Shown in pieces: positions 1 through 64,000 of a stretch of DNA of 64,000 nt; position 1 is the first letter of the stretch, and every line of letters starts with the position of its first letter. Source of the stretch: Longimicrobiales bacterium (GTDB taxonomy: Bacteria > Gemmatimonadota > Gemmatimonadetes > Longimicrobiales > Gaopeijiaceae); NCBI GenBank assembly GCA_965226375.1, contig CBDDCX010000007.1, forward strand, positions 576,001 to 640,000. The letters are read 5' to 3'. The notes below the pieces were generated by a model, which was not told the origin of the DNA, did no database searches, and worked only from the letters and a program-made list of their open reading frames with translations. Position numbers and translations under genes: made by a program.

Positions 1-357
1 GTAGAGATGGTATGCAGGTCTCGGCTCTGGGAACGTGCCCGTGCGGCGGAGCAAACCCTGGTAGAGGTGGCGTTCTCGACCAGGGTGCCCGAACTGGAAA
101 CCGCCGAGAGGTCGGGCAAGGTAGAAACGAAGCGATATGTCGAAGGGGTCATCGATCTCGCTTTCCGGGAGGCCGACGGTTGGACGATCGCCGATTACAA
201 GACCGATGTGGGCACGGATCCGGATTTTGCGGATCGGAAGTTGGCGTACCGGCGGCAGGTGGACATGTACGCTGCCTGTTGGAGCCGCTTGACCGACGAG
301 CCGGTCAAGGAGCGGATCATCTTCTACACGGCGCAGCAACACGAGGACGTTTGGTGA
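1..357 (+). CDS. C-terminal PD-(D/E)XK nuclease domain of an AddA/UvrD-type helicase-nuclease (5' part outside window)
   Basis: EVAF...VEGVIDLAF...IADYKTD...YRRQVDMY RecB-family motifs. Confidence 0.8.
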   Translation, partial: VEMVCRSRLWERARAAEQTLVEVAFSTRVPELETAERSGKVETKRYVEGVIDLAFREADGWTIADYKTDVGTDPDFADRKLAYRRQVDMYAACWSRLTDEPVKERIIFYTAQQHEDVW

Positions 358-469
358 ACCCATCGATCGGCGCCAGGAGCGTTCGCGGCTGATCCGGTTG
401 ACGCGAGGCACTGGTACCTAGAAACTGAGTTGTGACCTTTCTACTGGCCCATACTCCGGTGTAACTCTG

Positions 470-3199
470 ATGCGTCCCAATAGATTGTCGTTCTCCCTCG
501 TCGCGCTCCTTTTTGTCGTCCTCGCCCTCCCGGCAACGGCCCAGGAAACGGTGACGTCGCCCGAGCAGCAGTTCGGGCATGAAATCGGAGCCGATTATCA
601 GCTCCCGAACTACACCCAGCTCTACGAATATTGGCAAAAATTGGCCGTGGAGTCGGACCGGATGTCCATCCTCGACATCGGTCTCACTTCGCGGGGTAGA
701 CCCCAGATCATGGCGATCATCACGTCGCCGGAGAACCGTGCGAACCTCGATCGATATAGAGAAATCTCACGACTCTTGGCCAAGGCCGAGGGGGTCTCCG
801 AGGAGGAAGCCCAGTTGTTGTCCCAGGAGGGGAAGGCCGTGATCTGGATCGACGGCGGCCTCCACGCCACCGAGGTGCTCGGAGCCCAGCAGCTCATGGA
901 GTTGGTGTACCGTATGGTGAGCCGCTCCGACGCGGAGACGCTGCGGATTCTGGACGATGTGATTCTACTGGCGGTTCACGCGAACCCTGACGGCATGGAG
1001 CTCGTGTCCGACTGGTATATGCGCGAGGGCGATCCGCTGAAGCGGAGTACTGGGGGTGTCCCCGTGCTCTACAATGAATACGCGGGCCATGACAACAACA
1101 GGGACTTCTACATGTCGGCGCTTTCTGAGAGCACCAACATGAATCGGGTGATGTACCGGGAGTGGTATCCGCAGATCGTGTACAACCATCACCAAACGGG
1201 TCCGTCCGGTACCGTCATGTTTGCGCCTCCTTTCCGCGACCCGCCCAATCACAACCTCGATCCGCTCATCATCACCGGACTGGACGGTGTTGGAGCGGCC
1301 ATGCACGGTCGCTTTGTCCGAGAGGGGAAGGGGGGAACCACCATGCGTTCCGGTGCGAGCTACTCCACCTGGTGGAATGGCGGACTGCGCACCACTCCGT
1401 ACTTCAAGAACATGGTCGGCCTACTCACTGAGACCATTGGCAATCCGACTCCGATCGAGATTCCGTTCAGGCCGGACCGGCAACTACCGCACGGTGATCT
1501 CCCGTTGCCCATCGAACCCGGTGTCTGGCACTTCCGCCAATCGATCGAATACTCGCAGACAGCGAACTGGGCGGTTCTCGATTATGCCTCGCGAAATCGC
1601 GACCATCTGCTCTACAGCATCTGGCGGATGGGTATGAACTCCATCGATCGTGGTGGCCGTGACACATGGACGGTGCTCCCGTTCGAGGTCGAGGCTGCGG
1701 CCGAAAACCTCGGTGGCCGCGAGACCGGGTCCGCCGACGAGTTCCAGGCGATGCTGCGGCCTCGTGAAGGACGCGATCCTCGGGGGTTCATTTTGCCGTC
1801 GGATCAACCCGACTTCGCCACCGCCACCAAGTTCGTGAACACGCTGCTCAAGAACGGAGTGGATGTTCACAAGGCCACGGCGGCGTTTACCATAGGCGGT
1901 ACCCGCTATGCCTCGGGCTCCTATGTGGTGAAGACGGAGCAGGCCTTCAGACCCCATGTAATGGACATGTTCGAGCCCCAACAGCACCCCAATGATTTTG
2001 CATATCCGGGTGGCCCCCCGACGCCTCCGTACGACAACGCCGGGTGGACGTTGGCTTACCAGATGGGCATCGAGTTCGATCGAATCCTGGACGGCTTCGA
2101 CGGGCCCTTCGAGATGATCGAAGGACTCGCCGAGGTGCCGTCGGGAGAGGTGGCGGTCGCGGCATCGGCGGCCGGCTACGCGTTCGACCATCGCAACAAC
2201 AACTCCTTCCTGGTCCTGAACCGGCTTCTCGCTCAGGGGAGTGACGTGTATTGGCTCCTAGAGACGCCCGGAGGCACGGACCTTACGGAGGGGGCGTTCT
2301 ACGTACCTGGCGGCCAGGTAGACCGCGACGCACTGCAGGCCCTGGCGGCCGAGACGGGCGTGAGCTTTCAGGCGATCGGCGCGCCCATGGGAGGAACCCT
2401 CAAGATGCGGCGGCCGAGGGTCGGCCTTTGGGACCGCTACGGGGGCTCTATGTCGTCGGGCTGGACGCGCATGATCATGGAGGATTTCGGCTTCGACTTC
2501 GAGGTCGTGTATCCTCCTGAGCTGCCCGAGGGAAACCTGCGTGATCGGTTCGACGTGTTGGTCTTCGAGGACGGGGCGATTCCTTCGCCTAGTGGCGGCG
2601 CTCCGAGTTTTGGGGGAGGCCGTTCACCGCTGGACCCGGCGACCATCCCCGAGGATCTTCGCGGTCGAATAGGGTCTGTCACAGCCGACGGAACCGTGCC
2701 TGAAATCTTGGAGTTCGCCCGGGCTGGCGGCACGGTCATCGCCATCGGAAGTTCCTCGGTGCTGGGGTATTACGCGGGTCTTCCAATGAGTGACCACCTG
2801 GTCGACAATGGCCGACCCCTCACGGGGGAGCAGTACTACACACCCGGATCCGTGCACTCGCTCAAGGTCGAGCACGTGAGCCCGCTCACTCATGGGCTCG
2901 GGGAGCGCCTCGACGTACTCATCAGCCACAGTCCTCTCTTCCAGCTCGACGCCGGGTGGGAACGACAAGGCATCAAACGGATTGGTTGGTTCGATACCGA
3001 CCGGCCGCTGAGGAGTGGGTGGGCCTGGGGCCAGGAGCGCATGCAAAACGGCACGGCTTTGATCGAAGCACCGCTTGGCGAAGGAAAACTCTTCCTCTTC
3101 TCGCCCAGGATCACGTTCCGCTCACAATCCCACGCCGCGTTTCCGCTGCTGTTCAACGGAATTTTTTACGGTTCGGCTCAGGAGGGGCCGATCCTCTGA
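470..3199 (+). CDS. Secreted M14 zinc carboxypeptidase with C-terminal class I GATase-like domain
   Basis: Signal peptide; GLHATE, NPDG, DNNRD, NHHQ zinc-carboxypeptidase motifs. Confidence 0.85.
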   Translation: MRPNRLSFSLVALLFVVLALPATAQETVTSPEQQFGHEIGADYQLPNYTQLYEYWQKLAVESDRMSILDIGLTSRGRPQIMAIITSPENRANLDRYREISRLLAKAEGVSEEEAQLLSQEGKAVIWIDGGLHATEVLGAQQLMELVYRMVSRSDAETLRILDDVILLAVHANPDGMELVSDWYMREGDPLKRSTGGVPVLYNEYAGHDNNRDFYMSALSESTNMNRVMYREWYPQIVYNHHQTGPSGTVMFAPPFRDPPNHNLDPLIITGLDGVGAAMHGRFVREGKGGTTMRSGASYSTWWNGGLRTTPYFKNMVGLLTETIGNPTPIEIPFRPDRQLPHGDLPLPIEPGVWHFRQSIEYSQTANWAVLDYASRNRDHLLYSIWRMGMNSIDRGGRDTWTVLPFEVEAAAENLGGRETGSADEFQAMLRPREGRDPRGFILPSDQPDFATATKFVNTLLKNGVDVHKATAAFTIGGTRYASGSYVVKTEQAFRPHVMDMFEPQQHPNDFAYPGGPPTPPYDNAGWTLAYQMGIEFDRILDGFDGPFEMIEGLAEVPSGEVAVAASAAGYAFDHRNNNSFLVLNRLLAQGSDVYWLLETPGGTDLTEGAFYVPGGQVDRDALQALAAETGVSFQAIGAPMGGTLKMRRPRVGLWDRYGGSMSSGWTRMIMEDFGFDFEVVYPPELPEGNLRDRFDVLVFEDGAIPSPSGGAPSFGGGRSPLDPATIPEDLRGRIGSVTADGTVPEILEFARAGGTVIAIGSSSVLGYYAGLPMSDHLVDNGRPLTGEQYYTPGSVHSLKVEHVSPLTHGLGERLDVLISHSPLFQLDAGWERQGIKRIGWFDTDRPLRSGWAWGQERMQNGTALIEAPLGEGKLFLFSPRITFRSQSHAAFPLLFNGIFYGSAQEGPIL

Positions 3200-3398
3200 C
3201 CCAGAGAAATCCGGGTCTGGCCGGGCTTAACTGAAACCGATTGGGCGGCGTCCGAGTTATTGAGGTGATCGCCTGTCGTATGGGTATTACCGGCCCATGG
3301 GGCGTTGGGTTGGAACCTGCCGCCGATAGGTCGATACAACTAGATAGGTCGACCTCGTTACTGAGCGCGGACCGGCCTCCGCAGTCCCGGAGAGTCAT

Positions 3399-4478
3399 GT
3401 GACTAGGAACATCGGCAAGGCCCTGATGCTCGCCCTGATAGTGTCCGGCGTTTGGGCGGCCGAGTCTTCGGCCCAGATCAGGGGCGTCGTCACGTCGAGT
3501 GGCGGAATTCCGCTCGAGGGCGTGGCCATCGAGGTCTGGACCGCCAATCGGCGGATTGCGGCACGTCTGACGGACTCCAACGGGCGTTTCTTTTTACCTG
3601 AGAGCATCGCGTTCCAGGCCGTGACCCTGCAGATAGGCGGACTGGGGTTCAAGACTCTGAACGTCGTGGTCGAGGACGGCGTCGACGACTATGCCGTCCA
3701 ACTCGACGTAGAGCCCCTGATGCTCGAAGGGCTCTTGGTGACGACTGAAGAAGGCACCTGTGAGACGGGGCGTGACGATGCCAGGGCCCGGCAGCTGTGG
3801 CAGCTCGCCCGGCTACGGTACGGGGGCCTCATGGACACGCTCGGTGTGGCGACGTATCTGGCAGAAGCCGACACGATCGTACCGCTCTCCGACCTCGGTC
3901 CCTTGGATCTGCCTGCGCTCGCACTGAGTCAGCGCGGATCATCGTCGCTCCTTCGTTTCAGTTGGAGCCGGCGCATCGAGCGGGACGGCTATGCGTTCAA
4001 GGTTCGACGGACCGACGGAGCCCGCCCCTACGACTCGTGGGTGTATGCACCCCTGGATGCGGATTTCGCTCCCCACTTTGTCGACGATCTCTTCGGCGAG
4101 CGGCATCGGATGGTGGTCGAGCACGAAGGCCCCGAAGGTTGGACGCTGGCCTACTGTCCCAAGAAGGACAACAAGCCCAGCATCAAGGGAACCATCGCCC
4201 TGGCCAGGGACACGACGTTCAAGTCGATCGAGTGGCTGTTCGAGACCCCCGATCCGGTAGAACATGCCGGTGGGCGCGCCGTTTTCCCACCGCCGCTTTC
4301 CAATCGCCCACGGGTGTACCTGCTCCCGAGTGAAGCCATCGTCTGGCGTGAGGTGCCAGGCGGTGAATACCTACAGCGTTATCAACGATTCGAAGATTGG
4401 CTCGTGGCTCCGGGTGACTCGGTGCCGGCCCTTCCGTTGCGCCGCAGCGATGGGCCAGGCGGCTCTCGCAGGAACTGA
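3399..4478 (+). CDS. Secreted protein with carboxypeptidase-regulatory-like (CarboxypepD_reg) N-terminal domain
   Basis: Signal peptide; IRGVV...PLEGVAIEV...TDSNGRF pattern. Confidence 0.65.
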   Translation: MTRNIGKALMLALIVSGVWAAESSAQIRGVVTSSGGIPLEGVAIEVWTANRRIAARLTDSNGRFFLPESIAFQAVTLQIGGLGFKTLNVVVEDGVDDYAVQLDVEPLMLEGLLVTTEEGTCETGRDDARARQLWQLARLRYGGLMDTLGVATYLAEADTIVPLSDLGPLDLPALALSQRGSSSLLRFSWSRRIERDGYAFKVRRTDGARPYDSWVYAPLDADFAPHFVDDLFGERHRMVVEHEGPEGWTLAYCPKKDNKPSIKGTIALARDTTFKSIEWLFETPDPVEHAGGRAVFPPPLSNRPRVYLLPSEAIVWREVPGGEYLQRYQRFEDWLVAPGDSVPALPLRRSDGPGGSRRN

Positions 4479-4501
4479 CCAACCACCTCCGACATGAGGC
4501 C

Positions 4502-5398
4502 TCAGGGCACCGGCTCCATGCGCACCGGTGCCATGCGATCGGTTTGTCCGGTGTCCATCGGAGGAGGAGCGTCGGGGCACTCCGCGTCGGACAGAGGCCC
4601 CGTGGTATGCAGGTCGAGATATGTGGCGGTGGCATAGGAAGTGAATCCCGGGACACCTTTGACCACGTCACTGTCTACCACGTGCGGAAACTCGACGAAG
4701 GCCGAGTACGGTTGGCCTGCGCTGAGCCGCTCCGCCTCCACCGTTATGTGCTCGGTCCGATACGTGGTATAGGGCCCTTGAAACGGCAGTCCCGTGTGGA
4801 AGAGCCGTTCACCTCGGCAGTCGGCCACCACCACGAAAATCATGTCGTCCACGATGCCTCGTGGATCGGCCCGTCCGTTGGAATAAGCGCTCCAACGGAC
4901 GATGAGGTCCTGATCGGGATCCACTGCCATCGGCGACACCTGGTGACCGGCCTGCTCCAGGGAGATCGTGATAGGAGCGGGAATATCGGTCTGTCCCGAC
5001 GGCCCAGAGAGCGACGTCACGCAGCCGAACGCTGGGTGCGGTCAAGCTGAAGAGATAGGTCCCGTTCGGGTGCGCCCGGTCGACGTCATCCTGTGAATCG
5101 AAGTGGCCCATCTCGATGTAGAAATTCTCCCCCCGGTCCTCGTACTCGAGCGGAGGGTGGTCCGCCCCCGCTCGCTGAAGAACCCTGACTCCAGCGAACC
5201 CTCGGGTAGAAGGAAGACCTCCGAGAAAAAATGGTAGTTGAGCAGGGCCAACTCCCCCACGCTGTCCTGCGCAAAGTTTGACGACTTCACGAGAACGAAA
5301 AAAGAAACGCAATGATAAGTTATGGGCTTGACAACCAGGGAGACCAGGATGACGCCGAGGAGATGCGCCCGGCATATTGCGGCTCGTTGACGTGCCAT
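4502..5398 (-). pseudogene. Hypothetical exported protein split over three reading frames
   Basis: Coding-like segments in ORFs 5042-5398, 4809-5375 and 4502-5020 read as one protein with frameshifts. Confidence 0.55.
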
Positions 5399-5424
5399 GC
5401 TCTCAGACCGGCCCGCTGAGGTGG

Positions 5425-6297
5425 TCAGTCGCTCAGAGTGCGCTGCAGATACGCCCTCAAACGACGCCAGGCGTCGAGGGCCGGCGCCTCCCTGAGCTCA
5501 GGATTCTCGTCTACACGAAGCCAGAATCCGTGATTAACGGCGTCGTACACGTGCACGTCGTTCTCGACACCCGCGGACCGCAGAGCTTCCACGAACTGGT
5601 TCACGTTGTCGGGCGGAATGCCGCCATCCATCTCGGCAAAGGTCCCGTATACCTCGTGCCGTACCGAGGCCAACACCTCGGGATCGGTCACCAGGCTCCC
5701 GTAGAAGATGGCCGTACCTTCATGCTCTTCGCCGCCCAGGGCGTAGCTCAGAGCGATCCCGCCCCCGAAGCACCAACCCATGGACGCCACGCGTCCGGTC
5801 ACGTCGTCCCGGGACCGAAGAAAACGAGCGGCTGCATCGAGATTGGCGATCGTGCGGTCGAGATCGCCCTGCGCCTCCTGCATGAGAGCGACATTTTCAT
5901 CCCGATTGCTGCCGGTGCGTCCGGAGTAGAGGTCCGCCGCCAAAGCCACATAACCCTCCGCGGCCATGGCGTCGGCCATCTGACGGACACGATCGACGAG
6001 GCCGTTCCACTCGTGGATCAGAATCACGGCCGGGAAGGGGCCCTCACCCTCGGGTACTGCCAGGTAGCCCTGGGCGGCTTCGTCGCCCGCGAAGTAGGCC
6101 ACGGCCTCCCCGGACGGAGGTGCTGCCCGACCCCATATTGCCGAGGGGAGCGTGTCGACCGGTTGTGTGACTGAAGCCGCCGCGCCCGAGGGCTCCTCGG
6201 CCTCGTCGGCCGGAGCGGCGCACGTCGCAAGCAGTACGGTCGCCAGTGCAAGGGACAGCGAAATGACCGTGCCTCGTCGTTGCTCTGTCCGTGTCAT
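5425..6297 (-). CDS. Dienelactone hydrolase family lipoprotein
   Basis: HEWNGL, GWCFGG nucleophile elbow, HGF catalytic His. Confidence 0.9.
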   Translation of the reverse strand: MTRTEQRRGTVISLSLALATVLLATCAAPADEAEEPSGAAASVTQPVDTLPSAIWGRAAPPSGEAVAYFAGDEAAQGYLAVPEGEGPFPAVILIHEWNGLVDRVRQMADAMAAEGYVALAADLYSGRTGSNRDENVALMQEAQGDLDRTIANLDAAARFLRSRDDVTGRVASMGWCFGGGIALSYALGGEEHEGTAIFYGSLVTDPEVLASVRHEVYGTFAEMDGGIPPDNVNQFVEALRSAGVENDVHVYDAVNHGFWLRVDENPELREAPALDAWRRLRAYLQRTLSD

Positions 6298-6376
6298 GTC
6301 GGTCTCCTTTGCGGGCTGGGCCCTGCGTAACGGGTCTTATCCAGGCGGCGGGACCCTATAGGCGTTCTGCGTCAGA

Positions 6377-7681
6377 CTAACTGATCGGGGCCAGTCCCGC
6401 CTGTGCGACGAGAATGAGCAGGGCACGTTGGATCCCTCTGGGACCGTTCTCGTTGATGAACCACTCACCGGGTGAATGTCCGCCTCCTCCGTGGCCCCCT
6501 CCGCCGATGGTGATGGCCGGGACACCGAGGGAGATGGGGATGTTCGAATCGGTGGAGGATCGCCCTAGGGCCGGTTCCAGGCCGAGGAGTCGGGTCGCGG
6601 CGACGGCCCTCTGCACCAGTGGAGCATCCTCGGCCACCTCGCCCGAGGGTCGGTCCCCGATCATCGCGATCTCCACGGTAACGGCCGGGCCAGAGCGGCG
6701 GCTCGCGTTCATCTCCGTGACGGCTCGCCGCATGGCTCGGTGGAAGAGCGTGTCGATGACCAAGAGCCGTTCCTGACTCTCCGAGCGCATATCGACCAGC
6801 ATCGACGCCTCGAACGGAATCGAGTTCACCGAAGTGCCGCCGGTGACGACGCCCACGTTGTAGCTCGTCTTGGGACCGCTTCTGGTGTACGGGTCTGCGG
6901 CGAGATCGAAGTAGTGGGTCGCCCGGCCCATTACATGCGCGGGATTCAGTAGGCCGAAGGCGCCCCAGGAGTGTCCTCCGGGGCCCGAAAAAGTGACCCG
7001 GTAACGATGCGACCCCAGGCCCTGATGCGTCACACGCGTGTCACTGAGGCCGTCAACGGCGATGAAGCTGTCGATGGAGGGGCCGCCGGCTCGGAACAGG
7101 TGCTTCATGCCACGCAGATCGCCCAACCCCTCCTCACCTACGGTGCCAACGAACAGAATGTCGGTCTCGGTCTTGATGTCGGCCGCATTCATGGCACGAA
7201 GAATGGCCAACAACGCGGTGATCCCGCGTGTGTCGTCGCCCACGCCGGGGGCGTACAGAGTGTCTCCCCTCATACGGATTGTCACGTCGGTGCCTTCGGG
7301 GAAGACGGTATCGAGGTGGCCCCCGATGGCGACGGCGCCTGCTGCACCGCTCGTCCCGCGTCTCAAGGCGATCACGTTCCCCACGTCGTCCACGTAGACC
7401 GAATCCGCGCCCGCCTCGACCAGCATGTCGCGGAAGGCCAGTCCCCGCGCCTGCTCGGCGAAAGGCGGAGCCGGAATCTCCGTGAGCGTGATCAGGGTGC
7501 GCATGGTCTGGGCGTCGTCCGCTTCGATACCTGTGAGCGCGGCCTGCACGGAGGGGTCGGCGAAGATCGCCTGAAGCTCCTGGGCCGCATTCATCGACTG
7601 CGCCGATAGAGGCTCCGTAGCGAACGATGACGTGAGCGCGGAGGCCGTGAGCAGATAGGCTGTCAGAGAGAGACGAATCAT
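6377..7681 (-). CDS. M20/M25/M40 family metallo-hydrolase
   Basis: HLDTV, GDD, GEEG, GGHS, STDSN motifs; signal peptide. Confidence 0.88.
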   Translation of the reverse strand: MIRLSLTAYLLTASALTSSFATEPLSAQSMNAAQELQAIFADPSVQAALTGIEADDAQTMRTLITLTEIPAPPFAEQARGLAFRDMLVEAGADSVYVDDVGNVIALRRGTSGAAGAVAIGGHLDTVFPEGTDVTIRMRGDTLYAPGVGDDTRGITALLAILRAMNAADIKTETDILFVGTVGEEGLGDLRGMKHLFRAGGPSIDSFIAVDGLSDTRVTHQGLGSHRYRVTFSGPGGHSWGAFGLLNPAHVMGRATHYFDLAADPYTRSGPKTSYNVGVVTGGTSVNSIPFEASMLVDMRSESQERLLVIDTLFHRAMRRAVTEMNASRRSGPAVTVEIAMIGDRPSGEVAEDAPLVQRAVAATRLLGLEPALGRSSTDSNIPISLGVPAITIGGGGHGGGGHSPGEWFINENGPRGIQRALLILVAQAGLAPIS

Positions 7682-7897
7682 GGTATCCGAGGATGGAATC
7701 CAGAGTGTCCGGCACTCTAACGTGCGTCCCGACCCTTGGCGAACACTCCAGGGCGCAACTCCTTGATTTTCAACCGAAAATCACCGAACCTTTTGCGCCT
7801 CTTGCTCGACCGGCAACCGTCCCTCATTCTGACATTTTGGAGCTCCGTGAGCCAAGAATTTTCTCTGGTTCCCCGCACCCTAGGTACAGTGACCGGG

Positions 7898-8662
7898 ATG
7901 CTGGCGGGCTTGGGTCGCACCTCCAGATCCGTGGCCGAGCATTCGGGTCAGCTGGGTCTCCTCGTCTGGAGCATGGGCGTTGCCGTCGCCCGCCTCCGCG
8001 TATCGGCGCGTGATGTTCTGCGCCACATCCACATCATCGGAATCCAGAGCGTCCCGATCGTCCTGGTGGCGGCAGGGCTGATTGGAGTCGTTACCAGCCA
8101 GCAGGGCGGATATCAGATGCAGAGCAATCTGCCTTTGTACATCATGGGTTCCGTGGTCGTGGAGAGCGTGATTCTCGAGATGGGGCCCGTTCTCACCGCC
8201 ATCGTCATTGTGGGCCGGGTGGGTGCACGGATCACCGCCGAGTTGGGCACCATGAAGGTTTCGGAACAGATCGATGCACTCTACTCTGTGGGTCGTGACC
8301 CGGTCGAGATCTTGGCGGCCCCGCGGGTTATCGCCCTCATGATCTCCATGCCGATCCTGGTCGCCATGGCCAATGTCGTCGGAATCCTGACCGGAATGTT
8401 TTCCGCCCAGTTCACTCTCGGGCTGGGCCAGGAGACGTTCTTCTACGGAGCGCGTCTCTTCTGGCATTCCTACGACCTGTTCTACTCGCTCTTGAAGGCG
8501 TTCGTATTTGGGGCTGCGATCCCGATTATCGCCATCCACATGGGCCTAAGAACGTCGGGTGGCGCGGAAGGTGTGGGACGCACCACGACCCAGTCGGTCG
8601 TGTTCATGACCCTGACGATCCTGATCATCGACGCCATGTTCCCTCCACTCTTCCTTCAGTAG
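7898..8662 (+). CDS. mlaE: MlaE-family ABC permease (start may be slightly upstream)
   Basis: EMGPVLTA...GARITAELGTMKVSEQIDAL; GGAEGVGRTTT. Confidence 0.9.
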   Translation: MLAGLGRTSRSVAEHSGQLGLLVWSMGVAVARLRVSARDVLRHIHIIGIQSVPIVLVAAGLIGVVTSQQGGYQMQSNLPLYIMGSVVVESVILEMGPVLTAIVIVGRVGARITAELGTMKVSEQIDALYSVGRDPVEILAAPRVIALMISMPILVAMANVVGILTGMFSAQFTLGLGQETFFYGARLFWHSYDLFYSLLKAFVFGAAIPIIAIHMGLRTSGGAEGVGRTTTQSVVFMTLTILIIDAMFPPLFLQ

Positions 8663-8671
8663 GGGGCCGGA

Positions 8672-9469
8672 GTGCCACCACAGGAAAACGGATCGGGGCC
8701 GGTCATCGAGTACAGGAACGTGTTCAAGGCGTTTGACGCCCCGGTCCTCTCGGGAGTGAGCCTTTCGGTGCAGAAAGGTGAGATGTTCGCCCTCTTCGGA
8801 CCGTCCGGTACCGGAAAGAGCGTGCTCCTAAAGACCACGATGGCGCTGATCACACCCGATCGGGGTGACGTGCGCGTGACCGGTGAGTCGGTCTTCTTCG
8901 GTGATCGAAGGTCGGTGGAACGTATCCGCGAAAAAATCGGATACGTGTTTCAGTATGCAGCTCTCTTCGATTCGCTCACCGTCTTCGAGAATATCGAAAT
9001 GGGAATTTCGGAAGAAAAGCTTCGGGCGATGAGCGCAGCGGACGTGAGGCGTCGGGCCTGGGAATCTCTGGAATTAGTGAAGCTCGACCCGGCTCAGGTA
9101 ATGGGAAAACTTCCCGCGGAGCTGTCCGGCGGGATGAAGAAGCGTGTAGGGATCGCCAGAGCCATTGCGGGCCGCCCTGAGATTCTCCTGTGGGACGAGC
9201 CGACCACCGGACTCGATCCCGTGAACACGGCGGCTATCGAGAGGCTCATCACCCGCCTCTCGAATGAACTCCACACGACGTCGCTGCTTGTCACGCACGA
9301 CATCGAGGGTGGACTCGACATGTGTGATCGCGTCGCGATGCTCGAAGGTGGACAGCTTCGCTTTTGCGGCACGCCCCAGGCGTTTCGAGCCAGCGATGAT
9401 CGGGTAGTGAAGGCGTTTAGTGATCGAGCCGCCGCGACGGCGGCTCTGGACACGTTGGTAGTCAGTTAG
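8672..9469 (+). CDS. mlaF: MlaF-family ABC ATPase
   Basis: GPSGTGKS, LSGGMKKRVGIARA, DEPTTGLD; lies between mlaE and mlaD. Confidence 0.9.
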   Translation: MPPQENGSGPVIEYRNVFKAFDAPVLSGVSLSVQKGEMFALFGPSGTGKSVLLKTTMALITPDRGDVRVTGESVFFGDRRSVERIREKIGYVFQYAALFDSLTVFENIEMGISEEKLRAMSAADVRRRAWESLELVKLDPAQVMGKLPAELSGGMKKRVGIARAIAGRPEILLWDEPTTGLDPVNTAAIERLITRLSNELHTTSLLVTHDIEGGLDMCDRVAMLEGGQLRFCGTPQAFRASDDRVVKAFSDRAAATAALDTLVVS

Positions 9470-9485
9470 CATACGGGAGTATCCA

Positions 9486-10436
9486 TTGGAGACACAGAAC
9501 CACCAAGGCCCTACGGACCAGGAACTCGAACAGGCCATCCCGCGGCAGGCAGGCCGGCGGGACGTCCGGATCGGCTTATTCGTGCTCGTGGGGTTTGCTG
9601 CAACGGTCTACTTGCTCTTTCTCCTGACGGATCCGGCGACCTTCCGAGGCAGGTACAAGGTCACGACCACCGTCGAGAACGTCATGGGGCTCCGAAAGGG
9701 AGATCCCGTCCAGATGCGGGGCGTGAACATTGGGCGAGTTCACGACTTCAACTTGGCGCGCGACGCGCAAGGCGTCGTCGTGGTTCTCGAGGTAGAGGGC
9801 CAGTGGAGCATCCCGGTGGGCTCGGTTACGGAGCTCGTCAGCCCGGGTCTCATGTCTCCCAAGACGGTCATGGTCATACCGGGACCGGGACCGGGTGCGA
9901 TCGCCGCCGGCGCTTCTCTCCCGGGAACGGCAATGAAGGGTCTCCTGGACGACACGGAGAGCTTGGGATCCAAGGGGGAGTTGTTCCTCGATCAGGTGAC
10001 GGCACTCTTGTCGGATTCGACCATCGCGGCGGTGGGAGGAAGCGCGCAGGATCTCCGGATAATCCTGAACGAACTCGCCGACGTCGTGGGATCGCAGAGT
10101 GACGAGCTCGAGAATCTCATCACCTCGTTGAACCGTGCCACCGACGGATTAGCCGATGCCACCGGGCCCGAGCTCAGAGACGACATCGCGAGTACGGTGT
10201 CGAGGGCCGATTCGCTCATGGGGAGCCTGAACGCGACCTCGGCGCGCTTCGATCGTGCTGCCGCCTCGTTGGAAACCGTGCTCGGTCGCATGGAGCGGGG
10301 TGAAGGCACGCTGGGCCAGCTCTCGGTCAACGACTCGCTCTACGTGAGCCTGAACGCGGCAGCGGCCAGTATGCGCCTTTTGGTAGACGACCTGCGAGCC
10401 AACCCGGGGCGGTACATCAACCTCTCGATCTTCTAG
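9486..10436 (+). CDS. mlaD: MlaD/MCE family protein
   Basis: N-terminal TM; GLRKGDPVQMRGVNIGRV MCE motif; helical C-terminus. Confidence 0.9.
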   Translation: METQNHQGPTDQELEQAIPRQAGRRDVRIGLFVLVGFAATVYLLFLLTDPATFRGRYKVTTTVENVMGLRKGDPVQMRGVNIGRVHDFNLARDAQGVVVVLEVEGQWSIPVGSVTELVSPGLMSPKTVMVIPGPGPGAIAAGASLPGTAMKGLLDDTESLGSKGELFLDQVTALLSDSTIAAVGGSAQDLRIILNELADVVGSQSDELENLITSLNRATDGLADATGPELRDDIASTVSRADSLMGSLNATSARFDRAAASLETVLGRMERGEGTLGQLSVNDSLYVSLNAAAASMRLLVDDLRANPGRYINLSIF

Positions 10437-10544
10437 CCTCGGTGGGCCGCTTTGTGCGGCCCACCTGATCGCACAAGAGGCCGGACTCCAGATGGAGCCC
10501 GGGCCTCTTTCGATAGGGGGGCGGGGTCGGCTCGTCAGCGGCGG

Positions 10545-13500
10545 CTACCAGCCGGGGGCGAGGACGAAGCCCCAGTGCGCGCCCTTGTCGGGCCGCTGGA
10601 ACGGGTAGGCGTAGTAGGACTCCAGAATCAGGAATCCGAAAATGTTGACCCGAGCACTCACGCCGGTCGAGAACACCGGCACCCTCTTCCCGCCGGAACG
10701 CACGAAGTCGAAGTCTACCTCGGAAATGTCCGTCCAAGCGAGTCCCGCGTCCGCGAAGAACACGAGCTCCGTGGGCAGGAAGGGGAAGTTCAAGAGTCCG
10801 AACTGTGGACTACCCAACACAGGTATCCGCATCTCCATGTTGGCCACGACTATCCGATGACCGAAGAGCCGGTCGGTGCCGGCGCAGCTTCCCTCAACGG
10901 CACCTGGCTCGAACGAGCTAATGGCACACTCCTCTGGCTCGAAGCTCTCCCAAGCGTAACCGCGAATCAGGTTCTGGAAGCCCAGGAAATACGGTTGAAT
11001 GATCGCCGTATTCCGGTTCGGATCGAGGTTGTTCCCGTAGCGTCCGAAGTGCAGACCCCGAGCGGCAAACGTGAGGTTTCTGTTCGGGCTCAGGTAGCGC
11101 CGGAAGTCGGCCACCAGCGACGTGTAGTTCAACGAGCCGAGAGTCTGGCCTATCTCTAAGCGGAACCGCCCACCGTCGATGGGCGAGGTGAATCCGCTGA
11201 GTGAGTTGTCACCCACGATGGCGATGTTGGCCGAAGCCAGATTGATCGCTTCTCGTGACGGCAGAGAGATTCGCTGTGCTGCTCCCACGCCTCCGAACGT
11301 GCCCAGATAGTAACGATCCTCCTCCAGGTCGAACGACCATCGCTGGACCCCGAAGTTCCCCTCCACTCGCCGGGTCGTCGAAAACGGGTAAGCCAGGAGC
11401 ATGCTGCTCTGCGTCAAGAATATCCGATTGCGGATGAGACCCATGTATGTATTGCCATCTTCGTCCGTGCCGAACGTCTGGTATCCCTGTAGGTAAGGGA
11501 TCCGCCCCATAGAGGCTCCCCAGTTCAGACGCCTCTCTTGATTGACGTAGAAAGCCTGACCCCCAATGTCCTTGTAGGTCCCGTTGGCTTGGATGGAGAG
11601 CCCGAGGGTACGATTTCCCAGCATGTCGCTGAAGAACGCTGAGGCACCGCCGCCCACGTAGTTCCCGAACCGATCGGTGCCCACTCCCAGGGCCGGTTGT
11701 CCCACGAAGTCCAGGTGGAGCGATGAGTCGTAGTCGACGGCGTTCTCGACCAGGTAGACGCCCGTGGGCTCGAGCCCGGTCTGCTTGTCAGAGAGGTAGC
11801 TTGCAACGCGACTCGATCGCGTGGGCAGGCCGGGGGGCAACAGTCGTCCCGGTTGCCGATCGGCGGACGCGGTTACGATCTCCCCGCCGGCATCGGCTTC
11901 ACCGGCTTGCAGGCTGTACACGTGGAACTCGAATGCGTCGAAGACCGTGAAGAGAATGGACCCCGCGTTTCGAGCCACGGATAGGGTCGGTGACATGCCC
12001 GTGATGCCACTCACCGCTGTGGACACACGTGTGATACGGCGAATGTCGGTCGTGTCGAACTCGTATTGGTAGATATCGCTGAAACCGTCCTGATCCGACA
12101 CGAAGTAGAGGCTCCGGCCGTCCGGCGCGTACTGCGGATTCATGTGCTTCACGTTGCCGAACATATCCAGCACTTCCACGTTGCCTGAGAGGACGTCCAG
12201 GAAAGCGATCTGGGGCCGGCTGTATTGAAGCGCCTCGAAATCGGTGACGCCGCCCCGGTCCGTTACGAACGCGATCGTGGTGCCGTCGGGAGACCAGGTC
12301 GGCTGGAAATCAGCGAACTTGTCATCCGTCAGCTGGGCGACGACACCGGTCTCGAGATCCAACCTGTAGATGTCGCTCACGCCGCCGGTCAGTCCCGAGA
12401 AGGCTATGTATTGTCCGTCAGGGGACCATGTGGGGCTGGAGATGGCTCCGACTTCATCGAGGTCGATGTTTCGCTCGATCTTGCCGCTGTTGACGTCGAC
12501 GATAGCTAGTTCGTTGTCGCCTTCGGCGAACACAGTGAACACGAACTGCTGGCCATCAGGGGACCAGTCCCCGGCGGAATCGATGAAGCGCAGGGCATCG
12601 AAGTGGGGATCCGCGTTGGCGCTCACGAGTTTTCGCCGGATCTCGCCGGTACGCGCGTCGGCGACGAACAGATCGATGCCGAAAAGATCCTTCTCCGAAA
12701 GAAACGCGACCAGGCGCCCGTCGGGGCTTACCGAGGGCGAGACATTCTGTTTGCCCGCACCCGTGGACGGAGCAAGGAGCAGCGCTCCGGATTCTCCGGG
12801 TGCCTGCCGCCCACCCATGAGTGGCAGGTATTCGTTCTCCACGGCCTCCCGCCACTCCACAGACAGGCTGTCCGAGGACGTGCCCAGGACCTGTTCCAGC
12901 GCCGGCTCCCACCCGACACGCAGGGACCGCCTATACAGATCCACCACCCTCTCGTCTCCATAGGTCCCGCCGACATAGGCCCACAGCGCCTGCCCGAAGC
13001 GGTAGGGGAAGAACCGTCGCTCCGTCGTCATCTGCGAAATGGTCGGAAGGTCGTCGCGTGCGATCGCGTCTCGAAGCCACATCGCCGTGAGCGGGTCTTC
13101 ACGGCCCACCGAGAGATATTCCGCCATGCCCTCGATCAGCCAGAGGGGCAGCAGCGACAGCCCCCTTATTCCGGCCCCGGACCGACCTTGGGCCACGTTA
13201 TACTGGAACGCGTGCACCAGTTCGTGGCCAAGAACGTGATCCGTGTCCGAATATGACCCGGTCAGGGGCATGATCACACGGTTCTTGAGCGACTCTGTGA
13301 CACCACCCGTGCCTTCGCTCAAGGTCCCTCTGAGCGTGTTGGTCTGCTGGAAGTCGGGGTGGTCCGCGTACAAAATGATCGGCTTCGGCTTCTCGAACTC
13401 GTGCTGGAACATGCGAGCGAAACGCTCATACCAGCGCTCTGCCATACGCGCAGCGTCCTCGACGGCCTCTCCCTCTTCGGGGTAGAAGTGGATGTCGAAG

Positions 13501-13670
13501 TGCGGCGTCTTGAGGATCTTAAAATCGAAGGTTTCGTACTGGACCTTGTTCCGCCCGAAGTACTGGGCCGAAGCGGGAATTGGGAGGATCAGAAGCGCCG
13601 ACCACGCAGCCAGGGCGGTGATCAGGCGTGTTCTGGACCCTGCGGCCCTGATTCGGTCGGAAGACTTCAT
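10545..13670 (-). CDS. Outer-membrane protein: gluzincin peptidase + TolB-like (PD40) propeller + BamA/Omp85 barrel
   Basis: HELVH...WLIEGMAEY; repeated PTWSPDG; IRGY loop and terminal aromatic residue. Confidence 0.85.
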   Translation of the reverse strand: MKSSDRIRAAGSRTRLITALAAWSALLILPIPASAQYFGRNKVQYETFDFKILKTPHFDIHFYPEEGEAVEDAARMAERWYERFARMFQHEFEKPKPIILYADHPDFQQTNTLRGTLSEGTGGVTESLKNRVIMPLTGSYSDTDHVLGHELVHAFQYNVAQGRSGAGIRGLSLLPLWLIEGMAEYLSVGREDPLTAMWLRDAIARDDLPTISQMTTERRFFPYRFGQALWAYVGGTYGDERVVDLYRRSLRVGWEPALEQVLGTSSDSLSVEWREAVENEYLPLMGGRQAPGESGALLLAPSTGAGKQNVSPSVSPDGRLVAFLSEKDLFGIDLFVADARTGEIRRKLVSANADPHFDALRFIDSAGDWSPDGQQFVFTVFAEGDNELAIVDVNSGKIERNIDLDEVGAISSPTWSPDGQYIAFSGLTGGVSDIYRLDLETGVVAQLTDDKFADFQPTWSPDGTTIAFVTDRGGVTDFEALQYSRPQIAFLDVLSGNVEVLDMFGNVKHMNPQYAPDGRSLYFVSDQDGFSDIYQYEFDTTDIRRITRVSTAVSGITGMSPTLSVARNAGSILFTVFDAFEFHVYSLQAGEADAGGEIVTASADRQPGRLLPPGLPTRSSRVASYLSDKQTGLEPTGVYLVENAVDYDSSLHLDFVGQPALGVGTDRFGNYVGGGASAFFSDMLGNRTLGLSIQANGTYKDIGGQAFYVNQERRLNWGASMGRIPYLQGYQTFGTDEDGNTYMGLIRNRIFLTQSSMLLAYPFSTTRRVEGNFGVQRWSFDLEEDRYYLGTFGGVGAAQRISLPSREAINLASANIAIVGDNSLSGFTSPIDGGRFRLEIGQTLGSLNYTSLVADFRRYLSPNRNLTFAARGLHFGRYGNNLDPNRNTAIIQPYFLGFQNLIRGYAWESFEPEECAISSFEPGAVEGSCAGTDRLFGHRIVVANMEMRIPVLGSPQFGLLNFPFLPTELVFFADAGLAWTDISEVDFDFVRSGGKRVPVFSTGVSARVNIFGFLILESYYAYPFQRPDKGAHWGFVLAPGW

Positions 13671-13928
13671 GTGCACCTCAATTCGTGACAGACCAACACA
13701 AGCCAGCGCTAAACGTACTGCCTGACAGTACAGTTTCTCAACTTCCGTTCCCGCGATCTCTATCCCTGCATGTCTCACTCCGGTCGCCCGAAGCGGACGC
13801 TTCACCTCGAAAGAACGCCCGAATCGGGTCGATCAGTTCCAGCTTCAGCCCTTTACTGCGCTCCCCCTCTTATGCAAGATTCCTGCCCAGGCAAGCGTAC
13901 TCCCATGCTCAACTCATACGGGACACCC

Positions 13929-15164
13929 ATGTCATCCTTTCGTTCCAACATTCTTGTGCTTGCTGTGATCTTGGTCTCCTGCACCCCGAGTGACCGCGTC
14001 GTTGCGGGAATCGGGGAACTCGAGGTACTGGATGCGCCTCCTGCAGAGGGCAGTGTCTGGCCCGGCCTGTCCACGCAAGGAGACAGGATCGTCCTGAGCT
14101 GGCAAGAATCTGACGAAGATGACAACTGGTTCGTTAAGACCGCGACGTTGGATGATGGGGGCTGGTCGGCCGCCCACACCGTCGCCCGGTCTAGGGACGA
14201 CGCCAAATTTTTCGTGAATTGGGCTGATTTTGCCGGGGTCTGGCCTGTCGGTGATGAAGATCTGGCGGCCCATTGGTTGGTGCGTGGGCCGAACGGCGGG
14301 TACGACTACGGCATCCGTGTCGCTCGCTCCTCCGACGGGGGCGAGACCTGGTCCGAGCCCTGGACTCCGCACGAAGATGGCACTACCACCGAGCACGGAT
14401 TCGTTTCCATGTTCCCACTCGCCGACGGCGGCACGGGAATGGTCTGGCTCGATGGCCGAGAAACGGCCGGCGGGGAACACAGTGAGGGCCCGCGCGGTGC
14501 CATGACCCTCCGCTACCGAGCGCTGGCCCAGGACGGTACCACGGGACCCGAGGTCCTGGTCGACGACCAGATCTGCGACTGCTGCCAGACCGACGGAGCG
14601 CTGACGGCGTCCGGACCCATCGTTGTCTACAGAGATCGAACGGACTCCGAGATCCGGGATATCTACGTGACGCGGCTCGTGGATGATCGTTGGACGCCCG
14701 GTGCGCCCGTGCACCAAGACGGGTGGCTCATTCCGGCGTGCCCGGTGAACGGACCGGCCGTCGCCGCGCGCGGCGAGGCTGTCGCGGTCTCCTGGTTTAC
14801 CGGAGCCGACGACGAACCCAAGGTTCAAATGGCGTTTTCCGAGGACGCTGGAGCTACCTTCGGAGATCCCGTATTGATCGACGACGGGAACCCTCTGGGG
14901 CGGGTGGACGTTGTGTTACTCGGAGACGGTTCGGCGCTGGTCGCTTGGCTGGAGCGCACTCCCGATGCGGGAGAAGTGAGAGTTCGCCGGGTATTTCCCG
15001 ATGGCCGGTCGGGCGCCGCCAGCCTCGTGACCACGACGTCCTCTGGGCGGGACAGCGGTTTTCCGCGGATGATCCAGGATGGGAGCGGCCGGATCGTGTT
15101 CGCCTGGACCGAGGCGGGTGAACCCGGCACTATACGGATGGCTAGGACAACCGAGGCACTGTAA
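13929..15164 (+). CDS. BNR/Asp-box (sialidase-like) lipoprotein
   Basis: Lipobox LVSC; SSDGGETW and SEDAGATF Asp-boxes; CDCCQT and CPVNGP. Confidence 0.75.
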   Translation: MSSFRSNILVLAVILVSCTPSDRVVAGIGELEVLDAPPAEGSVWPGLSTQGDRIVLSWQESDEDDNWFVKTATLDDGGWSAAHTVARSRDDAKFFVNWADFAGVWPVGDEDLAAHWLVRGPNGGYDYGIRVARSSDGGETWSEPWTPHEDGTTTEHGFVSMFPLADGGTGMVWLDGRETAGGEHSEGPRGAMTLRYRALAQDGTTGPEVLVDDQICDCCQTDGALTASGPIVVYRDRTDSEIRDIYVTRLVDDRWTPGAPVHQDGWLIPACPVNGPAVAARGEAVAVSWFTGADDEPKVQMAFSEDAGATFGDPVLIDDGNPLGRVDVVLLGDGSALVAWLERTPDAGEVRVRRVFPDGRSGAASLVTTTSSGRDSGFPRMIQDGSGRIVFAWTEAGEPGTIRMARTTEAL

Positions 15165-15683
15165 ATGAGCGTACTGTATCGAGGCGCAGGGCTGGCACTG
15201 CTGTTGTTCGTCGCAGCCTGCCTGGGTGTGGGTGCGGACTTGCGTCCGCCGCGGACGGGTGACGCGGCTCCGGACTTCGAGGTGATCGCGCTCAAGGGCG
15301 GACAAACGGTGTCGTTGGCCGACTATCATGGTGGCCCCGTCTTGGTCAACCTTTGGGCGACCTGGTGTGGACCGTGCCGCTTCGAGACCCCGTACTTGGA
15401 GTCCGTTTATGAGGAGTACCGGGACCGGGGACTCAAGATCGCCGGAGTGTCTGTGGATTCCCGGGCATCGATCGAGGCCGTGGAGGCCTTCCTGGCCGAT
15501 AACGGTGTCACCTACGATATCCTGCTCGATCCGGACATGACTTCCACCGACGTGTTCGCCGCGATCGGATTGCCGGCCTCGTTCCTCATCGATTCGGACG
15601 GGGTGATCATCTTCGATCGGTTCGGGCCGATTCTCGAGGGCGACCCGGACTTCCTGGCCGCTCTGGAGGATGCCCTCAACTGA
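15165..15683 (+). CDS. TlpA/ResA-like thiol-disulfide oxidoreductase
   Basis: NLWATWCGPC; GLP cis-Pro motif. Confidence 0.9.
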   Translation: MSVLYRGAGLALLLFVAACLGVGADLRPPRTGDAAPDFEVIALKGGQTVSLADYHGGPVLVNLWATWCGPCRFETPYLESVYEEYRDRGLKIAGVSVDSRASIEAVEAFLADNGVTYDILLDPDMTSTDVFAAIGLPASFLIDSDGVIIFDRFGPILEGDPDFLAALEDALN

Positions 15684-16839
15684 TAGGTTTTGGGCGATAC
15701 CTATGTCGGTTCACAGTTCGTTGGAAGCCGTCGAGACCCCGGCCGGGGTCGCCGATCTCGCCAAGGTCCGGGCCAACCTGGAACGCGTGGTCTCGTACTG
15801 TAGCGAACACGGTTTAGCCTGGCGTCCCCACATCAAGACCCATAAGTGCACTGGCATGGCCCGGCTGCAGCTCGAGGCCGGCGTCCAGGGTTTGACCGTC
15901 GCTACACCCCGAGAGGCCGAGGTCATGGCCACGGTGTGCGATGACCTTCTGTTGGCCTATCCCATGATGGGAGACTCGAAACTGGATCGGGTCATGGCCA
16001 TTTCTGAGGACGTCCGGCTCACGGTCGGGCTCGATTCGGAGGATGCCCTCTGTGCAGTGGCTTCGGCCGCACAGCGCGCGGACAGGTCGGTCAGAATTCT
16101 GGTCGAGGTCGATCTCGGCATGAGCCGAGTCGGGCTGGAAACTACGGAAGAGGTCGTGCGCCTCGCCGGGCGGATCAGTGACTTCGACGGGGTCGAGTAC
16201 GCGGGACTGATGTTTTATCCCGGCCACATTCGTGGACCTCAGGAGGGACAGGACGCGCAGCTCGAAGTCTTGGCTTCCGACCTTCGTGCGCTCTACGAGG
16301 CATTGGAGCAAGCCGGTCTGTCCCCGGAAGTGGTGAGTGGGGGCTCCACGCCGACGCTCTGGCGCAGCCATGAGTTGCCGGGCCTCACGGAGATCCGGAG
16401 CGGTACCGCCATCTTCTTCGATCGGGAGGGTCTCAACATCGGTGTGGCCGAATCCGAAGACATGGCCTACACGGTTCTGGCCACGGTCGTGAGCACGTCG
16501 ATCTCAGGACAGGCGGCCATCGACGCGGGGTCGAAGGCGCTGTCCAAGGAGGGCAGGGGTGGAGACGAGGGATTCGCCGTACTGCTCGATCATCCCGAAG
16601 TGGTGGTGAAGGGGGTCTCGGAGGAGCACGGCGTTCTCGATCTCAGCAAGAGCGATTGGCGGCCCCGGGTGGGAGAACTCGTACGCGTGCTCCCCAATCA
16701 CGTGTGCGTCTCGGTGAACCTTCAGGACGAACTGCTGGTCCTGGTCGATGGCGCGGTGGAGAGATGGCCGCTCGAGGCACGGGGCCGACGGCATTTCAGC
16801 GATCGCGGCCCCGCGGTGCCCGCGGAGCAGACGACTTGA
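15670..16839 (+). CDS. PLP-dependent D-threonine aldolase / D-serine dehydratase (DSD1-like) enzyme
   Basis: RPHIKTHK, DAGSKALS, SEEHG, PNHVC. Confidence 0.88.
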   Translation: MPSTDRFWAIPMSVHSSLEAVETPAGVADLAKVRANLERVVSYCSEHGLAWRPHIKTHKCTGMARLQLEAGVQGLTVATPREAEVMATVCDDLLLAYPMMGDSKLDRVMAISEDVRLTVGLDSEDALCAVASAAQRADRSVRILVEVDLGMSRVGLETTEEVVRLAGRISDFDGVEYAGLMFYPGHIRGPQEGQDAQLEVLASDLRALYEALEQAGLSPEVVSGGSTPTLWRSHELPGLTEIRSGTAIFFDREGLNIGVAESEDMAYTVLATVVSTSISGQAAIDAGSKALSKEGRGGDEGFAVLLDHPEVVVKGVSEEHGVLDLSKSDWRPRVGELVRVLPNHVCVSVNLQDELLVLVDGAVERWPLEARGRRHFSDRGPAVPAEQTT

Positions 16840-17825
16840 ACCGACTCGGCGTCGACCGAATATCCGAGCTGCTGGAGAGGGCCCGGGACGTCCGGGTCCT
16901 GGTGGTGGGTGACGTAATGCTGGATCGCTACATCTACGGTTCTGTTGGGCGTATCTCGCCCGAGGCTCCGGTTCCTGTGGTGCACGTCGAGGAGGATTCG
17001 TCGGCCGTGGGCGGTGCCGCGAACGTCGCCGCGAACGTGGTGGCCCTCGGCGCCGCGTGTGCGATCGTGGGTTGTGTGGGTGATGACGAGGCCGGTCGGG
17101 AGCTCGAGAGAGCGCTCTCGGAACTCGGTGTCGAGCTCGAGGGGCTCATTGCCACGGAGCGTCCCACCACCGTGAAGACACGGGTCATGGCGCGTCATCA
17201 GCAGGTCGTACGCGTGGATCGGGAACAGGTCGGTGATATCGACGAGGAGACTGCCGACCACTTGGCCGAGGCGGCGCGTACTCTGTCGAACTCCTGTTCG
17301 GCCGTGGCCCTGGAGGACTATAACAAGGGCGTTATGGTCCCATCGCTCATACACGCGGTGCTCGAGGCGGCCGTCGAGTCGAATATTCCAACCGTTGTCG
17401 ACCCCAAGCGCCGGCGTTTTTTCGACTATCCCGGCGTGACGGTCTTCAAGCCCAACGCCAAGGAGTTGGAGGATGCACTGGGCGAGCCCCTCCGGCCCGG
17501 GGACGGATCGTGGATGGAGTCGGTACGGGCACGGTTGGGGTGCGGCCATCTTCTGCTCACGCTGGGTGAGCAGGGCATGGCGCTCCATTCGGAGGGGGAC
17601 GAATCAGTGCTTCTGCCGACGGCGGCCCGCTCGGTGTATGATGTCTCCGGTGCGGGGGACACGGTCACGGCGGTGTTGGCTGTCTGCCTGGCGGCGGGTG
17701 GGTCGGTGGTGGAGGCGGCTATTCTGGCCAATCATGCGGCGGCTCTGGGGGTGGCGAAAGCAGGTGTTGCTACGGTGACGCCGTCTGAGATCCTCGCCCA
17801 TGCCGAGGAGATCTTCGGCGAATGA
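16836..17825 (+). CDS. rfaE1: D-glycero-beta-D-manno-heptose-7-phosphate kinase (RfaE/HldE kinase domain)
   Basis: GDVMLDRY...RISPEAPVPV, GGAANVA, DVSGAGDT; TTG start overlaps the upstream TGA. Confidence 0.9.
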   Translation: MNRLGVDRISELLERARDVRVLVVGDVMLDRYIYGSVGRISPEAPVPVVHVEEDSSAVGGAANVAANVVALGAACAIVGCVGDDEAGRELERALSELGVELEGLIATERPTTVKTRVMARHQQVVRVDREQVGDIDEETADHLAEAARTLSNSCSAVALEDYNKGVMVPSLIHAVLEAAVESNIPTVVDPKRRRFFDYPGVTVFKPNAKELEDALGEPLRPGDGSWMESVRARLGCGHLLLTLGEQGMALHSEGDESVLLPTAARSVYDVSGAGDTVTAVLAVCLAAGGSVVEAAILANHAAALGVAKAGVATVTPSEILAHAEEIFGE

Positions 17826-17898
17826 ACCGGACGGCAATATCGCGTGCGGAACGAGCCCGTGAACTATATATAACACAACATGTTACGGAGTATTATCG

Positions 17899-18285
17899 AT
17901 GAGTGACTTGAAGATGATCCATACCCCCGACGCCCCGGGAGCCATCGGCCCGTACTCGCAAGGTGTGGTGGTGGACGATTGGGTATTCGTCTCGGGACAG
18001 ATTCCCATGGACCCGACCACGGGCGAACTGATCGGCGGAGACGTTGCCGCACAGACCCATCGGGTCATGCAGAGTCTCTCGGCCATCCTCCAGGAGGCGG
18101 GAAGCTCACTGGACCGAGTGGTGAAGACCACGGTCTATCTTTCCGACATGGGCAACTTTGCCGAGATGAACGCCGTCTACGCCGAACATTTTGGCGATCA
18201 CCGGCCCGCCAGGGCGACCGTGCAGGCCGCGGGCCTTCCGAAGGCGGTGGACGTGGAGATCGACGTAGTCGCCAAGACGAGCTGA
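17899..18285 (+). CDS. ridA: RidA/YjgF enamine-imine deaminase
   Basis: AIGPYSQ, SGQIP, PARATV, LPK..VEI. Confidence 0.92.
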   Translation: MSDLKMIHTPDAPGAIGPYSQGVVVDDWVFVSGQIPMDPTTGELIGGDVAAQTHRVMQSLSAILQEAGSSLDRVVKTTVYLSDMGNFAEMNAVYAEHFGDHRPARATVQAAGLPKAVDVEIDVVAKTS

Positions 18286-18297
18286 ACCCTACGTGAC

Positions 18298-18666
18298 ATG
18301 ATGGTTCAGGAGAGAACGAAGAATGCGCGCCGACGTTGGTCCAGGACCGTCCTCGCGGCCCTTGTGGTGGCGACCTCGGCGTGCTCCGGGTTCGGAGGTG
18401 GTGACCCGTTCACCGGTACCACAAAAGCCCAGATCGTGATCGAGGTCGACAACCGGAACTTCAATCAGGCCACGGTCTGGATGCTCTCCGGCTCCGGTGA
18501 GCGGCGTCTAGGTGTGGTCAACGGCAAGATCCAGAAGACATTCACGATCCGGTGGCCACGCTCGGACGACCTGCGGTTGAGGGTTCGCGTACTGGGCGGA
18601 CGAGGCTTTACCACCGCGCGGCAGTTGGTCTTTCCGGGGGACCACGTGGAGCTGCGGATTACCTGA
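18298..18666 (+). CDS. Hypothetical lipoprotein
   Basis: Lipobox TSAC; coding-like codon usage. Confidence 0.65.
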   Translation: MMVQERTKNARRRWSRTVLAALVVATSACSGFGGGDPFTGTTKAQIVIEVDNRNFNQATVWMLSGSGERRLGVVNGKIQKTFTIRWPRSDDLRLRVRVLGGRGFTTARQLVFPGDHVELRIT

Positions 18667-18800
18667 CGCTCACGTTCGCTGTCGGTTGAGGTTAGACGAT
18701 GGATCCCGACCGCGTGGCATCGCACTTCCCGAAGGACTTGCTGACTGGCACTGCGGCCCTATGATGGGCCTCCGACTGTACCTCCACTTCGGTGGATCGA

Positions 18801-18897
18801 GGGGGCGGAGGGGGTCTGGTGGCCCCACTGGTCTTCAAAACCAGCTCGCCCGGCTAAACCCCGGGCTGGTGGGTTCGATTCCCACACGTTCCCGCCA
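18801..18897 (+). tRNA. selC: tRNA-Sec (anticodon UCA)
   Basis: 8-nt acceptor strand; 6-bp D stem GGGGTC/GGCCCC with 4-nt loop; CTGGT-CTTCAAA-ACCAG anticodon arm; long variable arm; GTGGG-TTCGATT-CCCAC; G discriminator + CCA. Confidence 0.93.
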
Positions 18898-18928
18898 TAT
18901 GTGACGTTGCTTATACAGCAACGACTTT

Positions 18929-18975
18929 GGGGCTTCGGCGGCTCTTCATGGGCCATGCCGGAGCCCCTTCTTACT
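18929..18975 (+). terminator. GC-rich hairpin downstream of selC
   Basis: GGGGCTTCGGC...GCCGGAGCCCC followed by TTCTTACT. Confidence 0.45.
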
Positions 18976-19037
18976 TCTGGGTCTGGGCCAGGATTGTGCT
19001 GGGATTGTGCCATAGTGGTCTATTTCCGGGCAATCTT

Positions 19038-19135
19038 CTAGAGTGGCAGCACCCGTCTCTCGGTGTCCAGTTCGCCGTGCAGCCTAGCCAGCTTGCCGAC
19101 GCCCTCCTCTAAGACCTCATGGTCGGCGATGGCGT
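19038..19135 (-). pseudogene. C-terminal remnant of a tyrosine integrase
   Basis: AIADHEVLEEGVGKLARLH resembles the helix after the catalytic Tyr; converges on selC. Confidence 0.5.
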
Positions 19136-20016
19136 GGGCTGTGGCGGGTTGGGAGAGGTCTGGCGAGCATCGCGGGGGCGTCTCGTCTGCCCACACTGTC
19201 GAAGGCAGACCTCGGTGCTGGCGGGAACCGTGTTCCACCGCACGCGCTCGCCCCTGCGTCTGTGGTTTCTCGCTGCCTGGGAGCTCACGAGCCAGAAATA
19301 CGGAGCCAATGCTCTCGGGCTCCAGCGCGTGCTCGGACTGGGAAGCTACAAGACAGCGTGGGTCTGGCTCCACAAGCTCCGCCGGGCCATGGTCCGACCG
19401 GATCGCGACCAGCTGAGCGGCGTTGTGCAAGTGGACGAGAGCTATGTCGGGGGCGTGGAGGCTGGAGTGCGGGGCCGCGAGACGATCAAGAAGGCCATCG
19501 TCGCGATCGCCGCCGAGGTCGACGGACGCAAGATCGGGAGAATACGGCTGCGTTGGGTGCCCGACCTCTCCGCTCCGGTTCTGCGAGGCTTCGTCAAGGA
19601 TAGCATCGCACCGGCAAGCACGGTGCATACCGACGGATGGCCAAGCTATCAGGGACTCGCCAAACTGGGCTTTCGCCACACGGTCACGAACCTCTCGACC
19701 TCCGGCGATCCCGCTCACGTGCTCATGTCGGCCGTACATCGGGTGGCGTCTCTCCTCAAGCGCTGGGTCCTCGGAACCCTCCAAGGAGGGATCGCCCGCG
19801 AACACCTCCCCTACTATCTGGACGAGTTCACCTTTCGCTTCAACCGACGCACATCCCGGGCTCGCGGCCTGTTGTTCTACCGCTTGCTTGAGCAGGCTGT
19901 TCAGTGTGCTCCCACGCCAGCTTCGGCCCTTTACCTCGGCACCGGACGTGGGAAACGGCCCGCAGAGCCCCGGTAACCACTATATCTTGGGGTCGGTGGA
20001 CTTAAGGGAATACCCC
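19136..20016 (+). mobile_element. IS1595-family element with 5' end deleted (transposase to 19976)
   Basis: CxxC zinc ribbon partly lost; VDESYVGG, HTDGW, YLDEFTFRFNRR; right end GGACTTAAGGGAATACCCC. Confidence 0.88.
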
Positions 20017-20147
20017 CTTAGACCCAATCCCCCTCGGGACTCCAGCTTTCGCAGCATTGAGCCGATATCTTGGGGTCGGTGGACTTAAGGGAATACCCCC
20101 TTAGACCCAATCCCCCTCGGGACTCCAGCTTTCGCAGCATTGAGCCG
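19982..20147. repeat. Exact 83-bp tandem duplication spanning the IS1595 end / kinase junction
   Basis: 19982-20064 is repeated at 20065-20147. Confidence 0.9.
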
Positions 20148-21426
20148 AGTCGGTGAGGGTCCGCGCCACTCCCCCCCCGAGCGGAACGACGCGAATCGAT
20201 CCGGCCACTCCAAAAGCTACCTCGCGACCGTCAGGAGAGATCACCGGGTCGCCAGCCCCTTCGGTGTTCCGGATCGGGGTGGCCTCCAATGCATCCCACC
20301 GCCTCAACCACAGCTGAGCTTGCCCGTCATCACTCACGCCTCTGGAGACCATGAGCGATCCATCGGGCGAAAGGTCCAATGCTGCCCGCGTGGGATGAAT
20401 AGACTGAGCTTCTGCTATCAGCACCGAAACCCGTGTGACCGACTCTGGAGGCTCTGGCGGCTCGGGACCCAATAGAGACCAGCCGAAGGCGAGCGTGTAC
20501 AGGAGCGCCAAGCTCCAGCCGACGGTCGTGAGAGTGTTCCACGGACTCGCGGCCGCTCCATCGACTCCGACAACCTCTTCCCGATACCGGAAGTGCTCAT
20601 CACCGAGCGCCCTTACGAACTCCTGGGCCGAAGCGAACCGATCCGCAGGAAGCTTTTCCAGTGCCTTCCGGATCACTGCGTCCACGTTCGCCGGGATCGA
20701 GGGACGCTCATCCGTGGCCGACACGGGCTTGCCCGCGATGATCTTGCCGAGCACCGCTTGGGCTGTCGTCCCCGGGTAGGGCGGATCTCCGACTAGCATC
20801 TCATACAGGACAGCACCCAGAGCGTAGGTGTCTGTGGAGGCCCCTACGGCCTGGTCCCCCGTGGCCTGTTCCGGGCTCATGTAGAACGGAGTGCCCAGGC
20901 TGAGTCCGGTCTCTGTCAGGCGACCCCCACCAGCCGCCCCCACCGCCAACGCGATTCCGAAGTCTGCGATCAAGGGTCGCCCCTCGTGCAGCATGATGTT
21001 GGCGGGCTTGATGTCTCGGTGGATGATCTTGTTGCGATGCGCGTAGTCGAGTGCCTCGGCCAGGTCCGTCGTGATCTTTACCGCTTCGTCCACGGGAAGC
21101 TGATGCTCACGGTCTAGACGATCACGTAACGACTCGCCCTCGATGTAGGGCATCACGTAATAGAGGAAGCTGTCGGCTTCGCCTGAATCGTGGAGTGGAA
21201 GGATGTTCGGGTGGGTTAGGTTGGCGGTGGTCTTGATCTCGGCCAGGAATCGCTCGGCCCCAACCACGGCGGCCAGTTCGGGCTTCAGGACCTTCAGGGC
21301 CACCTTGCGCTCGTGCTTCAGGTCCTTGGCCAGATACACCGTAGCCATCCCGCCCTCACCGAGTTCACGCTCGATGGCGTAGCGGCCTTACAGGGCGGCG
21401 TTCAGGCGGATGATGGGATCGGACAT
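20101..21426 (-). pseudogene. Hanks-type Ser/Thr kinase + TM + TolB-like repeats; nonsense codon 13 and C-terminus cut by IS1595
   Basis: MSDPIIRLNAAL*GRYAIERELGEGGM; VALK, HRDIKPAN, DFG, YMSPEQ; propeller ends abruptly at the IS. Confidence 0.88.
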
Positions 21427-21439
21427 GGGCACTCCGAGG

Positions 21440-21500
21440 TCAGACTGCGGTCAACATCCGAGAGCGGTCCGGTAGGCGCAAGCAGAACCCCGTCAGACGC
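21440..21500. repeat. Repeat R3 copy 1 (61 bp, upstream of kinase)
   Basis: 59/61 identical to 33119-33179. Confidence 0.9.
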
Positions 21501-21617
21501 TTGAACATTCCGTGCATTTAAATGATCCTGCCCCGTCCCCCTGTCACATTCGGAGCTCCTAATTCGTTTCCATGCACGACGAGAACTCTTAGCCAGGACT
21601 GAGATGCGGAGTGCCCA

Positions 21618-22109
21618 ATGAAATCGACAGGTTTTGTCCTTGCGGTGGTGGTTGCGGTGCTGGTGGGGTGCGATGACAACAACGCGATCGGCTCTGACGT
21701 GGGACGCGCCCATGACTCGACCGGCCCCGTGATGGATCGCTTGGGTGGGCAACGCGCGCTCTGGGAGGCCCAGGGCCTCGAGGACTACACGTACGGCGTA
21801 CGGCGGGTCTGCCTTTGCCCCTTCAGGGAGGGAGTCCGAGTCACCGTGGTGGACGGAGCCGTGGCTGGAGCCACCGACCTCGTGACGGGAGAGGTGTTGG
21901 AGCCCACGGAGGTGCAGTGGTACCTGACGATCGACGGCCTCTTCGATCTCGTACAGGCCGCATACGAAGGAAACGCCTACGAGGTCCAGGTGGAGTTCGA
22001 TGCGAGCCGTGGCTACCCGACCCGCATCTTCATCGACTATGCGGATATGATCCTGGACGAAGAGGTGAGCTTTACGCTCTTGGCTGATGTCCGGGCTCTT
22101 GGAAACTGA
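21618..22109 (+). CDS. DUF6174-like lipoprotein
   Basis: Lipobox LVGC; WEAQGLEDYTY..RVCLCP..TIDGLF..GYP. Confidence 0.7.
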   Translation: MKSTGFVLAVVVAVLVGCDDNNAIGSDVGRAHDSTGPVMDRLGGQRALWEAQGLEDYTYGVRRVCLCPFREGVRVTVVDGAVAGATDLVTGEVLEPTEVQWYLTIDGLFDLVQAAYEGNAYEVQVEFDASRGYPTRIFIDYADMILDEEVSFTLLADVRALGN

Positions 22110-22188
22110 CGCCCAGCACCGAGCCCGACGATGAACCTCCGTTTTGAACGAGGGTTTTCCGCCTCGATCCCAACGTCAGAACGGATGA

Positions 22189-22764
22189 GTGATGGCTGAC
22201 ATGCCTTTGGGGCCTTACCTAGCTTACTGGCCTACGCTCATCTTCTGGTCTGCCATTGTTGTGGGCCTGGTGGCCTCCGGCCTCGGACTCGTCCGGCAGC
22301 GCGCATTCTGGCTGATCGGCGGTGCGATCTTGGTGTTACCGGCCTCGGGGTATTTGACCGCGACGCCGCGGTTTCAGTACGTCGGATGGGTGCCCGTGGC
22401 GTGCCTGCTCTTGGCCGCATACGCCGTGCGGCGGGGCAAGGTGTGGATCGCCGGGCTATTGGTCGCTGCCGGGGTCATCTTCTGGAGCGTGGTGGCCTCG
22501 ATGCTCTCCTTTCCGATCCTGCTCCATGTGCTGGTGGCGGGCGCAGCTATCGGGCTCGTGGCCGCAGGTCACCTCACCTGGAAGGTGGCGGTGTACGTCC
22601 CAATCGGAATCCTCGGGGCCTTCGTTGGCGCCCTGCTGAGTTTTGGCGATGCGCCGTTGCTCATGCGGTACCCCTATCTCAACCCGTGGACGTTGTCCGT
22701 GATGGCGGCCGTCCTCCTCGTGACGGCTCTTAGGGTTGCGGACAGGAGTGTATTTGGCCGCTGA
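22189..22764 (+). CDS. Multi-pass membrane protein (C-terminal part resembles the GlsB/YeaQ family)
   Basis: About 6-7 hydrophobic helices; IGILGAFVG. Confidence 0.6.
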   Translation: MMADMPLGPYLAYWPTLIFWSAIVVGLVASGLGLVRQRAFWLIGGAILVLPASGYLTATPRFQYVGWVPVACLLLAAYAVRRGKVWIAGLLVAAGVIFWSVVASMLSFPILLHVLVAGAAIGLVAAGHLTWKVAVYVPIGILGAFVGALLSFGDAPLLMRYPYLNPWTLSVMAAVLLVTALRVADRSVFGR

Positions 22765-22892
22765 CGGCTCGCCCCCGTGGCTTGAAAGGCCGTTATCGGC
22801 CTGGTGATTTGACGAGCCACAAGTCGAGGAGTGCGAGTCGATTGCTGCGGCTGGACCGATCCAAACCCAGAGCAAATCCACGAGTACATGCC

Positions 22893-22938
22893 CATGCGCT
22901 CAAGCTATGGGTGATGCTGAGGTTGGGCGATGGCTGGA
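22893..22938. repeat. Repeat R1 copy 1 (46 bp)
   Basis: CATGCGCTCAAGCTATGGGTGATGCTGAGGTTGGGCGATGGCTGGA, identical at 25874 and 34191. Confidence 0.95.
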
Positions 22939-22955
22939 GGTGGTCTGTGGGTCAG

Positions 22956-25055
22956 CTAGAACTGTTGCCGCTTAAAGCGTTGCCCGAGCATCCTCAAGCC
23001 GGCGGGTTCTCCGATGACGGTGAGTCGATCGCCTTCCGCGAGCACCGTCGCACCCCACGGAACGATGACCTCCGCCTCACGGCTCACCAGAGCGATCAGT
23101 GTGCCCGCGGGCATGTGCACCTCTCTAAGGGCGAGACCGATGAGTGACGCGGCGGGAGTGCCGGACTCCAACGTGAGGGCCAACACTCTCTCTTCCCGAA
23201 GCACGGCCTCCTTGAGCTCCTGGTGATTGGACGCCGACAGCCACGCCTCCATGAAGTCGTCCCGGTCCACTCGGCCGGCGATCTGAGCCAGGATGCGGAG
23301 GTGCTGGCCGGTCTTCGTCGCTGGACTGACCAGGAAGAAGACCGCCCGGACCGGCTCGGGCTGCTCCTCCGCCGCCTCTGCGAAATCTGCGTGAACGTCC
23401 ATCTTGATCCCGTCGATACATCGAACAAGGACCATCCGCGAGGATTCGATGCTCTTGAGGCGGAGGTGGGGGAGCGCCACTCCATTGGAGACGGGCATCA
23501 CGCCCTCAGCCGTGCCCTTCAGGAAGCCCTCGCCCAGCTTCTTGGCCGACGTATCGCACGTCTCGGCCAGATAGGCCGCTGCTTCCCATATGATGTTGCT
23601 GAAGCTCGCGCCGCCTGATATGTCGATGATCGCGGCTGACGCCACCGCCTGCGCGAAGGGATGCGCGTCGCGGAGGCCCTCCTCGTTCATGATTTCCCAG
23701 AGCTCGGGGTCGATGTCGACGTCGCGCTGGCGCCCGAGCCTCTCGAACATATGGTAGATCGCCCCTTCGCGGTCCACCCGGTCGCGGGCGTAGTAGGTAT
23801 ACCAGATGGCGCCGAGGGCGATGAGCCCTCCAGTGAACAGGCTGGGGAGGAGTCCCATCTCCACGACCATCCAGAAGGGGACCACGACACCCAGGACATG
23901 AAGCCAGGGGTAGAAGGGGGAGCGGTAGCCCGGGTCGTACGATTCGATGCGACTCTCCCTCATCACGATCACCGCCAGGCAGCTCAGCCCGAACATCAAG
24001 AGTTGGAATGCTCCAGCGAGCTTGGCGATCTTGGTCGGGTCGAACAGCACGACGAAGGCGAGGATCAGCGCGACTGTGGTGAAGATGGCGTACATCGGCG
24101 TTCCACGGGCCTGGATCTTCGAGAAGAACCGGGGGAGCACGTTGTCACGGCTCATGGCCAGGGGATACCGAGACGCACTCAGGACGGCCGCGTTCGATAC
24201 GGATGAGAAGGCGAGGACCGCCGCCGCCGTCACCAGGATTCTCCCCCATGGCCCCACGAGTGCATCGGCCACTGTAGCAACCGGCGTCAGGTCGCCCCCG
24301 TCCCGTGCCAGGACGTCCGCCGAAACCACCCCCACCATGACCGCTGTGCCCACGGAGTACACCAGGATGGCGGTGCCGAAGGCCAGGAACATTCCTAGGG
24401 GAAGATTTCTCTCAGGGTGGCGGACTTCCTCCGCTATGCTGGCCACCTTGGTGAGCCCCATGTAGCTGACGATGACGAGGCCCGCAGTGTTGACCACCGA
24501 CACCGGCGCCTGACTGAACACGCCGGCCAGATTGCCCGGCTCGACGTGCAGAAGCCCCGTGCCCATGAACCACGCCAGGATCAACAGCAGGGCAACGACC
24601 ATGAGCCCCTGGAACCGAGTGGCCTCCTTCGCTCCCAGGACGTTGACCATACCGAACAAGACGGCGAAGACCACCGCGATAGGCACTACGTTGAGTTCGG
24701 GGAGGAACAGCCGCAGATACGCCCCGATCCCGATGAGGGCGAAGGCGGCCTTGAGGGAAAGTGCGATCCAGGTCCCGAAGCCCCCCACCGTTCCCATGAG
24801 GGGTCCCATGCTACGATCCAGGAAGTAGTACACGCCCCCGGCTCGCGGCATGGCCGTAGCTAACTCCGCCATACTGACCAGGCCGGGAACCAGCAGGAGA
24901 CCGGCCAGAACGTAGGACAAGGGCATTCCCGGCCCGGCTCCGGCGGCCGCCAGCCCCGGAAGCAGGAAGAAGCCCGAGCTCAGCGTGGCACCCGTGGCGA
25001 TGCCGTAGACGTCCCAGAGGCCCAGCTCCTTCTTGAGGAGCTTCGGTTTTCTCAT
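22956..25055 (-). CDS. APC amino-acid permease fused to PTS EIIA(Ntr/Fru)-like and TrkA-C/RCK_C domains
   Basis: AELATAMPRAGG, AEEV..P.RNLP; GVALPHLRL (phospho-His); RCK_C LAEGDRLTVIG. Confidence 0.88.
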   Translation of the reverse strand: MRKPKLLKKELGLWDVYGIATGATLSSGFFLLPGLAAAGAGPGMPLSYVLAGLLLVPGLVSMAELATAMPRAGGVYYFLDRSMGPLMGTVGGFGTWIALSLKAAFALIGIGAYLRLFLPELNVVPIAVVFAVLFGMVNVLGAKEATRFQGLMVVALLLILAWFMGTGLLHVEPGNLAGVFSQAPVSVVNTAGLVIVSYMGLTKVASIAEEVRHPERNLPLGMFLAFGTAILVYSVGTAVMVGVVSADVLARDGGDLTPVATVADALVGPWGRILVTAAAVLAFSSVSNAAVLSASRYPLAMSRDNVLPRFFSKIQARGTPMYAIFTTVALILAFVVLFDPTKIAKLAGAFQLLMFGLSCLAVIVMRESRIESYDPGYRSPFYPWLHVLGVVVPFWMVVEMGLLPSLFTGGLIALGAIWYTYYARDRVDREGAIYHMFERLGRQRDVDIDPELWEIMNEEGLRDAHPFAQAVASAAIIDISGGASFSNIIWEAAAYLAETCDTSAKKLGEGFLKGTAEGVMPVSNGVALPHLRLKSIESSRMVLVRCIDGIKMDVHADFAEAAEEQPEPVRAVFFLVSPATKTGQHLRILAQIAGRVDRDDFMEAWLSASNHQELKEAVLREERVLALTLESGTPAASLIGLALREVHMPAGTLIALVSREAEVIVPWGATVLAEGDRLTVIGEPAGLRMLGQRFKRQQF

Positions 25056-25177
25056 GGCCTCAAGTACCCTCGCCGTCCTTCATGACGATGCCCTCAATCT
25101 CATAACGGCCCTCCAGTGCTGCGTTCAGGCCGGATACCTGATCAGACATAGCCGCAAGATGCGTCTAGGGTGTGCGA

Positions 25178-25288
25178 GGCAGCAAGCAGAAGGTCCGTAG
25201 ACGCGTGTATTCGCGTTCCAAGCGTCTCCGGGGTTTATTCGGTATCCTGGGTTAGGCTGGAAGGCTCTCGTGGCTTAGAGGGGCGTTA
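25178..25288. repeat. Repeat R2 copy (with part of R3) upstream of the permease
   Basis: Aligns to 33154-33263, including GGGGTTTATTCGGTATCCTGGGT and CTCTCGTGGCTTAGA. Confidence 0.85.
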
Positions 25289-25297
25289 ACAACGAGA

Positions 25298-25673
25298 TCA
25301 CCCACCCTCCGGCCGGTCGCCCGTGATGGTCAACAGGAGCGCCGTGTCCTCGAGGGCTCGGATGTCCTGGGCGTGGCCCGGTCCGAAGAAGAGGACGTCC
25401 CCCTGGCCGATCTCGAACTCCTCGTGACGTACACGGTAGTGGAGGCGCCCCTGGAGCGCCTGGAGGGTCATGGGCGAGGCGGCGTGATGGGTTGCCCACC
25501 TCGACGCCCTCGGCGATCAGCGTGAGGGTGAGCCTGAGCGGCCCCGCTTTGACGAGGGTCCGGCCGACCCGGCCGCTCCGGACGTATCTCTCGTCCCGGC
25601 GGAGCTCGGCGATCTGCTCGTCCAGGTCGAAGGTGAGGTTCTCTCCGGTGAGAGCACGGGTGATGGACGACAT
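25298..25673 (-). pseudogene. Cupin-domain protein, frameshifted near 25490
   Basis: GRTLVKAGPLRLTL...; a second frame gives HHAASPMTLQALQG...FFGPGHAQDIRALEDTALLLTI. Confidence 0.75.
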
Positions 25674-25873
25674 GGAGACCTCCGGGCCGGAGAAGCGACG
25701 GGGCGGTGATGTGAAGGATAGTCGAGCTGAGGATCGGGCGCGAGCAGGTGTGGAAGATGTGCCGCGGCGCGCTGGCGCGAGCCAAACATGCCAGCAAGTG
25801 TCGTTCGGACCGTACCAGATGCGGCGAGCGAAATACCCCCTGCCCTTCGGTCGGTTGCCGGCGTTACCCTGCC

Positions 25874-25919
25874 CATGCGCTCAAGCTATGGGTGATGCTG
25901 AGGTTGGGCGATGGCTGGA
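25874..25919. repeat. Repeat R1 copy 2
   Basis: Identical 46-mer. Confidence 0.95.
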
Positions 25920-25923
25920 TGGA

Positions 25924-26248
25924 CTAGTTCGTGATGGCCCAGCACTCCACAGGTTCAGCGACGTTCTTGAGTTGGTACTGTCCCAGTGGCTGCAAGACGC
26001 CAGGTTCGCCTAACCGCTCCTTCACAGCGGCGCTCACCACCACTTGCCCCGGCTCGGCGATCCCCTCAAGCCTGCTGGCGACGTTGACCGCGTCTCCGAA
26101 CACGTCACCGGCCTGGCGCCTGGCAGTTCCCGCCTGCTGCACCGAGAAGGCATCATCAACGGTCACGACCTTGCCGTTGTAGAGCACCAGATCACGGCCT
26201 CCCTTACGGCGCAGGCCGCGAGGGACAGGAGAGCGAAGCCTAAGATCA
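25924..26248 (-). pseudogene. Chimeric fragment: amidohydrolase N-terminus joined to class III adenylate/guanylate cyclase C-terminus
   Basis: DLVLYNGKVVTVDDAFSVQQA then GDVFGDAVNVASRLEG...LKNVAEPV. Confidence 0.7.
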
Positions 26249-26280
26249 TGCGGGTGACGGGAAACACAGAGAGTCCTTCT

Positions 26281-28053
26281 CTACGGTCGTTGCTTGACGT
26301 GGGGGGCCAACAGATCCTGCGCCTCCGCACGTGGAAGAGCGACCCGGCTCTCCACTGCGCGAGTGATCTGCCGGATGGCCACCACCGCTTGGGCTGCCCG
26401 CCACTCCAGCTCCTCGATCAGAGGCACGCAGTACGTAGCACCCGGCCCCTCGGCGCGGGGTGAGGGGTCCTCTTTGCCCCACCGGAGCGTGGTCCCCCGA
26501 GGCGGTTGCGCGATTCGGGAGCGGCGCTGATCCAATCCGCGCCGAAGCGACCAGTGCCGATCAGTCGGGCCCTGGGAACGTGCATCGCCCCGATGGCGGC
26601 GATGCGGCGTGCGAAGGTGCCCCACGTCACCACGACTCGGGTGTCCTCCAGGACCACGACTCGCAGAGCACAGCCCCGCAGGAGCGCTCGTCCGCTTGCG
26701 CCGAGGCCGTCGACGGTCGCCAAGATCTGCGAGAGCTCAGGAAGGAGAAAATCTCGCTCATACGCCACCGGACCGATGTCACTGACGAGTCGAACGATGT
26801 CCGGCCGCCAGAGGTCGTACGCGAACGTCGCCACGAGTTCTCGAATGGTTTCGGGCTCCTGTCTCACGATGAAGCGAGCCGCTAGATAGTCCGTCAGGTT
26901 CGGATGGATGAACTCGTAGCGTCCTCCTTCTTGGGTCACCACGCCCACCGTCTGCTCCAGGTCTTCGATCAGACCGTCGACCCCCCCCCCCCCCCCCCCC
27001 GGAAAATCGCCCACCGCCCCGGCCATCGGAGGCCCGAAGAACGCGTTCCACCTCAGGCGACGGGAACGAGCTCTCGCCCGCCGGCGCGAGGTGGATCGCG
27101 ATGCCCTCGAGAGGAGCCTCGAGCTCGTCCAACTCCACCCCGGTGCACGTGACCCGACGAAAGTTCGGCTTCTTGTCGTCCTGGTCGTGAAAGAGCGCCC
27201 GGAGCGCCTGACGGTAGAACACGTGCGGGCTGGCGTCCGCTTTCCACTCGTCGTGGGTCATGAACATGAGCTGCGGAAGCAGGGGATTTCCGGCGAGCCT
27301 GGTCATGCTCGCCCCCCCGGCGTCGGCCAGGAAGGCGGTGAACTTCTCCTTGTGTGCTCCGTCCGGTGCCGCACGATCGATCATGTCGAGCGTTTGCTCG
27401 CGTCTCATCGGCCGAACGCGCAGCACGCGGAAGCTGTCCCACGCCAGTGCGGCTCGGAACGGTCTGGAGCTCACGATCATGGGGCAATCGCTGTAGCGGT
27501 CACGGAGATCCGCGATGGCCTGTGCCACGGCGCCCGCCCGCCCGGGTGGCAGCTCGTCGAGCCCGTCCATGAGGAGCACGAGCTGCCCCCAGCGAGCGAA
27601 CTCGCCGAATGTATCTCGCGTCATGTCGAGGCCGTCCCTCACAGCCGCGGACCACAACGAATCTGTCAGGCCCACCGCGGAAAGGCCGCCGTTCTCGTCT
27701 ACTGCCTGCCCTACGCGCCGCAGCGGTACGTAGACGGGCAGCCAGGCCGCGTCATCCAAGGCATCGAGCAGAAGGTACCGGAGGAGTTGGGATTTTCCGC
27801 TTCCTGCCGCACCGATCACCACCGTGTGCAGCGAGCGAGACAGCAACCCCTGCAGGGTCGCGGGCTCCCTGGAGAACGGGTCGTCGTACTTCCACTGTAC
27901 TACGTTGTAGTCCCGCCGTATGGACGGCTCCGACTCGAGCGTCACGTCGCTGTAGGTGTTCCACATCAAGACGGGCACATCGGGGCTGCAGACCGTCTTG
28001 ATGCGCTCGTACTTTTCCCTGAGCCGGCCCCTGTACGTCTCTCGGAGACTCAT
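26281..28053 (-). CDS. NACHT (STAND) NTPase, frameshifted at a G20 tract and again near 26470
   Basis: GAAGSGKS, LLMDGLDE, SSR, NPLL, YEFIHPNLTDYLAA. Confidence 0.82.
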
Positions 28054-28161
28054 CGCACACGGATCCCAGCTACGCCGACCACTCGCTCAACGGTGTGGGG
28101 GCCCGAGGGGCCTTCGTTCAGAAATGGGAGAGTGTTGGACATCCACCGGTTCGCTGCTTGG

Positions 28162-29511
28162 TTTAGCGCCCCCGATTTCTCTGGACAGTAGATTGGCAAA
28201 GACAGCGGGTCCAGAGAGAAAGGGACGTGATGGCCCAGAAGCCGAGGGAGAACAAGGCGACCGCAGGTCGTGAGAAGGTACCCGAGCGGTGGAGTGCCCA
28301 GCAGAAAACGGAGGTGGTGCTGCGCCTGCTACGGGGTGAGGACCTGGTGGAGGTCAGCCGCGAGGTACAGGTCTCACCGCCGGAGCTGGAGGAATGGCGG
28401 CGGGTGTTCCTGGAGACCGGTCAGCAGGGACTGAGACGCCGGGGCCGAGACCCTGGAGAACGGGAGCTGACCCGGACCCGGGCGAAGCTGGGAGAGTTGA
28501 CGATGCGACTGGAGCTTGCGAGAGAACTCCTGGAAAAAAGGGGGTACGGGGACGAGCTGGAGAAGCTCTTGAAGCGCGGACGCGGGTGAGTCCGGGGACA
28601 GGGCGGCTCTACCCTCTGACGATGATCTGCGAGGTCTGGCGGGTGGGGCGCTCGACGGTCTACGCGGCCCGAGATCGAGAAGAGAGCGACGGGCCGGCAG
28701 GGCTGAAGAAGCGCGGACCGAAGACGAAGCTGAGCGACGAGGAGTTGGTGGAGGAGATCCGACAGGTGCTGAAGGAGAGCGACTTCCTGGGCGAAGGCCA
28801 CCGGAAGGTCCGGGCCCGTCTGAGAGCCAAGGGGATCGGTGTGGGCAAGAACCGCGTGCTGCGGCTGATGCGGGAGAATGGGCTGCTGGCCCCCGTACGG
28901 CGCGGAAAGCACCCGCGTGGGGACCGGAGCCACAGCGGCCGGATCACGCGACGGATGTGCCGAACGAGCTGTGGGGTACGGACGCGACGCGGTTCTACAC
29001 GAAGGAGGATGGGTGGTGCTGGTTCTTCGTGGCGGTGGATCACTGCATCACAGACGTGGTGGGCTGGCACGTGGCGAAGAAGGGCGATCGGTGGGCAGCG
29101 CTCGAGCCGATCCGCCAGGGTGTACGAACCCACATGGACGGCTACGCGCCCAAGATCGCTCTGGGGCTCGGCCTACGGCACGACTGGGGCCCTCAGTACA
29201 CCGCCCATCAGTTCCAAGGAGAGCTGGCCTGGCTCGGGATCCGCTCGACGGCCTCGTACGTAGGAGAGCCGGAGTGCAACGGCGTCGCGGAACGCTTCAT
29301 GCGGACGCTGAAGGAAGAGTGCCTGTACCTCCACGACTTCGAGAGCCTCGAGGAGGCCAGGCAGGAGATCGATGCGTTCATCGAACGCTACAACCGCGGG
29401 TGGCTCCTGGAGCGGCACGGGTATCGGACCCCGGCCCAGGTCCGTCAGGAGCTCACCCTGAAGGCGGCATGATTAGGCCGCCGACTTGTCCAGGAAACCG
29501 GAACCGGTACA
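28162..29511 (+). mobile_element. IS3-family element (orfA 28227-28589; orfB to 29472) with 5-bp target duplication CTTGG
   Basis: Imperfect TIRs; WGTD, RHDWG, NGVAERFMRTLKEE; CTTGG at 28157-28161 and 29512-29516; extra frameshift near 28950. Confidence 0.92.
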
Positions 29512-29750
29512 CTTGGCATGATAGAACGACGCCAACTTTCCATATATCATGCGGTGTAACGATTAAGGATTGTTTCCACACTCTAGGCGCGGCGGACATC
29601 GGAGTCGAGGGTGTAGGCGAGTGTGGAAACGATCAGTTGAGCTGAGCCGCTACGCGGTGGGTGGGGCTATGGGGATTGGAGAGTCCGGAGTCGAAGCGGC
29701 GAGGTCAGCCGGAGAGCTTGGTCGACAGGAGCGCGGCAAGCGGAGGCAAC

Positions 29751-29797
29751 GGCGGAGAACAATCTCCCCCGAGTCCTTTCGGACGCCAGTTTTCAAG
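29751..29797 (-). other. Degenerate 3' half of tRNA-Ser(UGA); att-like scar
   Basis: Minus strand CTTGAAA-ACTGG-C-GTCC-GAAA-GGAC-TCGGGGG...CTCCGCC; T-loop lost. Confidence 0.55.
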
Positions 29798-29966
29798 TTC
29801 CTGCCTGGCTTTTGCGTCTGGCTGTGTCTAGCCCAATATCGTTGCGAGGCACGGGTTTTCGGCGGGCGCCGTTCTCCGGGAGTTGTGCTGACTTACGTGC
29901 TTTTCAGGGTCCGCGTTGGCAAAACGTTGCCAAGAGGTTTCCACCGCCGCCCCAAGGTTACCAGCC

Positions 29967-32900
29967 TCAGTCGCTGGCAACTGCATTCGCGACGGCCTCG
30001 ACGTCATAGTTGCCCAGAGCGGAGCCGCCGGCACTCCTCGCACTCCTCATCTGGCTATCCCATCGGTAGTAGGTCTCGCGCAATTCGGGACTGATAAATA
30101 GACCCGCGAAGGGAGCAGCTGGCCGAAAAGGCCAGTGCACGTCAGTGGTCTGGAAATGTGCCCAATACGGCTCGCCCGGGGAGGCACTCCTCCAGTTCCA
30201 GTAATCCCGGTGCAGTTCCACCGACGAGGCGCAGTTCACCCCGGCATATGCGTCGCGATACGTATCCACGCCTCGATCCGTCGCGCTGCCCGCGTTGGGG
30301 TTCGAGGTAAACATCGCCGTTTGATAGCCACCGGCCCTCATGTGCTGGGCCATCGTCATCGCCTGTTCAGGAAGTCCTCTGCCACCTGTTCCACGGAGAA
30401 CGCTGTCGTGTAGCGACGTAACGAAGGAACGCGTGGAAGGGTTCGTGTAGCTCGAATTACTGTAGGCGTTCTCGAAGACCGCCCCCTCGGCCGCCAGTCG
30501 TGCGATGTATGGTGTTGTGCGACGGTTGTAACCGTAGACGCTCATGAAGTCCGCGCCGGCACTATCGATGATGTAGAAGATGACGTTCGGCTTGCGGGTG
30601 TTCCTCGAACCGCTGAGGGCCCTCTCTGCCAACGTACGTGAGACACGGAGCACGCAAAGAATTAGAGTAGGGCGAAGGCAGAGAAAACGAACATGTTGGG
30701 ACTGCGAGAGAGAATGGCAGAGAATGGTAGTGCCCCTGGAACCGGGGAGGCCAAGCGAAGCGCGGCAGCTCCTGCGGACCCGGAGGTAGTAGATAGGCCG
30801 CTACGGCGGCGGTTCAGTCCGTCGTACAAGCTGCGGATCGTCGAAGAAGCGGACCGGTGCACCGAGCCCGGCGAGGTGGGTCAAGTCCTGCGGCGAGAGG
30901 GCCTGTACTCGTCGCACCTGACGACGTGGCGCAAGGCGGCGCATAGCGGGTCGCTGAAGGCCCTGTCGAAGAAACGCGGCCGCAAGCCGGAGCGAAATCC
31001 GCTGGATGAGAAGGTACGCAAGCTGGAGCGGCGAAACGCACGGCTCGGGAATGAGCTCAGGAAGGCACACCTGATCATCGACGTGCAGGGAAAAGTTGCG
31101 GGGCTGCTGGGGATAAGCCTCGACGACGGGACAAACTCTTGAAGGCGGCCGATGAGCTGGCTAAGCACGTCGGTGTAAAACCGGCGTGCGCGGCCCTCGA
31201 GGTCTCCCGATCGACGTTGTACCGTCGTCGAGGCCCATCAACCGGGCAACAGCAGCCCCGCCCGACGCCCGCCCGGGCATTGAGCGAGACGGAACGAGGC
31301 GAGGTCTTCGACACGCTGTGTTCGGAGCGGTTCGTGGACCGCTCACCCGCCGAGGTGGTGGCCACGCTGCTCGACGAAGAGGTCTACCTGTGCAGCGAAC
31401 GCACGATGTATCGTGTTCTGGCCTCCGAGGTGCCGGTTCAGGAACGCCGGGCGCAGCGCACCCATCCCGAGTACAAGAAGCCCGAGTTGATGGCCACGGC
31501 GCCGAACCAGGTGTGGTCCTGGGATATCACGCGGCTGCTCGGGCCGAAGAAGTGGAGCTATTACTACCTCTACGTCATCATGGACATCTACAGCCGCTAC
31601 GTCGTGGGCTGGATGGTGGCGGACCGGGAGAACTCGGCCCTGGCCGGCCGGTTGATCCAGCAGAGCTGCCTGAAGCATGGCGTCCAGCCCCGGGTCCTGA
31701 CCCTGCACTCGGATCGGGGAGCTCCAATGACGAGCCAATGCACCGCTCAACTTCTCGCTGACCTCGGCGTGACCCGCTCGTTGAGCCGGCCTCAGGTGTC
31801 GGATGACAACCCGTTTTCCGAGGCTCAGTTCAAAACCTTGAAGTACCATCCCTCGTTTCCCGGACGGTTCGGGGATCAGGGCCAAGCCAAGACGTTCTGT
31901 CGATCGTTCTTCCGCTGGTACAATGCCGAGCACCGCCATGGCGGCATCTCGATGCTAACCCCCGAGCAGGTCCACTTCGGGAACGCCGATCAGGTCATTG
32001 ACAGGTTCCGGGGTGGGGGCGACCCAGTGCGCTACGGTCCCAACCCGATCCGAAGTCGCGGTCAGCACTAGGCTCACCTCTTCGCCCTCGCAGCGGGTCA
32101 GATCCAGGCTACGCTGTACCCAATGTTCGCTGTCGGAGTAGGTTTCCTCCAGGAGCGTGACCGCGTCACGACCGGGCGGTTGCACCGCAATCGCGAAATC
32201 CACCGGCGCATCGGCGCGAACAACCCCCAACCCGACGTCCAAACGTCCGCCATCGGGTACGCGCACGCGGTACTCCAAGCGTGCTGGCGCGTGCGTGTAC
32301 AGCGCCCGTGTTTGAATGTCGCCACTGAACGTGTGGGCGACGCCGACATCCGCGTCAGCGTAGGCGGCCTCCTTAGGGATGAGACTGACCGAAAGAATGT
32401 CAATGCTGGTTGGTACCCGTCCACGTTGCGATCCCGCATAGAACAGCAGGCCGAGCTGCTTCCACGGTTCATCCCAGTCTTGGCCTTCTCGAACTGGAAG
32501 GAGGTACGTGTGTACCAATCCGTCCGTGATGAGGCTCGCTTCATCTCCGAAAAATCTGAACGGCCAGCCGCCTGCCGGTGCATATTCTGAGTCAGGAGTT
32601 TGGGAGGGCTCAGACCGCTCGGTCAGGTTGAACACCAGGCCTACGGAAGAGATTCCTGGCTGAGCTCGAGCACGCACCGAGACGTAGGCCCAATCTTGAG
32701 GTCTCAAGTCGGGCAGGTCGATGTAGATTTGCCCGTCATGTACAAGGCGCCCGGTCCGGGCCATGCGGTAGTTCGCTTCGGTGATGTCGACGCGCAATGC
32801 ATCGTCGAGCCGTGTCACCCGCACCGGCGTCGATTCCGCATAACCAACCGGTTTCCACTCGGGCTGGGGCTCGTCGAAGCCCCACTCCAAGGCCTCGGGC

Positions 32901-33103
32901 ACATCCGTGGGGATCTCGGAGCCTTCGATGGTCGCCGCGTCCAGATGATCTTCAAGATGGAGCGGGACGTCGGCCGTCAGGACCATGGAGCCGGATGGCG
33001 AGCCTGAGCAGCTTGCGAGGGCCAGGCTCAGCACGGTAGCCGGAAAGATGAGAGAGGCGACGCGACCAAGGACAGCGTTCAGACGAGCGACGGAATCGGA
33101 CAC
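29967..33103 (-). pseudogene. Sulfatase-like lipoprotein, interrupted by IS3 and 3'-truncated
   Basis: Removing the IS rejoins HWVAPT-LSGSRNTRKPNVIFYIID; YGYNRRTTP, TNPSTRS, HFQTTDVHWPF; C-terminal half missing. Confidence 0.82.
30620..32010 (+). mobile_element. IS3-family element (orfA 30693-31142; orfB from 31139, 3' end shortened) with GGG target duplication
   Basis: WSWDIT, LHSDRG, NPFSEAQFKTLK; ends CCCTCTCTGCCAAC / GTCATTGACAGGTTCCG. Confidence 0.9.
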
Positions 33104-33118
33104 GGGCGAACTCCAGAA

Positions 33119-33263
33119 TCAGACTGTGGTCAACATCCGAGAGCGGTCCGGTAGGCGCAAGCAGAGCCCCGTCAGACGCCTGTATTTGCGTTCTGAGCGT
33201 CTTCGGGGTTTATTCGGTATCCTGGGTAGGCCGGGACACTCTCGTGGCTTAGACGGGCATTAT
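33119..33263. repeat. Contiguous R3+R2 copy upstream of the sulfatase-like gene
   Basis: 33119-33179 matches 21440-21500; 33154-33263 matches 25178-25288. Confidence 0.9.
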
Positions 33264-33336
33264 CGGGCTAGCGACCTGTGCCTATGAACCCTCTTGGTGT
33301 TGCACTTCAAACTTGATCCCAAGCAGATTGCCCGAC

Positions 33337-34101
33337 CTACCGAGTCGTGATCGCCGCCTCCAAGATCGGGATCAGAGAGATAGCCTCATCAAGATTGTCG
33401 GCGACCATGCGCTCCAGGAAGACGCCGTAATGCCGTTCGGCGTTCAACTCTTGAAGATTGGACCCAACTCGTAGGGACTGAAGGGCCTCCGCCACGAGTG
33501 CTGGCTCCACAGTCAGGACAAGGGTCTCTTCATCCTCCCGGGCAAGACCTCTGGGCGCCCCGACAGAAGTCGTGCGAAACGCTCCGAGCAGCTGAGGTGA
33601 AACGGTTCGATATATGAGGGCCGGGTAATCGGTGGTTCTGGTTGCCGCCCTGTTCCTGCGGTGTCCGGCGTTCGTATGGTAACTGAGCACGGCCTGCCGG
33701 ACAGTTGAACTCTTAATAAGGTTGAGGCCGCCGATCGAGATTAGTTCGTCAAAGGCCGCGGAGTTCAAGGGAAGTTGGCTCCAGCCGTACCCTTGGCTGC
33801 CCTCCAACGCGATCTGGAAGCTCAGCGTGTCGCCCGGCGCCAAGCCGTCCCTAAGGGCTGCGCCCACAAGCTGGAGTGCCTCTCGCTTCTCGTGCATCCC
33901 GGTCAGTTGAAACGAGAATGAGGCGGTGTCCTGACGAAGATCCTCGAGGAGTCGCTCAAGAAAGTCCTGCTCGGCGACGCGATCCTGACGTTCTTCCGCC
34001 CAACCGTTCACCCAAAGGGCCACCAGCACTCCGAGCACGATAACGACAAACTCGCCCAACACTCGCATCCAACTCAAAGTTGGCCTAGACGCGGTAGCCA
34101 T
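33337..34101 (-). CDS. Hypothetical protein with N-terminal TM (DUF6090-like), cassette-like
   Basis: GEFVVIVLGVLVALWVNGW; AFDELISIGGL; lower GC; preceded by GTTAGGT core site. Confidence 0.7.
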   Translation of the reverse strand: MATASRPTLSWMRVLGEFVVIVLGVLVALWVNGWAEERQDRVAEQDFLERLLEDLRQDTASFSFQLTGMHEKREALQLVGAALRDGLAPGDTLSFQIALEGSQGYGWSQLPLNSAAFDELISIGGLNLIKSSTVRQAVLSYHTNAGHRRNRAATRTTDYPALIYRTVSPQLLGAFRTTSVGAPRGLAREDEETLVLTVEPALVAEALQSLRVGSNLQELNAERHYGVFLERMVADNLDEAISLIPILEAAITTR

Positions 34102-34129
34102 ACTCCCTTCCGTTCGAGTAGCAGAATCT

Positions 34130-34165
34130 ACCTAACGGATCGCGATTCTTGTGCGCTGCTAAGAT
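34130..34165 (-). other. Right half of an attC site (R' = GTTAGGT)
   Basis: Minus strand GCGCACAAGAATCGCGATCCGTTAGGT, 28 bp before the ATG of 33337-34101. Confidence 0.55.
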
Positions 34166-34190
34166 GCGATCCGCAAGCTGCCCAGTCCAA

Positions 34191-34236
34191 CATGCGCTCA
34201 AGCTATGGGTGATGCTGAGGTTGGGCGATGGCTGGA
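34191..34236. repeat. Repeat R1 copy 3
   Basis: Identical 46-mer. Confidence 0.95.
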
Positions 34237-34278
34237 TGGGACTGATGCGAGGCCGCTAGCTTTTCAGTTTGACGACGA

Positions 34279-34674
34279 TCACCACGCCTTCCACGACGAC
34301 ACGAGTACCCTGAGGCGGACGCCCAAGGCCACGAGGCAATACACCCCGACCACACCGACGTAGAGCGGTTCCAGCCAATCGTGCGCCACGCCGAATCGAT
34401 GCGAGAGCTGATGCACTGCGACGTTGATCGCCATCAGAGCAGTAAGTGCGACAAGCACCTGGACTGTACGTGCAGGCGTCCGTCGAAGTGCAAGGAGTGA
34501 AGCCACCGTGCCAGTCGCGACCAGCACGAATCCCGGAAGGTCCGGCTGTTGCACGGCGGCGGAAATCGGGATCGAAGCAAGTACGCCGGCAGCACTTGCC
34601 GCGAACCCTACCTCAAGAATTCGCAGGGACTTGACCTCTTAGGCGACGTTCAAGCGGGTGACAGGGTCGGACAT
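34279..34674 (-). pseudogene. Small membrane protein fused in frame to a kinase-type leader, TAA at codon 12
   Basis: MSDPVTRLNVA*EVKSLRILEVGFAAS... continues in frame into ORF 34279-34554. Confidence 0.6.
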
Positions 34675-34709
34675 CAGGTCTCTTGACTTCGTCACGGGCT
34701 CCCAGGGCC

Positions 34710-34809
34710 ATCTAACGATTCTGCATTTTTGCTGCGGGCTAGGATGCCCACAGCACACGCAGTGTGCGCCCCAGATGTTGATCCCGCCAGCAGCAAATGC
34801 TTGTTAGGT
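34710..34809 (-). other. Integron attC recombination site (100 bp)
   Basis: ACCTAAC-AAGCA-TTTGCTGCTGGCGGG...CCCGCAGCAAAAATGCAGAATC-GTTAGAT; imperfect palindrome just after a stop codon. Confidence 0.8.
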
Positions 34810-34827
34810 AGCCCTGGCTCGACCTGC

Positions 34828-35349
34828 TCAGTCCTTGGCCGAAGTCCTGCCCTTCCATTTCTCGGCGAGTCGAACCCAGCGGACGGCCATCGGACCCGAG
34901 TACGACATTTGGCCCTCCGGGTATATCTCGGCCAGTTCCTTGGGGTCGTGTTCGGAGGCCCACGAAATCAGCGGTGCCATGGCATCAGACAAGGAGACTT
35001 CGCCCCATGACGTTTCATGGAGTTGATGGGAGATAAGGCCATTCGAGGAGATGGTGAAGACGGACCGAAAACCAAGGGTGCCGATTCCAATTAGGTCGAG
35101 AAAGTCGTTTCCTTCGGAGCCCTGGATTGTGACCATGCGTGGAGATTCGTCAACGACTTGCCAGTCCAGCCTGCCGTTCGCGCCCGCGTCCCACTCCAGT
35201 GCGGTCGCTGCCTGACTTTTCGACATCGTGAACCCGGCCCCCGCGAACTCCATTTCGAATTCTGGCGCAAGGCAGGCCAGGGCATTGAGAGTAGCGTGAT
35301 CGACCAGGTGATCGAGGTACAGACGAACGACGGCCAACGCGCGATCCAT
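34828..35349 (-). CDS. Hypothetical (SnoaL/NTF2-like) cassette gene
   Basis: Lower GC; RBS GGAGG; bounded by GTTGGGT core and attC; fold assignment is tentative. Confidence 0.65.
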   Translation of the reverse strand: MDRALAVVRLYLDHLVDHATLNALACLAPEFEMEFAGAGFTMSKSQAATALEWDAGANGRLDWQVVDESPRMVTIQGSEGNDFLDLIGIGTLGFRSVFTISSNGLISHQLHETSWGEVSLSDAMAPLISWASEHDPKELAEIYPEGQMSYSGPMAVRWVRLAEKWKGRTSAKD

Positions 35350-35382
35350 CTTTTACCTCCCGACTTTGCTGGGCTACCCAAC

Positions 35383-35924
35383 ACAACTTGAAAGCACGCC
35401 CCCTGTGGGTACCGTGGAGTTGCGAAACGACCATGGACCACAGCAGAGGGCGGCTCTCATGAAGCGGAACACCAAGTATGTGGGACTCGACGTGCACCAG
35501 GCAATGACGGTGGCGACGGTTCGGAGCCAAGGGGGACGAGTGATCGCGCGCAGCGTGATCGAGACGGGGGACGCATCGATCACGGAGTTCTTCAGTGCGA
35601 TGCGCGGGTCGGTGCATGTGGTGTTCGAGGAGAGAACCCAGGCGCAGTGGCTCTACGACCTACTGAGTCCTCGTGTGGATCGGGTGGTCGTGTGCGATCG
35701 CAGAGGCGAAAAGCGTTCGGGCAACAAGGGCGACCAGGTCGATGCCGACGAGCTGTCGGAGCGGTTGCGGTGTGGCGGGCTGCGAGCGGTATACCACGGC
35801 GCACACGGCCGATCTGATCTCAAGGAGCTGACTCGAGGCTATCGCAACCTCGTCGAGGACGGGACGCGCGTGATGCTGCGACTCAAGGCACTCTTCCGTG
35901 CGCGAGCCATCCGAACCACGGGCG
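35383..35924 (+). mobile_element. IS110-family element, 5' fragment (transposase from 35459)
   Basis: YVGLDVH, VVFEE, KGDQVDA (DEDD RuvC); truncated at the junction with hsdR. Confidence 0.85.
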
Positions 35925-39121
<3,197 letters not shown>

Positions 39122-39387
39122 CCAGGCTCAGAGGTCCCCGCGGAAGGCGCGGGATTGCAGGGAGGCGAAGAGGGTGTCGAGTTCGGCCAGGTGCGCGCGC
39201 TTCGGTGGCTTCAGAGCCTTCTCGACCTTGTAGACACGCTTGAGCAGGCACTCCAGCGCGTAGCGGTGCATGGAAGCAGGACGCCCGTGGGTCGCCGAAG
39301 ACATGCCGCTCCGACGAAACTTGCACTCTCCGCCGCGTGTGGGAACTCCTGTTTCAGGGCGAAGTTCTCGGAGACTTCCATAGCGGC

Positions 39388-40545
39388 TCAGAGGTCCCCG
39401 CGGAAAGCGCGGGATTGCAGGGAGGCAAACAGGGTGTCGAGTTCGGCCAGGTGAACGCGCTGGATAGCCCTTTGTTGCTCGACGGATTCGACGATGGCAG
39501 CGAAGTGAAGTTGAAGATCCGCGGGTGGAACCGGAAACACGACGGAGGAAAGGAGCCGCTGATTCACCTTGTGGGTACCGCTGGTCGTTCGTGCACCACG
39601 CTCGATCTGCCTGCGAACCCGACGGGTACGCCATACATTCTGAAGATAGGCAGCCGCTAGGACGCTTGGACTTATCTCTACGCCTATCATCGTGTCGGGG
39701 AAACAGACACGATTCGATGAGCGGTCTGGGTATGCCCCAGTACCGACCAGTCGCCTGTTTCCGTTTCCACGACAGATAAGTGTGTCGGTGCTCAGCCTCT
39801 GTGAAGGAGACGGCGCTTTGTCGAAGCGCGCGCTCTTCTTTGCAGCGAAGTTGAATCGACCGCGAGTGATTGCAGACAGAGTGAGGACCTCGCCGTCGAC
39901 GGTCCCTTGGGTTGAGGGCGAGAGACCGTTGCGGAAACTATCCTGAGCCAGCTCTCCAAGACTTCGTTCCTCCCATCCCATCGGATTGGTGACGGGGTCG
40001 CCGAACATGTCGAGGAAGGTGGATTGGAGGAGGGTGTCGAGGTGGGCGAGGGCCTCGCGGCGCTTGGCCCGCAAGGCGTCCGCCGCATCCAGAATCCCCG
40101 CAATCCGCTTCTGCTCGGCGAAGGGTGGGAGGGGGATTTGGAGCGAGGCAATGTCGCTTTTCGAGACTTGAAGAAATGTCGCTCCTCGTCCCTGGGCGCG
40201 TAACACGGGGGCGACATGATCAAGCCAATGCCCGAGGTAGGCTTGGCTCAAGTCGGCGTCTTTGGCTCTTAGCCCAGCCACTCCGCGCCCAAGACAGTAC
40301 TCTTTGTCTGACCAATTTCGGTCACCTATCGTCGCGCGGATGCACAGGATGAGGTCACCGGGCCGTGACAGCTTCGTTGGGGCATCCGTGTATTTCTTTG
40401 GCGCAGGAGTTAGTTCACCGAAGTCCCCGGCTCCAGCAATCAATGGATAACCACTTCTCGTAGTGTTGTAGCTATCACCCTTCGGCGCTTGCCCCATTGA
40501 TATGTCGCACACAGCGGAGAGGTTTTTCGTGAGGAATACACTCAT
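39388..40545 (-). CDS. hsdS: Type I restriction-modification specificity subunit
   Basis: Two TRDs; IPLPP..EQKRIA..LD; FLDMFGDP..NP.GW. Confidence 0.92.
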   Translation of the reverse strand: MSVFLTKNLSAVCDISMGQAPKGDSYNTTRSGYPLIAGAGDFGELTPAPKKYTDAPTKLSRPGDLILCIRATIGDRNWSDKEYCLGRGVAGLRAKDADLSQAYLGHWLDHVAPVLRAQGRGATFLQVSKSDIASLQIPLPPFAEQKRIAGILDAADALRAKRREALAHLDTLLQSTFLDMFGDPVTNPMGWEERSLGELAQDSFRNGLSPSTQGTVDGEVLTLSAITRGRFNFAAKKSARFDKAPSPSQRLSTDTLICRGNGNRRLVGTGAYPDRSSNRVCFPDTMIGVEISPSVLAAAYLQNVWRTRRVRRQIERGARTTSGTHKVNQRLLSSVVFPVPPADLQLHFAAIVESVEQQRAIQRVHLAELDTLFASLQSRAFRGDL

Positions 40546-42029
40546 CCCAACATCCCCTCCAACTCCACCCGCCCCTCCGCGATCTCCGCCTCCAGCTTCC
40601 CCAGCCGCCTCAGGATCGCTGCCGGTGGGTCGTACTCCACCGCCTCGTACTCCACCTCCTTGTAGCGGTTGATGGACAGGTCGTAGTCGTTGCCCGCGAT
40701 CTCGGCCTTGGGCACGAGGAAACTCTGGTCCGTCCGTGCCCGCTTGCGCTCCGCCTCGCGGTTCTGCCAGCGGGCGAGAATGTCGGCAAGATCGCTCTTC
40801 TCCGGCTGCGGTGTGCGCTTGTCATCCAGCGAGTAGCCGTCCGCCTGCATGTCGTAGAACCAGACGTGGTCCGTACCGCCGGAGTTGGTCTTGGTGAAGA
40901 GCAGGATGGCGGTGGAGACCCCGGCGTAGGGTTTGAAGACGCCAGAGGGCATGGAGACGATGGCGTCCAGCTTCTGCTCCTCGACCAAGATCGTGCGCAG
41001 GGTCCTGTGCGCCTTGCTCGATCCGAAGAGCACGCCGTCGGGCACGATGACCGCGGCGCGTCCTCCTGTCTGGAGAAGGCGGAGGAAGAGGGCGAGGAAC
41101 AGCAACTCGGTCTTCTTCGTCTTGACGATCTGCTGCAGATCCTTGGCGATGGACTCGTAGTCGAGGCTTCCCGCAAACGGCGGATTGGCGAGGACCAGCG
41201 AGTACTTCTCCGCGTCATCGTCGTCGGCCTGGGCCAGCGAGTCTTTGTAGCGGATGTCTGGGTTCTCCACGCCGTGCAGCAGCATGTTCATGCTGCCGAT
41301 CCGCAGCATGGTGTTGTCGAAGTCGTAGCCGTGGAACGTGCCCTCGTTGAAGTGGCGCCGCGCCGCGGCGTCCTTGTAGATAGTGTCGCTGTGGTGTTCC
41401 ACCAGGTGCTCAAACGCGGCAACGAGGAAGCCCGCCGTGCCGCAGGCCGGGTCGCAGATCACGTCCTTGGGCGTGGGGGCGGTCATGTCCACCATCAGAC
41501 GGATGATGTGGCGCGGCGTGCGGAACTGGCCGTTCTGTCCGGCGGTGGCAATCTTGCTGAGCATGTACTCGTAGAGGTCGCCCTTGGTGTCGCTGTCGGC
41601 CATGTCGATGCCGTCGAGTTGGTCGACCACGTTGGCCAGCACACGGGCCGTGGGCATCATGAAGAGGGCATCCTTCATGTGGTGGCTGTATGTCGAGCCC
41701 CCCTCGCCGCCGTCGGCCCCGCCCTTCTGCCCGAGCGACTTGATAAAGGGGAACACCCCGTCTCGCATCGTCTCGAACAGCTGCTCGGGAGCGGCGTTCT
41801 TGAAACGCGACCAACGCAGCCTGTCCTGATCGACGCCGAAGACCGGCTCCTCGATGGGTGTGCCGGTGTGCGCGGCCTTGCGCTCCTTGAGGGTATGTAG
41901 TTCGTCGAGCCGCTTGATGAAGAGCAGGTAGGTGAGCTGCTCGATGACCGAGAGCGGATTCGAGATGCCGCCAGACCACATCGTATTCCAGATGCTGTCG
42001 ATTTTAGATTTGAGTGCGCCTGTAATCAT
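40542..42029 (-). CDS. hsdM: Type I N6-adenine methyltransferase
   Basis: GQFRTP, DPACGTAGFL, NPPF. Confidence 0.95.
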   Translation of the reverse strand: MITGALKSKIDSIWNTMWSGGISNPLSVIEQLTYLLFIKRLDELHTLKERKAAHTGTPIEEPVFGVDQDRLRWSRFKNAAPEQLFETMRDGVFPFIKSLGQKGGADGGEGGSTYSHHMKDALFMMPTARVLANVVDQLDGIDMADSDTKGDLYEYMLSKIATAGQNGQFRTPRHIIRLMVDMTAPTPKDVICDPACGTAGFLVAAFEHLVEHHSDTIYKDAAARRHFNEGTFHGYDFDNTMLRIGSMNMLLHGVENPDIRYKDSLAQADDDDAEKYSLVLANPPFAGSLDYESIAKDLQQIVKTKKTELLFLALFLRLLQTGGRAAVIVPDGVLFGSSKAHRTLRTILVEEQKLDAIVSMPSGVFKPYAGVSTAILLFTKTNSGGTDHVWFYDMQADGYSLDDKRTPQPEKSDLADILARWQNREAERKRARTDQSFLVPKAEIAGNDYDLSINRYKEVEYEAVEYDPPAAILRRLGKLEAEIAEGRVELEGMLG

Positions 42030-45000
42030 GAAAATCCCCTACTGTCTCGGTCTGGCCGAGCGTCGAATGCCATAGAACACCTCGATGATGAACCCGGCGA
42101 GGCCCTGCCATGTTCCTGGCACGGGAAGGTCCGGTCCATGACGTTGCGGATGCACTTTTCTTGGCCCGTTCAGTATGGGAAGCCGGTATACGTGATGTAC
42201 ATCGGGCAGAAGATCACGCGGAGGTAGGGATCGATCGTCCCGTGAGCCCGGTAGCCGACTTCCGTAACCTGCGAATCCGGTCGGCCATTACCAGCGCCCC
42301 CGATGACCGGCTAAGCTTCTCATCGGGGCTCGGCAGCATTCCCTCGGGGAGTCTTGGTCTCTGGTTCTTGCGTCGCTCCGGCCAGGTAGGCGCCCAGCCT
42401 TCCGTCGGGTGTGACCGATCCCTGCCGCAGCCGCCCGTTCGTTTTGTATATCCGAAGTGATCCACAGCGTATCGGTGACCGGCTAACCGCCAGCGTAGCA
42501 ACTGGTTACTGAATCATTCGCCAGTTCAACCAGGACTGCGCGATCTGCTGCACTTGCCGTCCTACCATACCTGATGCTGCCGTGCTTAAAGGGCGGGGAA
42601 ACGGCATCAAATGGCGGGTATGACTCAGCGCCGGCGACGACACCGACACGCTCCAGGACGTCGCCGGCAACGACGTCGCCTCCTTCACCACCGGCCAGTC
42701 GGGCGTCCCGGCGGTCACCAACAACTCCACCAACAACGCGGCGACGGGCGAGCCGGCGATTACCGGCACGGCGCAGGCCGGGCAGGAGCTGACCGCCGAC
42801 GCGAGCCCCATCATGGACATCGACGGGCTGACCGGCGTCAGATTTCACCTACAAGTGGTTCCGGGTGGACTCCGACGGCACCTCCAACGAGGCGGAGATT
42901 TCGGGCGAGACCGCCGCCACCTACACCCTGACGAACGACGACGTGGGCAAGAAGGATCAAGGTGCAGGTGAGCTTCACCGACGAGCTGAGCGGCGAGGAA
43001 ATGCGCACCAGCGCGGCGTATCCCTCGTCCGGCACGGTCACCGCCTCCACCAGCACCACCGCGCCCGCGCTGACCAGCGTCACGGTGACCTCGACGCCGC
43101 GCAAGACGACGGACACCTACGGCGCGCGCGAGCACATCGAGTTCTCGATGACCTTCGACGCGCCGGTCACGGTGACCGGCGATCCGACCTTCGCCTTCGA
43201 CCTCGGCGGCGCGACGACGGCGACCTACTACGCGGGCTCGGGCACCGCTACGCTGCGGTTCTCCCACGCCGTGAGTGGCGGGTCAAGCGGCGACGAGGAC
43301 ACGAACGGGATTTCCTGGGCCGAGAACGCGATCGCGCTCAACGGCGGCACCATCGCGGGGACAGACAACGCGGCGGCGGTGGTCCTGACCCACGTCGCCC
43401 AGTCGAACCTGGCGGGGCACAAGGTCGACGGCCGGACGACGGCCGTTACGGCCGCCACGGTCACCGTGGCGGTGACCTCGACGCCGACGTCGCTGGCGGA
43501 CACCTACGGTTTCGGCGAGACGATCGTGATCACGGTCACCGCCAGCGAGGCGGTGGAGGTGGAGGGCGATCCGGAGTTCGAGTTCTCGCTGACCGATATG
43601 GGCGGTGCCGCCAATGACGTGCCGGCCACCTACGATCGCACGCGCAGCACCGCGACGACGATCGTATTCACCTACACGGTGCAGGCGGGCGACCGGGACA
43701 ACAACGGCATCTGGATCGGCGACCACAGCCGAACCTTCATGCTGGACGCGAACGACCGCATCCGCACCGCCTCGCAGCAGATCGACATCGACCGCACCCA
43801 TCCCGAGAAGAGCACGCACGCCGACCACAAGGTGAACGGATCCCTGGGGGCGCCGACCGTACCGCCGGATCCCACGGCGCCGACCCTGGTGTCGGCCACC
43901 GCCACGACGCTCACCATCGAGTGGACGCACCCGGGTGACGGCGGCTCGCCGCTCACTCGCAACTTCATAGAGTACCGGGTGGAGGGCACGACCGACTGGA
44001 CGAACTGGTACCGGGGCGAAACGCCAACGCCGGTGACGTGCACGGTCATCAGGAATCTGCAGGCGGAGACGGCGTACGACGTACGGGTCCATTCCACCAA
44101 TGCGATTGGAAACAGCCAGTGGACCCAGTCGGCGACGGCATTCAGCACGCTGGCCGGCACCGCGGCGACGGGCGCGCCCGCGATTACCGGCACGGCGGCG
44201 GTCGGGCAGCCGCTGGCCGTTGACCTCACGGGCATCGAGGACGCGGACGGCCTGACCAATGTCAGCTACAGCTACCAGTGGGTGCGGGTGGATGCGGACG
44301 GCCTGTCCAACGAGGTGGACATCACCGACGCGACCGACGCGACCTACACCCTGGCCGACGCCGACCTGGGCACGACCCTCAAGGTGCGGGTGACCTTCGA
44401 CGACGACGCCGGCAATACCGAGACGCTGACCAGCGCGGCGACGGCGACGGTGACCACTGCGGCCGGTGTCCCTGGTTCGCCGACAATCGTGTCCGCAACG
44501 GTAGGGGTCGGGCAGGTCGTGCTGGTATGGGGGCGTCCAGACGGTCGTGCAGAATGGTCCCACTACGAATACCGCTCTTCGGCGGGGGACATGATTGCGC
44601 CGGACGCGATGTGGCAACAAGTCTCGCGCAGCCCCGGTACGCCAAATCAGGCGTATTACCAGGTGGTCAAGGGTCTGACGAGCGGCACGACCCATACCCT
44701 CCAGGTTCGTGCGGTAAACGCTCAAGGCGGAGGCGCGCCGGCGACCGTGACCGCGACACCACTATCACAGCCGTCCTGCACCATCGACGCGTTAGGCGAC
44801 CAGCGCCGGCTCTGGCAGGGCCAACTGGTAGCAGGGATACGCGAAATTCATACCGATGGAAAGGTACAGGCAGGGTATGGGCAGGAAGAGGGAACGATAG
44901 AGACTGGAACCCTGACACCTGATGCGTTCACCTTCCGTTCAACCACGTATTCCGTTATCACGTGGACATCCGGCGATCTTCTCACCGTTGTCCTAGTCGA

Positions 45001-46516
45001 CCCAGACTTCACTGTCTGGTACCCACGAGAAGAGGTGGTCGACGCATTGAGGTGGCATGTCTGCAACACGCCCTACGACTTCAGCAATGCGCAGACAACA
45101 ACGCCGGAAGACCTCTTTACATCTTTTACTGGCTATAGGTGGAACGTTGGCTCCATCTGGCCGCCCGGCATCGAGCGCACGCTGCGGCTGAGCCTGCCGC
45201 CGAACCATGCGGCGACGGGTGACCCGGTCATTTCCGGCACGGTCCAGGTGGGTGCAGAGCTGACGGCCTTGACGGACGGCATCATGGATGACGACGTCCT
45301 GGACGACGTGTTCACCTACCAGTGGGTGCGGGTGGACGCCGACGGCACGTCGAACGAGGAGGACATCACCGACGCGACCGACGCCACCTACACCCTGACC
45401 GCCGACGAGCGGGGCAAGAAGGTCAAGGTCGAGGTGCGCTTCACCGACATCCTGGGCGGCGAGGAGACACGCACCAGCGCGCCGACGGCGACGCTCGCGG
45501 GAGTGCCGAACACCGCTGCGACGGGCGCGCCGACCATCACGGGCACGGCGCAGGTGGGCCAGACGCTGACGGCGGTCACCACCGGCATCATGGATGCCGA
45601 CGGGCTGACCAGCCCCAATTACACGTACCAGTGGATCCGGGTGGACGGCACGGACGAGGCGGACATTGCGGGCGAGAATTCGAGCACCTACACCCTGGTC
45701 GACGCCGACCTGGGCACGACCCTCAAGGTGCGGGTGACCTTCGACGACGACCTCGGCCATACCGAGACGCTCACCAGCGCGGCGACGGCGACGGTGGGCG
45801 CGGTAGCGACCGGCCCCCCGACGGTGAACGATGTGGCGGTCACGTCAACGCCGGCCTCGGGCACCACCTACTACCTCGCGGGCGAGGTCATCGAATTCAC
45901 CGTGACGTTCAGCGCCCCGGTGACGGTGACCGCCACACCGAAGTTCGCGTTCAGGCTGGGCGCGGCGACGCGGCAGGCCGCTTACGCGAGCGGCTCGGGC
46001 AGCGCGGCGTTGGTGTTCGCCCGGACGGTGCAGGCAGGCGAGGTCGATCGCAACGGCATCTCGTGGAATGCGATCGCGCTCGCCCTCGACGGCGGGACCA
46101 TCACGCAGACGGGCGCGACGACGGCCGCGAGCCTGACCCACGCCGAGCAGGCGCCGCTGGAGGGGCACCGGGTGGACGCCGCCCCGCCGATGCAGGTCTC
46201 GGCGTCGGTGCATGGGATGTCGCTGGTGCTGGTCTACGACGAGCCGCTCGATCCGGCCTCGATGCCGGCGACGGGCGCGTATACGGTGACGGCGACGGTC
46301 GGAGCCACCACCACGAACCCGGCGGTGTCGGAGGTGTCGATATACGGCATCTGGGTGACGCTGACACTGGACGCGGCGCCGGCTGCGGGCGCGACGGTGA
46401 CGCTGGCGTACGCGCCGCCGGCGTCGAACCCGGTGCAGGACGAGGCGGGCAACGATGCGCCGGCGTTCAGCGGCCAGTCGGTGAGGCTGGGCCCGCCGCC
46501 GCCGCCACCGCCGCCG

Positions 46517-47121
46517 GTGACGGACCTTGCGCAGGTGATGGGGGTGGGGGTCGTCCCGGGCAACGCGCAGCTGGTGGTGACCTGGACGGCGGTGTCCACC
46601 GCCACGGGCTACACGGTGCAGTGGATGTCGAGCGGACAGGGCTACAACATCGGCGACCGGCAGGCCACGGTCACGACGGGGTCGACCACGCGCTACACGA
46701 TTCCCAGCCTCACCAACGGCACGGAATACACGGTGCGGGTGATCGCGACCCGAACCGGCGCCGACGACGGCCCGCCCTCGGACGAGATGACGGGGACGCC
46801 GAGAGTGCCGCCACCCGCCGCCGCCGCCACCGCCGCCGGTGACGGACCTTGCGCAGGTGATGGGGGTGGGGGTCGCCCCGGGCAACGCGCAGCTGGTGGT
46901 GACCTGGACGGCGGTGTCCACCGCCACGGGCTACACGGTGCAGTGGATGTCGAGCGGACAGGGCTACAACACCGGCGACCGGCAGGCCACGGTCACGCCG
47001 GGGTCGACCACGCGCTACACGATTCCCGGCCTCACCAACGGCACGGAATACACGGTGCGGGTGATCGCGACCCGGACGGGCGCCACCGACGGCCCGCCCT
47101 CGGACGAGATGACGGGGACGC
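46517..47121 (+). repeat. Near-identical tandem Fn3 module duplication (period 322 bp)
   Basis: VTDLAQVMGVGV..GNAQLVVTW..PPSDEMTGTP at 46517 and 46839. Confidence 0.9.
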
Positions 47122-48967
47122 CCTTCACCACGCCGGAATACGGCGCGCCGCAGCACCTGCGGGGGGAGCCGGGCGACGCACAGGTGACGCTGACCTGGGA
47201 TGCCCCGTCGAGCGATGGCGGGTCCGCGATCCTCCGCTACGAGTATGCGATCGACGACAGCGGGACTTGGATCGACGCGGGCCTCGATCTGGAGGAAACG
47301 GTGCCGGGCCTGACGAACGGCCAGCAGTACGCGTTCGAGGTGCGGGCGGTGAACAGCGCCGGCCCCGGTGCGCCGGCGAGGACGGCGGCCACGCCGCTCG
47401 GCATGCCGAGTGTGCCCGAGTCGCTCACGGCCACTGGGGGCGACGGCGAGGTCGTCCTGGAGTGGACCGAGCCCGCGGACGATGGCGGCTCGCCTGTGAC
47501 GGGCTACGAGTACCGCTACGCCGCAGGCCAGGCTGTGCCGGAAGACGTCACCTGGCGGGACGCGGGCACCGAGCTCACGGCGACGGTCTCGGGGCTGGAG
47601 AACGAGACGCGCTACACGTTCGAGGTGCGGGCGCGCAACCGTGTGGGCCCCGGGGAGACATCGGGGACGACGGCCCTGCCGCTTCGGCTGCGGGCGGAGC
47701 TGTTCAGCTCGGCGGCGACGGAAGGCGAGGCGCTCGTGGTTGGGGTGCGCCGGAGCGGGAGGCTCACGTTTCCGGCCCACGCCTACATCGGCGTGACGGA
47801 CAGCGCGTTGCCTGGCGTGACGGCAACGGACGAGGGGCGCGACGACGGGCTCGGCCGCCAGCGTCTGGAGTTCGCGGCGGGCGCAGCCGAGTCGACAGTG
47901 ACGGTCACGGTGGCCTTCGACGGCGAACGCCGGCAGGACCGGGTGCTGAGCGCGACGCTCGATTCCGCGGAACTGGAGGTCGACGGCGTAAGGCGGCCCT
48001 ATGAACTCGTCACGCCGACACTGGTTGTTCCGGTGACGGAGGGGGACGCAGGGCTGTCGGTGGCCGATGCCCGGGTGCAGGGCAAGAGCTCGGTGCTGGC
48101 GTTCACGGTGAGCATGGACCGCACGCGGGACGTTGCGGTGCGGGTGGACTACGCGACGGAGGACGGCGCGGCGCGGGCGGGAGAGGACTACACACCGGTC
48201 TCGGGCACGTTGACGATCGAGGCCGGCGGGCGGGAGCGCACGGTGGAGGTGCCGGTGCTTCCGGCGCTGCACGTGACGGGCGAACGGACGCTCACCCTGA
48301 GGCTGTCGAATGCCGTGAGCGCGGTGATCGACGACGGGGTGGCGACGGGCGTGATCGTTCGCGAATCGGAGCTGCCCAAGGCGTGGCTGGCGCGGTTCGG
48401 GCGGACGGCGTCGGACCACGCGGCGCAGGCGATCGCGAGGCGCCTCGAAGCCGGGCAGCGGGAGACACAGGTGACGGTGGCGGGCCGGCGTGTGGACGGC
48501 CTGTCGGTGGACGGCCTGCTGTCGGGGGTGCTGCCGTCGGGCGGATGGAGGCCGGCTTCGGCTGTTGAGGACATGGCGACCAGGCTGGCGGCGCCCGCTC
48601 TGGCGGCTTCGGGCGCGCCGTTCGGCGGCGTGGACGCGGATCCCGGCACCCCTGGCCTGCGTGCCGGCACGTGGGGTGGGGCTCCGGGCGCGTTGGACCG
48701 GGAGCCTTTCGCAGATGCCGGGCAGACGCTGCGCCGTGCCGTTCTACCCGACTTCGGGTTCCGGCTGCCGGGCGCGGAGGAAGCGCTCATGGGCACCTCG
48801 TTCTACGTCGAGCGCGGAGCGCAGCAGGACGTGGGCGGCGGCACGTGGGCGGCGTGGGGCGACGTGGCGGCGACGCGCTTCGAGGGGGACGCGGGAGGAC
48901 TCGCGCTCAACGGCGACGTGGTGACGGGCACGGCGGGGCTGGACCGGCAGTGGAGGGCGGTGCTCGT

Positions 48968-50324
48968 GGTCAAGTCGCTCCTCGATGCTTCTGTTAGGCT
49001 GCCTTGGCGACCTCCTTCGGTTCGAGAAGCGTGAGATCCAGGTAGCGACGTTCGCTCCAGGCCGCAGTAGTCCTTAGAGCAACCGCAGTGATGAGGCGGA
49101 GCGCGCTGGCTCGGTCGGGGAAGGCGCCGGCGCTCCGGATCCGACGCTTGATCTCGGTGTGCAGGCGCTCGAGGCTGTTCGTGGTGCGCAGTCGGGCCCA
49201 GTGCGGGCTCGGGGAACGCGTAGAACTGGGTGGCGGCCGTGAAGCCCCGCTCAAGCACGTTGACTGCCTCGGGGAGCTCCTTGTGCCAGCGCGCCGTGAT
49301 CTCGGCCAGGCGCTTCTTCGACTCAGCGAGCCCGGGGGCCCGGAAGACGGCGGCAACCTCGCGCGCCACACGCTTGCGCAGGCGATGCGGGACCTTGGCC
49401 AGCACGTTGCGTTGCAGGTGGACAGTACAGCGCTGGCAGCGCACCTCGGGCAGGAAGCGGCGCACCGCGGCTGCCAGGCCCGCGTGCTCATCCGCGATCA
49501 CGAGCTGGACGCCGCTGAGACCACGCTCCAGGAGTTGCTCGAGGAGCTCCGACCAGCTGTTCTCCGATTCCTCAGGGCCCAGCGTGATGCCCAGGAGCCG
49601 GCGGTGGCCGTCCGGGCCCACGGCGTAGGCCACGAGCGCGCTCACGTTCTCGACCTTTCGGGCCCAGCGGGCATCGAGGAACGTCGCGTCCAGGCAGGTA
49701 GGGGTGGGCCCCTCGATGGGTGCACTCCGCAGCGTTTGCACGCCCTCGTCGAGCCGCTTCGCGACCCGGCTCACCGTCGAGCGTCCCACGCGCTCACCCA
49801 TGAGTGCCTCGGTCACGTCGGCGCTGGACACGCCGCTCACGTAGGCCTCCACCATCATCGCATCGACTTCTTCACTCCTGCGCTGGTAGCGACCCATCAC
49901 GTCGGCGGGCGAGCCGCCTTCCCGGCTGCGCGGGACCGTCACGTCGATCTGACCCAGGCTCGTAAGCAGGCGCCTCAGATACGTCCCGTTCCTGTGGCCC
50001 TTCCGGCTGCCGACCCGCTCGAATCGTCGCGCTCCGACCATCGCCTTCAACTCCTCCTCCAACACCATCTCGAGCGTTAGCCGGATCGCGCCCTGAAACA
50101 GCGACTTCAAATCCTGACGCAGCTCGTCTTGCGTGGCCCGCTCAACTTCGACCATCTTTTCCATGAGGAAGCTCCTTGTTCCGGTTCCGACCTGCTCACG
50201 CAGGCCGGACTCCCGGGTTCATGTGATGATGAACAATTCACAAGGAGCTTCCTCTTTCTTTTCCGGGCTGTCCACCCTCCTCGGACGCCCTCACCCCCTT
50301 TTACACAATCTTAGTGACACTACC
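48968..50324 (-). mobile_element. IS256-family element (transposase 48994-50164, frameshifted) with 9-bp target duplication GGTGCTCGT
   Basis: RNGTY.R.L, LDA, IADEH, QRCTVH, RTTNSLERL; duplication at 48959-48967 and 50325-50333. Confidence 0.93.
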
Positions 50325-51889
50325 GGTGCTCGTCGGGCTCGCGCTCTCGAGAAGCAGCGGTGAGGGAGGGTATGGCACGGGCGCGGGGACGATCGCGAGC
50401 ACGCTCACGAGTGTGCATCCGTACGTGCAAGTCCGGCTTGGGGAGCGCGCGCAGGTGTGGGGCGCGGCGGGCTGGGGCCGTGGCGGACTCGAGATCACGC
50501 CGGAGAGCGGGGCCGCGCTCGAGGCGGACCTGAGGAACTCGATGGCGGCGGCGGGTGCCCGGGCGGTGCTCATGGGTGCCGGTGCGCTCGAGATCGCGCT
50601 GCGTTCCGACTTCCTCTGGACGGAGACGTCCTCGGACGGGACCGCCGCGCTGGCGGAGGCGGTGGGCACGGCGAGCCGCGGGCGGCTGATGCTCGAGGGC
50701 GCGGGCCAGATCCAAGGGCTCGGAGGCGTCGTGCGTCCCAAGGTCGAGGGCGGCGTGCGCTACGACCGGGGGGACGCGGAGACCGGACGAGGATTCGAGG
50801 TGGGCGGCGGACTCGACTGGGCCCGGGGATCGCTGACGCTCCAAGTCAACGGGCGGATGCTCGTCGCCCACGCTGACGAGTCCTACGAGGAGTGGGGCTA
50901 CAGCGGCTCGCTCGTCTACGAGCCGGGCGCCGATGGCCTGGGTCTCCAGATGCGGGTCGGATCGAGCGCCGGGGCGGCGGCGAGCGGCATCCGGAACCTG
51001 TGGGCGCTGGAGAACGCCAGCGGCTTCGTGCGCGGGGGCGCCGTGCCCTTCGCGCGACGCTTCGACGCAGAGGTCGGCTACGGGCTCGGGCGCGGAACGC
51101 TCTGGTATCCCTACTTCGTCGCCGACGATTCCGGCCGGACGAGGTACGGCCTGAAGCTCAGCTCGGGCCGGAGGATGGGCGTCGGCCTCGAGTTCGGGCG
51201 AAGGGAGAGTGTGGACCTTGGGCCCCAGGACGCGATGCTCCTCCGGGGGGAGCTCAGGTTCTAGCGGCCGGCGCTCTCCGAAGTGAACGCGACTCGAGGG
51301 ATGCGTCCGTGCCGGCGTCTACGGTATGGCGGGGTTCGTGCGCGTGGCCCCCGCCCCGGCGCTCGTGGCCGGCGGCGGGCTCGCCTTCGCCGAGTCGGCC
51401 CTCGACCACGCCGAGCTCAAGATCCCGAATGTCGCCCTGACGCCCGGGAGAATCCCTAGACAGCGACATCATCCCAGGCTGCAGTCGCAGCATTCGGTAA
51501 CCACCGGCGCAACACCGCCATCAGCTTCGCGGACGACGACGTCACCTAGGGCCACCGAGGTGACGCTCGCGGTCGCGTCCGGAACAGAATCCCGCATCGG
51601 TTCGCCTGCTGCCGCGATGGCCGTCCGGCATCTGGAACGCGGCATCCTCCACTCGTGCGCTCCAACACTCTCGGCTCTCCCGTGGCGTCGGCTTCCGTCC
51701 CGGTGCCCTGAGGTGGCCGCCCCTGCTCACATCGACGTGATGCGCCGAGCTGTAGCCGCGCCCCGCGACTCCCCGGCCAGCCTTCGAGTCACCTGGACGC
51801 ACCCTCCGGGACAATATCGGGTCGTGCTCGGACGGACGCCGCCGTCGGCGTGCGGATCTTCGCAGGCCGCGTCCCGACCGGTAGGCGCC

Positions 51890-52200
51890 ATGGAGACGCT
51901 GACGAAGCAGTTCGAATCGCGAGTGGGTGCATCCCTCGAGCGCACGGGCCTGAAGCCGTCGACGTTCGGCCTGCGGGCGGTGGGCTATCTCAACCCGGTG
52001 CGTCAGCTCCGTCCTGGCCGATCACCGAGACTGGCGATGGCCTGCCAGGTCCCCGTGTTCATCGAAGCCTGCCGCCGGGCCCATGTGGCCCCTGTTCCCT
52101 CCCCCGGGGCAACGCGCCCCGGAATTCTTCCCCGAACAGAACGGAGGCAGACCGATGACCAGAGCAATGGAACAGGGCATGGACGCGCCCGCGCGCAGTT
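51890..52200 (+). pseudogene. Degenerate paralog of the Cro-like/AlpA gene at 52876
   Basis: METLTKQFESRVGASLERTGLKPSTFGLRAVG...GRSPRL aligns with MQTLEEQFNTRLNAFLGSTGLRPTTLGMQAVG...GRSPSL. Confidence 0.75.
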
Positions 52201-52794
52201 TCTGTTCGGGAAGAACGCTTTGTTCGGCCGGAGGATCAGCCAGAAGGAACAAGCCCAAGACGCCCACGACCAGGAATCCGATGTGCTCCGCCCGCCCAAA
52301 CGCGAAGCTGGATTCCTCCGACGACAGCGCGGCGATTGACCATGCTGTGATCCCCGCGAACGCCAGACCGAGACCTGCGCGGATGAGCTGGCCGAGACTC
52401 CGAATCCACTCCGCCACTTCCTCTTCCTCCGCTCCGAAGATATCGCGGATGAGCTGGCCGACGTTCCGAGCCCACGCTTTCTCTCTCCGCGTCACAAATC
52501 GAGCCAAAAATATAAGAGTCGTCCTGTTCGGAGCGACTCTCGAAGCCCTTGATCCGTTGCCGCGGCAGGCCCGGCATCCCGCTCGGCGACCGCCCCGCGC
52601 CCCGGCATGTGAAACCTGTCATTTCCGTGTGGGCGACGCCAAGTCGGCCGTGCCCGGGCCGACCTTCCGGTCGAGCCTCGCACCCCACCCCCCCGGCCTC
52701 GCATCCCCTGCCTCGCGGGGGCGTGCGCCACTGCACTGGCGGCGGCCTCCAGAGCCTCCCGGACAACGTCGGATAACTACGTGCACCACGGACA

Positions 52795-52820
52795 CTTAGG
52801 AGATTTCCTAAGAGTTGACT
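52795..52820 (+). promoter_or_regulatory. Palindromic operator next to a -35 hexamer upstream of the T4SS operon
   Basis: CTTAGGA-GATT-TCCTAAG then TTGACT; no clear -10. Confidence 0.5.
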
Positions 52821-52875
52821 TCCTGGCAAAGGCCCCTTCAACGTTACGGGCCATGACACGGTTGGAACGGCTCTC

Positions 52876-53400
52876 ATGCAGACCCTGGAGGAGCAATTCA
52901 ACACACGGCTGAACGCGTTTCTGGGCAGCACGGGCCTGAGGCCGACGACGCTCGGCATGCAGGCGGTGGGCGACCCGAGCCTGTTACGCCAGATCGAGCG
53001 GGGACGCTCGCCGTCGCTCAGGACGGCGGACCGGATTCTGGCCTTCATGGCCGCCTACGAGCAGGACTCGGGCGGCGCGAGGGCTCCGCCCGGCCGCCTG
53101 GCCGGGCCGGGGCCGGCGACGCGGGGGAGGAAGGCGAACCGGAGCAGAGCGATGAGTGAACAACCGATCGAACAGAGAACGAACCCGCCGATCCGTTTCC
53201 TGCGGATCTCGGCTGTCGAGGCGCTGACGGGCCTGTCGCGGACCACGATCTACGACTGGTCGGCACAGGGGCGCTTCCCCCGGGCGGTCCGGCTGAGCGA
53301 GCGCGCGGTGCGCTGGATCGAGTCGGAGGTCGAGGAATGGATGGATGACCGGATCGAGCAGGGCCGGGGCGGGGACGCCTCGGCGGCAAAACACAACTGA
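52876..53400 (+). CDS. Cro-like HTH fused to AlpA-family excisionase/regulator
   Basis: FLRISAVEALTGLSRTTIY...FP..VRLSERAVRW.ESEVEEW. Confidence 0.85.
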   Translation: MQTLEEQFNTRLNAFLGSTGLRPTTLGMQAVGDPSLLRQIERGRSPSLRTADRILAFMAAYEQDSGGARAPPGRLAGPGPATRGRKANRSRAMSEQPIEQRTNPPIRFLRISAVEALTGLSRTTIYDWSAQGRFPRAVRLSERAVRWIESEVEEWMDDRIEQGRGGDASAAKHN

Positions 53401-53419
53401 ACCCCAAGGAGGAGAGAGA

Positions 53420-53707
53420 ATGAGAACGTTGTCGAGAACGCTGCAAGCGGCGGCCTGGGCCACGCTGTGGTTGCTGTTCCCCGGGGTGCTGTGGGCTCAG
53501 GGGACGAGCCCGTGGGTGGAGGCGGTGAACGAGCTGCAGGCGCAGTTCACGGGTCCGATCGCGCGGGGGCTGTCGCTGATCGCGATCGTGGTGGGCGGGC
53601 TGATGTTCGCGTTCGGCGAGGGCGGTAGCAAGCGGACGCTGGCCGGGATCATCTTCGGTCTCGGGATGGCGATGGGCGCGGCGAACTTCCTGGCCTGGCT
53701 GTTCTGA
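53420..53707 (+). CDS. virB2: VirB2/TrbC pilin
   Basis: Signal peptide; PW..A...L...FTGPIA..LSLIAIVVGGL. Confidence 0.85.
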   Translation: MRTLSRTLQAAAWATLWLLFPGVLWAQGTSPWVEAVNELQAQFTGPIARGLSLIAIVVGGLMFAFGEGGSKRTLAGIIFGLGMAMGAANFLAWLF

Positions 53708-54009
53708 TGCGGGGTCTGAGGCGCTGGGCCGGCTATGCGGCGCTGAACCGTCCGCTGACGATCCTGGGCGTGGAGCGTAGGGGGTTTCTCCTCGTCGCGA
53801 CGCTCGGGCTCGCGATGTGGAACGCGACGGCTTCGCTCGTGACGGGCGGCGTGGTGTTCGCGGTGGGCTACGGGGCCGGGTGGCTGGCCGGCCGCAAAGA
53901 CCCGGACATGCTTGGCGTGCTACGGGCCGGGACGCGTTACCCGGCGCGGTTCGACCCGGGCAAGTGGGCCGAAGAGCCGTGGCATCTCGTGATCCGGAGC
54001 GGGCGATGA
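53707..54009 (+). CDS. virB3: VirB3/TrbD
   Basis: ALNRPLTILGVER; two TMs; RKDP. Confidence 0.8.
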   Translation: MRGLRRWAGYAALNRPLTILGVERRGFLLVATLGLAMWNATASLVTGGVVFAVGYGAGWLAGRKDPDMLGVLRAGTRYPARFDPGKWAEEPWHLVIRSGR

Positions 54010-56454
54010 GGATCTCCGCGGAGCTCCGGGACCACGAGGCGGCCGGCTCGCTGGCCGAGGAGCTGCCCTACTGGGGCTGGCTCGAGGACGGCCGCACCTG
54101 CCTGACCCGCACGGGCGAGCTGATCGCAGCCGGGTGTCTTGCGCCTGCGGTAGTCGATGGGCGTTCGCCCGAACAGATCGACCGCGTGCTGGGCCGCTGG
54201 CAGCGGTTGCTCTCGGGTTTGGACGCTGACACGCGCCTCTACTTCTATATGCTCCGCCGGCCAAGTCCGCCCGAGGCCGCGGACGACGAGGGCTCCGGCA
54301 TCGTAGCGGTGTCGCAGCGTAAGCGGAGTGCGTTTCTGGCTCGGGCCGCGTGCAGCGGCTCGAAGCCTATCTGGTCTGGTCGCACGATCCCCGTCTCCGG
54401 GCGGTCGCCGACGGGCCAACATCGGGAAGAGCGTCCCGGCTCATGCAGTGGTGGAAGCGCCGCCGAGGGGGCGCGCCCACCTACCTGCGGTCCGAGATCG
54501 AGGCGGCCGCCGCCCGCTTTCGCGCGACGGTGGACGCGGGCCGGGCGCTCGTGGAGGAGCACACGCCGATCGAGATGCTCGAGCCCGCCGAAGCCTCGCG
54601 GCTCCTCTCCGAGCTGATCAACCGTCCGGGCACGATGTGGGACGGCGCGACGGGGAGCGGTATGAACTGGCGGCTCGCCCTCTCGGAGCTCGAGGCGGAG
54701 CGCAGTCACCTGCGCCTCGACGGCGAGCCCGTGATCCTGTACTCGCTTCTGTCGCCACCCGGACAGACGCGGGCGAACCTGCTCCAGGAGCTCTACTGCC
54801 TGGACGCGGTGATGACGGTCTCGCTCGAGTGGCGGCCGTGGGCGATGGAAGCGGCCCGGCGCCGGATCCGTGGCGCGCAGCGCCACTACTTCGCCAGGCG
54901 CTACTCGATGATGGCGCATGTGCAGGAGACGGAGGGCACGGCCGCCGCGATGGTCGACTCGGCCGCGGCGACGGAGTCGGACCGGCTGGGCGAGGCGCTG
55001 GTCGAGCTGGAAGCGGACGGCGTGAGCTACGGCGAGGCCACGCTGACCGTGGCGCTCCACGGCGAGCTTGGGAGCATCGAACGTTTGGACGGCGACCTCC
55101 GTCGACTCTTCGCCGCGCACGACGCGAAGGTGATCCGGGAGGGTTACGGCCAGCTGCCGGCCTGGTTCGCGCGGCTCCCGGCCCAGCCTCGCGGGCGGCA
55201 GGTGCGGAAGGTGTTCGTGTCGGCCGGCGTGGCGGCGTGCCTGGCGCCGCTGTTCGGGCCGCCACGGGGGACGCGGCTAAGAGCCGTCACCTTGGCCGTG
55301 AGTCGCTCACGGTCTTGGAGACCCCGTGGCGCACGGCGTACCACTACGACCTGTTTGCCGGTGATGTGGGCCACACGCTGATGCTCGGCGCGACCGGCTC
55401 GGGCAAGAGCTTCACACTCAACTTCCTCCTGGTCGAGGCGCTCAGGTACGACCCGCGCGTCCTGATTCTGGATCTGGGCGGCTCCTACCGTTGGCTGACC
55501 CGGTTCCTCGGGGGGCGCTACCTGGAGCTGTCGCCCGGCGAGGCGGAGCCCACGCTCCGGCTGCAGCCGTTCGCGCTCCCGGCGGGCACGCGGACGTTCC
55601 AGTTCCTGACGGGCTGGGTGCTCCGGCTGCTGAAGCTCGGCGGTTGGGAAGCGAGCGGGGCGGATACGAGCGAGATCCGGGCCCGGATCGAGGACCTCTA
55701 TGCGTTCGAGCCGGAGCGGCGGACGCTGAGCGTCCTGGCAAGCTCGCTTCCGTCCGCGACGTGGCCGGCCTGGAGCCGTTGGATCGAAGGCGGCGCCTGG
55801 GGCGCGTACTTCGATAACCCGGCCGTCGGAGCGCCGGATCTCGAGTTCGCCGACTGGCAGGTGATCGATCTCGCCGGCGCGGTCGAGCATCCGGATCTCT
55901 GCGACGCGGCGCTCTCCTACCTGCTCGAGCGGATGCGCCTCGAGGTGGAGGATCCGTCCGAGGCGACGCGGCTGAAGCTGATGGTCGTGGACGAAGCCTG
56001 GCGCTACCTGCAGGACCCCGCCGTGCTGAACTACCTGGCCGAGGCGGCGAAGACGTGGCGGAAGAAGAACGCCGCGTTGATCCTCGCCACGCAGTCCGCC
56101 GTGGACGTGACGGCAACGCCCGGCGCTGCGGCGCTCCTCGAGTCGATCCCGACCAAGCTGTTCCTCGCGAACCCGGAGCTCCCCGACGCGGTCGGGGCGC
56201 TGTTCCGGCTGAACGAGTCGGAGCTGGCCCAGGTCCGGGGCCTGATCCCCAAACGCGAGCTCTACCTGCGCCGCCCGGACGGGGCGGCGGTGCTCCGGCT
56301 CGAGGTCGATCCGGAGAGCTACTGGCTCTACACCTCGTCCGCATTGGACGCCGAGGAGCGGGCCCGGGCCGTCGAGCGTCACGGACTCAGCCGGGCCCTC
56401 GAGGTGCTCGCGAGCCGAGACGATCCCACCCCCACCCCCAACGCAAGGAGCTGA
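54006..56454 (+). CDS. virB4: VirB4/TrbE ATPase (frameshifts near 54345 and 55275)
   Basis: DVGHTLMLGATGSGKS; VVDEAW; KTWRKKN; LATQS. Confidence 0.88.
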
Positions 56455-56460
56455 TACGCC

Positions 56461-57341
56461 ATGCGATCCCCGACTACACCCCTCGTTCTAATTGACGCTT
56501 CTCTTGGCGGCGCTTCCCTGCCGGGGCTACCGCCCAGCAGGCGGACGACGACCAAGCGTTCCTCCGAGTGCCGGTCCCGGAGGAGGGGGAGGACCGGATC
56601 CACCGGCTCCGCACCCAAGTCCGTCACACGACGGTCATCGTGCTCCCCGCCGATGAGAACATCCTGGATTTCGTGGTCGGCGACTCGGAGTACTGGCACC
56701 TGACCGGCGCGGCGAATGTCGCGTTCCTGAAGCCCCTGCGGCCGGACGCGGCGACGAACATCGCGCTCGTATGCGAGTCGGGGCGGATCTACTCGTTCCT
56801 GGTGGCCGAGCAGAGCGCCGAGGAGAACGAGCGACCGCCCCATCTGGTCGTGCGCTTCGAGTCCGGAGCAGAGGCGGCGCGGCTCTCCGGCGGCAGCGGC
56901 CGTCCCGCGTTCGTCGCGCGGAGCGAGGTCGCGGCCTACCAGCAGATGGCCGCCGAGGCGGCCGAGGCCGCGCGGAGTGCCCGGGAGGCGGCCGAGGCCG
57001 GCATCCTGGAAGCCCGGACTCAGGCTGAGTCGGCGATCGAGGAGTTCCGTGCCGGCTATCCGGAGCGTCTCGCCTTCGAGTACCGGCTCGACGGGGACGC
57101 GGCGGACCGGCCGTTCCTGGTCGAAGCGATGTGGCACGACGGGCAGTTCACCTACCTCCGGTCCCACGCCCAGGAGTCGCCGGCCCTCTATGAGCTCCGG
57201 GACGGCGAACCGGCGCTCGTGGCCTACGATCTGACGGAGGACGGGCTCTACGTCGCCCGCCATGTGCTGGCCGACGGGTGGCTGCAGATCGGCGACAAGC
57301 GGGCCAGCTGGCGGTTCACGCCCAGGGACGGGCTCCGATGA
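56461..57341 (+). CDS. virB9: VirB9/TrbG (frameshift in signal-peptide region)
   Basis: TTVIVLP..E.I..VVGDSEYW; FLKP; TN; WHDGQFTY; PALY. Confidence 0.82.
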
Positions 57342-58603
57342 GCCGCTGGAAGCAGTGGGTCCGGCCCCCGGAAGGCGCGCTGCCGGGCGGCATCGTGACG
57401 AAGGCGGGCGTGGTGTTGATCGCCGTGCTCGTCGGTGGACTCCTCTTCTCGTGGGCGATGACGGGTCCCCAGGAAGCCGACACTCTCGTAGCCCTGCCCG
57501 AGGCGCAGGCGGTCGACGACGGGATGGGGAGGTCGCTCCAGGCGCGCATTCGGCAAGAGGCCGAGCGGCAGACTCTGGAGGCCGCCGCCCGGGCGCGCGC
57601 CGAGCTCGAGCGCCGGCAGGCTGCGGCCGCCGGGGAGATGGCTCGGCTCCAGACCGAGTCGGAGACGCCGAACACCGCAGCCTTGATCCCAGGCATCGGC
57701 GCGGCCGAGTCGGAGCTTAGGGAGGCGCTTCGGCTGGAGGAGCTGGAGCGAAGAACCCGCTCGCTCCGTGCCCTTCCCGTGGCTCAGTCGTACAGGGATC
57801 CGAACGCGACCGCGGAGTCGTCCGAAGCCGGCACCGGCGATGCGGCCGACGCGGATGTGGCGCTCCTCGAGAACACGGTCCAAGCGGCTCTCGCCTCATT
57901 CGAGCAGTCGGTCGGGGCGCTCGAGGACGAGTTGGCAGCGGAGTTGGCGGCCGGGCAGCTCCTCTCCGGCTCCCCGGGACCTGCCGCACCGCCAAGCTCT
58001 CCTCGCACCCCCGGCACGGCTGAGCCCGGCCGGAGCGTCCGGCCCGCCGACCCGCCGGGTTGGGAGCGGATCTACGAGGGCTCGTTCCTCGAGGCGGTGC
58101 TTCTCACGCAGCTCACGGGCGATTTCCCCGGACCGGTGCTCGCGATGGTCTCGGTCCCGTTCTATTCGGCCGACCGCCAGCGGATCCTGATCCCGCGCGG
58201 CGCACGCGTCGTCGGCACGGCCCGGGCCGTTCAGGACCCGGACCAGAGCCGGCTCGCCGTCGCCTTCCACCGGCTGCTCCTGCCCGACGGCAGCTGGATC
58301 GACCTCGAGTTCACCGGTCTGAACCAGGCGGGCGAGGGCGCCCTTCAGGACCAGGTCGACCGCCACTACTTCAGCACGTTCGCGGCGGCCGGAGCCATCG
58401 GCGTCGTGAGCGGGCTCGCCTTGGCCGGCGGTTCGCCGTTCGGCCTGAGGGCGGGCGTCGGCCAGGGCCTCGGCCAGAGCGCGACCTCGGTTCTCGACCG
58501 GTTCCTGAACCGGCTACCCACGATCACGATCCGCGCGGGCCATCGCCTGCGCATCTGGTTCACGTCCGACGTCCTGGTCCCGAGGGCCGGGACACGGCAA
58601 TAA
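57338..58603 (+). CDS. virB10: VirB10/TrbI
   Basis: L.GDFPGPV; LIPRGARVVG; RL.VAF.RL; VDRHY; PTITIRAG. Confidence 0.9.
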   Translation: MSRWKQWVRPPEGALPGGIVTKAGVVLIAVLVGGLLFSWAMTGPQEADTLVALPEAQAVDDGMGRSLQARIRQEAERQTLEAAARARAELERRQAAAAGEMARLQTESETPNTAALIPGIGAAESELREALRLEELERRTRSLRALPVAQSYRDPNATAESSEAGTGDAADADVALLENTVQAALASFEQSVGALEDELAAELAAGQLLSGSPGPAAPPSSPRTPGTAEPGRSVRPADPPGWERIYEGSFLEAVLLTQLTGDFPGPVLAMVSVPFYSADRQRILIPRGARVVGTARAVQDPDQSRLAVAFHRLLLPDGSWIDLEFTGLNQAGEGALQDQVDRHYFSTFAAAGAIGVVSGLALAGGSPFGLRAGVGQGLGQSATSVLDRFLNRLPTITIRAGHRLRIWFTSDVLVPRAGTRQ

Positions 58604-58620
58604 CACCAAAGGAGCTCATC

Positions 58621-59529
58621 ATGCGTCACAGAACCCTTACCACCGCCCTCTTGGTCTCCATCCTGATGCTCGCGAGCGCAGGGCCGGCAAACGCCCTCTT
58701 CGACATCGGCGGCGTGATTCAGCGTGCCCAGATGATCGTGAACCAAGCGACCCAGATCGCGAACCAGATCCGCCAGATGCGGACGATGACCCGTCAGCTC
58801 ACCGAGCTCGAGGAGCAGCTCGACTACATGAAGGAGGCCGCGAGGGGCGAGGTGGACGCTTTGATCGAGCCGTTCGCGGAGCTGGCGGCCGGATCCATCG
58901 GCCTCGTCGGCGACGACCTCGACTGGGGCTCCGAGTTCAGCGGAGCGGCCGGCGAGCTGGTCGACGCGGTGCGTGGCATGGGGAGCGGCGACTCGTTCAC
59001 CGATGTCTGGCGGAGCGCCCAAGGGGTGGCCGACCAGGTGAGCGAGGCGGACATCCTCGAGCTGTTCCGTAACCGCCCGGCCGAGGCGTCGTCGCGCGCG
59101 GTGGAGGACTACCGCCAGGCCCGTGAGGCAGCCGACCGGCAGCGCGTGCTCGACTACGCGATGATGGACGCCGCGGCCTCGCTCGCCTCGACCGTCGAGA
59201 GCGCCCAGGACTCGTTCGACGACCTGACCGCGAATGGGAACCTGTCCAACACGGCGCTCCAGCAGGCGCAGGTCGCGGCCGCGCTGACGCAGGGCCGGAT
59301 CAACGCCGCCGTGGCGCAGGTGCTCGCCTATCAGGCGGTCGAGCAAGCGAACCGGATGCAGCAGGCCGAGATCGACCGGCTCGAGCGGCTCGCCGAGTGG
59401 AGGGACGCGCGCCTCCGTACGAACGCGATGGCCGATGCGATGCGCACGGCCGCGTTCCAGAATCGCGACCGGCTCCGGGAGGGGCTCCTGTTCAAGATCC
59501 CGTCGTTCTACATGGGCGGCCAGGCGTAG
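58621..59529 (+). CDS. VirB5/TrbJ-like secreted helical protein
   Basis: Signal peptide; NQATQIANQI.Q Gln-rich helix; directly before virB6. Confidence 0.65.
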   Translation: MRHRTLTTALLVSILMLASAGPANALFDIGGVIQRAQMIVNQATQIANQIRQMRTMTRQLTELEEQLDYMKEAARGEVDALIEPFAELAAGSIGLVGDDLDWGSEFSGAAGELVDAVRGMGSGDSFTDVWRSAQGVADQVSEADILELFRNRPAEASSRAVEDYRQAREAADRQRVLDYAMMDAAASLASTVESAQDSFDDLTANGNLSNTALQQAQVAAALTQGRINAAVAQVLAYQAVEQANRMQQAEIDRLERLAEWRDARLRTNAMADAMRTAAFQNRDRLREGLLFKIPSFYMGGQA

Positions 59530-59547
59530 GCCCCGGGAGCGACTGTC

Positions 59548-60558
59548 ATGCAACTCCTGCCACCGCAGTCGATCGATCCGAACGTCCCGGCCCAGATCCC
59601 CGCGGATCAGCTCCAGGACTTCAAGGGGTTCCTGGACGTCGTGCTCGACACCGTGGTCGGCGGCGCCGCGCCCGACGTGCTCACGCTCGGCCACCAGCTG
59701 TGGGGCGGTCTCGCGGCGATCGTCGTCGCCTGGAGCGGGCTCAAGATCGCGTTCAGCGGAACCTTCGAGCCCTGGTCCCTCGTGCGGGTCGTGCTCGGGA
59801 TCGCGATCCCCCGGACGATGCTCCACTACTACAGCGTCCCGATCCCGGGCGTGGGCTTCACGTTCCCGGCCATGGTCGCGGCCGGAGGGATCTGGCTCCA
59901 GAACCTGTTCATCTCCGATGTCGTGTCCGTCGGCTACACGGAGATGACCGCGCTCGTCCAGGCGTTCGCCGCACGGCTCGGCGCGGCATGGTCCGGCGGG
60001 AGCCTGATGACCCTCGTGACCGAGGGCGTGAGCGTGTTCTTCTCGTCCCTCGTCGCGCTGATGATGGGCGTGCCGCTCGTGCTCGGCCTCGTCGCGCTCT
60101 TCTGCCTGACCTACGCGCAGGTGATCTGGGCGCAGGTGGCGCTCGCGATCGTGATCCTGCTCGGCCCCGTGTTCATCCCCTGGCTGCTCTTCGAGCCGCT
60201 CGCGTTCCTGTTCTGGGGATGGTTCCGCACGCTCATGGTCTACACGCTCTACGGCGTCGTAGCCGGTGCCATCCTGAGGGTCTTCATGGGCGTGGGCATG
60301 GGCTACGTCACGACCTATACCGGCGCCCTGATGGGCACCGGCTCCTCCGACCCGGCGGAGCTAGGGCTGTGGGTCGTCGTCCTGCTCCCGCTCGTCGTCT
60401 CCGGCCTGATGGCCGGCATGAAGGTGGGCGAGCTCGCCGCGATGCTCGTCTCCGGCTCCGGATCCGTCGGATCGGGATTCATGGCGCTCGCGGTGCGCGG
60501 CGGCGGACGCCTCAGCGCTGCCGCGAACCCGGCCCGCCCCCCAATCCCCGGAGGCTGA
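59548..60558 (+). CDS. virB6: VirB6/TrbL
   Basis: Multi-TM; LLGPVFIP.LLF..L.FLFWGW. Confidence 0.85.
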   Translation: MQLLPPQSIDPNVPAQIPADQLQDFKGFLDVVLDTVVGGAAPDVLTLGHQLWGGLAAIVVAWSGLKIAFSGTFEPWSLVRVVLGIAIPRTMLHYYSVPIPGVGFTFPAMVAAGGIWLQNLFISDVVSVGYTEMTALVQAFAARLGAAWSGGSLMTLVTEGVSVFFSSLVALMMGVPLVLGLVALFCLTYAQVIWAQVALAIVILLGPVFIPWLLFEPLAFLFWGWFRTLMVYTLYGVVAGAILRVFMGVGMGYVTTYTGALMGTGSSDPAELGLWVVVLLPLVVSGLMAGMKVGELAAMLVSGSGSVGSGFMALAVRGGGRLSAAANPARPPIPGG

Positions 60559-60569
60559 AGGAGACGTCC

Positions 60570-61238
60570 ATGAACCGAGAACACGATGCCGGCCGCGAGT
60601 ACGCGGAGATCTGGGGCGAGACCGTCGAGGCGAACCGGAAGCTCCGGACTCTTGCAATGATTCTCGGAGGAGCGTGCCTCGCGCTCGCCGTGCTCCTGCT
60701 CCGGGTCGCGACCGTCGAGCCGCCTCGGCCGATCGTGGTCCGGGTCGACGAGGTCGGCCGCGCCGAGGCCGTGGCCTACGAGGCCGCAACGGCGCAGGCG
60801 GATCCGCTCGATCCCACGACCAAGTACTTCCTTAACCGGTTCATCGCCGACTTCTACTCCAGGCGCCAGGCGACGGTCGAGGAGCAGTGGACGCGGAGCC
60901 TCCGCTTCCTCTCGACCGAGCTGGCGAACGCCGCGTTCACGAGGGACGGCGCCGAGGTCGCCGCCATGGCGGCTGGCACCGCTAACACTGAGATCCAGGT
61001 CGAGCAGGTCGTGCTCCGCATCCACCCCGCACCGGAGGCGCCGCACGGCGCGACCGCCGACTTCGACCTGGTCCACCTCAGGCAGGGGCAGGAGACCCGG
61101 CGCGAGCGCTGGTCGATCACGCTCCGGTTCACGTTCCTCACCGTCATCCCCTCCCAGCTCGTCGTCTACAACCCGATGGGCATCCTCATCACCTACCTCC
61201 AGGCCGACCGTGCCCTGGTCACGGAGCCGCCCAGGTGA
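60570..61238 (+). CDS. virB8: VirB8/TrbF
   Basis: Single TM; P.VVRVDEVGRA; terminal NPMGI.I. Confidence 0.88.
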   Translation: MNREHDAGREYAEIWGETVEANRKLRTLAMILGGACLALAVLLLRVATVEPPRPIVVRVDEVGRAEAVAYEAATAQADPLDPTTKYFLNRFIADFYSRRQATVEEQWTRSLRFLSTELANAAFTRDGAEVAAMAAGTANTEIQVEQVVLRIHPAPEAPHGATADFDLVHLRQGQETRRERWSITLRFTFLTVIPSQLVVYNPMGILITYLQADRALVTEPPR

Positions 61239-62167
61239 TCGCCCATCTGCGGGGACGGGAAGCGGCGCTCGAGCCGTTCGGTTGGACGGGACGCCAGGCC
61301 GAGTGGATCGCGCTGGCATGCCTCCACAGCGGCGTGTTCACCCGCACCCAGGCGACGCGGTTCCTGGACACGCATCACGAGCGGGCGCGCCGCCTCGTCC
61401 ACGCGCTGATCGCGCAGGGCCTCGCCGCCGAGGAGACCGTGCCGGGCGTTCGGGGGATCGGCCGCGTGTGCCGGATCTTCTCCCGGGGTCTATACCGCGC
61501 GCTCGGAGCCGAGCACATCCGCCACCGCCGCACGGCGTCCGCCGACGTGCTCATGCGCCGCCTGCTCTCGCTCGACTACGTGATCGAGCACTCGGGTCTG
61601 CCCTGGCTCCCGACCGAACCCGAGAAGGTCGCCGCGTTCGAGGCCCTCGGGATCGAGCGCGAGTTGCTGCCCTCGCGCCTCTACCGCGGCGCCGCCGGGG
61701 ACACCCGGCGCTGCTTCCCGCTCAAACTGCCGGTCGCACTGGACTCGGGCCGTGCAGTGTTCGTCTACGTCGATCCCGGACACGACACCTCGACCGCGCT
61801 CCGTTCCTGGGGAGCGGCGCACCGCGGGCTCTGGCTCGCGCTCGCAAACCAAGGCCGGTCCGTCGAGGTCGTCGCCGTCGCCCGCACTTCGCGGGAGATG
61901 GACCGGGCCCTGGCCGTGATGAGCGGCTGGGCTGAGGCGTCCGGCCCCGGCGAGCCCGACGCCGGGATCCGTGAGGAACTTGCCCGGATCGAGCGGGCGA
62001 TCCTTCAGGGCGCGGTCCAGATCCTCGAGGAGTTCGGAGGCCTGCAAGCCGCCCTGAAACGCAGCGTGGCGCTGGAGAAGCAGGCCCGCCGGCAGGCAGG
62101 CCGCGGGGCGATTCACCACGGCGTCGCCTGGCAAACGGTGCGCCTCGCGGGAGCGCGCTACCGGTGA
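61235..62167 (+). CDS. Uncharacterised cytoplasmic protein, translationally coupled to virB8 (putative DNA-processing)
   Basis: GTGA overlap; no TM or signal peptide; possible N-terminal winged helix; basic RHRR patch. Confidence 0.7.
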   Translation: MIAHLRGREAALEPFGWTGRQAEWIALACLHSGVFTRTQATRFLDTHHERARRLVHALIAQGLAAEETVPGVRGIGRVCRIFSRGLYRALGAEHIRHRRTASADVLMRRLLSLDYVIEHSGLPWLPTEPEKVAAFEALGIERELLPSRLYRGAAGDTRRCFPLKLPVALDSGRAVFVYVDPGHDTSTALRSWGAAHRGLWLALANQGRSVEVVAVARTSREMDRALAVMSGWAEASGPGEPDAGIREELARIERAILQGAVQILEEFGGLQAALKRSVALEKQARRQAGRGAIHHGVAWQTVRLAGARYR

Positions 62168-62445
62168 CGACCGGCGCGCGTCTCATGGCCGCACTGGAGT
62201 GCGCAAACGACGCGGGGGGCCGATGCGCACTTTGGCCCTCCGGCGATGCGCGCCGGTGCTACGGAGTAAGCCACGACACGGCCACGTCTTGCGCCTACAC
62301 GCCCAGATAGAATCCCCTGATGTTTATTATCGTCCATTAGAGTCTATAACATACTGTATTACAACACTTTGTGATCTTCACGCAGTCCCTCGTATTCCTC
62401 ACAACGTCTCTTGATATCCACTACCATCCCTTATATTATGAGGTA

Positions 62446-63681
62446 ATGTATGACGTAACGAACACCACCGATCCGCCCCGGAAAACCAAGCCCAAGGGCC
62501 GCCATCCCGACAAGGCCCTGTCGGCCGCCTTTGTGCGTACCGCCCCGCCGGGCAGGCATTGCGACGGTAACGGGCTCTACCTCTTCGTTCAGCCGAGCGG
62601 TGCCCGGAGCTGGGTTCAACGCCTGGTCATCCGCGGTCGGCGTCGTGACTTCGGACTCGGCAGCGTCGCGCTGGTCTCGCTCGCCGAAGCACGTGAGAAG
62701 GCGCGAGCGAACCGCAAGTTGGCCCGTGAGGGCGGCGACCCCCTTGCGGAGAAACGCCGCGCCCGGGGCATGCCGAGCTTTGCGGAAGCGGCCGCAAAGG
62801 TGGTGGAGCAGAAGCGGACCGGTTGGCGCAATCCGAAGCAGGCCCACGACTGGATGTCGAGCCTCGAGCGGTACGCCTTCCCGCGCATTGGCGAGATGGC
62901 GGTGTCGGATGTGACGAGCGCCGATGTGCTGGAGATCCTCACTCTGATCTGGCACGTGAAGGCAGCCTTGGCGCGAAACGTGCGATGGAGGATCCGGGCG
63001 GTGCTGGAGTGGGCCGTGGCGATGGAGCTCAGGACCGACAACCCCTGCGACCGGCTCGGCTCGGTGCTAAGCCCCCAGCATGACGTGGTGCAGCACCTGC
63101 GGGCGTTGCCGCATCGCGAGGTGGCATCGGCGATCGAGGCGGCACGAACATCGGAGGCGGAGCCAGCCGTCCGTCTGGCGTTCGAGTTCCTGGTGCTGAC
63201 GGCGGCGAGGTGGAGCGAGGTGCGGTGGGCCGAGTGGGCTGAGATCGATCGGAAGGAGGCGGTGTGGACGGTTCCCCCGGCGCGCATGAAGGCGAGGCGG
63301 GAGCACCGGGTGCCGCTATGTGGCCGAGCGATGCAGATCCTAGAGGAGGCTCGGAAGCTCGGAGACGGCAGCCCCCTCGTGTTCACTCTTGGGGATGGGC
63401 AACCGATTTTCGACAAGCGGCTGCGCCGACTACTCCGAAAGCTCGAGATCGCGGCCGTGCCGCATGGGTTCCGGTCGAGCTTCCGCGACTGGGCGGCCGA
63501 AGAGACGGACTATCCGCGTGAGGTCGTCGAGGCCGCGCTGGCGCATGTGGTGAAGAACAAGGTCGAGGCGGCCTACAGGCGAACGGACCTGTTCGAGCGC
63601 CGGCGCCGGCTCATGGACGACTGGACGGCCTACTTGGCCGGCGAGCGTGGAGATGCAGCCGACGTCAGGCCGGTCCGTTGA
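62446..63681 (+). CDS. P4-type tyrosine integrase with arm-DNA-binding domain
   Basis: DGNGLYL; TAAR..E; MKA.REH.VPL; HGFRSSFRDW; LAH; AAY: all catalytic residues present. Confidence 0.93.
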   Translation: MYDVTNTTDPPRKTKPKGRHPDKALSAAFVRTAPPGRHCDGNGLYLFVQPSGARSWVQRLVIRGRRRDFGLGSVALVSLAEAREKARANRKLAREGGDPLAEKRRARGMPSFAEAAAKVVEQKRTGWRNPKQAHDWMSSLERYAFPRIGEMAVSDVTSADVLEILTLIWHVKAALARNVRWRIRAVLEWAVAMELRTDNPCDRLGSVLSPQHDVVQHLRALPHREVASAIEAARTSEAEPAVRLAFEFLVLTAARWSEVRWAEWAEIDRKEAVWTVPPARMKARREHRVPLCGRAMQILEEARKLGDGSPLVFTLGDGQPIFDKRLRRLLRKLEIAAVPHGFRSSFRDWAAEETDYPREVVEAALAHVVKNKVEAAYRRTDLFERRRRLMDDWTAYLAGERGDAADVRPVR

Positions 63682-63738
63682 TCTGAGCTGAACACATATC
63701 AGACGACGGTGTGCGTGCGGGTGCGCCTCTCTCCCTGG

Positions 63739-63775
63739 TGACCTGCCCCCGTTTCCATAGGTTCCGGAGTCACCT
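63739..63775. mobile_element. Possible IS3-type terminal inverted repeat
   Basis: Starts TGACCTGCCCCC; partner end not in window. Confidence 0.3.
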
Positions 63776-64000
63776 TTGAAGGCGTGTCGCGCGCTTTGCT
63801 CGGCACTTTCGCCTGCGTGGCGTTGCCTCCCCCGCCCGGTAGTGGCCCAGTCCGGCTGATTGCCTTTATGCGCGGATCATCGCCCTCAGACCCGGGCTGT
63901 GCACCATCGCCTGAACCTGAGCCTCCAGTTCATCTGAGAACCGGGCGGACTCCCGGGAGGTGGTCGCCGCCCGGGAGGTCTCCGCGAAGGTAGCTCCCGT

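Follow-up and report, generated by a model that had tools for sequence, protein, structure and literature searches.

Likely gene front ends recur as repeats beside unrelated genes in genomic islands of a Longimicrobiales bacterium

Origin of the repeats

Three repeats, R1, R2 and R3, recur among unrelated genes in the window, i.e. the whole 64,000-nt stretch of Longimicrobiales DNA analysed here. As judged from the sequence, they are likely leftover gene front ends (putative promoters plus first codons), copied dozens of times in genomic islands. R2-R3 corresponds to the sequence upstream of a multi-copy Ser/Thr kinase gene together with the start of that gene, and R1 to the region 5' of a gene encoding a 94-aa orphan protein, the ATG of which forms the 3' end of R1. 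We favour, with moderate confidence, the reading that front ends of one multi-copy unit have been fused with unrelated DNA at dispersed points, plausibly serving as promoter-bearing recombination anchors. The reading draws on parts seen directly: the parent unit, its truncated copies, the scattered breaks, the origin of cargo from cassettes and a core operon, junctions shared across species, and mosaic R3 sequences.

The unit is intact in a relative, genome G041, where R2 and R3 precede a gene for a 904-aa kinase with PD40, followed by R1 and the 94-aa ORF. In full, the kinase follows R2-R3, a DUF6090-like gene is often next, and R1 and the orphan complete the order. A further sequence, R0, is the 5' end of genes of the DUF6090-like family; in intact units, their start and the kinase stop overlap. 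Five genomes, one of them named Longimicrobiales, have fragments of the unit in islands linked to tRNAs. Copy number along the unit, counted in G000 and at 11 loci of G041, is maximal over both upstream regions. On the orphan side (G000), 11 copies cover positions -30 to 0 of the ATG, and 4 reach +10; on the kinase side (the 11 G041 loci), 22-24 copies cover -50 to +55 of the start, against 3-4 beyond +145. Both R1 and R3 belong to the 5' side of known parent genes, and none of the repeats is a fixed element end. The view of the earlier note that they supply fixed 5' and 3' flanks is not supported: their boundaries are ragged, and R1 does not represent a 3' flank. The other possibility raised there, that repeats only mark duplicated flanking genes, is right as to their origin in duplicated genes, but those genes have mostly been lost and replaced. 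For annotation, many 'kinase' starts predicted in these genomes are scars, not kinases.

Organization of the window

Genes, repeats and attC sites lie on the minus strand unless marked plus, and are taken in reading direction. An integron-type cassette ORF (34828..35349; 173 aa, no Pfam match) sits next to a full attC-like site (34710..34809), the bottom strand of which folds (z -2.8). The fourth kinase start of the window, at 34674, is a remnant of the first ~11 codons followed by a stop (34642..34674), and precedes a membrane-protein cargo (34300..34641). Kinase start and cargo form a block found in-frame and whole in G002, with 87% identity against 77-79% for flanking core genes. R0, the 5' end of the DUF6090-like family, follows in a deleted form (34259..34304). 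Module 1 opens with R1 copy 1 (34191..34236; TAGCTT at 34205-34200, ATG at 34193-34191), to which the 3' half of an attC is joined within the site (34130..34178). Next come a DUF6090-like cargo gene (33337..34101; 254 aa, E=0.0013, below cut-off), the intergenic R2 copy 1 (33190..33266) and, downstream of it, R3 copy 1 (33104..33189; TTGCGC / GATGTT and GGAG). The latter leads into an in-frame fusion of kinase start and sulfatase (29967..33103), the first ~12 codons of which are kinase-derived; an IS3 element (30620-32000) splits the sulfatase.

In module 2, a nucleotide-cyclase C-terminal fragment (25924..26187) stops 5 nt short of R1 copy 2 (25874..25919), where the orphan is lost within 4 nt of the ATG. 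A cupin-like cargo (25275..25673; matched in its C-terminal frame only, E=0.00024, below cut-off) carries a frameshift near 25492. It is followed by R2 copy 2 (25182..25288), a second kinase upstream type with ~20 kinase codons (25090..25200; CATCTT 6 nt before the ATG at 25149), and core-type operon cargo comprising amidohydrolase-like last codons and an amino-acid permease (22956..25089). Module 3 includes R1 copy 3 (22893..22938), the first ~70-80 nt of the orphan gene (22822..22895), a left-end stub of R2 (22776..22815), two opposite-strand cargo genes, for a membrane protein (22189-22764, plus) and a DUF6174 protein (21618-22109, plus), R3 copy 2 (21427..21503), and a Ser/Thr kinase pseudogene (20101..21426), which has TAA as its codon 13 and is interrupted by IS1595 near 20100. 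The island is bordered by tRNA-Sec (18801..18893, plus). The genome is IS-rich and eroding, and hosts many active IS families.

Much of what the earlier note had described holds. R1 is an identical 46-mer at all three positions, R2 and R3 lie where they had been placed (the stub at 22776-22799), the half attC is real, matching positions 50-96 of the 96-position attC model, and unrelated genes do reside between the same conserved sequences, in shuffled blocks. Among the gene labels, sulfatase domain, permease, DUF6174 and kinase were recovered, while those for the DUF6090-like and cupin genes stayed below cut-off. The partial R3 assigned to module 2 is absent past the first hexamer, and R2 is joined there to the second kinase upstream type (25149-25200). 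R1 follows a stop closely in the window (5-43 nt), but other copies lie up to >1 kb away. Nor is a strict R1...R2-R3 order general, as 56 of 102 alternations compare with a shuffle mean of 51.7 (P=0.15).

Kinase starts and a proposed route of assembly

R2 of module 1 (33157-33236) and of module 2 (25182-25261) are 80% identical over 80 nt, and the R3 copies (33110-33182 and 21431-21503) 90% identical over 73 nt. The R3 hexamers TTGCGC / GATGTT and the GGAG ahead of the kinase start likely correspond to a promoter and an RBS. Two different spacer sequences occur in R3, both hexamers being retained around each, and G000 hosts all four combinations of spacer and leader (11, 3, 2 and 1), spacer length being fixed by the search pattern used. 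These mosaic variants point to recombination between copies. Kinase starts are truncated in 52 of 90 instances, at 35-368 nt and with no fixed breakpoint; in-frame continuation for at least 75 codons, seen in 13 of the 52, is about chance level.

According to the anchor reading, a one-off illegitimate join would set foreign DNA behind or before an anchor, plausibly by homology-facilitated illegitimate recombination during DNA uptake, by end joining, or by deletion. RecA-type recombination between anchor copies would then move and stack anchor-cargo blocks among islands and species. The remainder of the parent gene would erode, and the promoter core would stay, plausibly since cargo lacking promoters would be transcribed from it. 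Such a route would need no dedicated recombinase. Short microhomology at the illegitimate end is a feature of homology-facilitated illegitimate recombination. Fillers of 10-40 nt occur at many junctions, and microhomology could not be shown. The genes comEC, dprA, recA and Ku are present, a presence which does not show competence; among 41 relatives, 29 have Ku, with a distribution that does not follow that of the repeats.

Islands and probable exchange between species

A tRNA is found within 10 kb of seven of the 11 clusters, where 1.5 would be expected (P=0.0002), integrase genes adjoin clusters, and a partial tRNA follows R1 at locus L042. At the tRNA-Sec site of G001 and G002, other genes are found, with no synteny to the island of the window. 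The distribution of the repeats is narrow. Four other assemblies share the same architecture and junctions, and a junction of kinase start and 'REENR' is common to G000, G002 and G041. For blocks that genomes have in common, 18 of 142 ends coincide with anchors, versus ~9% expected, and crossover at anchors therefore rests on examples, not on enrichment. The next gene is on the strand of the anchor for 29 of 38 R1 and 23 of 30 R3 copies, with no excess over the island background (284/378, by rough gene calls). R1 and R3 patterns found no match in viral contigs, nor the R2-R3 pattern in plasmids.

These data bear on the view that the arrangement is passive wreckage, in which integrative elements targeting tRNAs deliver the unit along with cassette arrays, deletions fuse neighbours, and the repeats are not handles at all. 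The tRNA association, the partial tRNA, the adjoining integrases, the eroding and IS-rich background, and block ends not enriched at anchors would all fit. Yet wreckage accounts poorly for the mosaic R3 variants, for one cassette having different anchor joins, for a core-operon piece with a kinase start and R1 at its two ends, and for the near-identity of R1 across species (24 of 38 copies match at least 43 of 46 bases) where core genes are only 77-79% alike. We regard it as unlikely, though it is a serious competitor of the anchor reading. Rather doubtful, too, is a bolder proposal, a recombinase-free counterpart of the integron, in which anchors kept uniform across a few species would act as a community-wide platform harvesting, switching on and swapping cargo. 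Anchors would be R1, the R3-kinase start and the kinase end-R0, cargo would consist of integron cassettes and chromosomal fragments, and one tRNA island would swap it with another; the transcription start of R1 would be a hot spot of breakage.

R1 and the orphan gene

In 30 shuffled versions of the region, exact threefold repeats reach 11 nt at most, and window copies of R1 remain 92-100% identical when extended to 50 nt. R1 ends with TAGCTT, 6 nt and ATG. Genome-wide, TAnnnT peaks 6 nt 5' of the ATG (20 of 1143 starts, versus ~1-9 at spacings 8-34). Both hexamers are covered by 41 of 46 R1 copies, a figure biased by R1 itself being the query. By motif and spacing, R1 is a likely leaderless promoter; a scan with a stock promoter consensus called neither R1 nor R3.

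The orphan is a real gene, identity by codon position being 82/81/62%, but is broken in most copies. Its protein matched no Pfam or NCBIfam family; the best Atlas match (0.84) is a lead only, and the structure model (pLDDT 54.7) had no fold match at E<=0.001; no function is therefore assigned. In ~17 of 46 R1 copies the sequence switches to foreign DNA, and the orphan is lost, within 5 nt of the ATG; another 7 turn foreign within 17 nt before it. Flanking CDSs are non-paralogous at the ~17 copies which lost the parent at once, and still paralogous where kinase or orphan codons persist.

This break cluster is tighter than the kinase-side breaks, and erosion alone does not fully explain it. A dedicated capture system would have some enzyme nick or join DNA where R1 starts, and at R3, end processing then blurring the junction; the break cluster, R1 conservation far above that of orphan third codon positions, the narrow distribution, and an orphan protein of no known family would suit it. 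Still, there is no single crossover base, the kinase-side breaks are widely dispersed, structures and inverted repeats are missing, and the orphan is usually broken, all of which makes such an enzyme improbable.

Cargo and attC sites

Cargo includes permease, sulfatase, cupin-like, YccV-like and other genes, among which integron cassettes and the core-operon piece. The permease belongs to the core-operon piece, which is not a cassette and is 78% identical to a paralog at C5:42350-44467; the piece is bounded by a kinase start, in frame with the amidohydrolase-like last codons, and by R1. One YccV-like cassette has attC flanks at two loci, and R1 and/or R3 flanks at two others. Only part of the cargo has attC. 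An iterated profile yielded 51 attC matches, full and partial, most of which had been missed by two strict scans; 28 of them lie within 3 kb of an anchor, and all 28 are on its strand. Among five abutting anchor-attC joins, four enter the attC at model positions 17, 48, 50 and 65 of 96, and the fifth leaves at 89 (ambiguous); two more joins leave at 55 and 68.

Integrase-driven placement of cassettes at secondary (attG) sites lying by chance in these promoters might be invoked because many cassettes are near anchors and intI exceeds the cut-off in G000, G002 and G011, the three repeat-rich genomes among 10 of 41 relatives with such genes. Nevertheless, joins fall within attC, none of the seven clearly at the G|TT crossover, and the permease cargo is not a cassette. 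No intI adjoins anchors, the only one over cut-off being on contig C4, where no attC model match was found. The attG explanation is largely refuted, and very improbable.

Relation to known systems

Putative mobile promoters are highly similar non-coding sequences 5' of unrelated genes, within or between genomes, with no known mobilizer; most families are pairs, and how duplicated promoters move was left open (Nijveen, Matus-Garcia, van Passel 2012, PMC3575422). R1, R2 and R3 likewise lie 5' of genes with no less than 80% identity across stretches of 50 nt or more, but occur in dozens of copies, with a traceable parent unit, trailing parent-gene codons, tRNA-island clustering and integron-cassette cargo.

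T6SS effector-immunity arrays, which arise by homology-facilitated illegitimate recombination (PMC5361080), and Rhs C-terminal displacement (PMC2935791) resemble our islands in that arrays of conserved anchor pieces, variable in length, are attached to non-homologous DNA at no specific integration site. In those systems the cargo is a matched toxin tip or immunity gene, whereas here the anchor is a gene start, three different gene starts serve, and cargo is unrelated. In the tandem paralog cluster lpl of S. aureus, too, a shared conserved stretch is an island recombination site, and the evolving unit crosses gene boundaries (PMC2568036), but parts are shuffled among paralogs, while here foreign genes replace paralog bodies. 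Cassettes at attG and SALINs (bioRxiv 10.1101/2022.09.11.507474) similarly place promoterless cassettes beside host promoters outside integrons; our joins are found within attC, not where the integrase crosses over. Islands fed by tycheposons (bioRxiv 10.1101/2020.12.28.424599) are, like ours, additive and tRNA-adjacent, with integrase remnants and partial tRNAs. Tycheposons themselves have integrase, excisionase and replication hallmark genes flanked by att sites; the comparison here covered tRNA association and integrase matches, and our repeats are not att sites but internal gene starts. By analogy, the system is best read as plausibly working like putative mobile promoters plus anchored arrays of the Rhs/T6SS type.

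A literature search, out of reach of subscription journals and bioRxiv supplements, retrieved no publication on these repeats. As the parent unit can be seen alongside dozens of intermediate forms and junctions that cross species, promoter capture may be studied as a population process, and a route may be envisaged by which integron cassettes lacking promoters, and fragments of core operons, come to lie behind host gene starts with no need of the integrase.

Elements, RNA structure and assembly

Around 11 R1 copies, terminal inverted matches reach at most 3-4 nt, and flanking direct repeats 3-4 nt against a random mean of 4.1, with no target duplication. Copy number, sequence identity and the many active IS families could evoke a non-autonomous transposon, MITE-like or composite, ending at R1 and R2-R3, but with ragged ends, no inverted termini, 1 of 92 boundaries near the end of a multi-copy element, and known parent genes, this is hardly credible. 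The structure check suggested by the earlier note came out negative: folding of R1, R2 and R3 (z -1.4 to +1.1) and covariation do not exceed shuffles, no compensatory double changes occur in 11 R1 pairs, and Rfam detected nothing but tRNA-Sec between 18000 and 40000. An origin from cDNA, via seven identical reverse transcriptases, seems less likely, retention of the upstream hexamers arguing against it.

The repeats are not an assembly artefact. Short-read contigs of two further studies (X2, X7) contain module-1 cargo, extending from R2 in the direction of R1 (33198-34220 and 33200-34181; 0-1 differences), and in further contigs cargo is linked with R2 (at 25258) and with R3 (at 21464). Contigs reach at most 30 letters into R1 and none crosses it whole, so that phasing across R1 depends on the long-contig assembly. 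Misassembly, which this gap, the metagenome-type assembly, a poly-G tract and frameshifts might bring to mind, is next to negligible, as junctions recur in contigs of other studies and in the four other assemblies. Empty and filled forms both exist: a cargo-free form, in which 3 letters separate the R1 end from R3, is present in two of four runs, the four giving no cover over module-1 cargo. As to the frameshift in the cupin-like cargo, one base near 25492 is absent from contigs of all four sequencing runs (4/4).

The repeats are gene starts

As the earlier note had claimed, the three copies of R1 in the window are the same at all 46 nt, and the positions it had given for R2 and R3 are correct; the longest threefold repeat in shuffled sequence is 11 nt at most, versus 46 nt for R1. 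R3 is found immediately 5' of the start of a family of kinases opening with MSDP, and the final three bases of R1 are the ATG of a 94-aa ORF (the orphan), which displays identities of 82, 81 and 62% at the three codon positions and for which family searches gave no known family. R0, the stretch 5' of R1 in the window, is the constant 5' end of a DUF6090-like gene, itself fused to varied sequences. All these anchors are therefore gene starts.

An unbroken unit, made of R2, R3, a 904-aa kinase with PD40 repeats, R1 and the orphan, resides in the relative G041. In many copies a DUF6090-like gene precedes R1, its start overlapping the kinase stop. Such genes (C7:230665, C8:905631 and C8:911005 in G000, the genome holding the window, and the fetched loci L056 and L057) have about 25 N-terminal codons in common, the remainder being wholly different, and constitute a polymorphic family coupled to the kinase stop. 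Just 5' of R2, at L148:11676-11744 and nine other loci, lies a conserved 22-codon hydrophobic ORF end that lengthens the parent unit.

In the window three copies of this unit, each eroded, are stacked. Kinase codons open both the sulfatase region (module 1) and the permease region (module 2), and module 3 retains about 70 nt of the orphan. Among 90 kinase starts, comprising all those of G000 and those in loci fetched from four relatives, similarity to the kinase is lost within 400 nt in 52, with breaks at 35-368 nt that thin with distance, as seen with a search pattern from which shorter remnants escape. Orphan remnants of 22-286 nt are retained in 18 of 46 R1 copies. Breaks fall within R1 in 8 (one discounted as an internal deletion), and the orphan is lost at most 5 nt from the ATG in 20 as scored (three discounted, one at a locus edge and two in which orphan sequence reappears farther along). 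Counted along the unbroken unit, copies are most numerous over the two upstream regions. At least 85 of the 94 positions are covered in only 4 of the best 150 of 311 orphan relatives (profile search, read by eye), an incompleteness inflated by gene calling and contig ends.

Promoter-like features

R1 ends with TAGCTT, 6 nt and ATG, in agreement with the genome as a whole, where TAnnnT peaks 6 nt ahead of ATG; a hexamer at this distance is the layout of leaderless promoters. Both candidate hexamers are spanned by 41/46 R1 copies. In R3, TTGCGC and GATGTT flank either of two spacers, and GGAG follows; a second type of kinase upstream region, found in module 2, carries CATCTT 6 nt 5' of the ATG. 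A stock promoter scan called neither R1 nor R3, the next gene lies on the anchor's strand only at the background rate, and in-frame fusions (13/52) are not enriched.

Distribution

G000 (4.23 Mb, 8 contigs) contains 11 R1 and 21 R2-R3 matches, and 23 of 24 adjacent matches in its 11 clusters lie on the same strand. A tRNA gene is situated within 10 kb of 7 of these clusters (expected 1.5, P=0.0002), and tRNA-Sec adjoins that of the window. R1 is present in the relatives G001, G002 and G011, the match in G005 being R0 only, at six loci of one Longimicrobiales MAG (exact matches, which suggest the same order for G000) and in 4 metagenome contigs. Within a phylum-wide sample, one of the 70 family genomes carried R1; R3 was found in 15 of 151 family genomes and 6 of 81 genera, G000 counted. 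All these counts are limited by incomplete genomes. In four further sequencing runs R1 and R3 are plentiful, with many differing flanks, and in two of these the end of R1 is fused to R3 over three letters.

Cargo

Much of the cargo is integron-cassette DNA. An iterated attC profile gave 51 matches, and 28/28 attC sites within 3 kb of an anchor lie on the anchor's strand; the intI of G000 sits on a different contig. A YccV-like cassette is flanked by attC in G000 and the relative G002, and by anchors in G002 and G041. An array of four full attC sites lies immediately 5' of R2 and tandem kinases at L056:15804-18052 (G002). The permease cargo, 78% identical to a resident paralog, arrived with the final codons of its upstream neighbour, and has a core-type operon origin.

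How cargo may be joined to anchors

The repeats are real and their anatomy is explained; they are read as reuse of putative promoters and capture of genes through anchors, on an uncommonly large scale. As to the mechanism, we favour, as somewhat the more probable course, a process in which rare illegitimate joins would link foreign DNA to anchors, homologous recombination between anchor copies would spread the joined blocks, and a putative promoter core would be retained. Minimal mobile elements of Neisseria offer an analogy. Identical junctions recur in different species, and shared cargo is often 85-93% alike, versus 77-79% for core genes. At least 43 of 46 bases match in 24/38 R1 copies, and all four combinations of R3 spacer and leader coexist. 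Genes for uptake, recombination and end-joining (comEC, dprA, recA, Ku) are present. Shared blocks end at anchors in 18/142 cases, without clear overall enrichment, and no fixed anchor order was found.

The main rival, passive erosion of tRNA-integrated elements, is doubtful but deserves consideration. Because breaks in R1 cluster around the ATG, a dedicated enzyme is conceivable, though rather improbable. Insertion of cassettes by the integrase is unlikely: anchor-attC joins are located inside attC, and thus were not made by this enzyme. Also unlikely is a MITE, since neither inverted ends nor target duplications were found at the repeat boundaries; a multi-copy element is near 1 of 92. Misassembly, raised in the earlier note, is unlikely too: contigs of runs X1 (possibly the source), X2 and X7, the last two from studies other than X1, span the module-1 cargo, showing 0-1 differences, and extend into R2, and those of X1 and X2 also enter R1 by 30 letters.

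Known systems

Measured against putative mobile promoters (PMC3575422), the repeats show the required similarity and, in part, the required lack of paralogy: flanking genes are unrelated in copies that lost the parent gene at once, but not where kinase or orphan codons persist. T6SS and Rhs anchored arrays (PMC5361080, PMC2935791) work in a similar way, but their cargo is toxin-immunity genes, unlike here; the repeats are therefore not such an array. The island setting is similar to that of tycheposon-fed islands (bioRxiv 10.1101/2020.12.28.424599). The repeats do not behave as integrons, MITEs or structured RNAs, nor as attG insertions (bioRxiv 10.1101/2022.09.11.507474). R1, R2 and R3 show no folding beyond that of shuffles. 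Passages retrieved by term search from a survey of marine Gemmatimonadota (PMC11316326) included none on integrons, islands or promoters.

Neighbouring elements

An IS1595 element (19132-20147; about 45-58 copies in the genome) ends in an exact 83-bp tandem duplication (19982-20147), which includes kinase sequence. Two IS3-type elements (28161-29512 and 30620-32000) have about 10 and 30 near-identical copies, respectively; sulfatase alleles free of IS were present in all four runs compared. An IS110-like fragment (35367-35929, 7 copies) adjoins the cassette start, and an end resembling it also lies after two further attC sites; attC-targeting elements of the IS110 family are placed next to attC in the same way.

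The poly-G tract near 26990, in a NACHT-domain gene (26418-28053), is read differently by contigs of other runs, and is likely an assembly error. Type I restriction-modification genes occupy 35883-42029, with hsdR split and struck by an IS fragment, and a large repetitive surface protein with fibronectin-III, Ig and Calx-beta domains is encoded in overlapping frames at 42962-49034. Elsewhere in G000, an array of 17 tRNA genes (C2:1703-3908) lies on a 59-kb contig also hosting integrase and reverse-transcriptase matches, and seven identical reverse-transcriptase genes reside at seven sites of C6 and C8, two of them adjoining repeat clusters. At L042, L054:14221 and L056:7695 R1 is followed by a common direct-repeat motif, TTTGCATCCC, accompanied in L042 by a partial tRNA, possibly the end of an integrative element.
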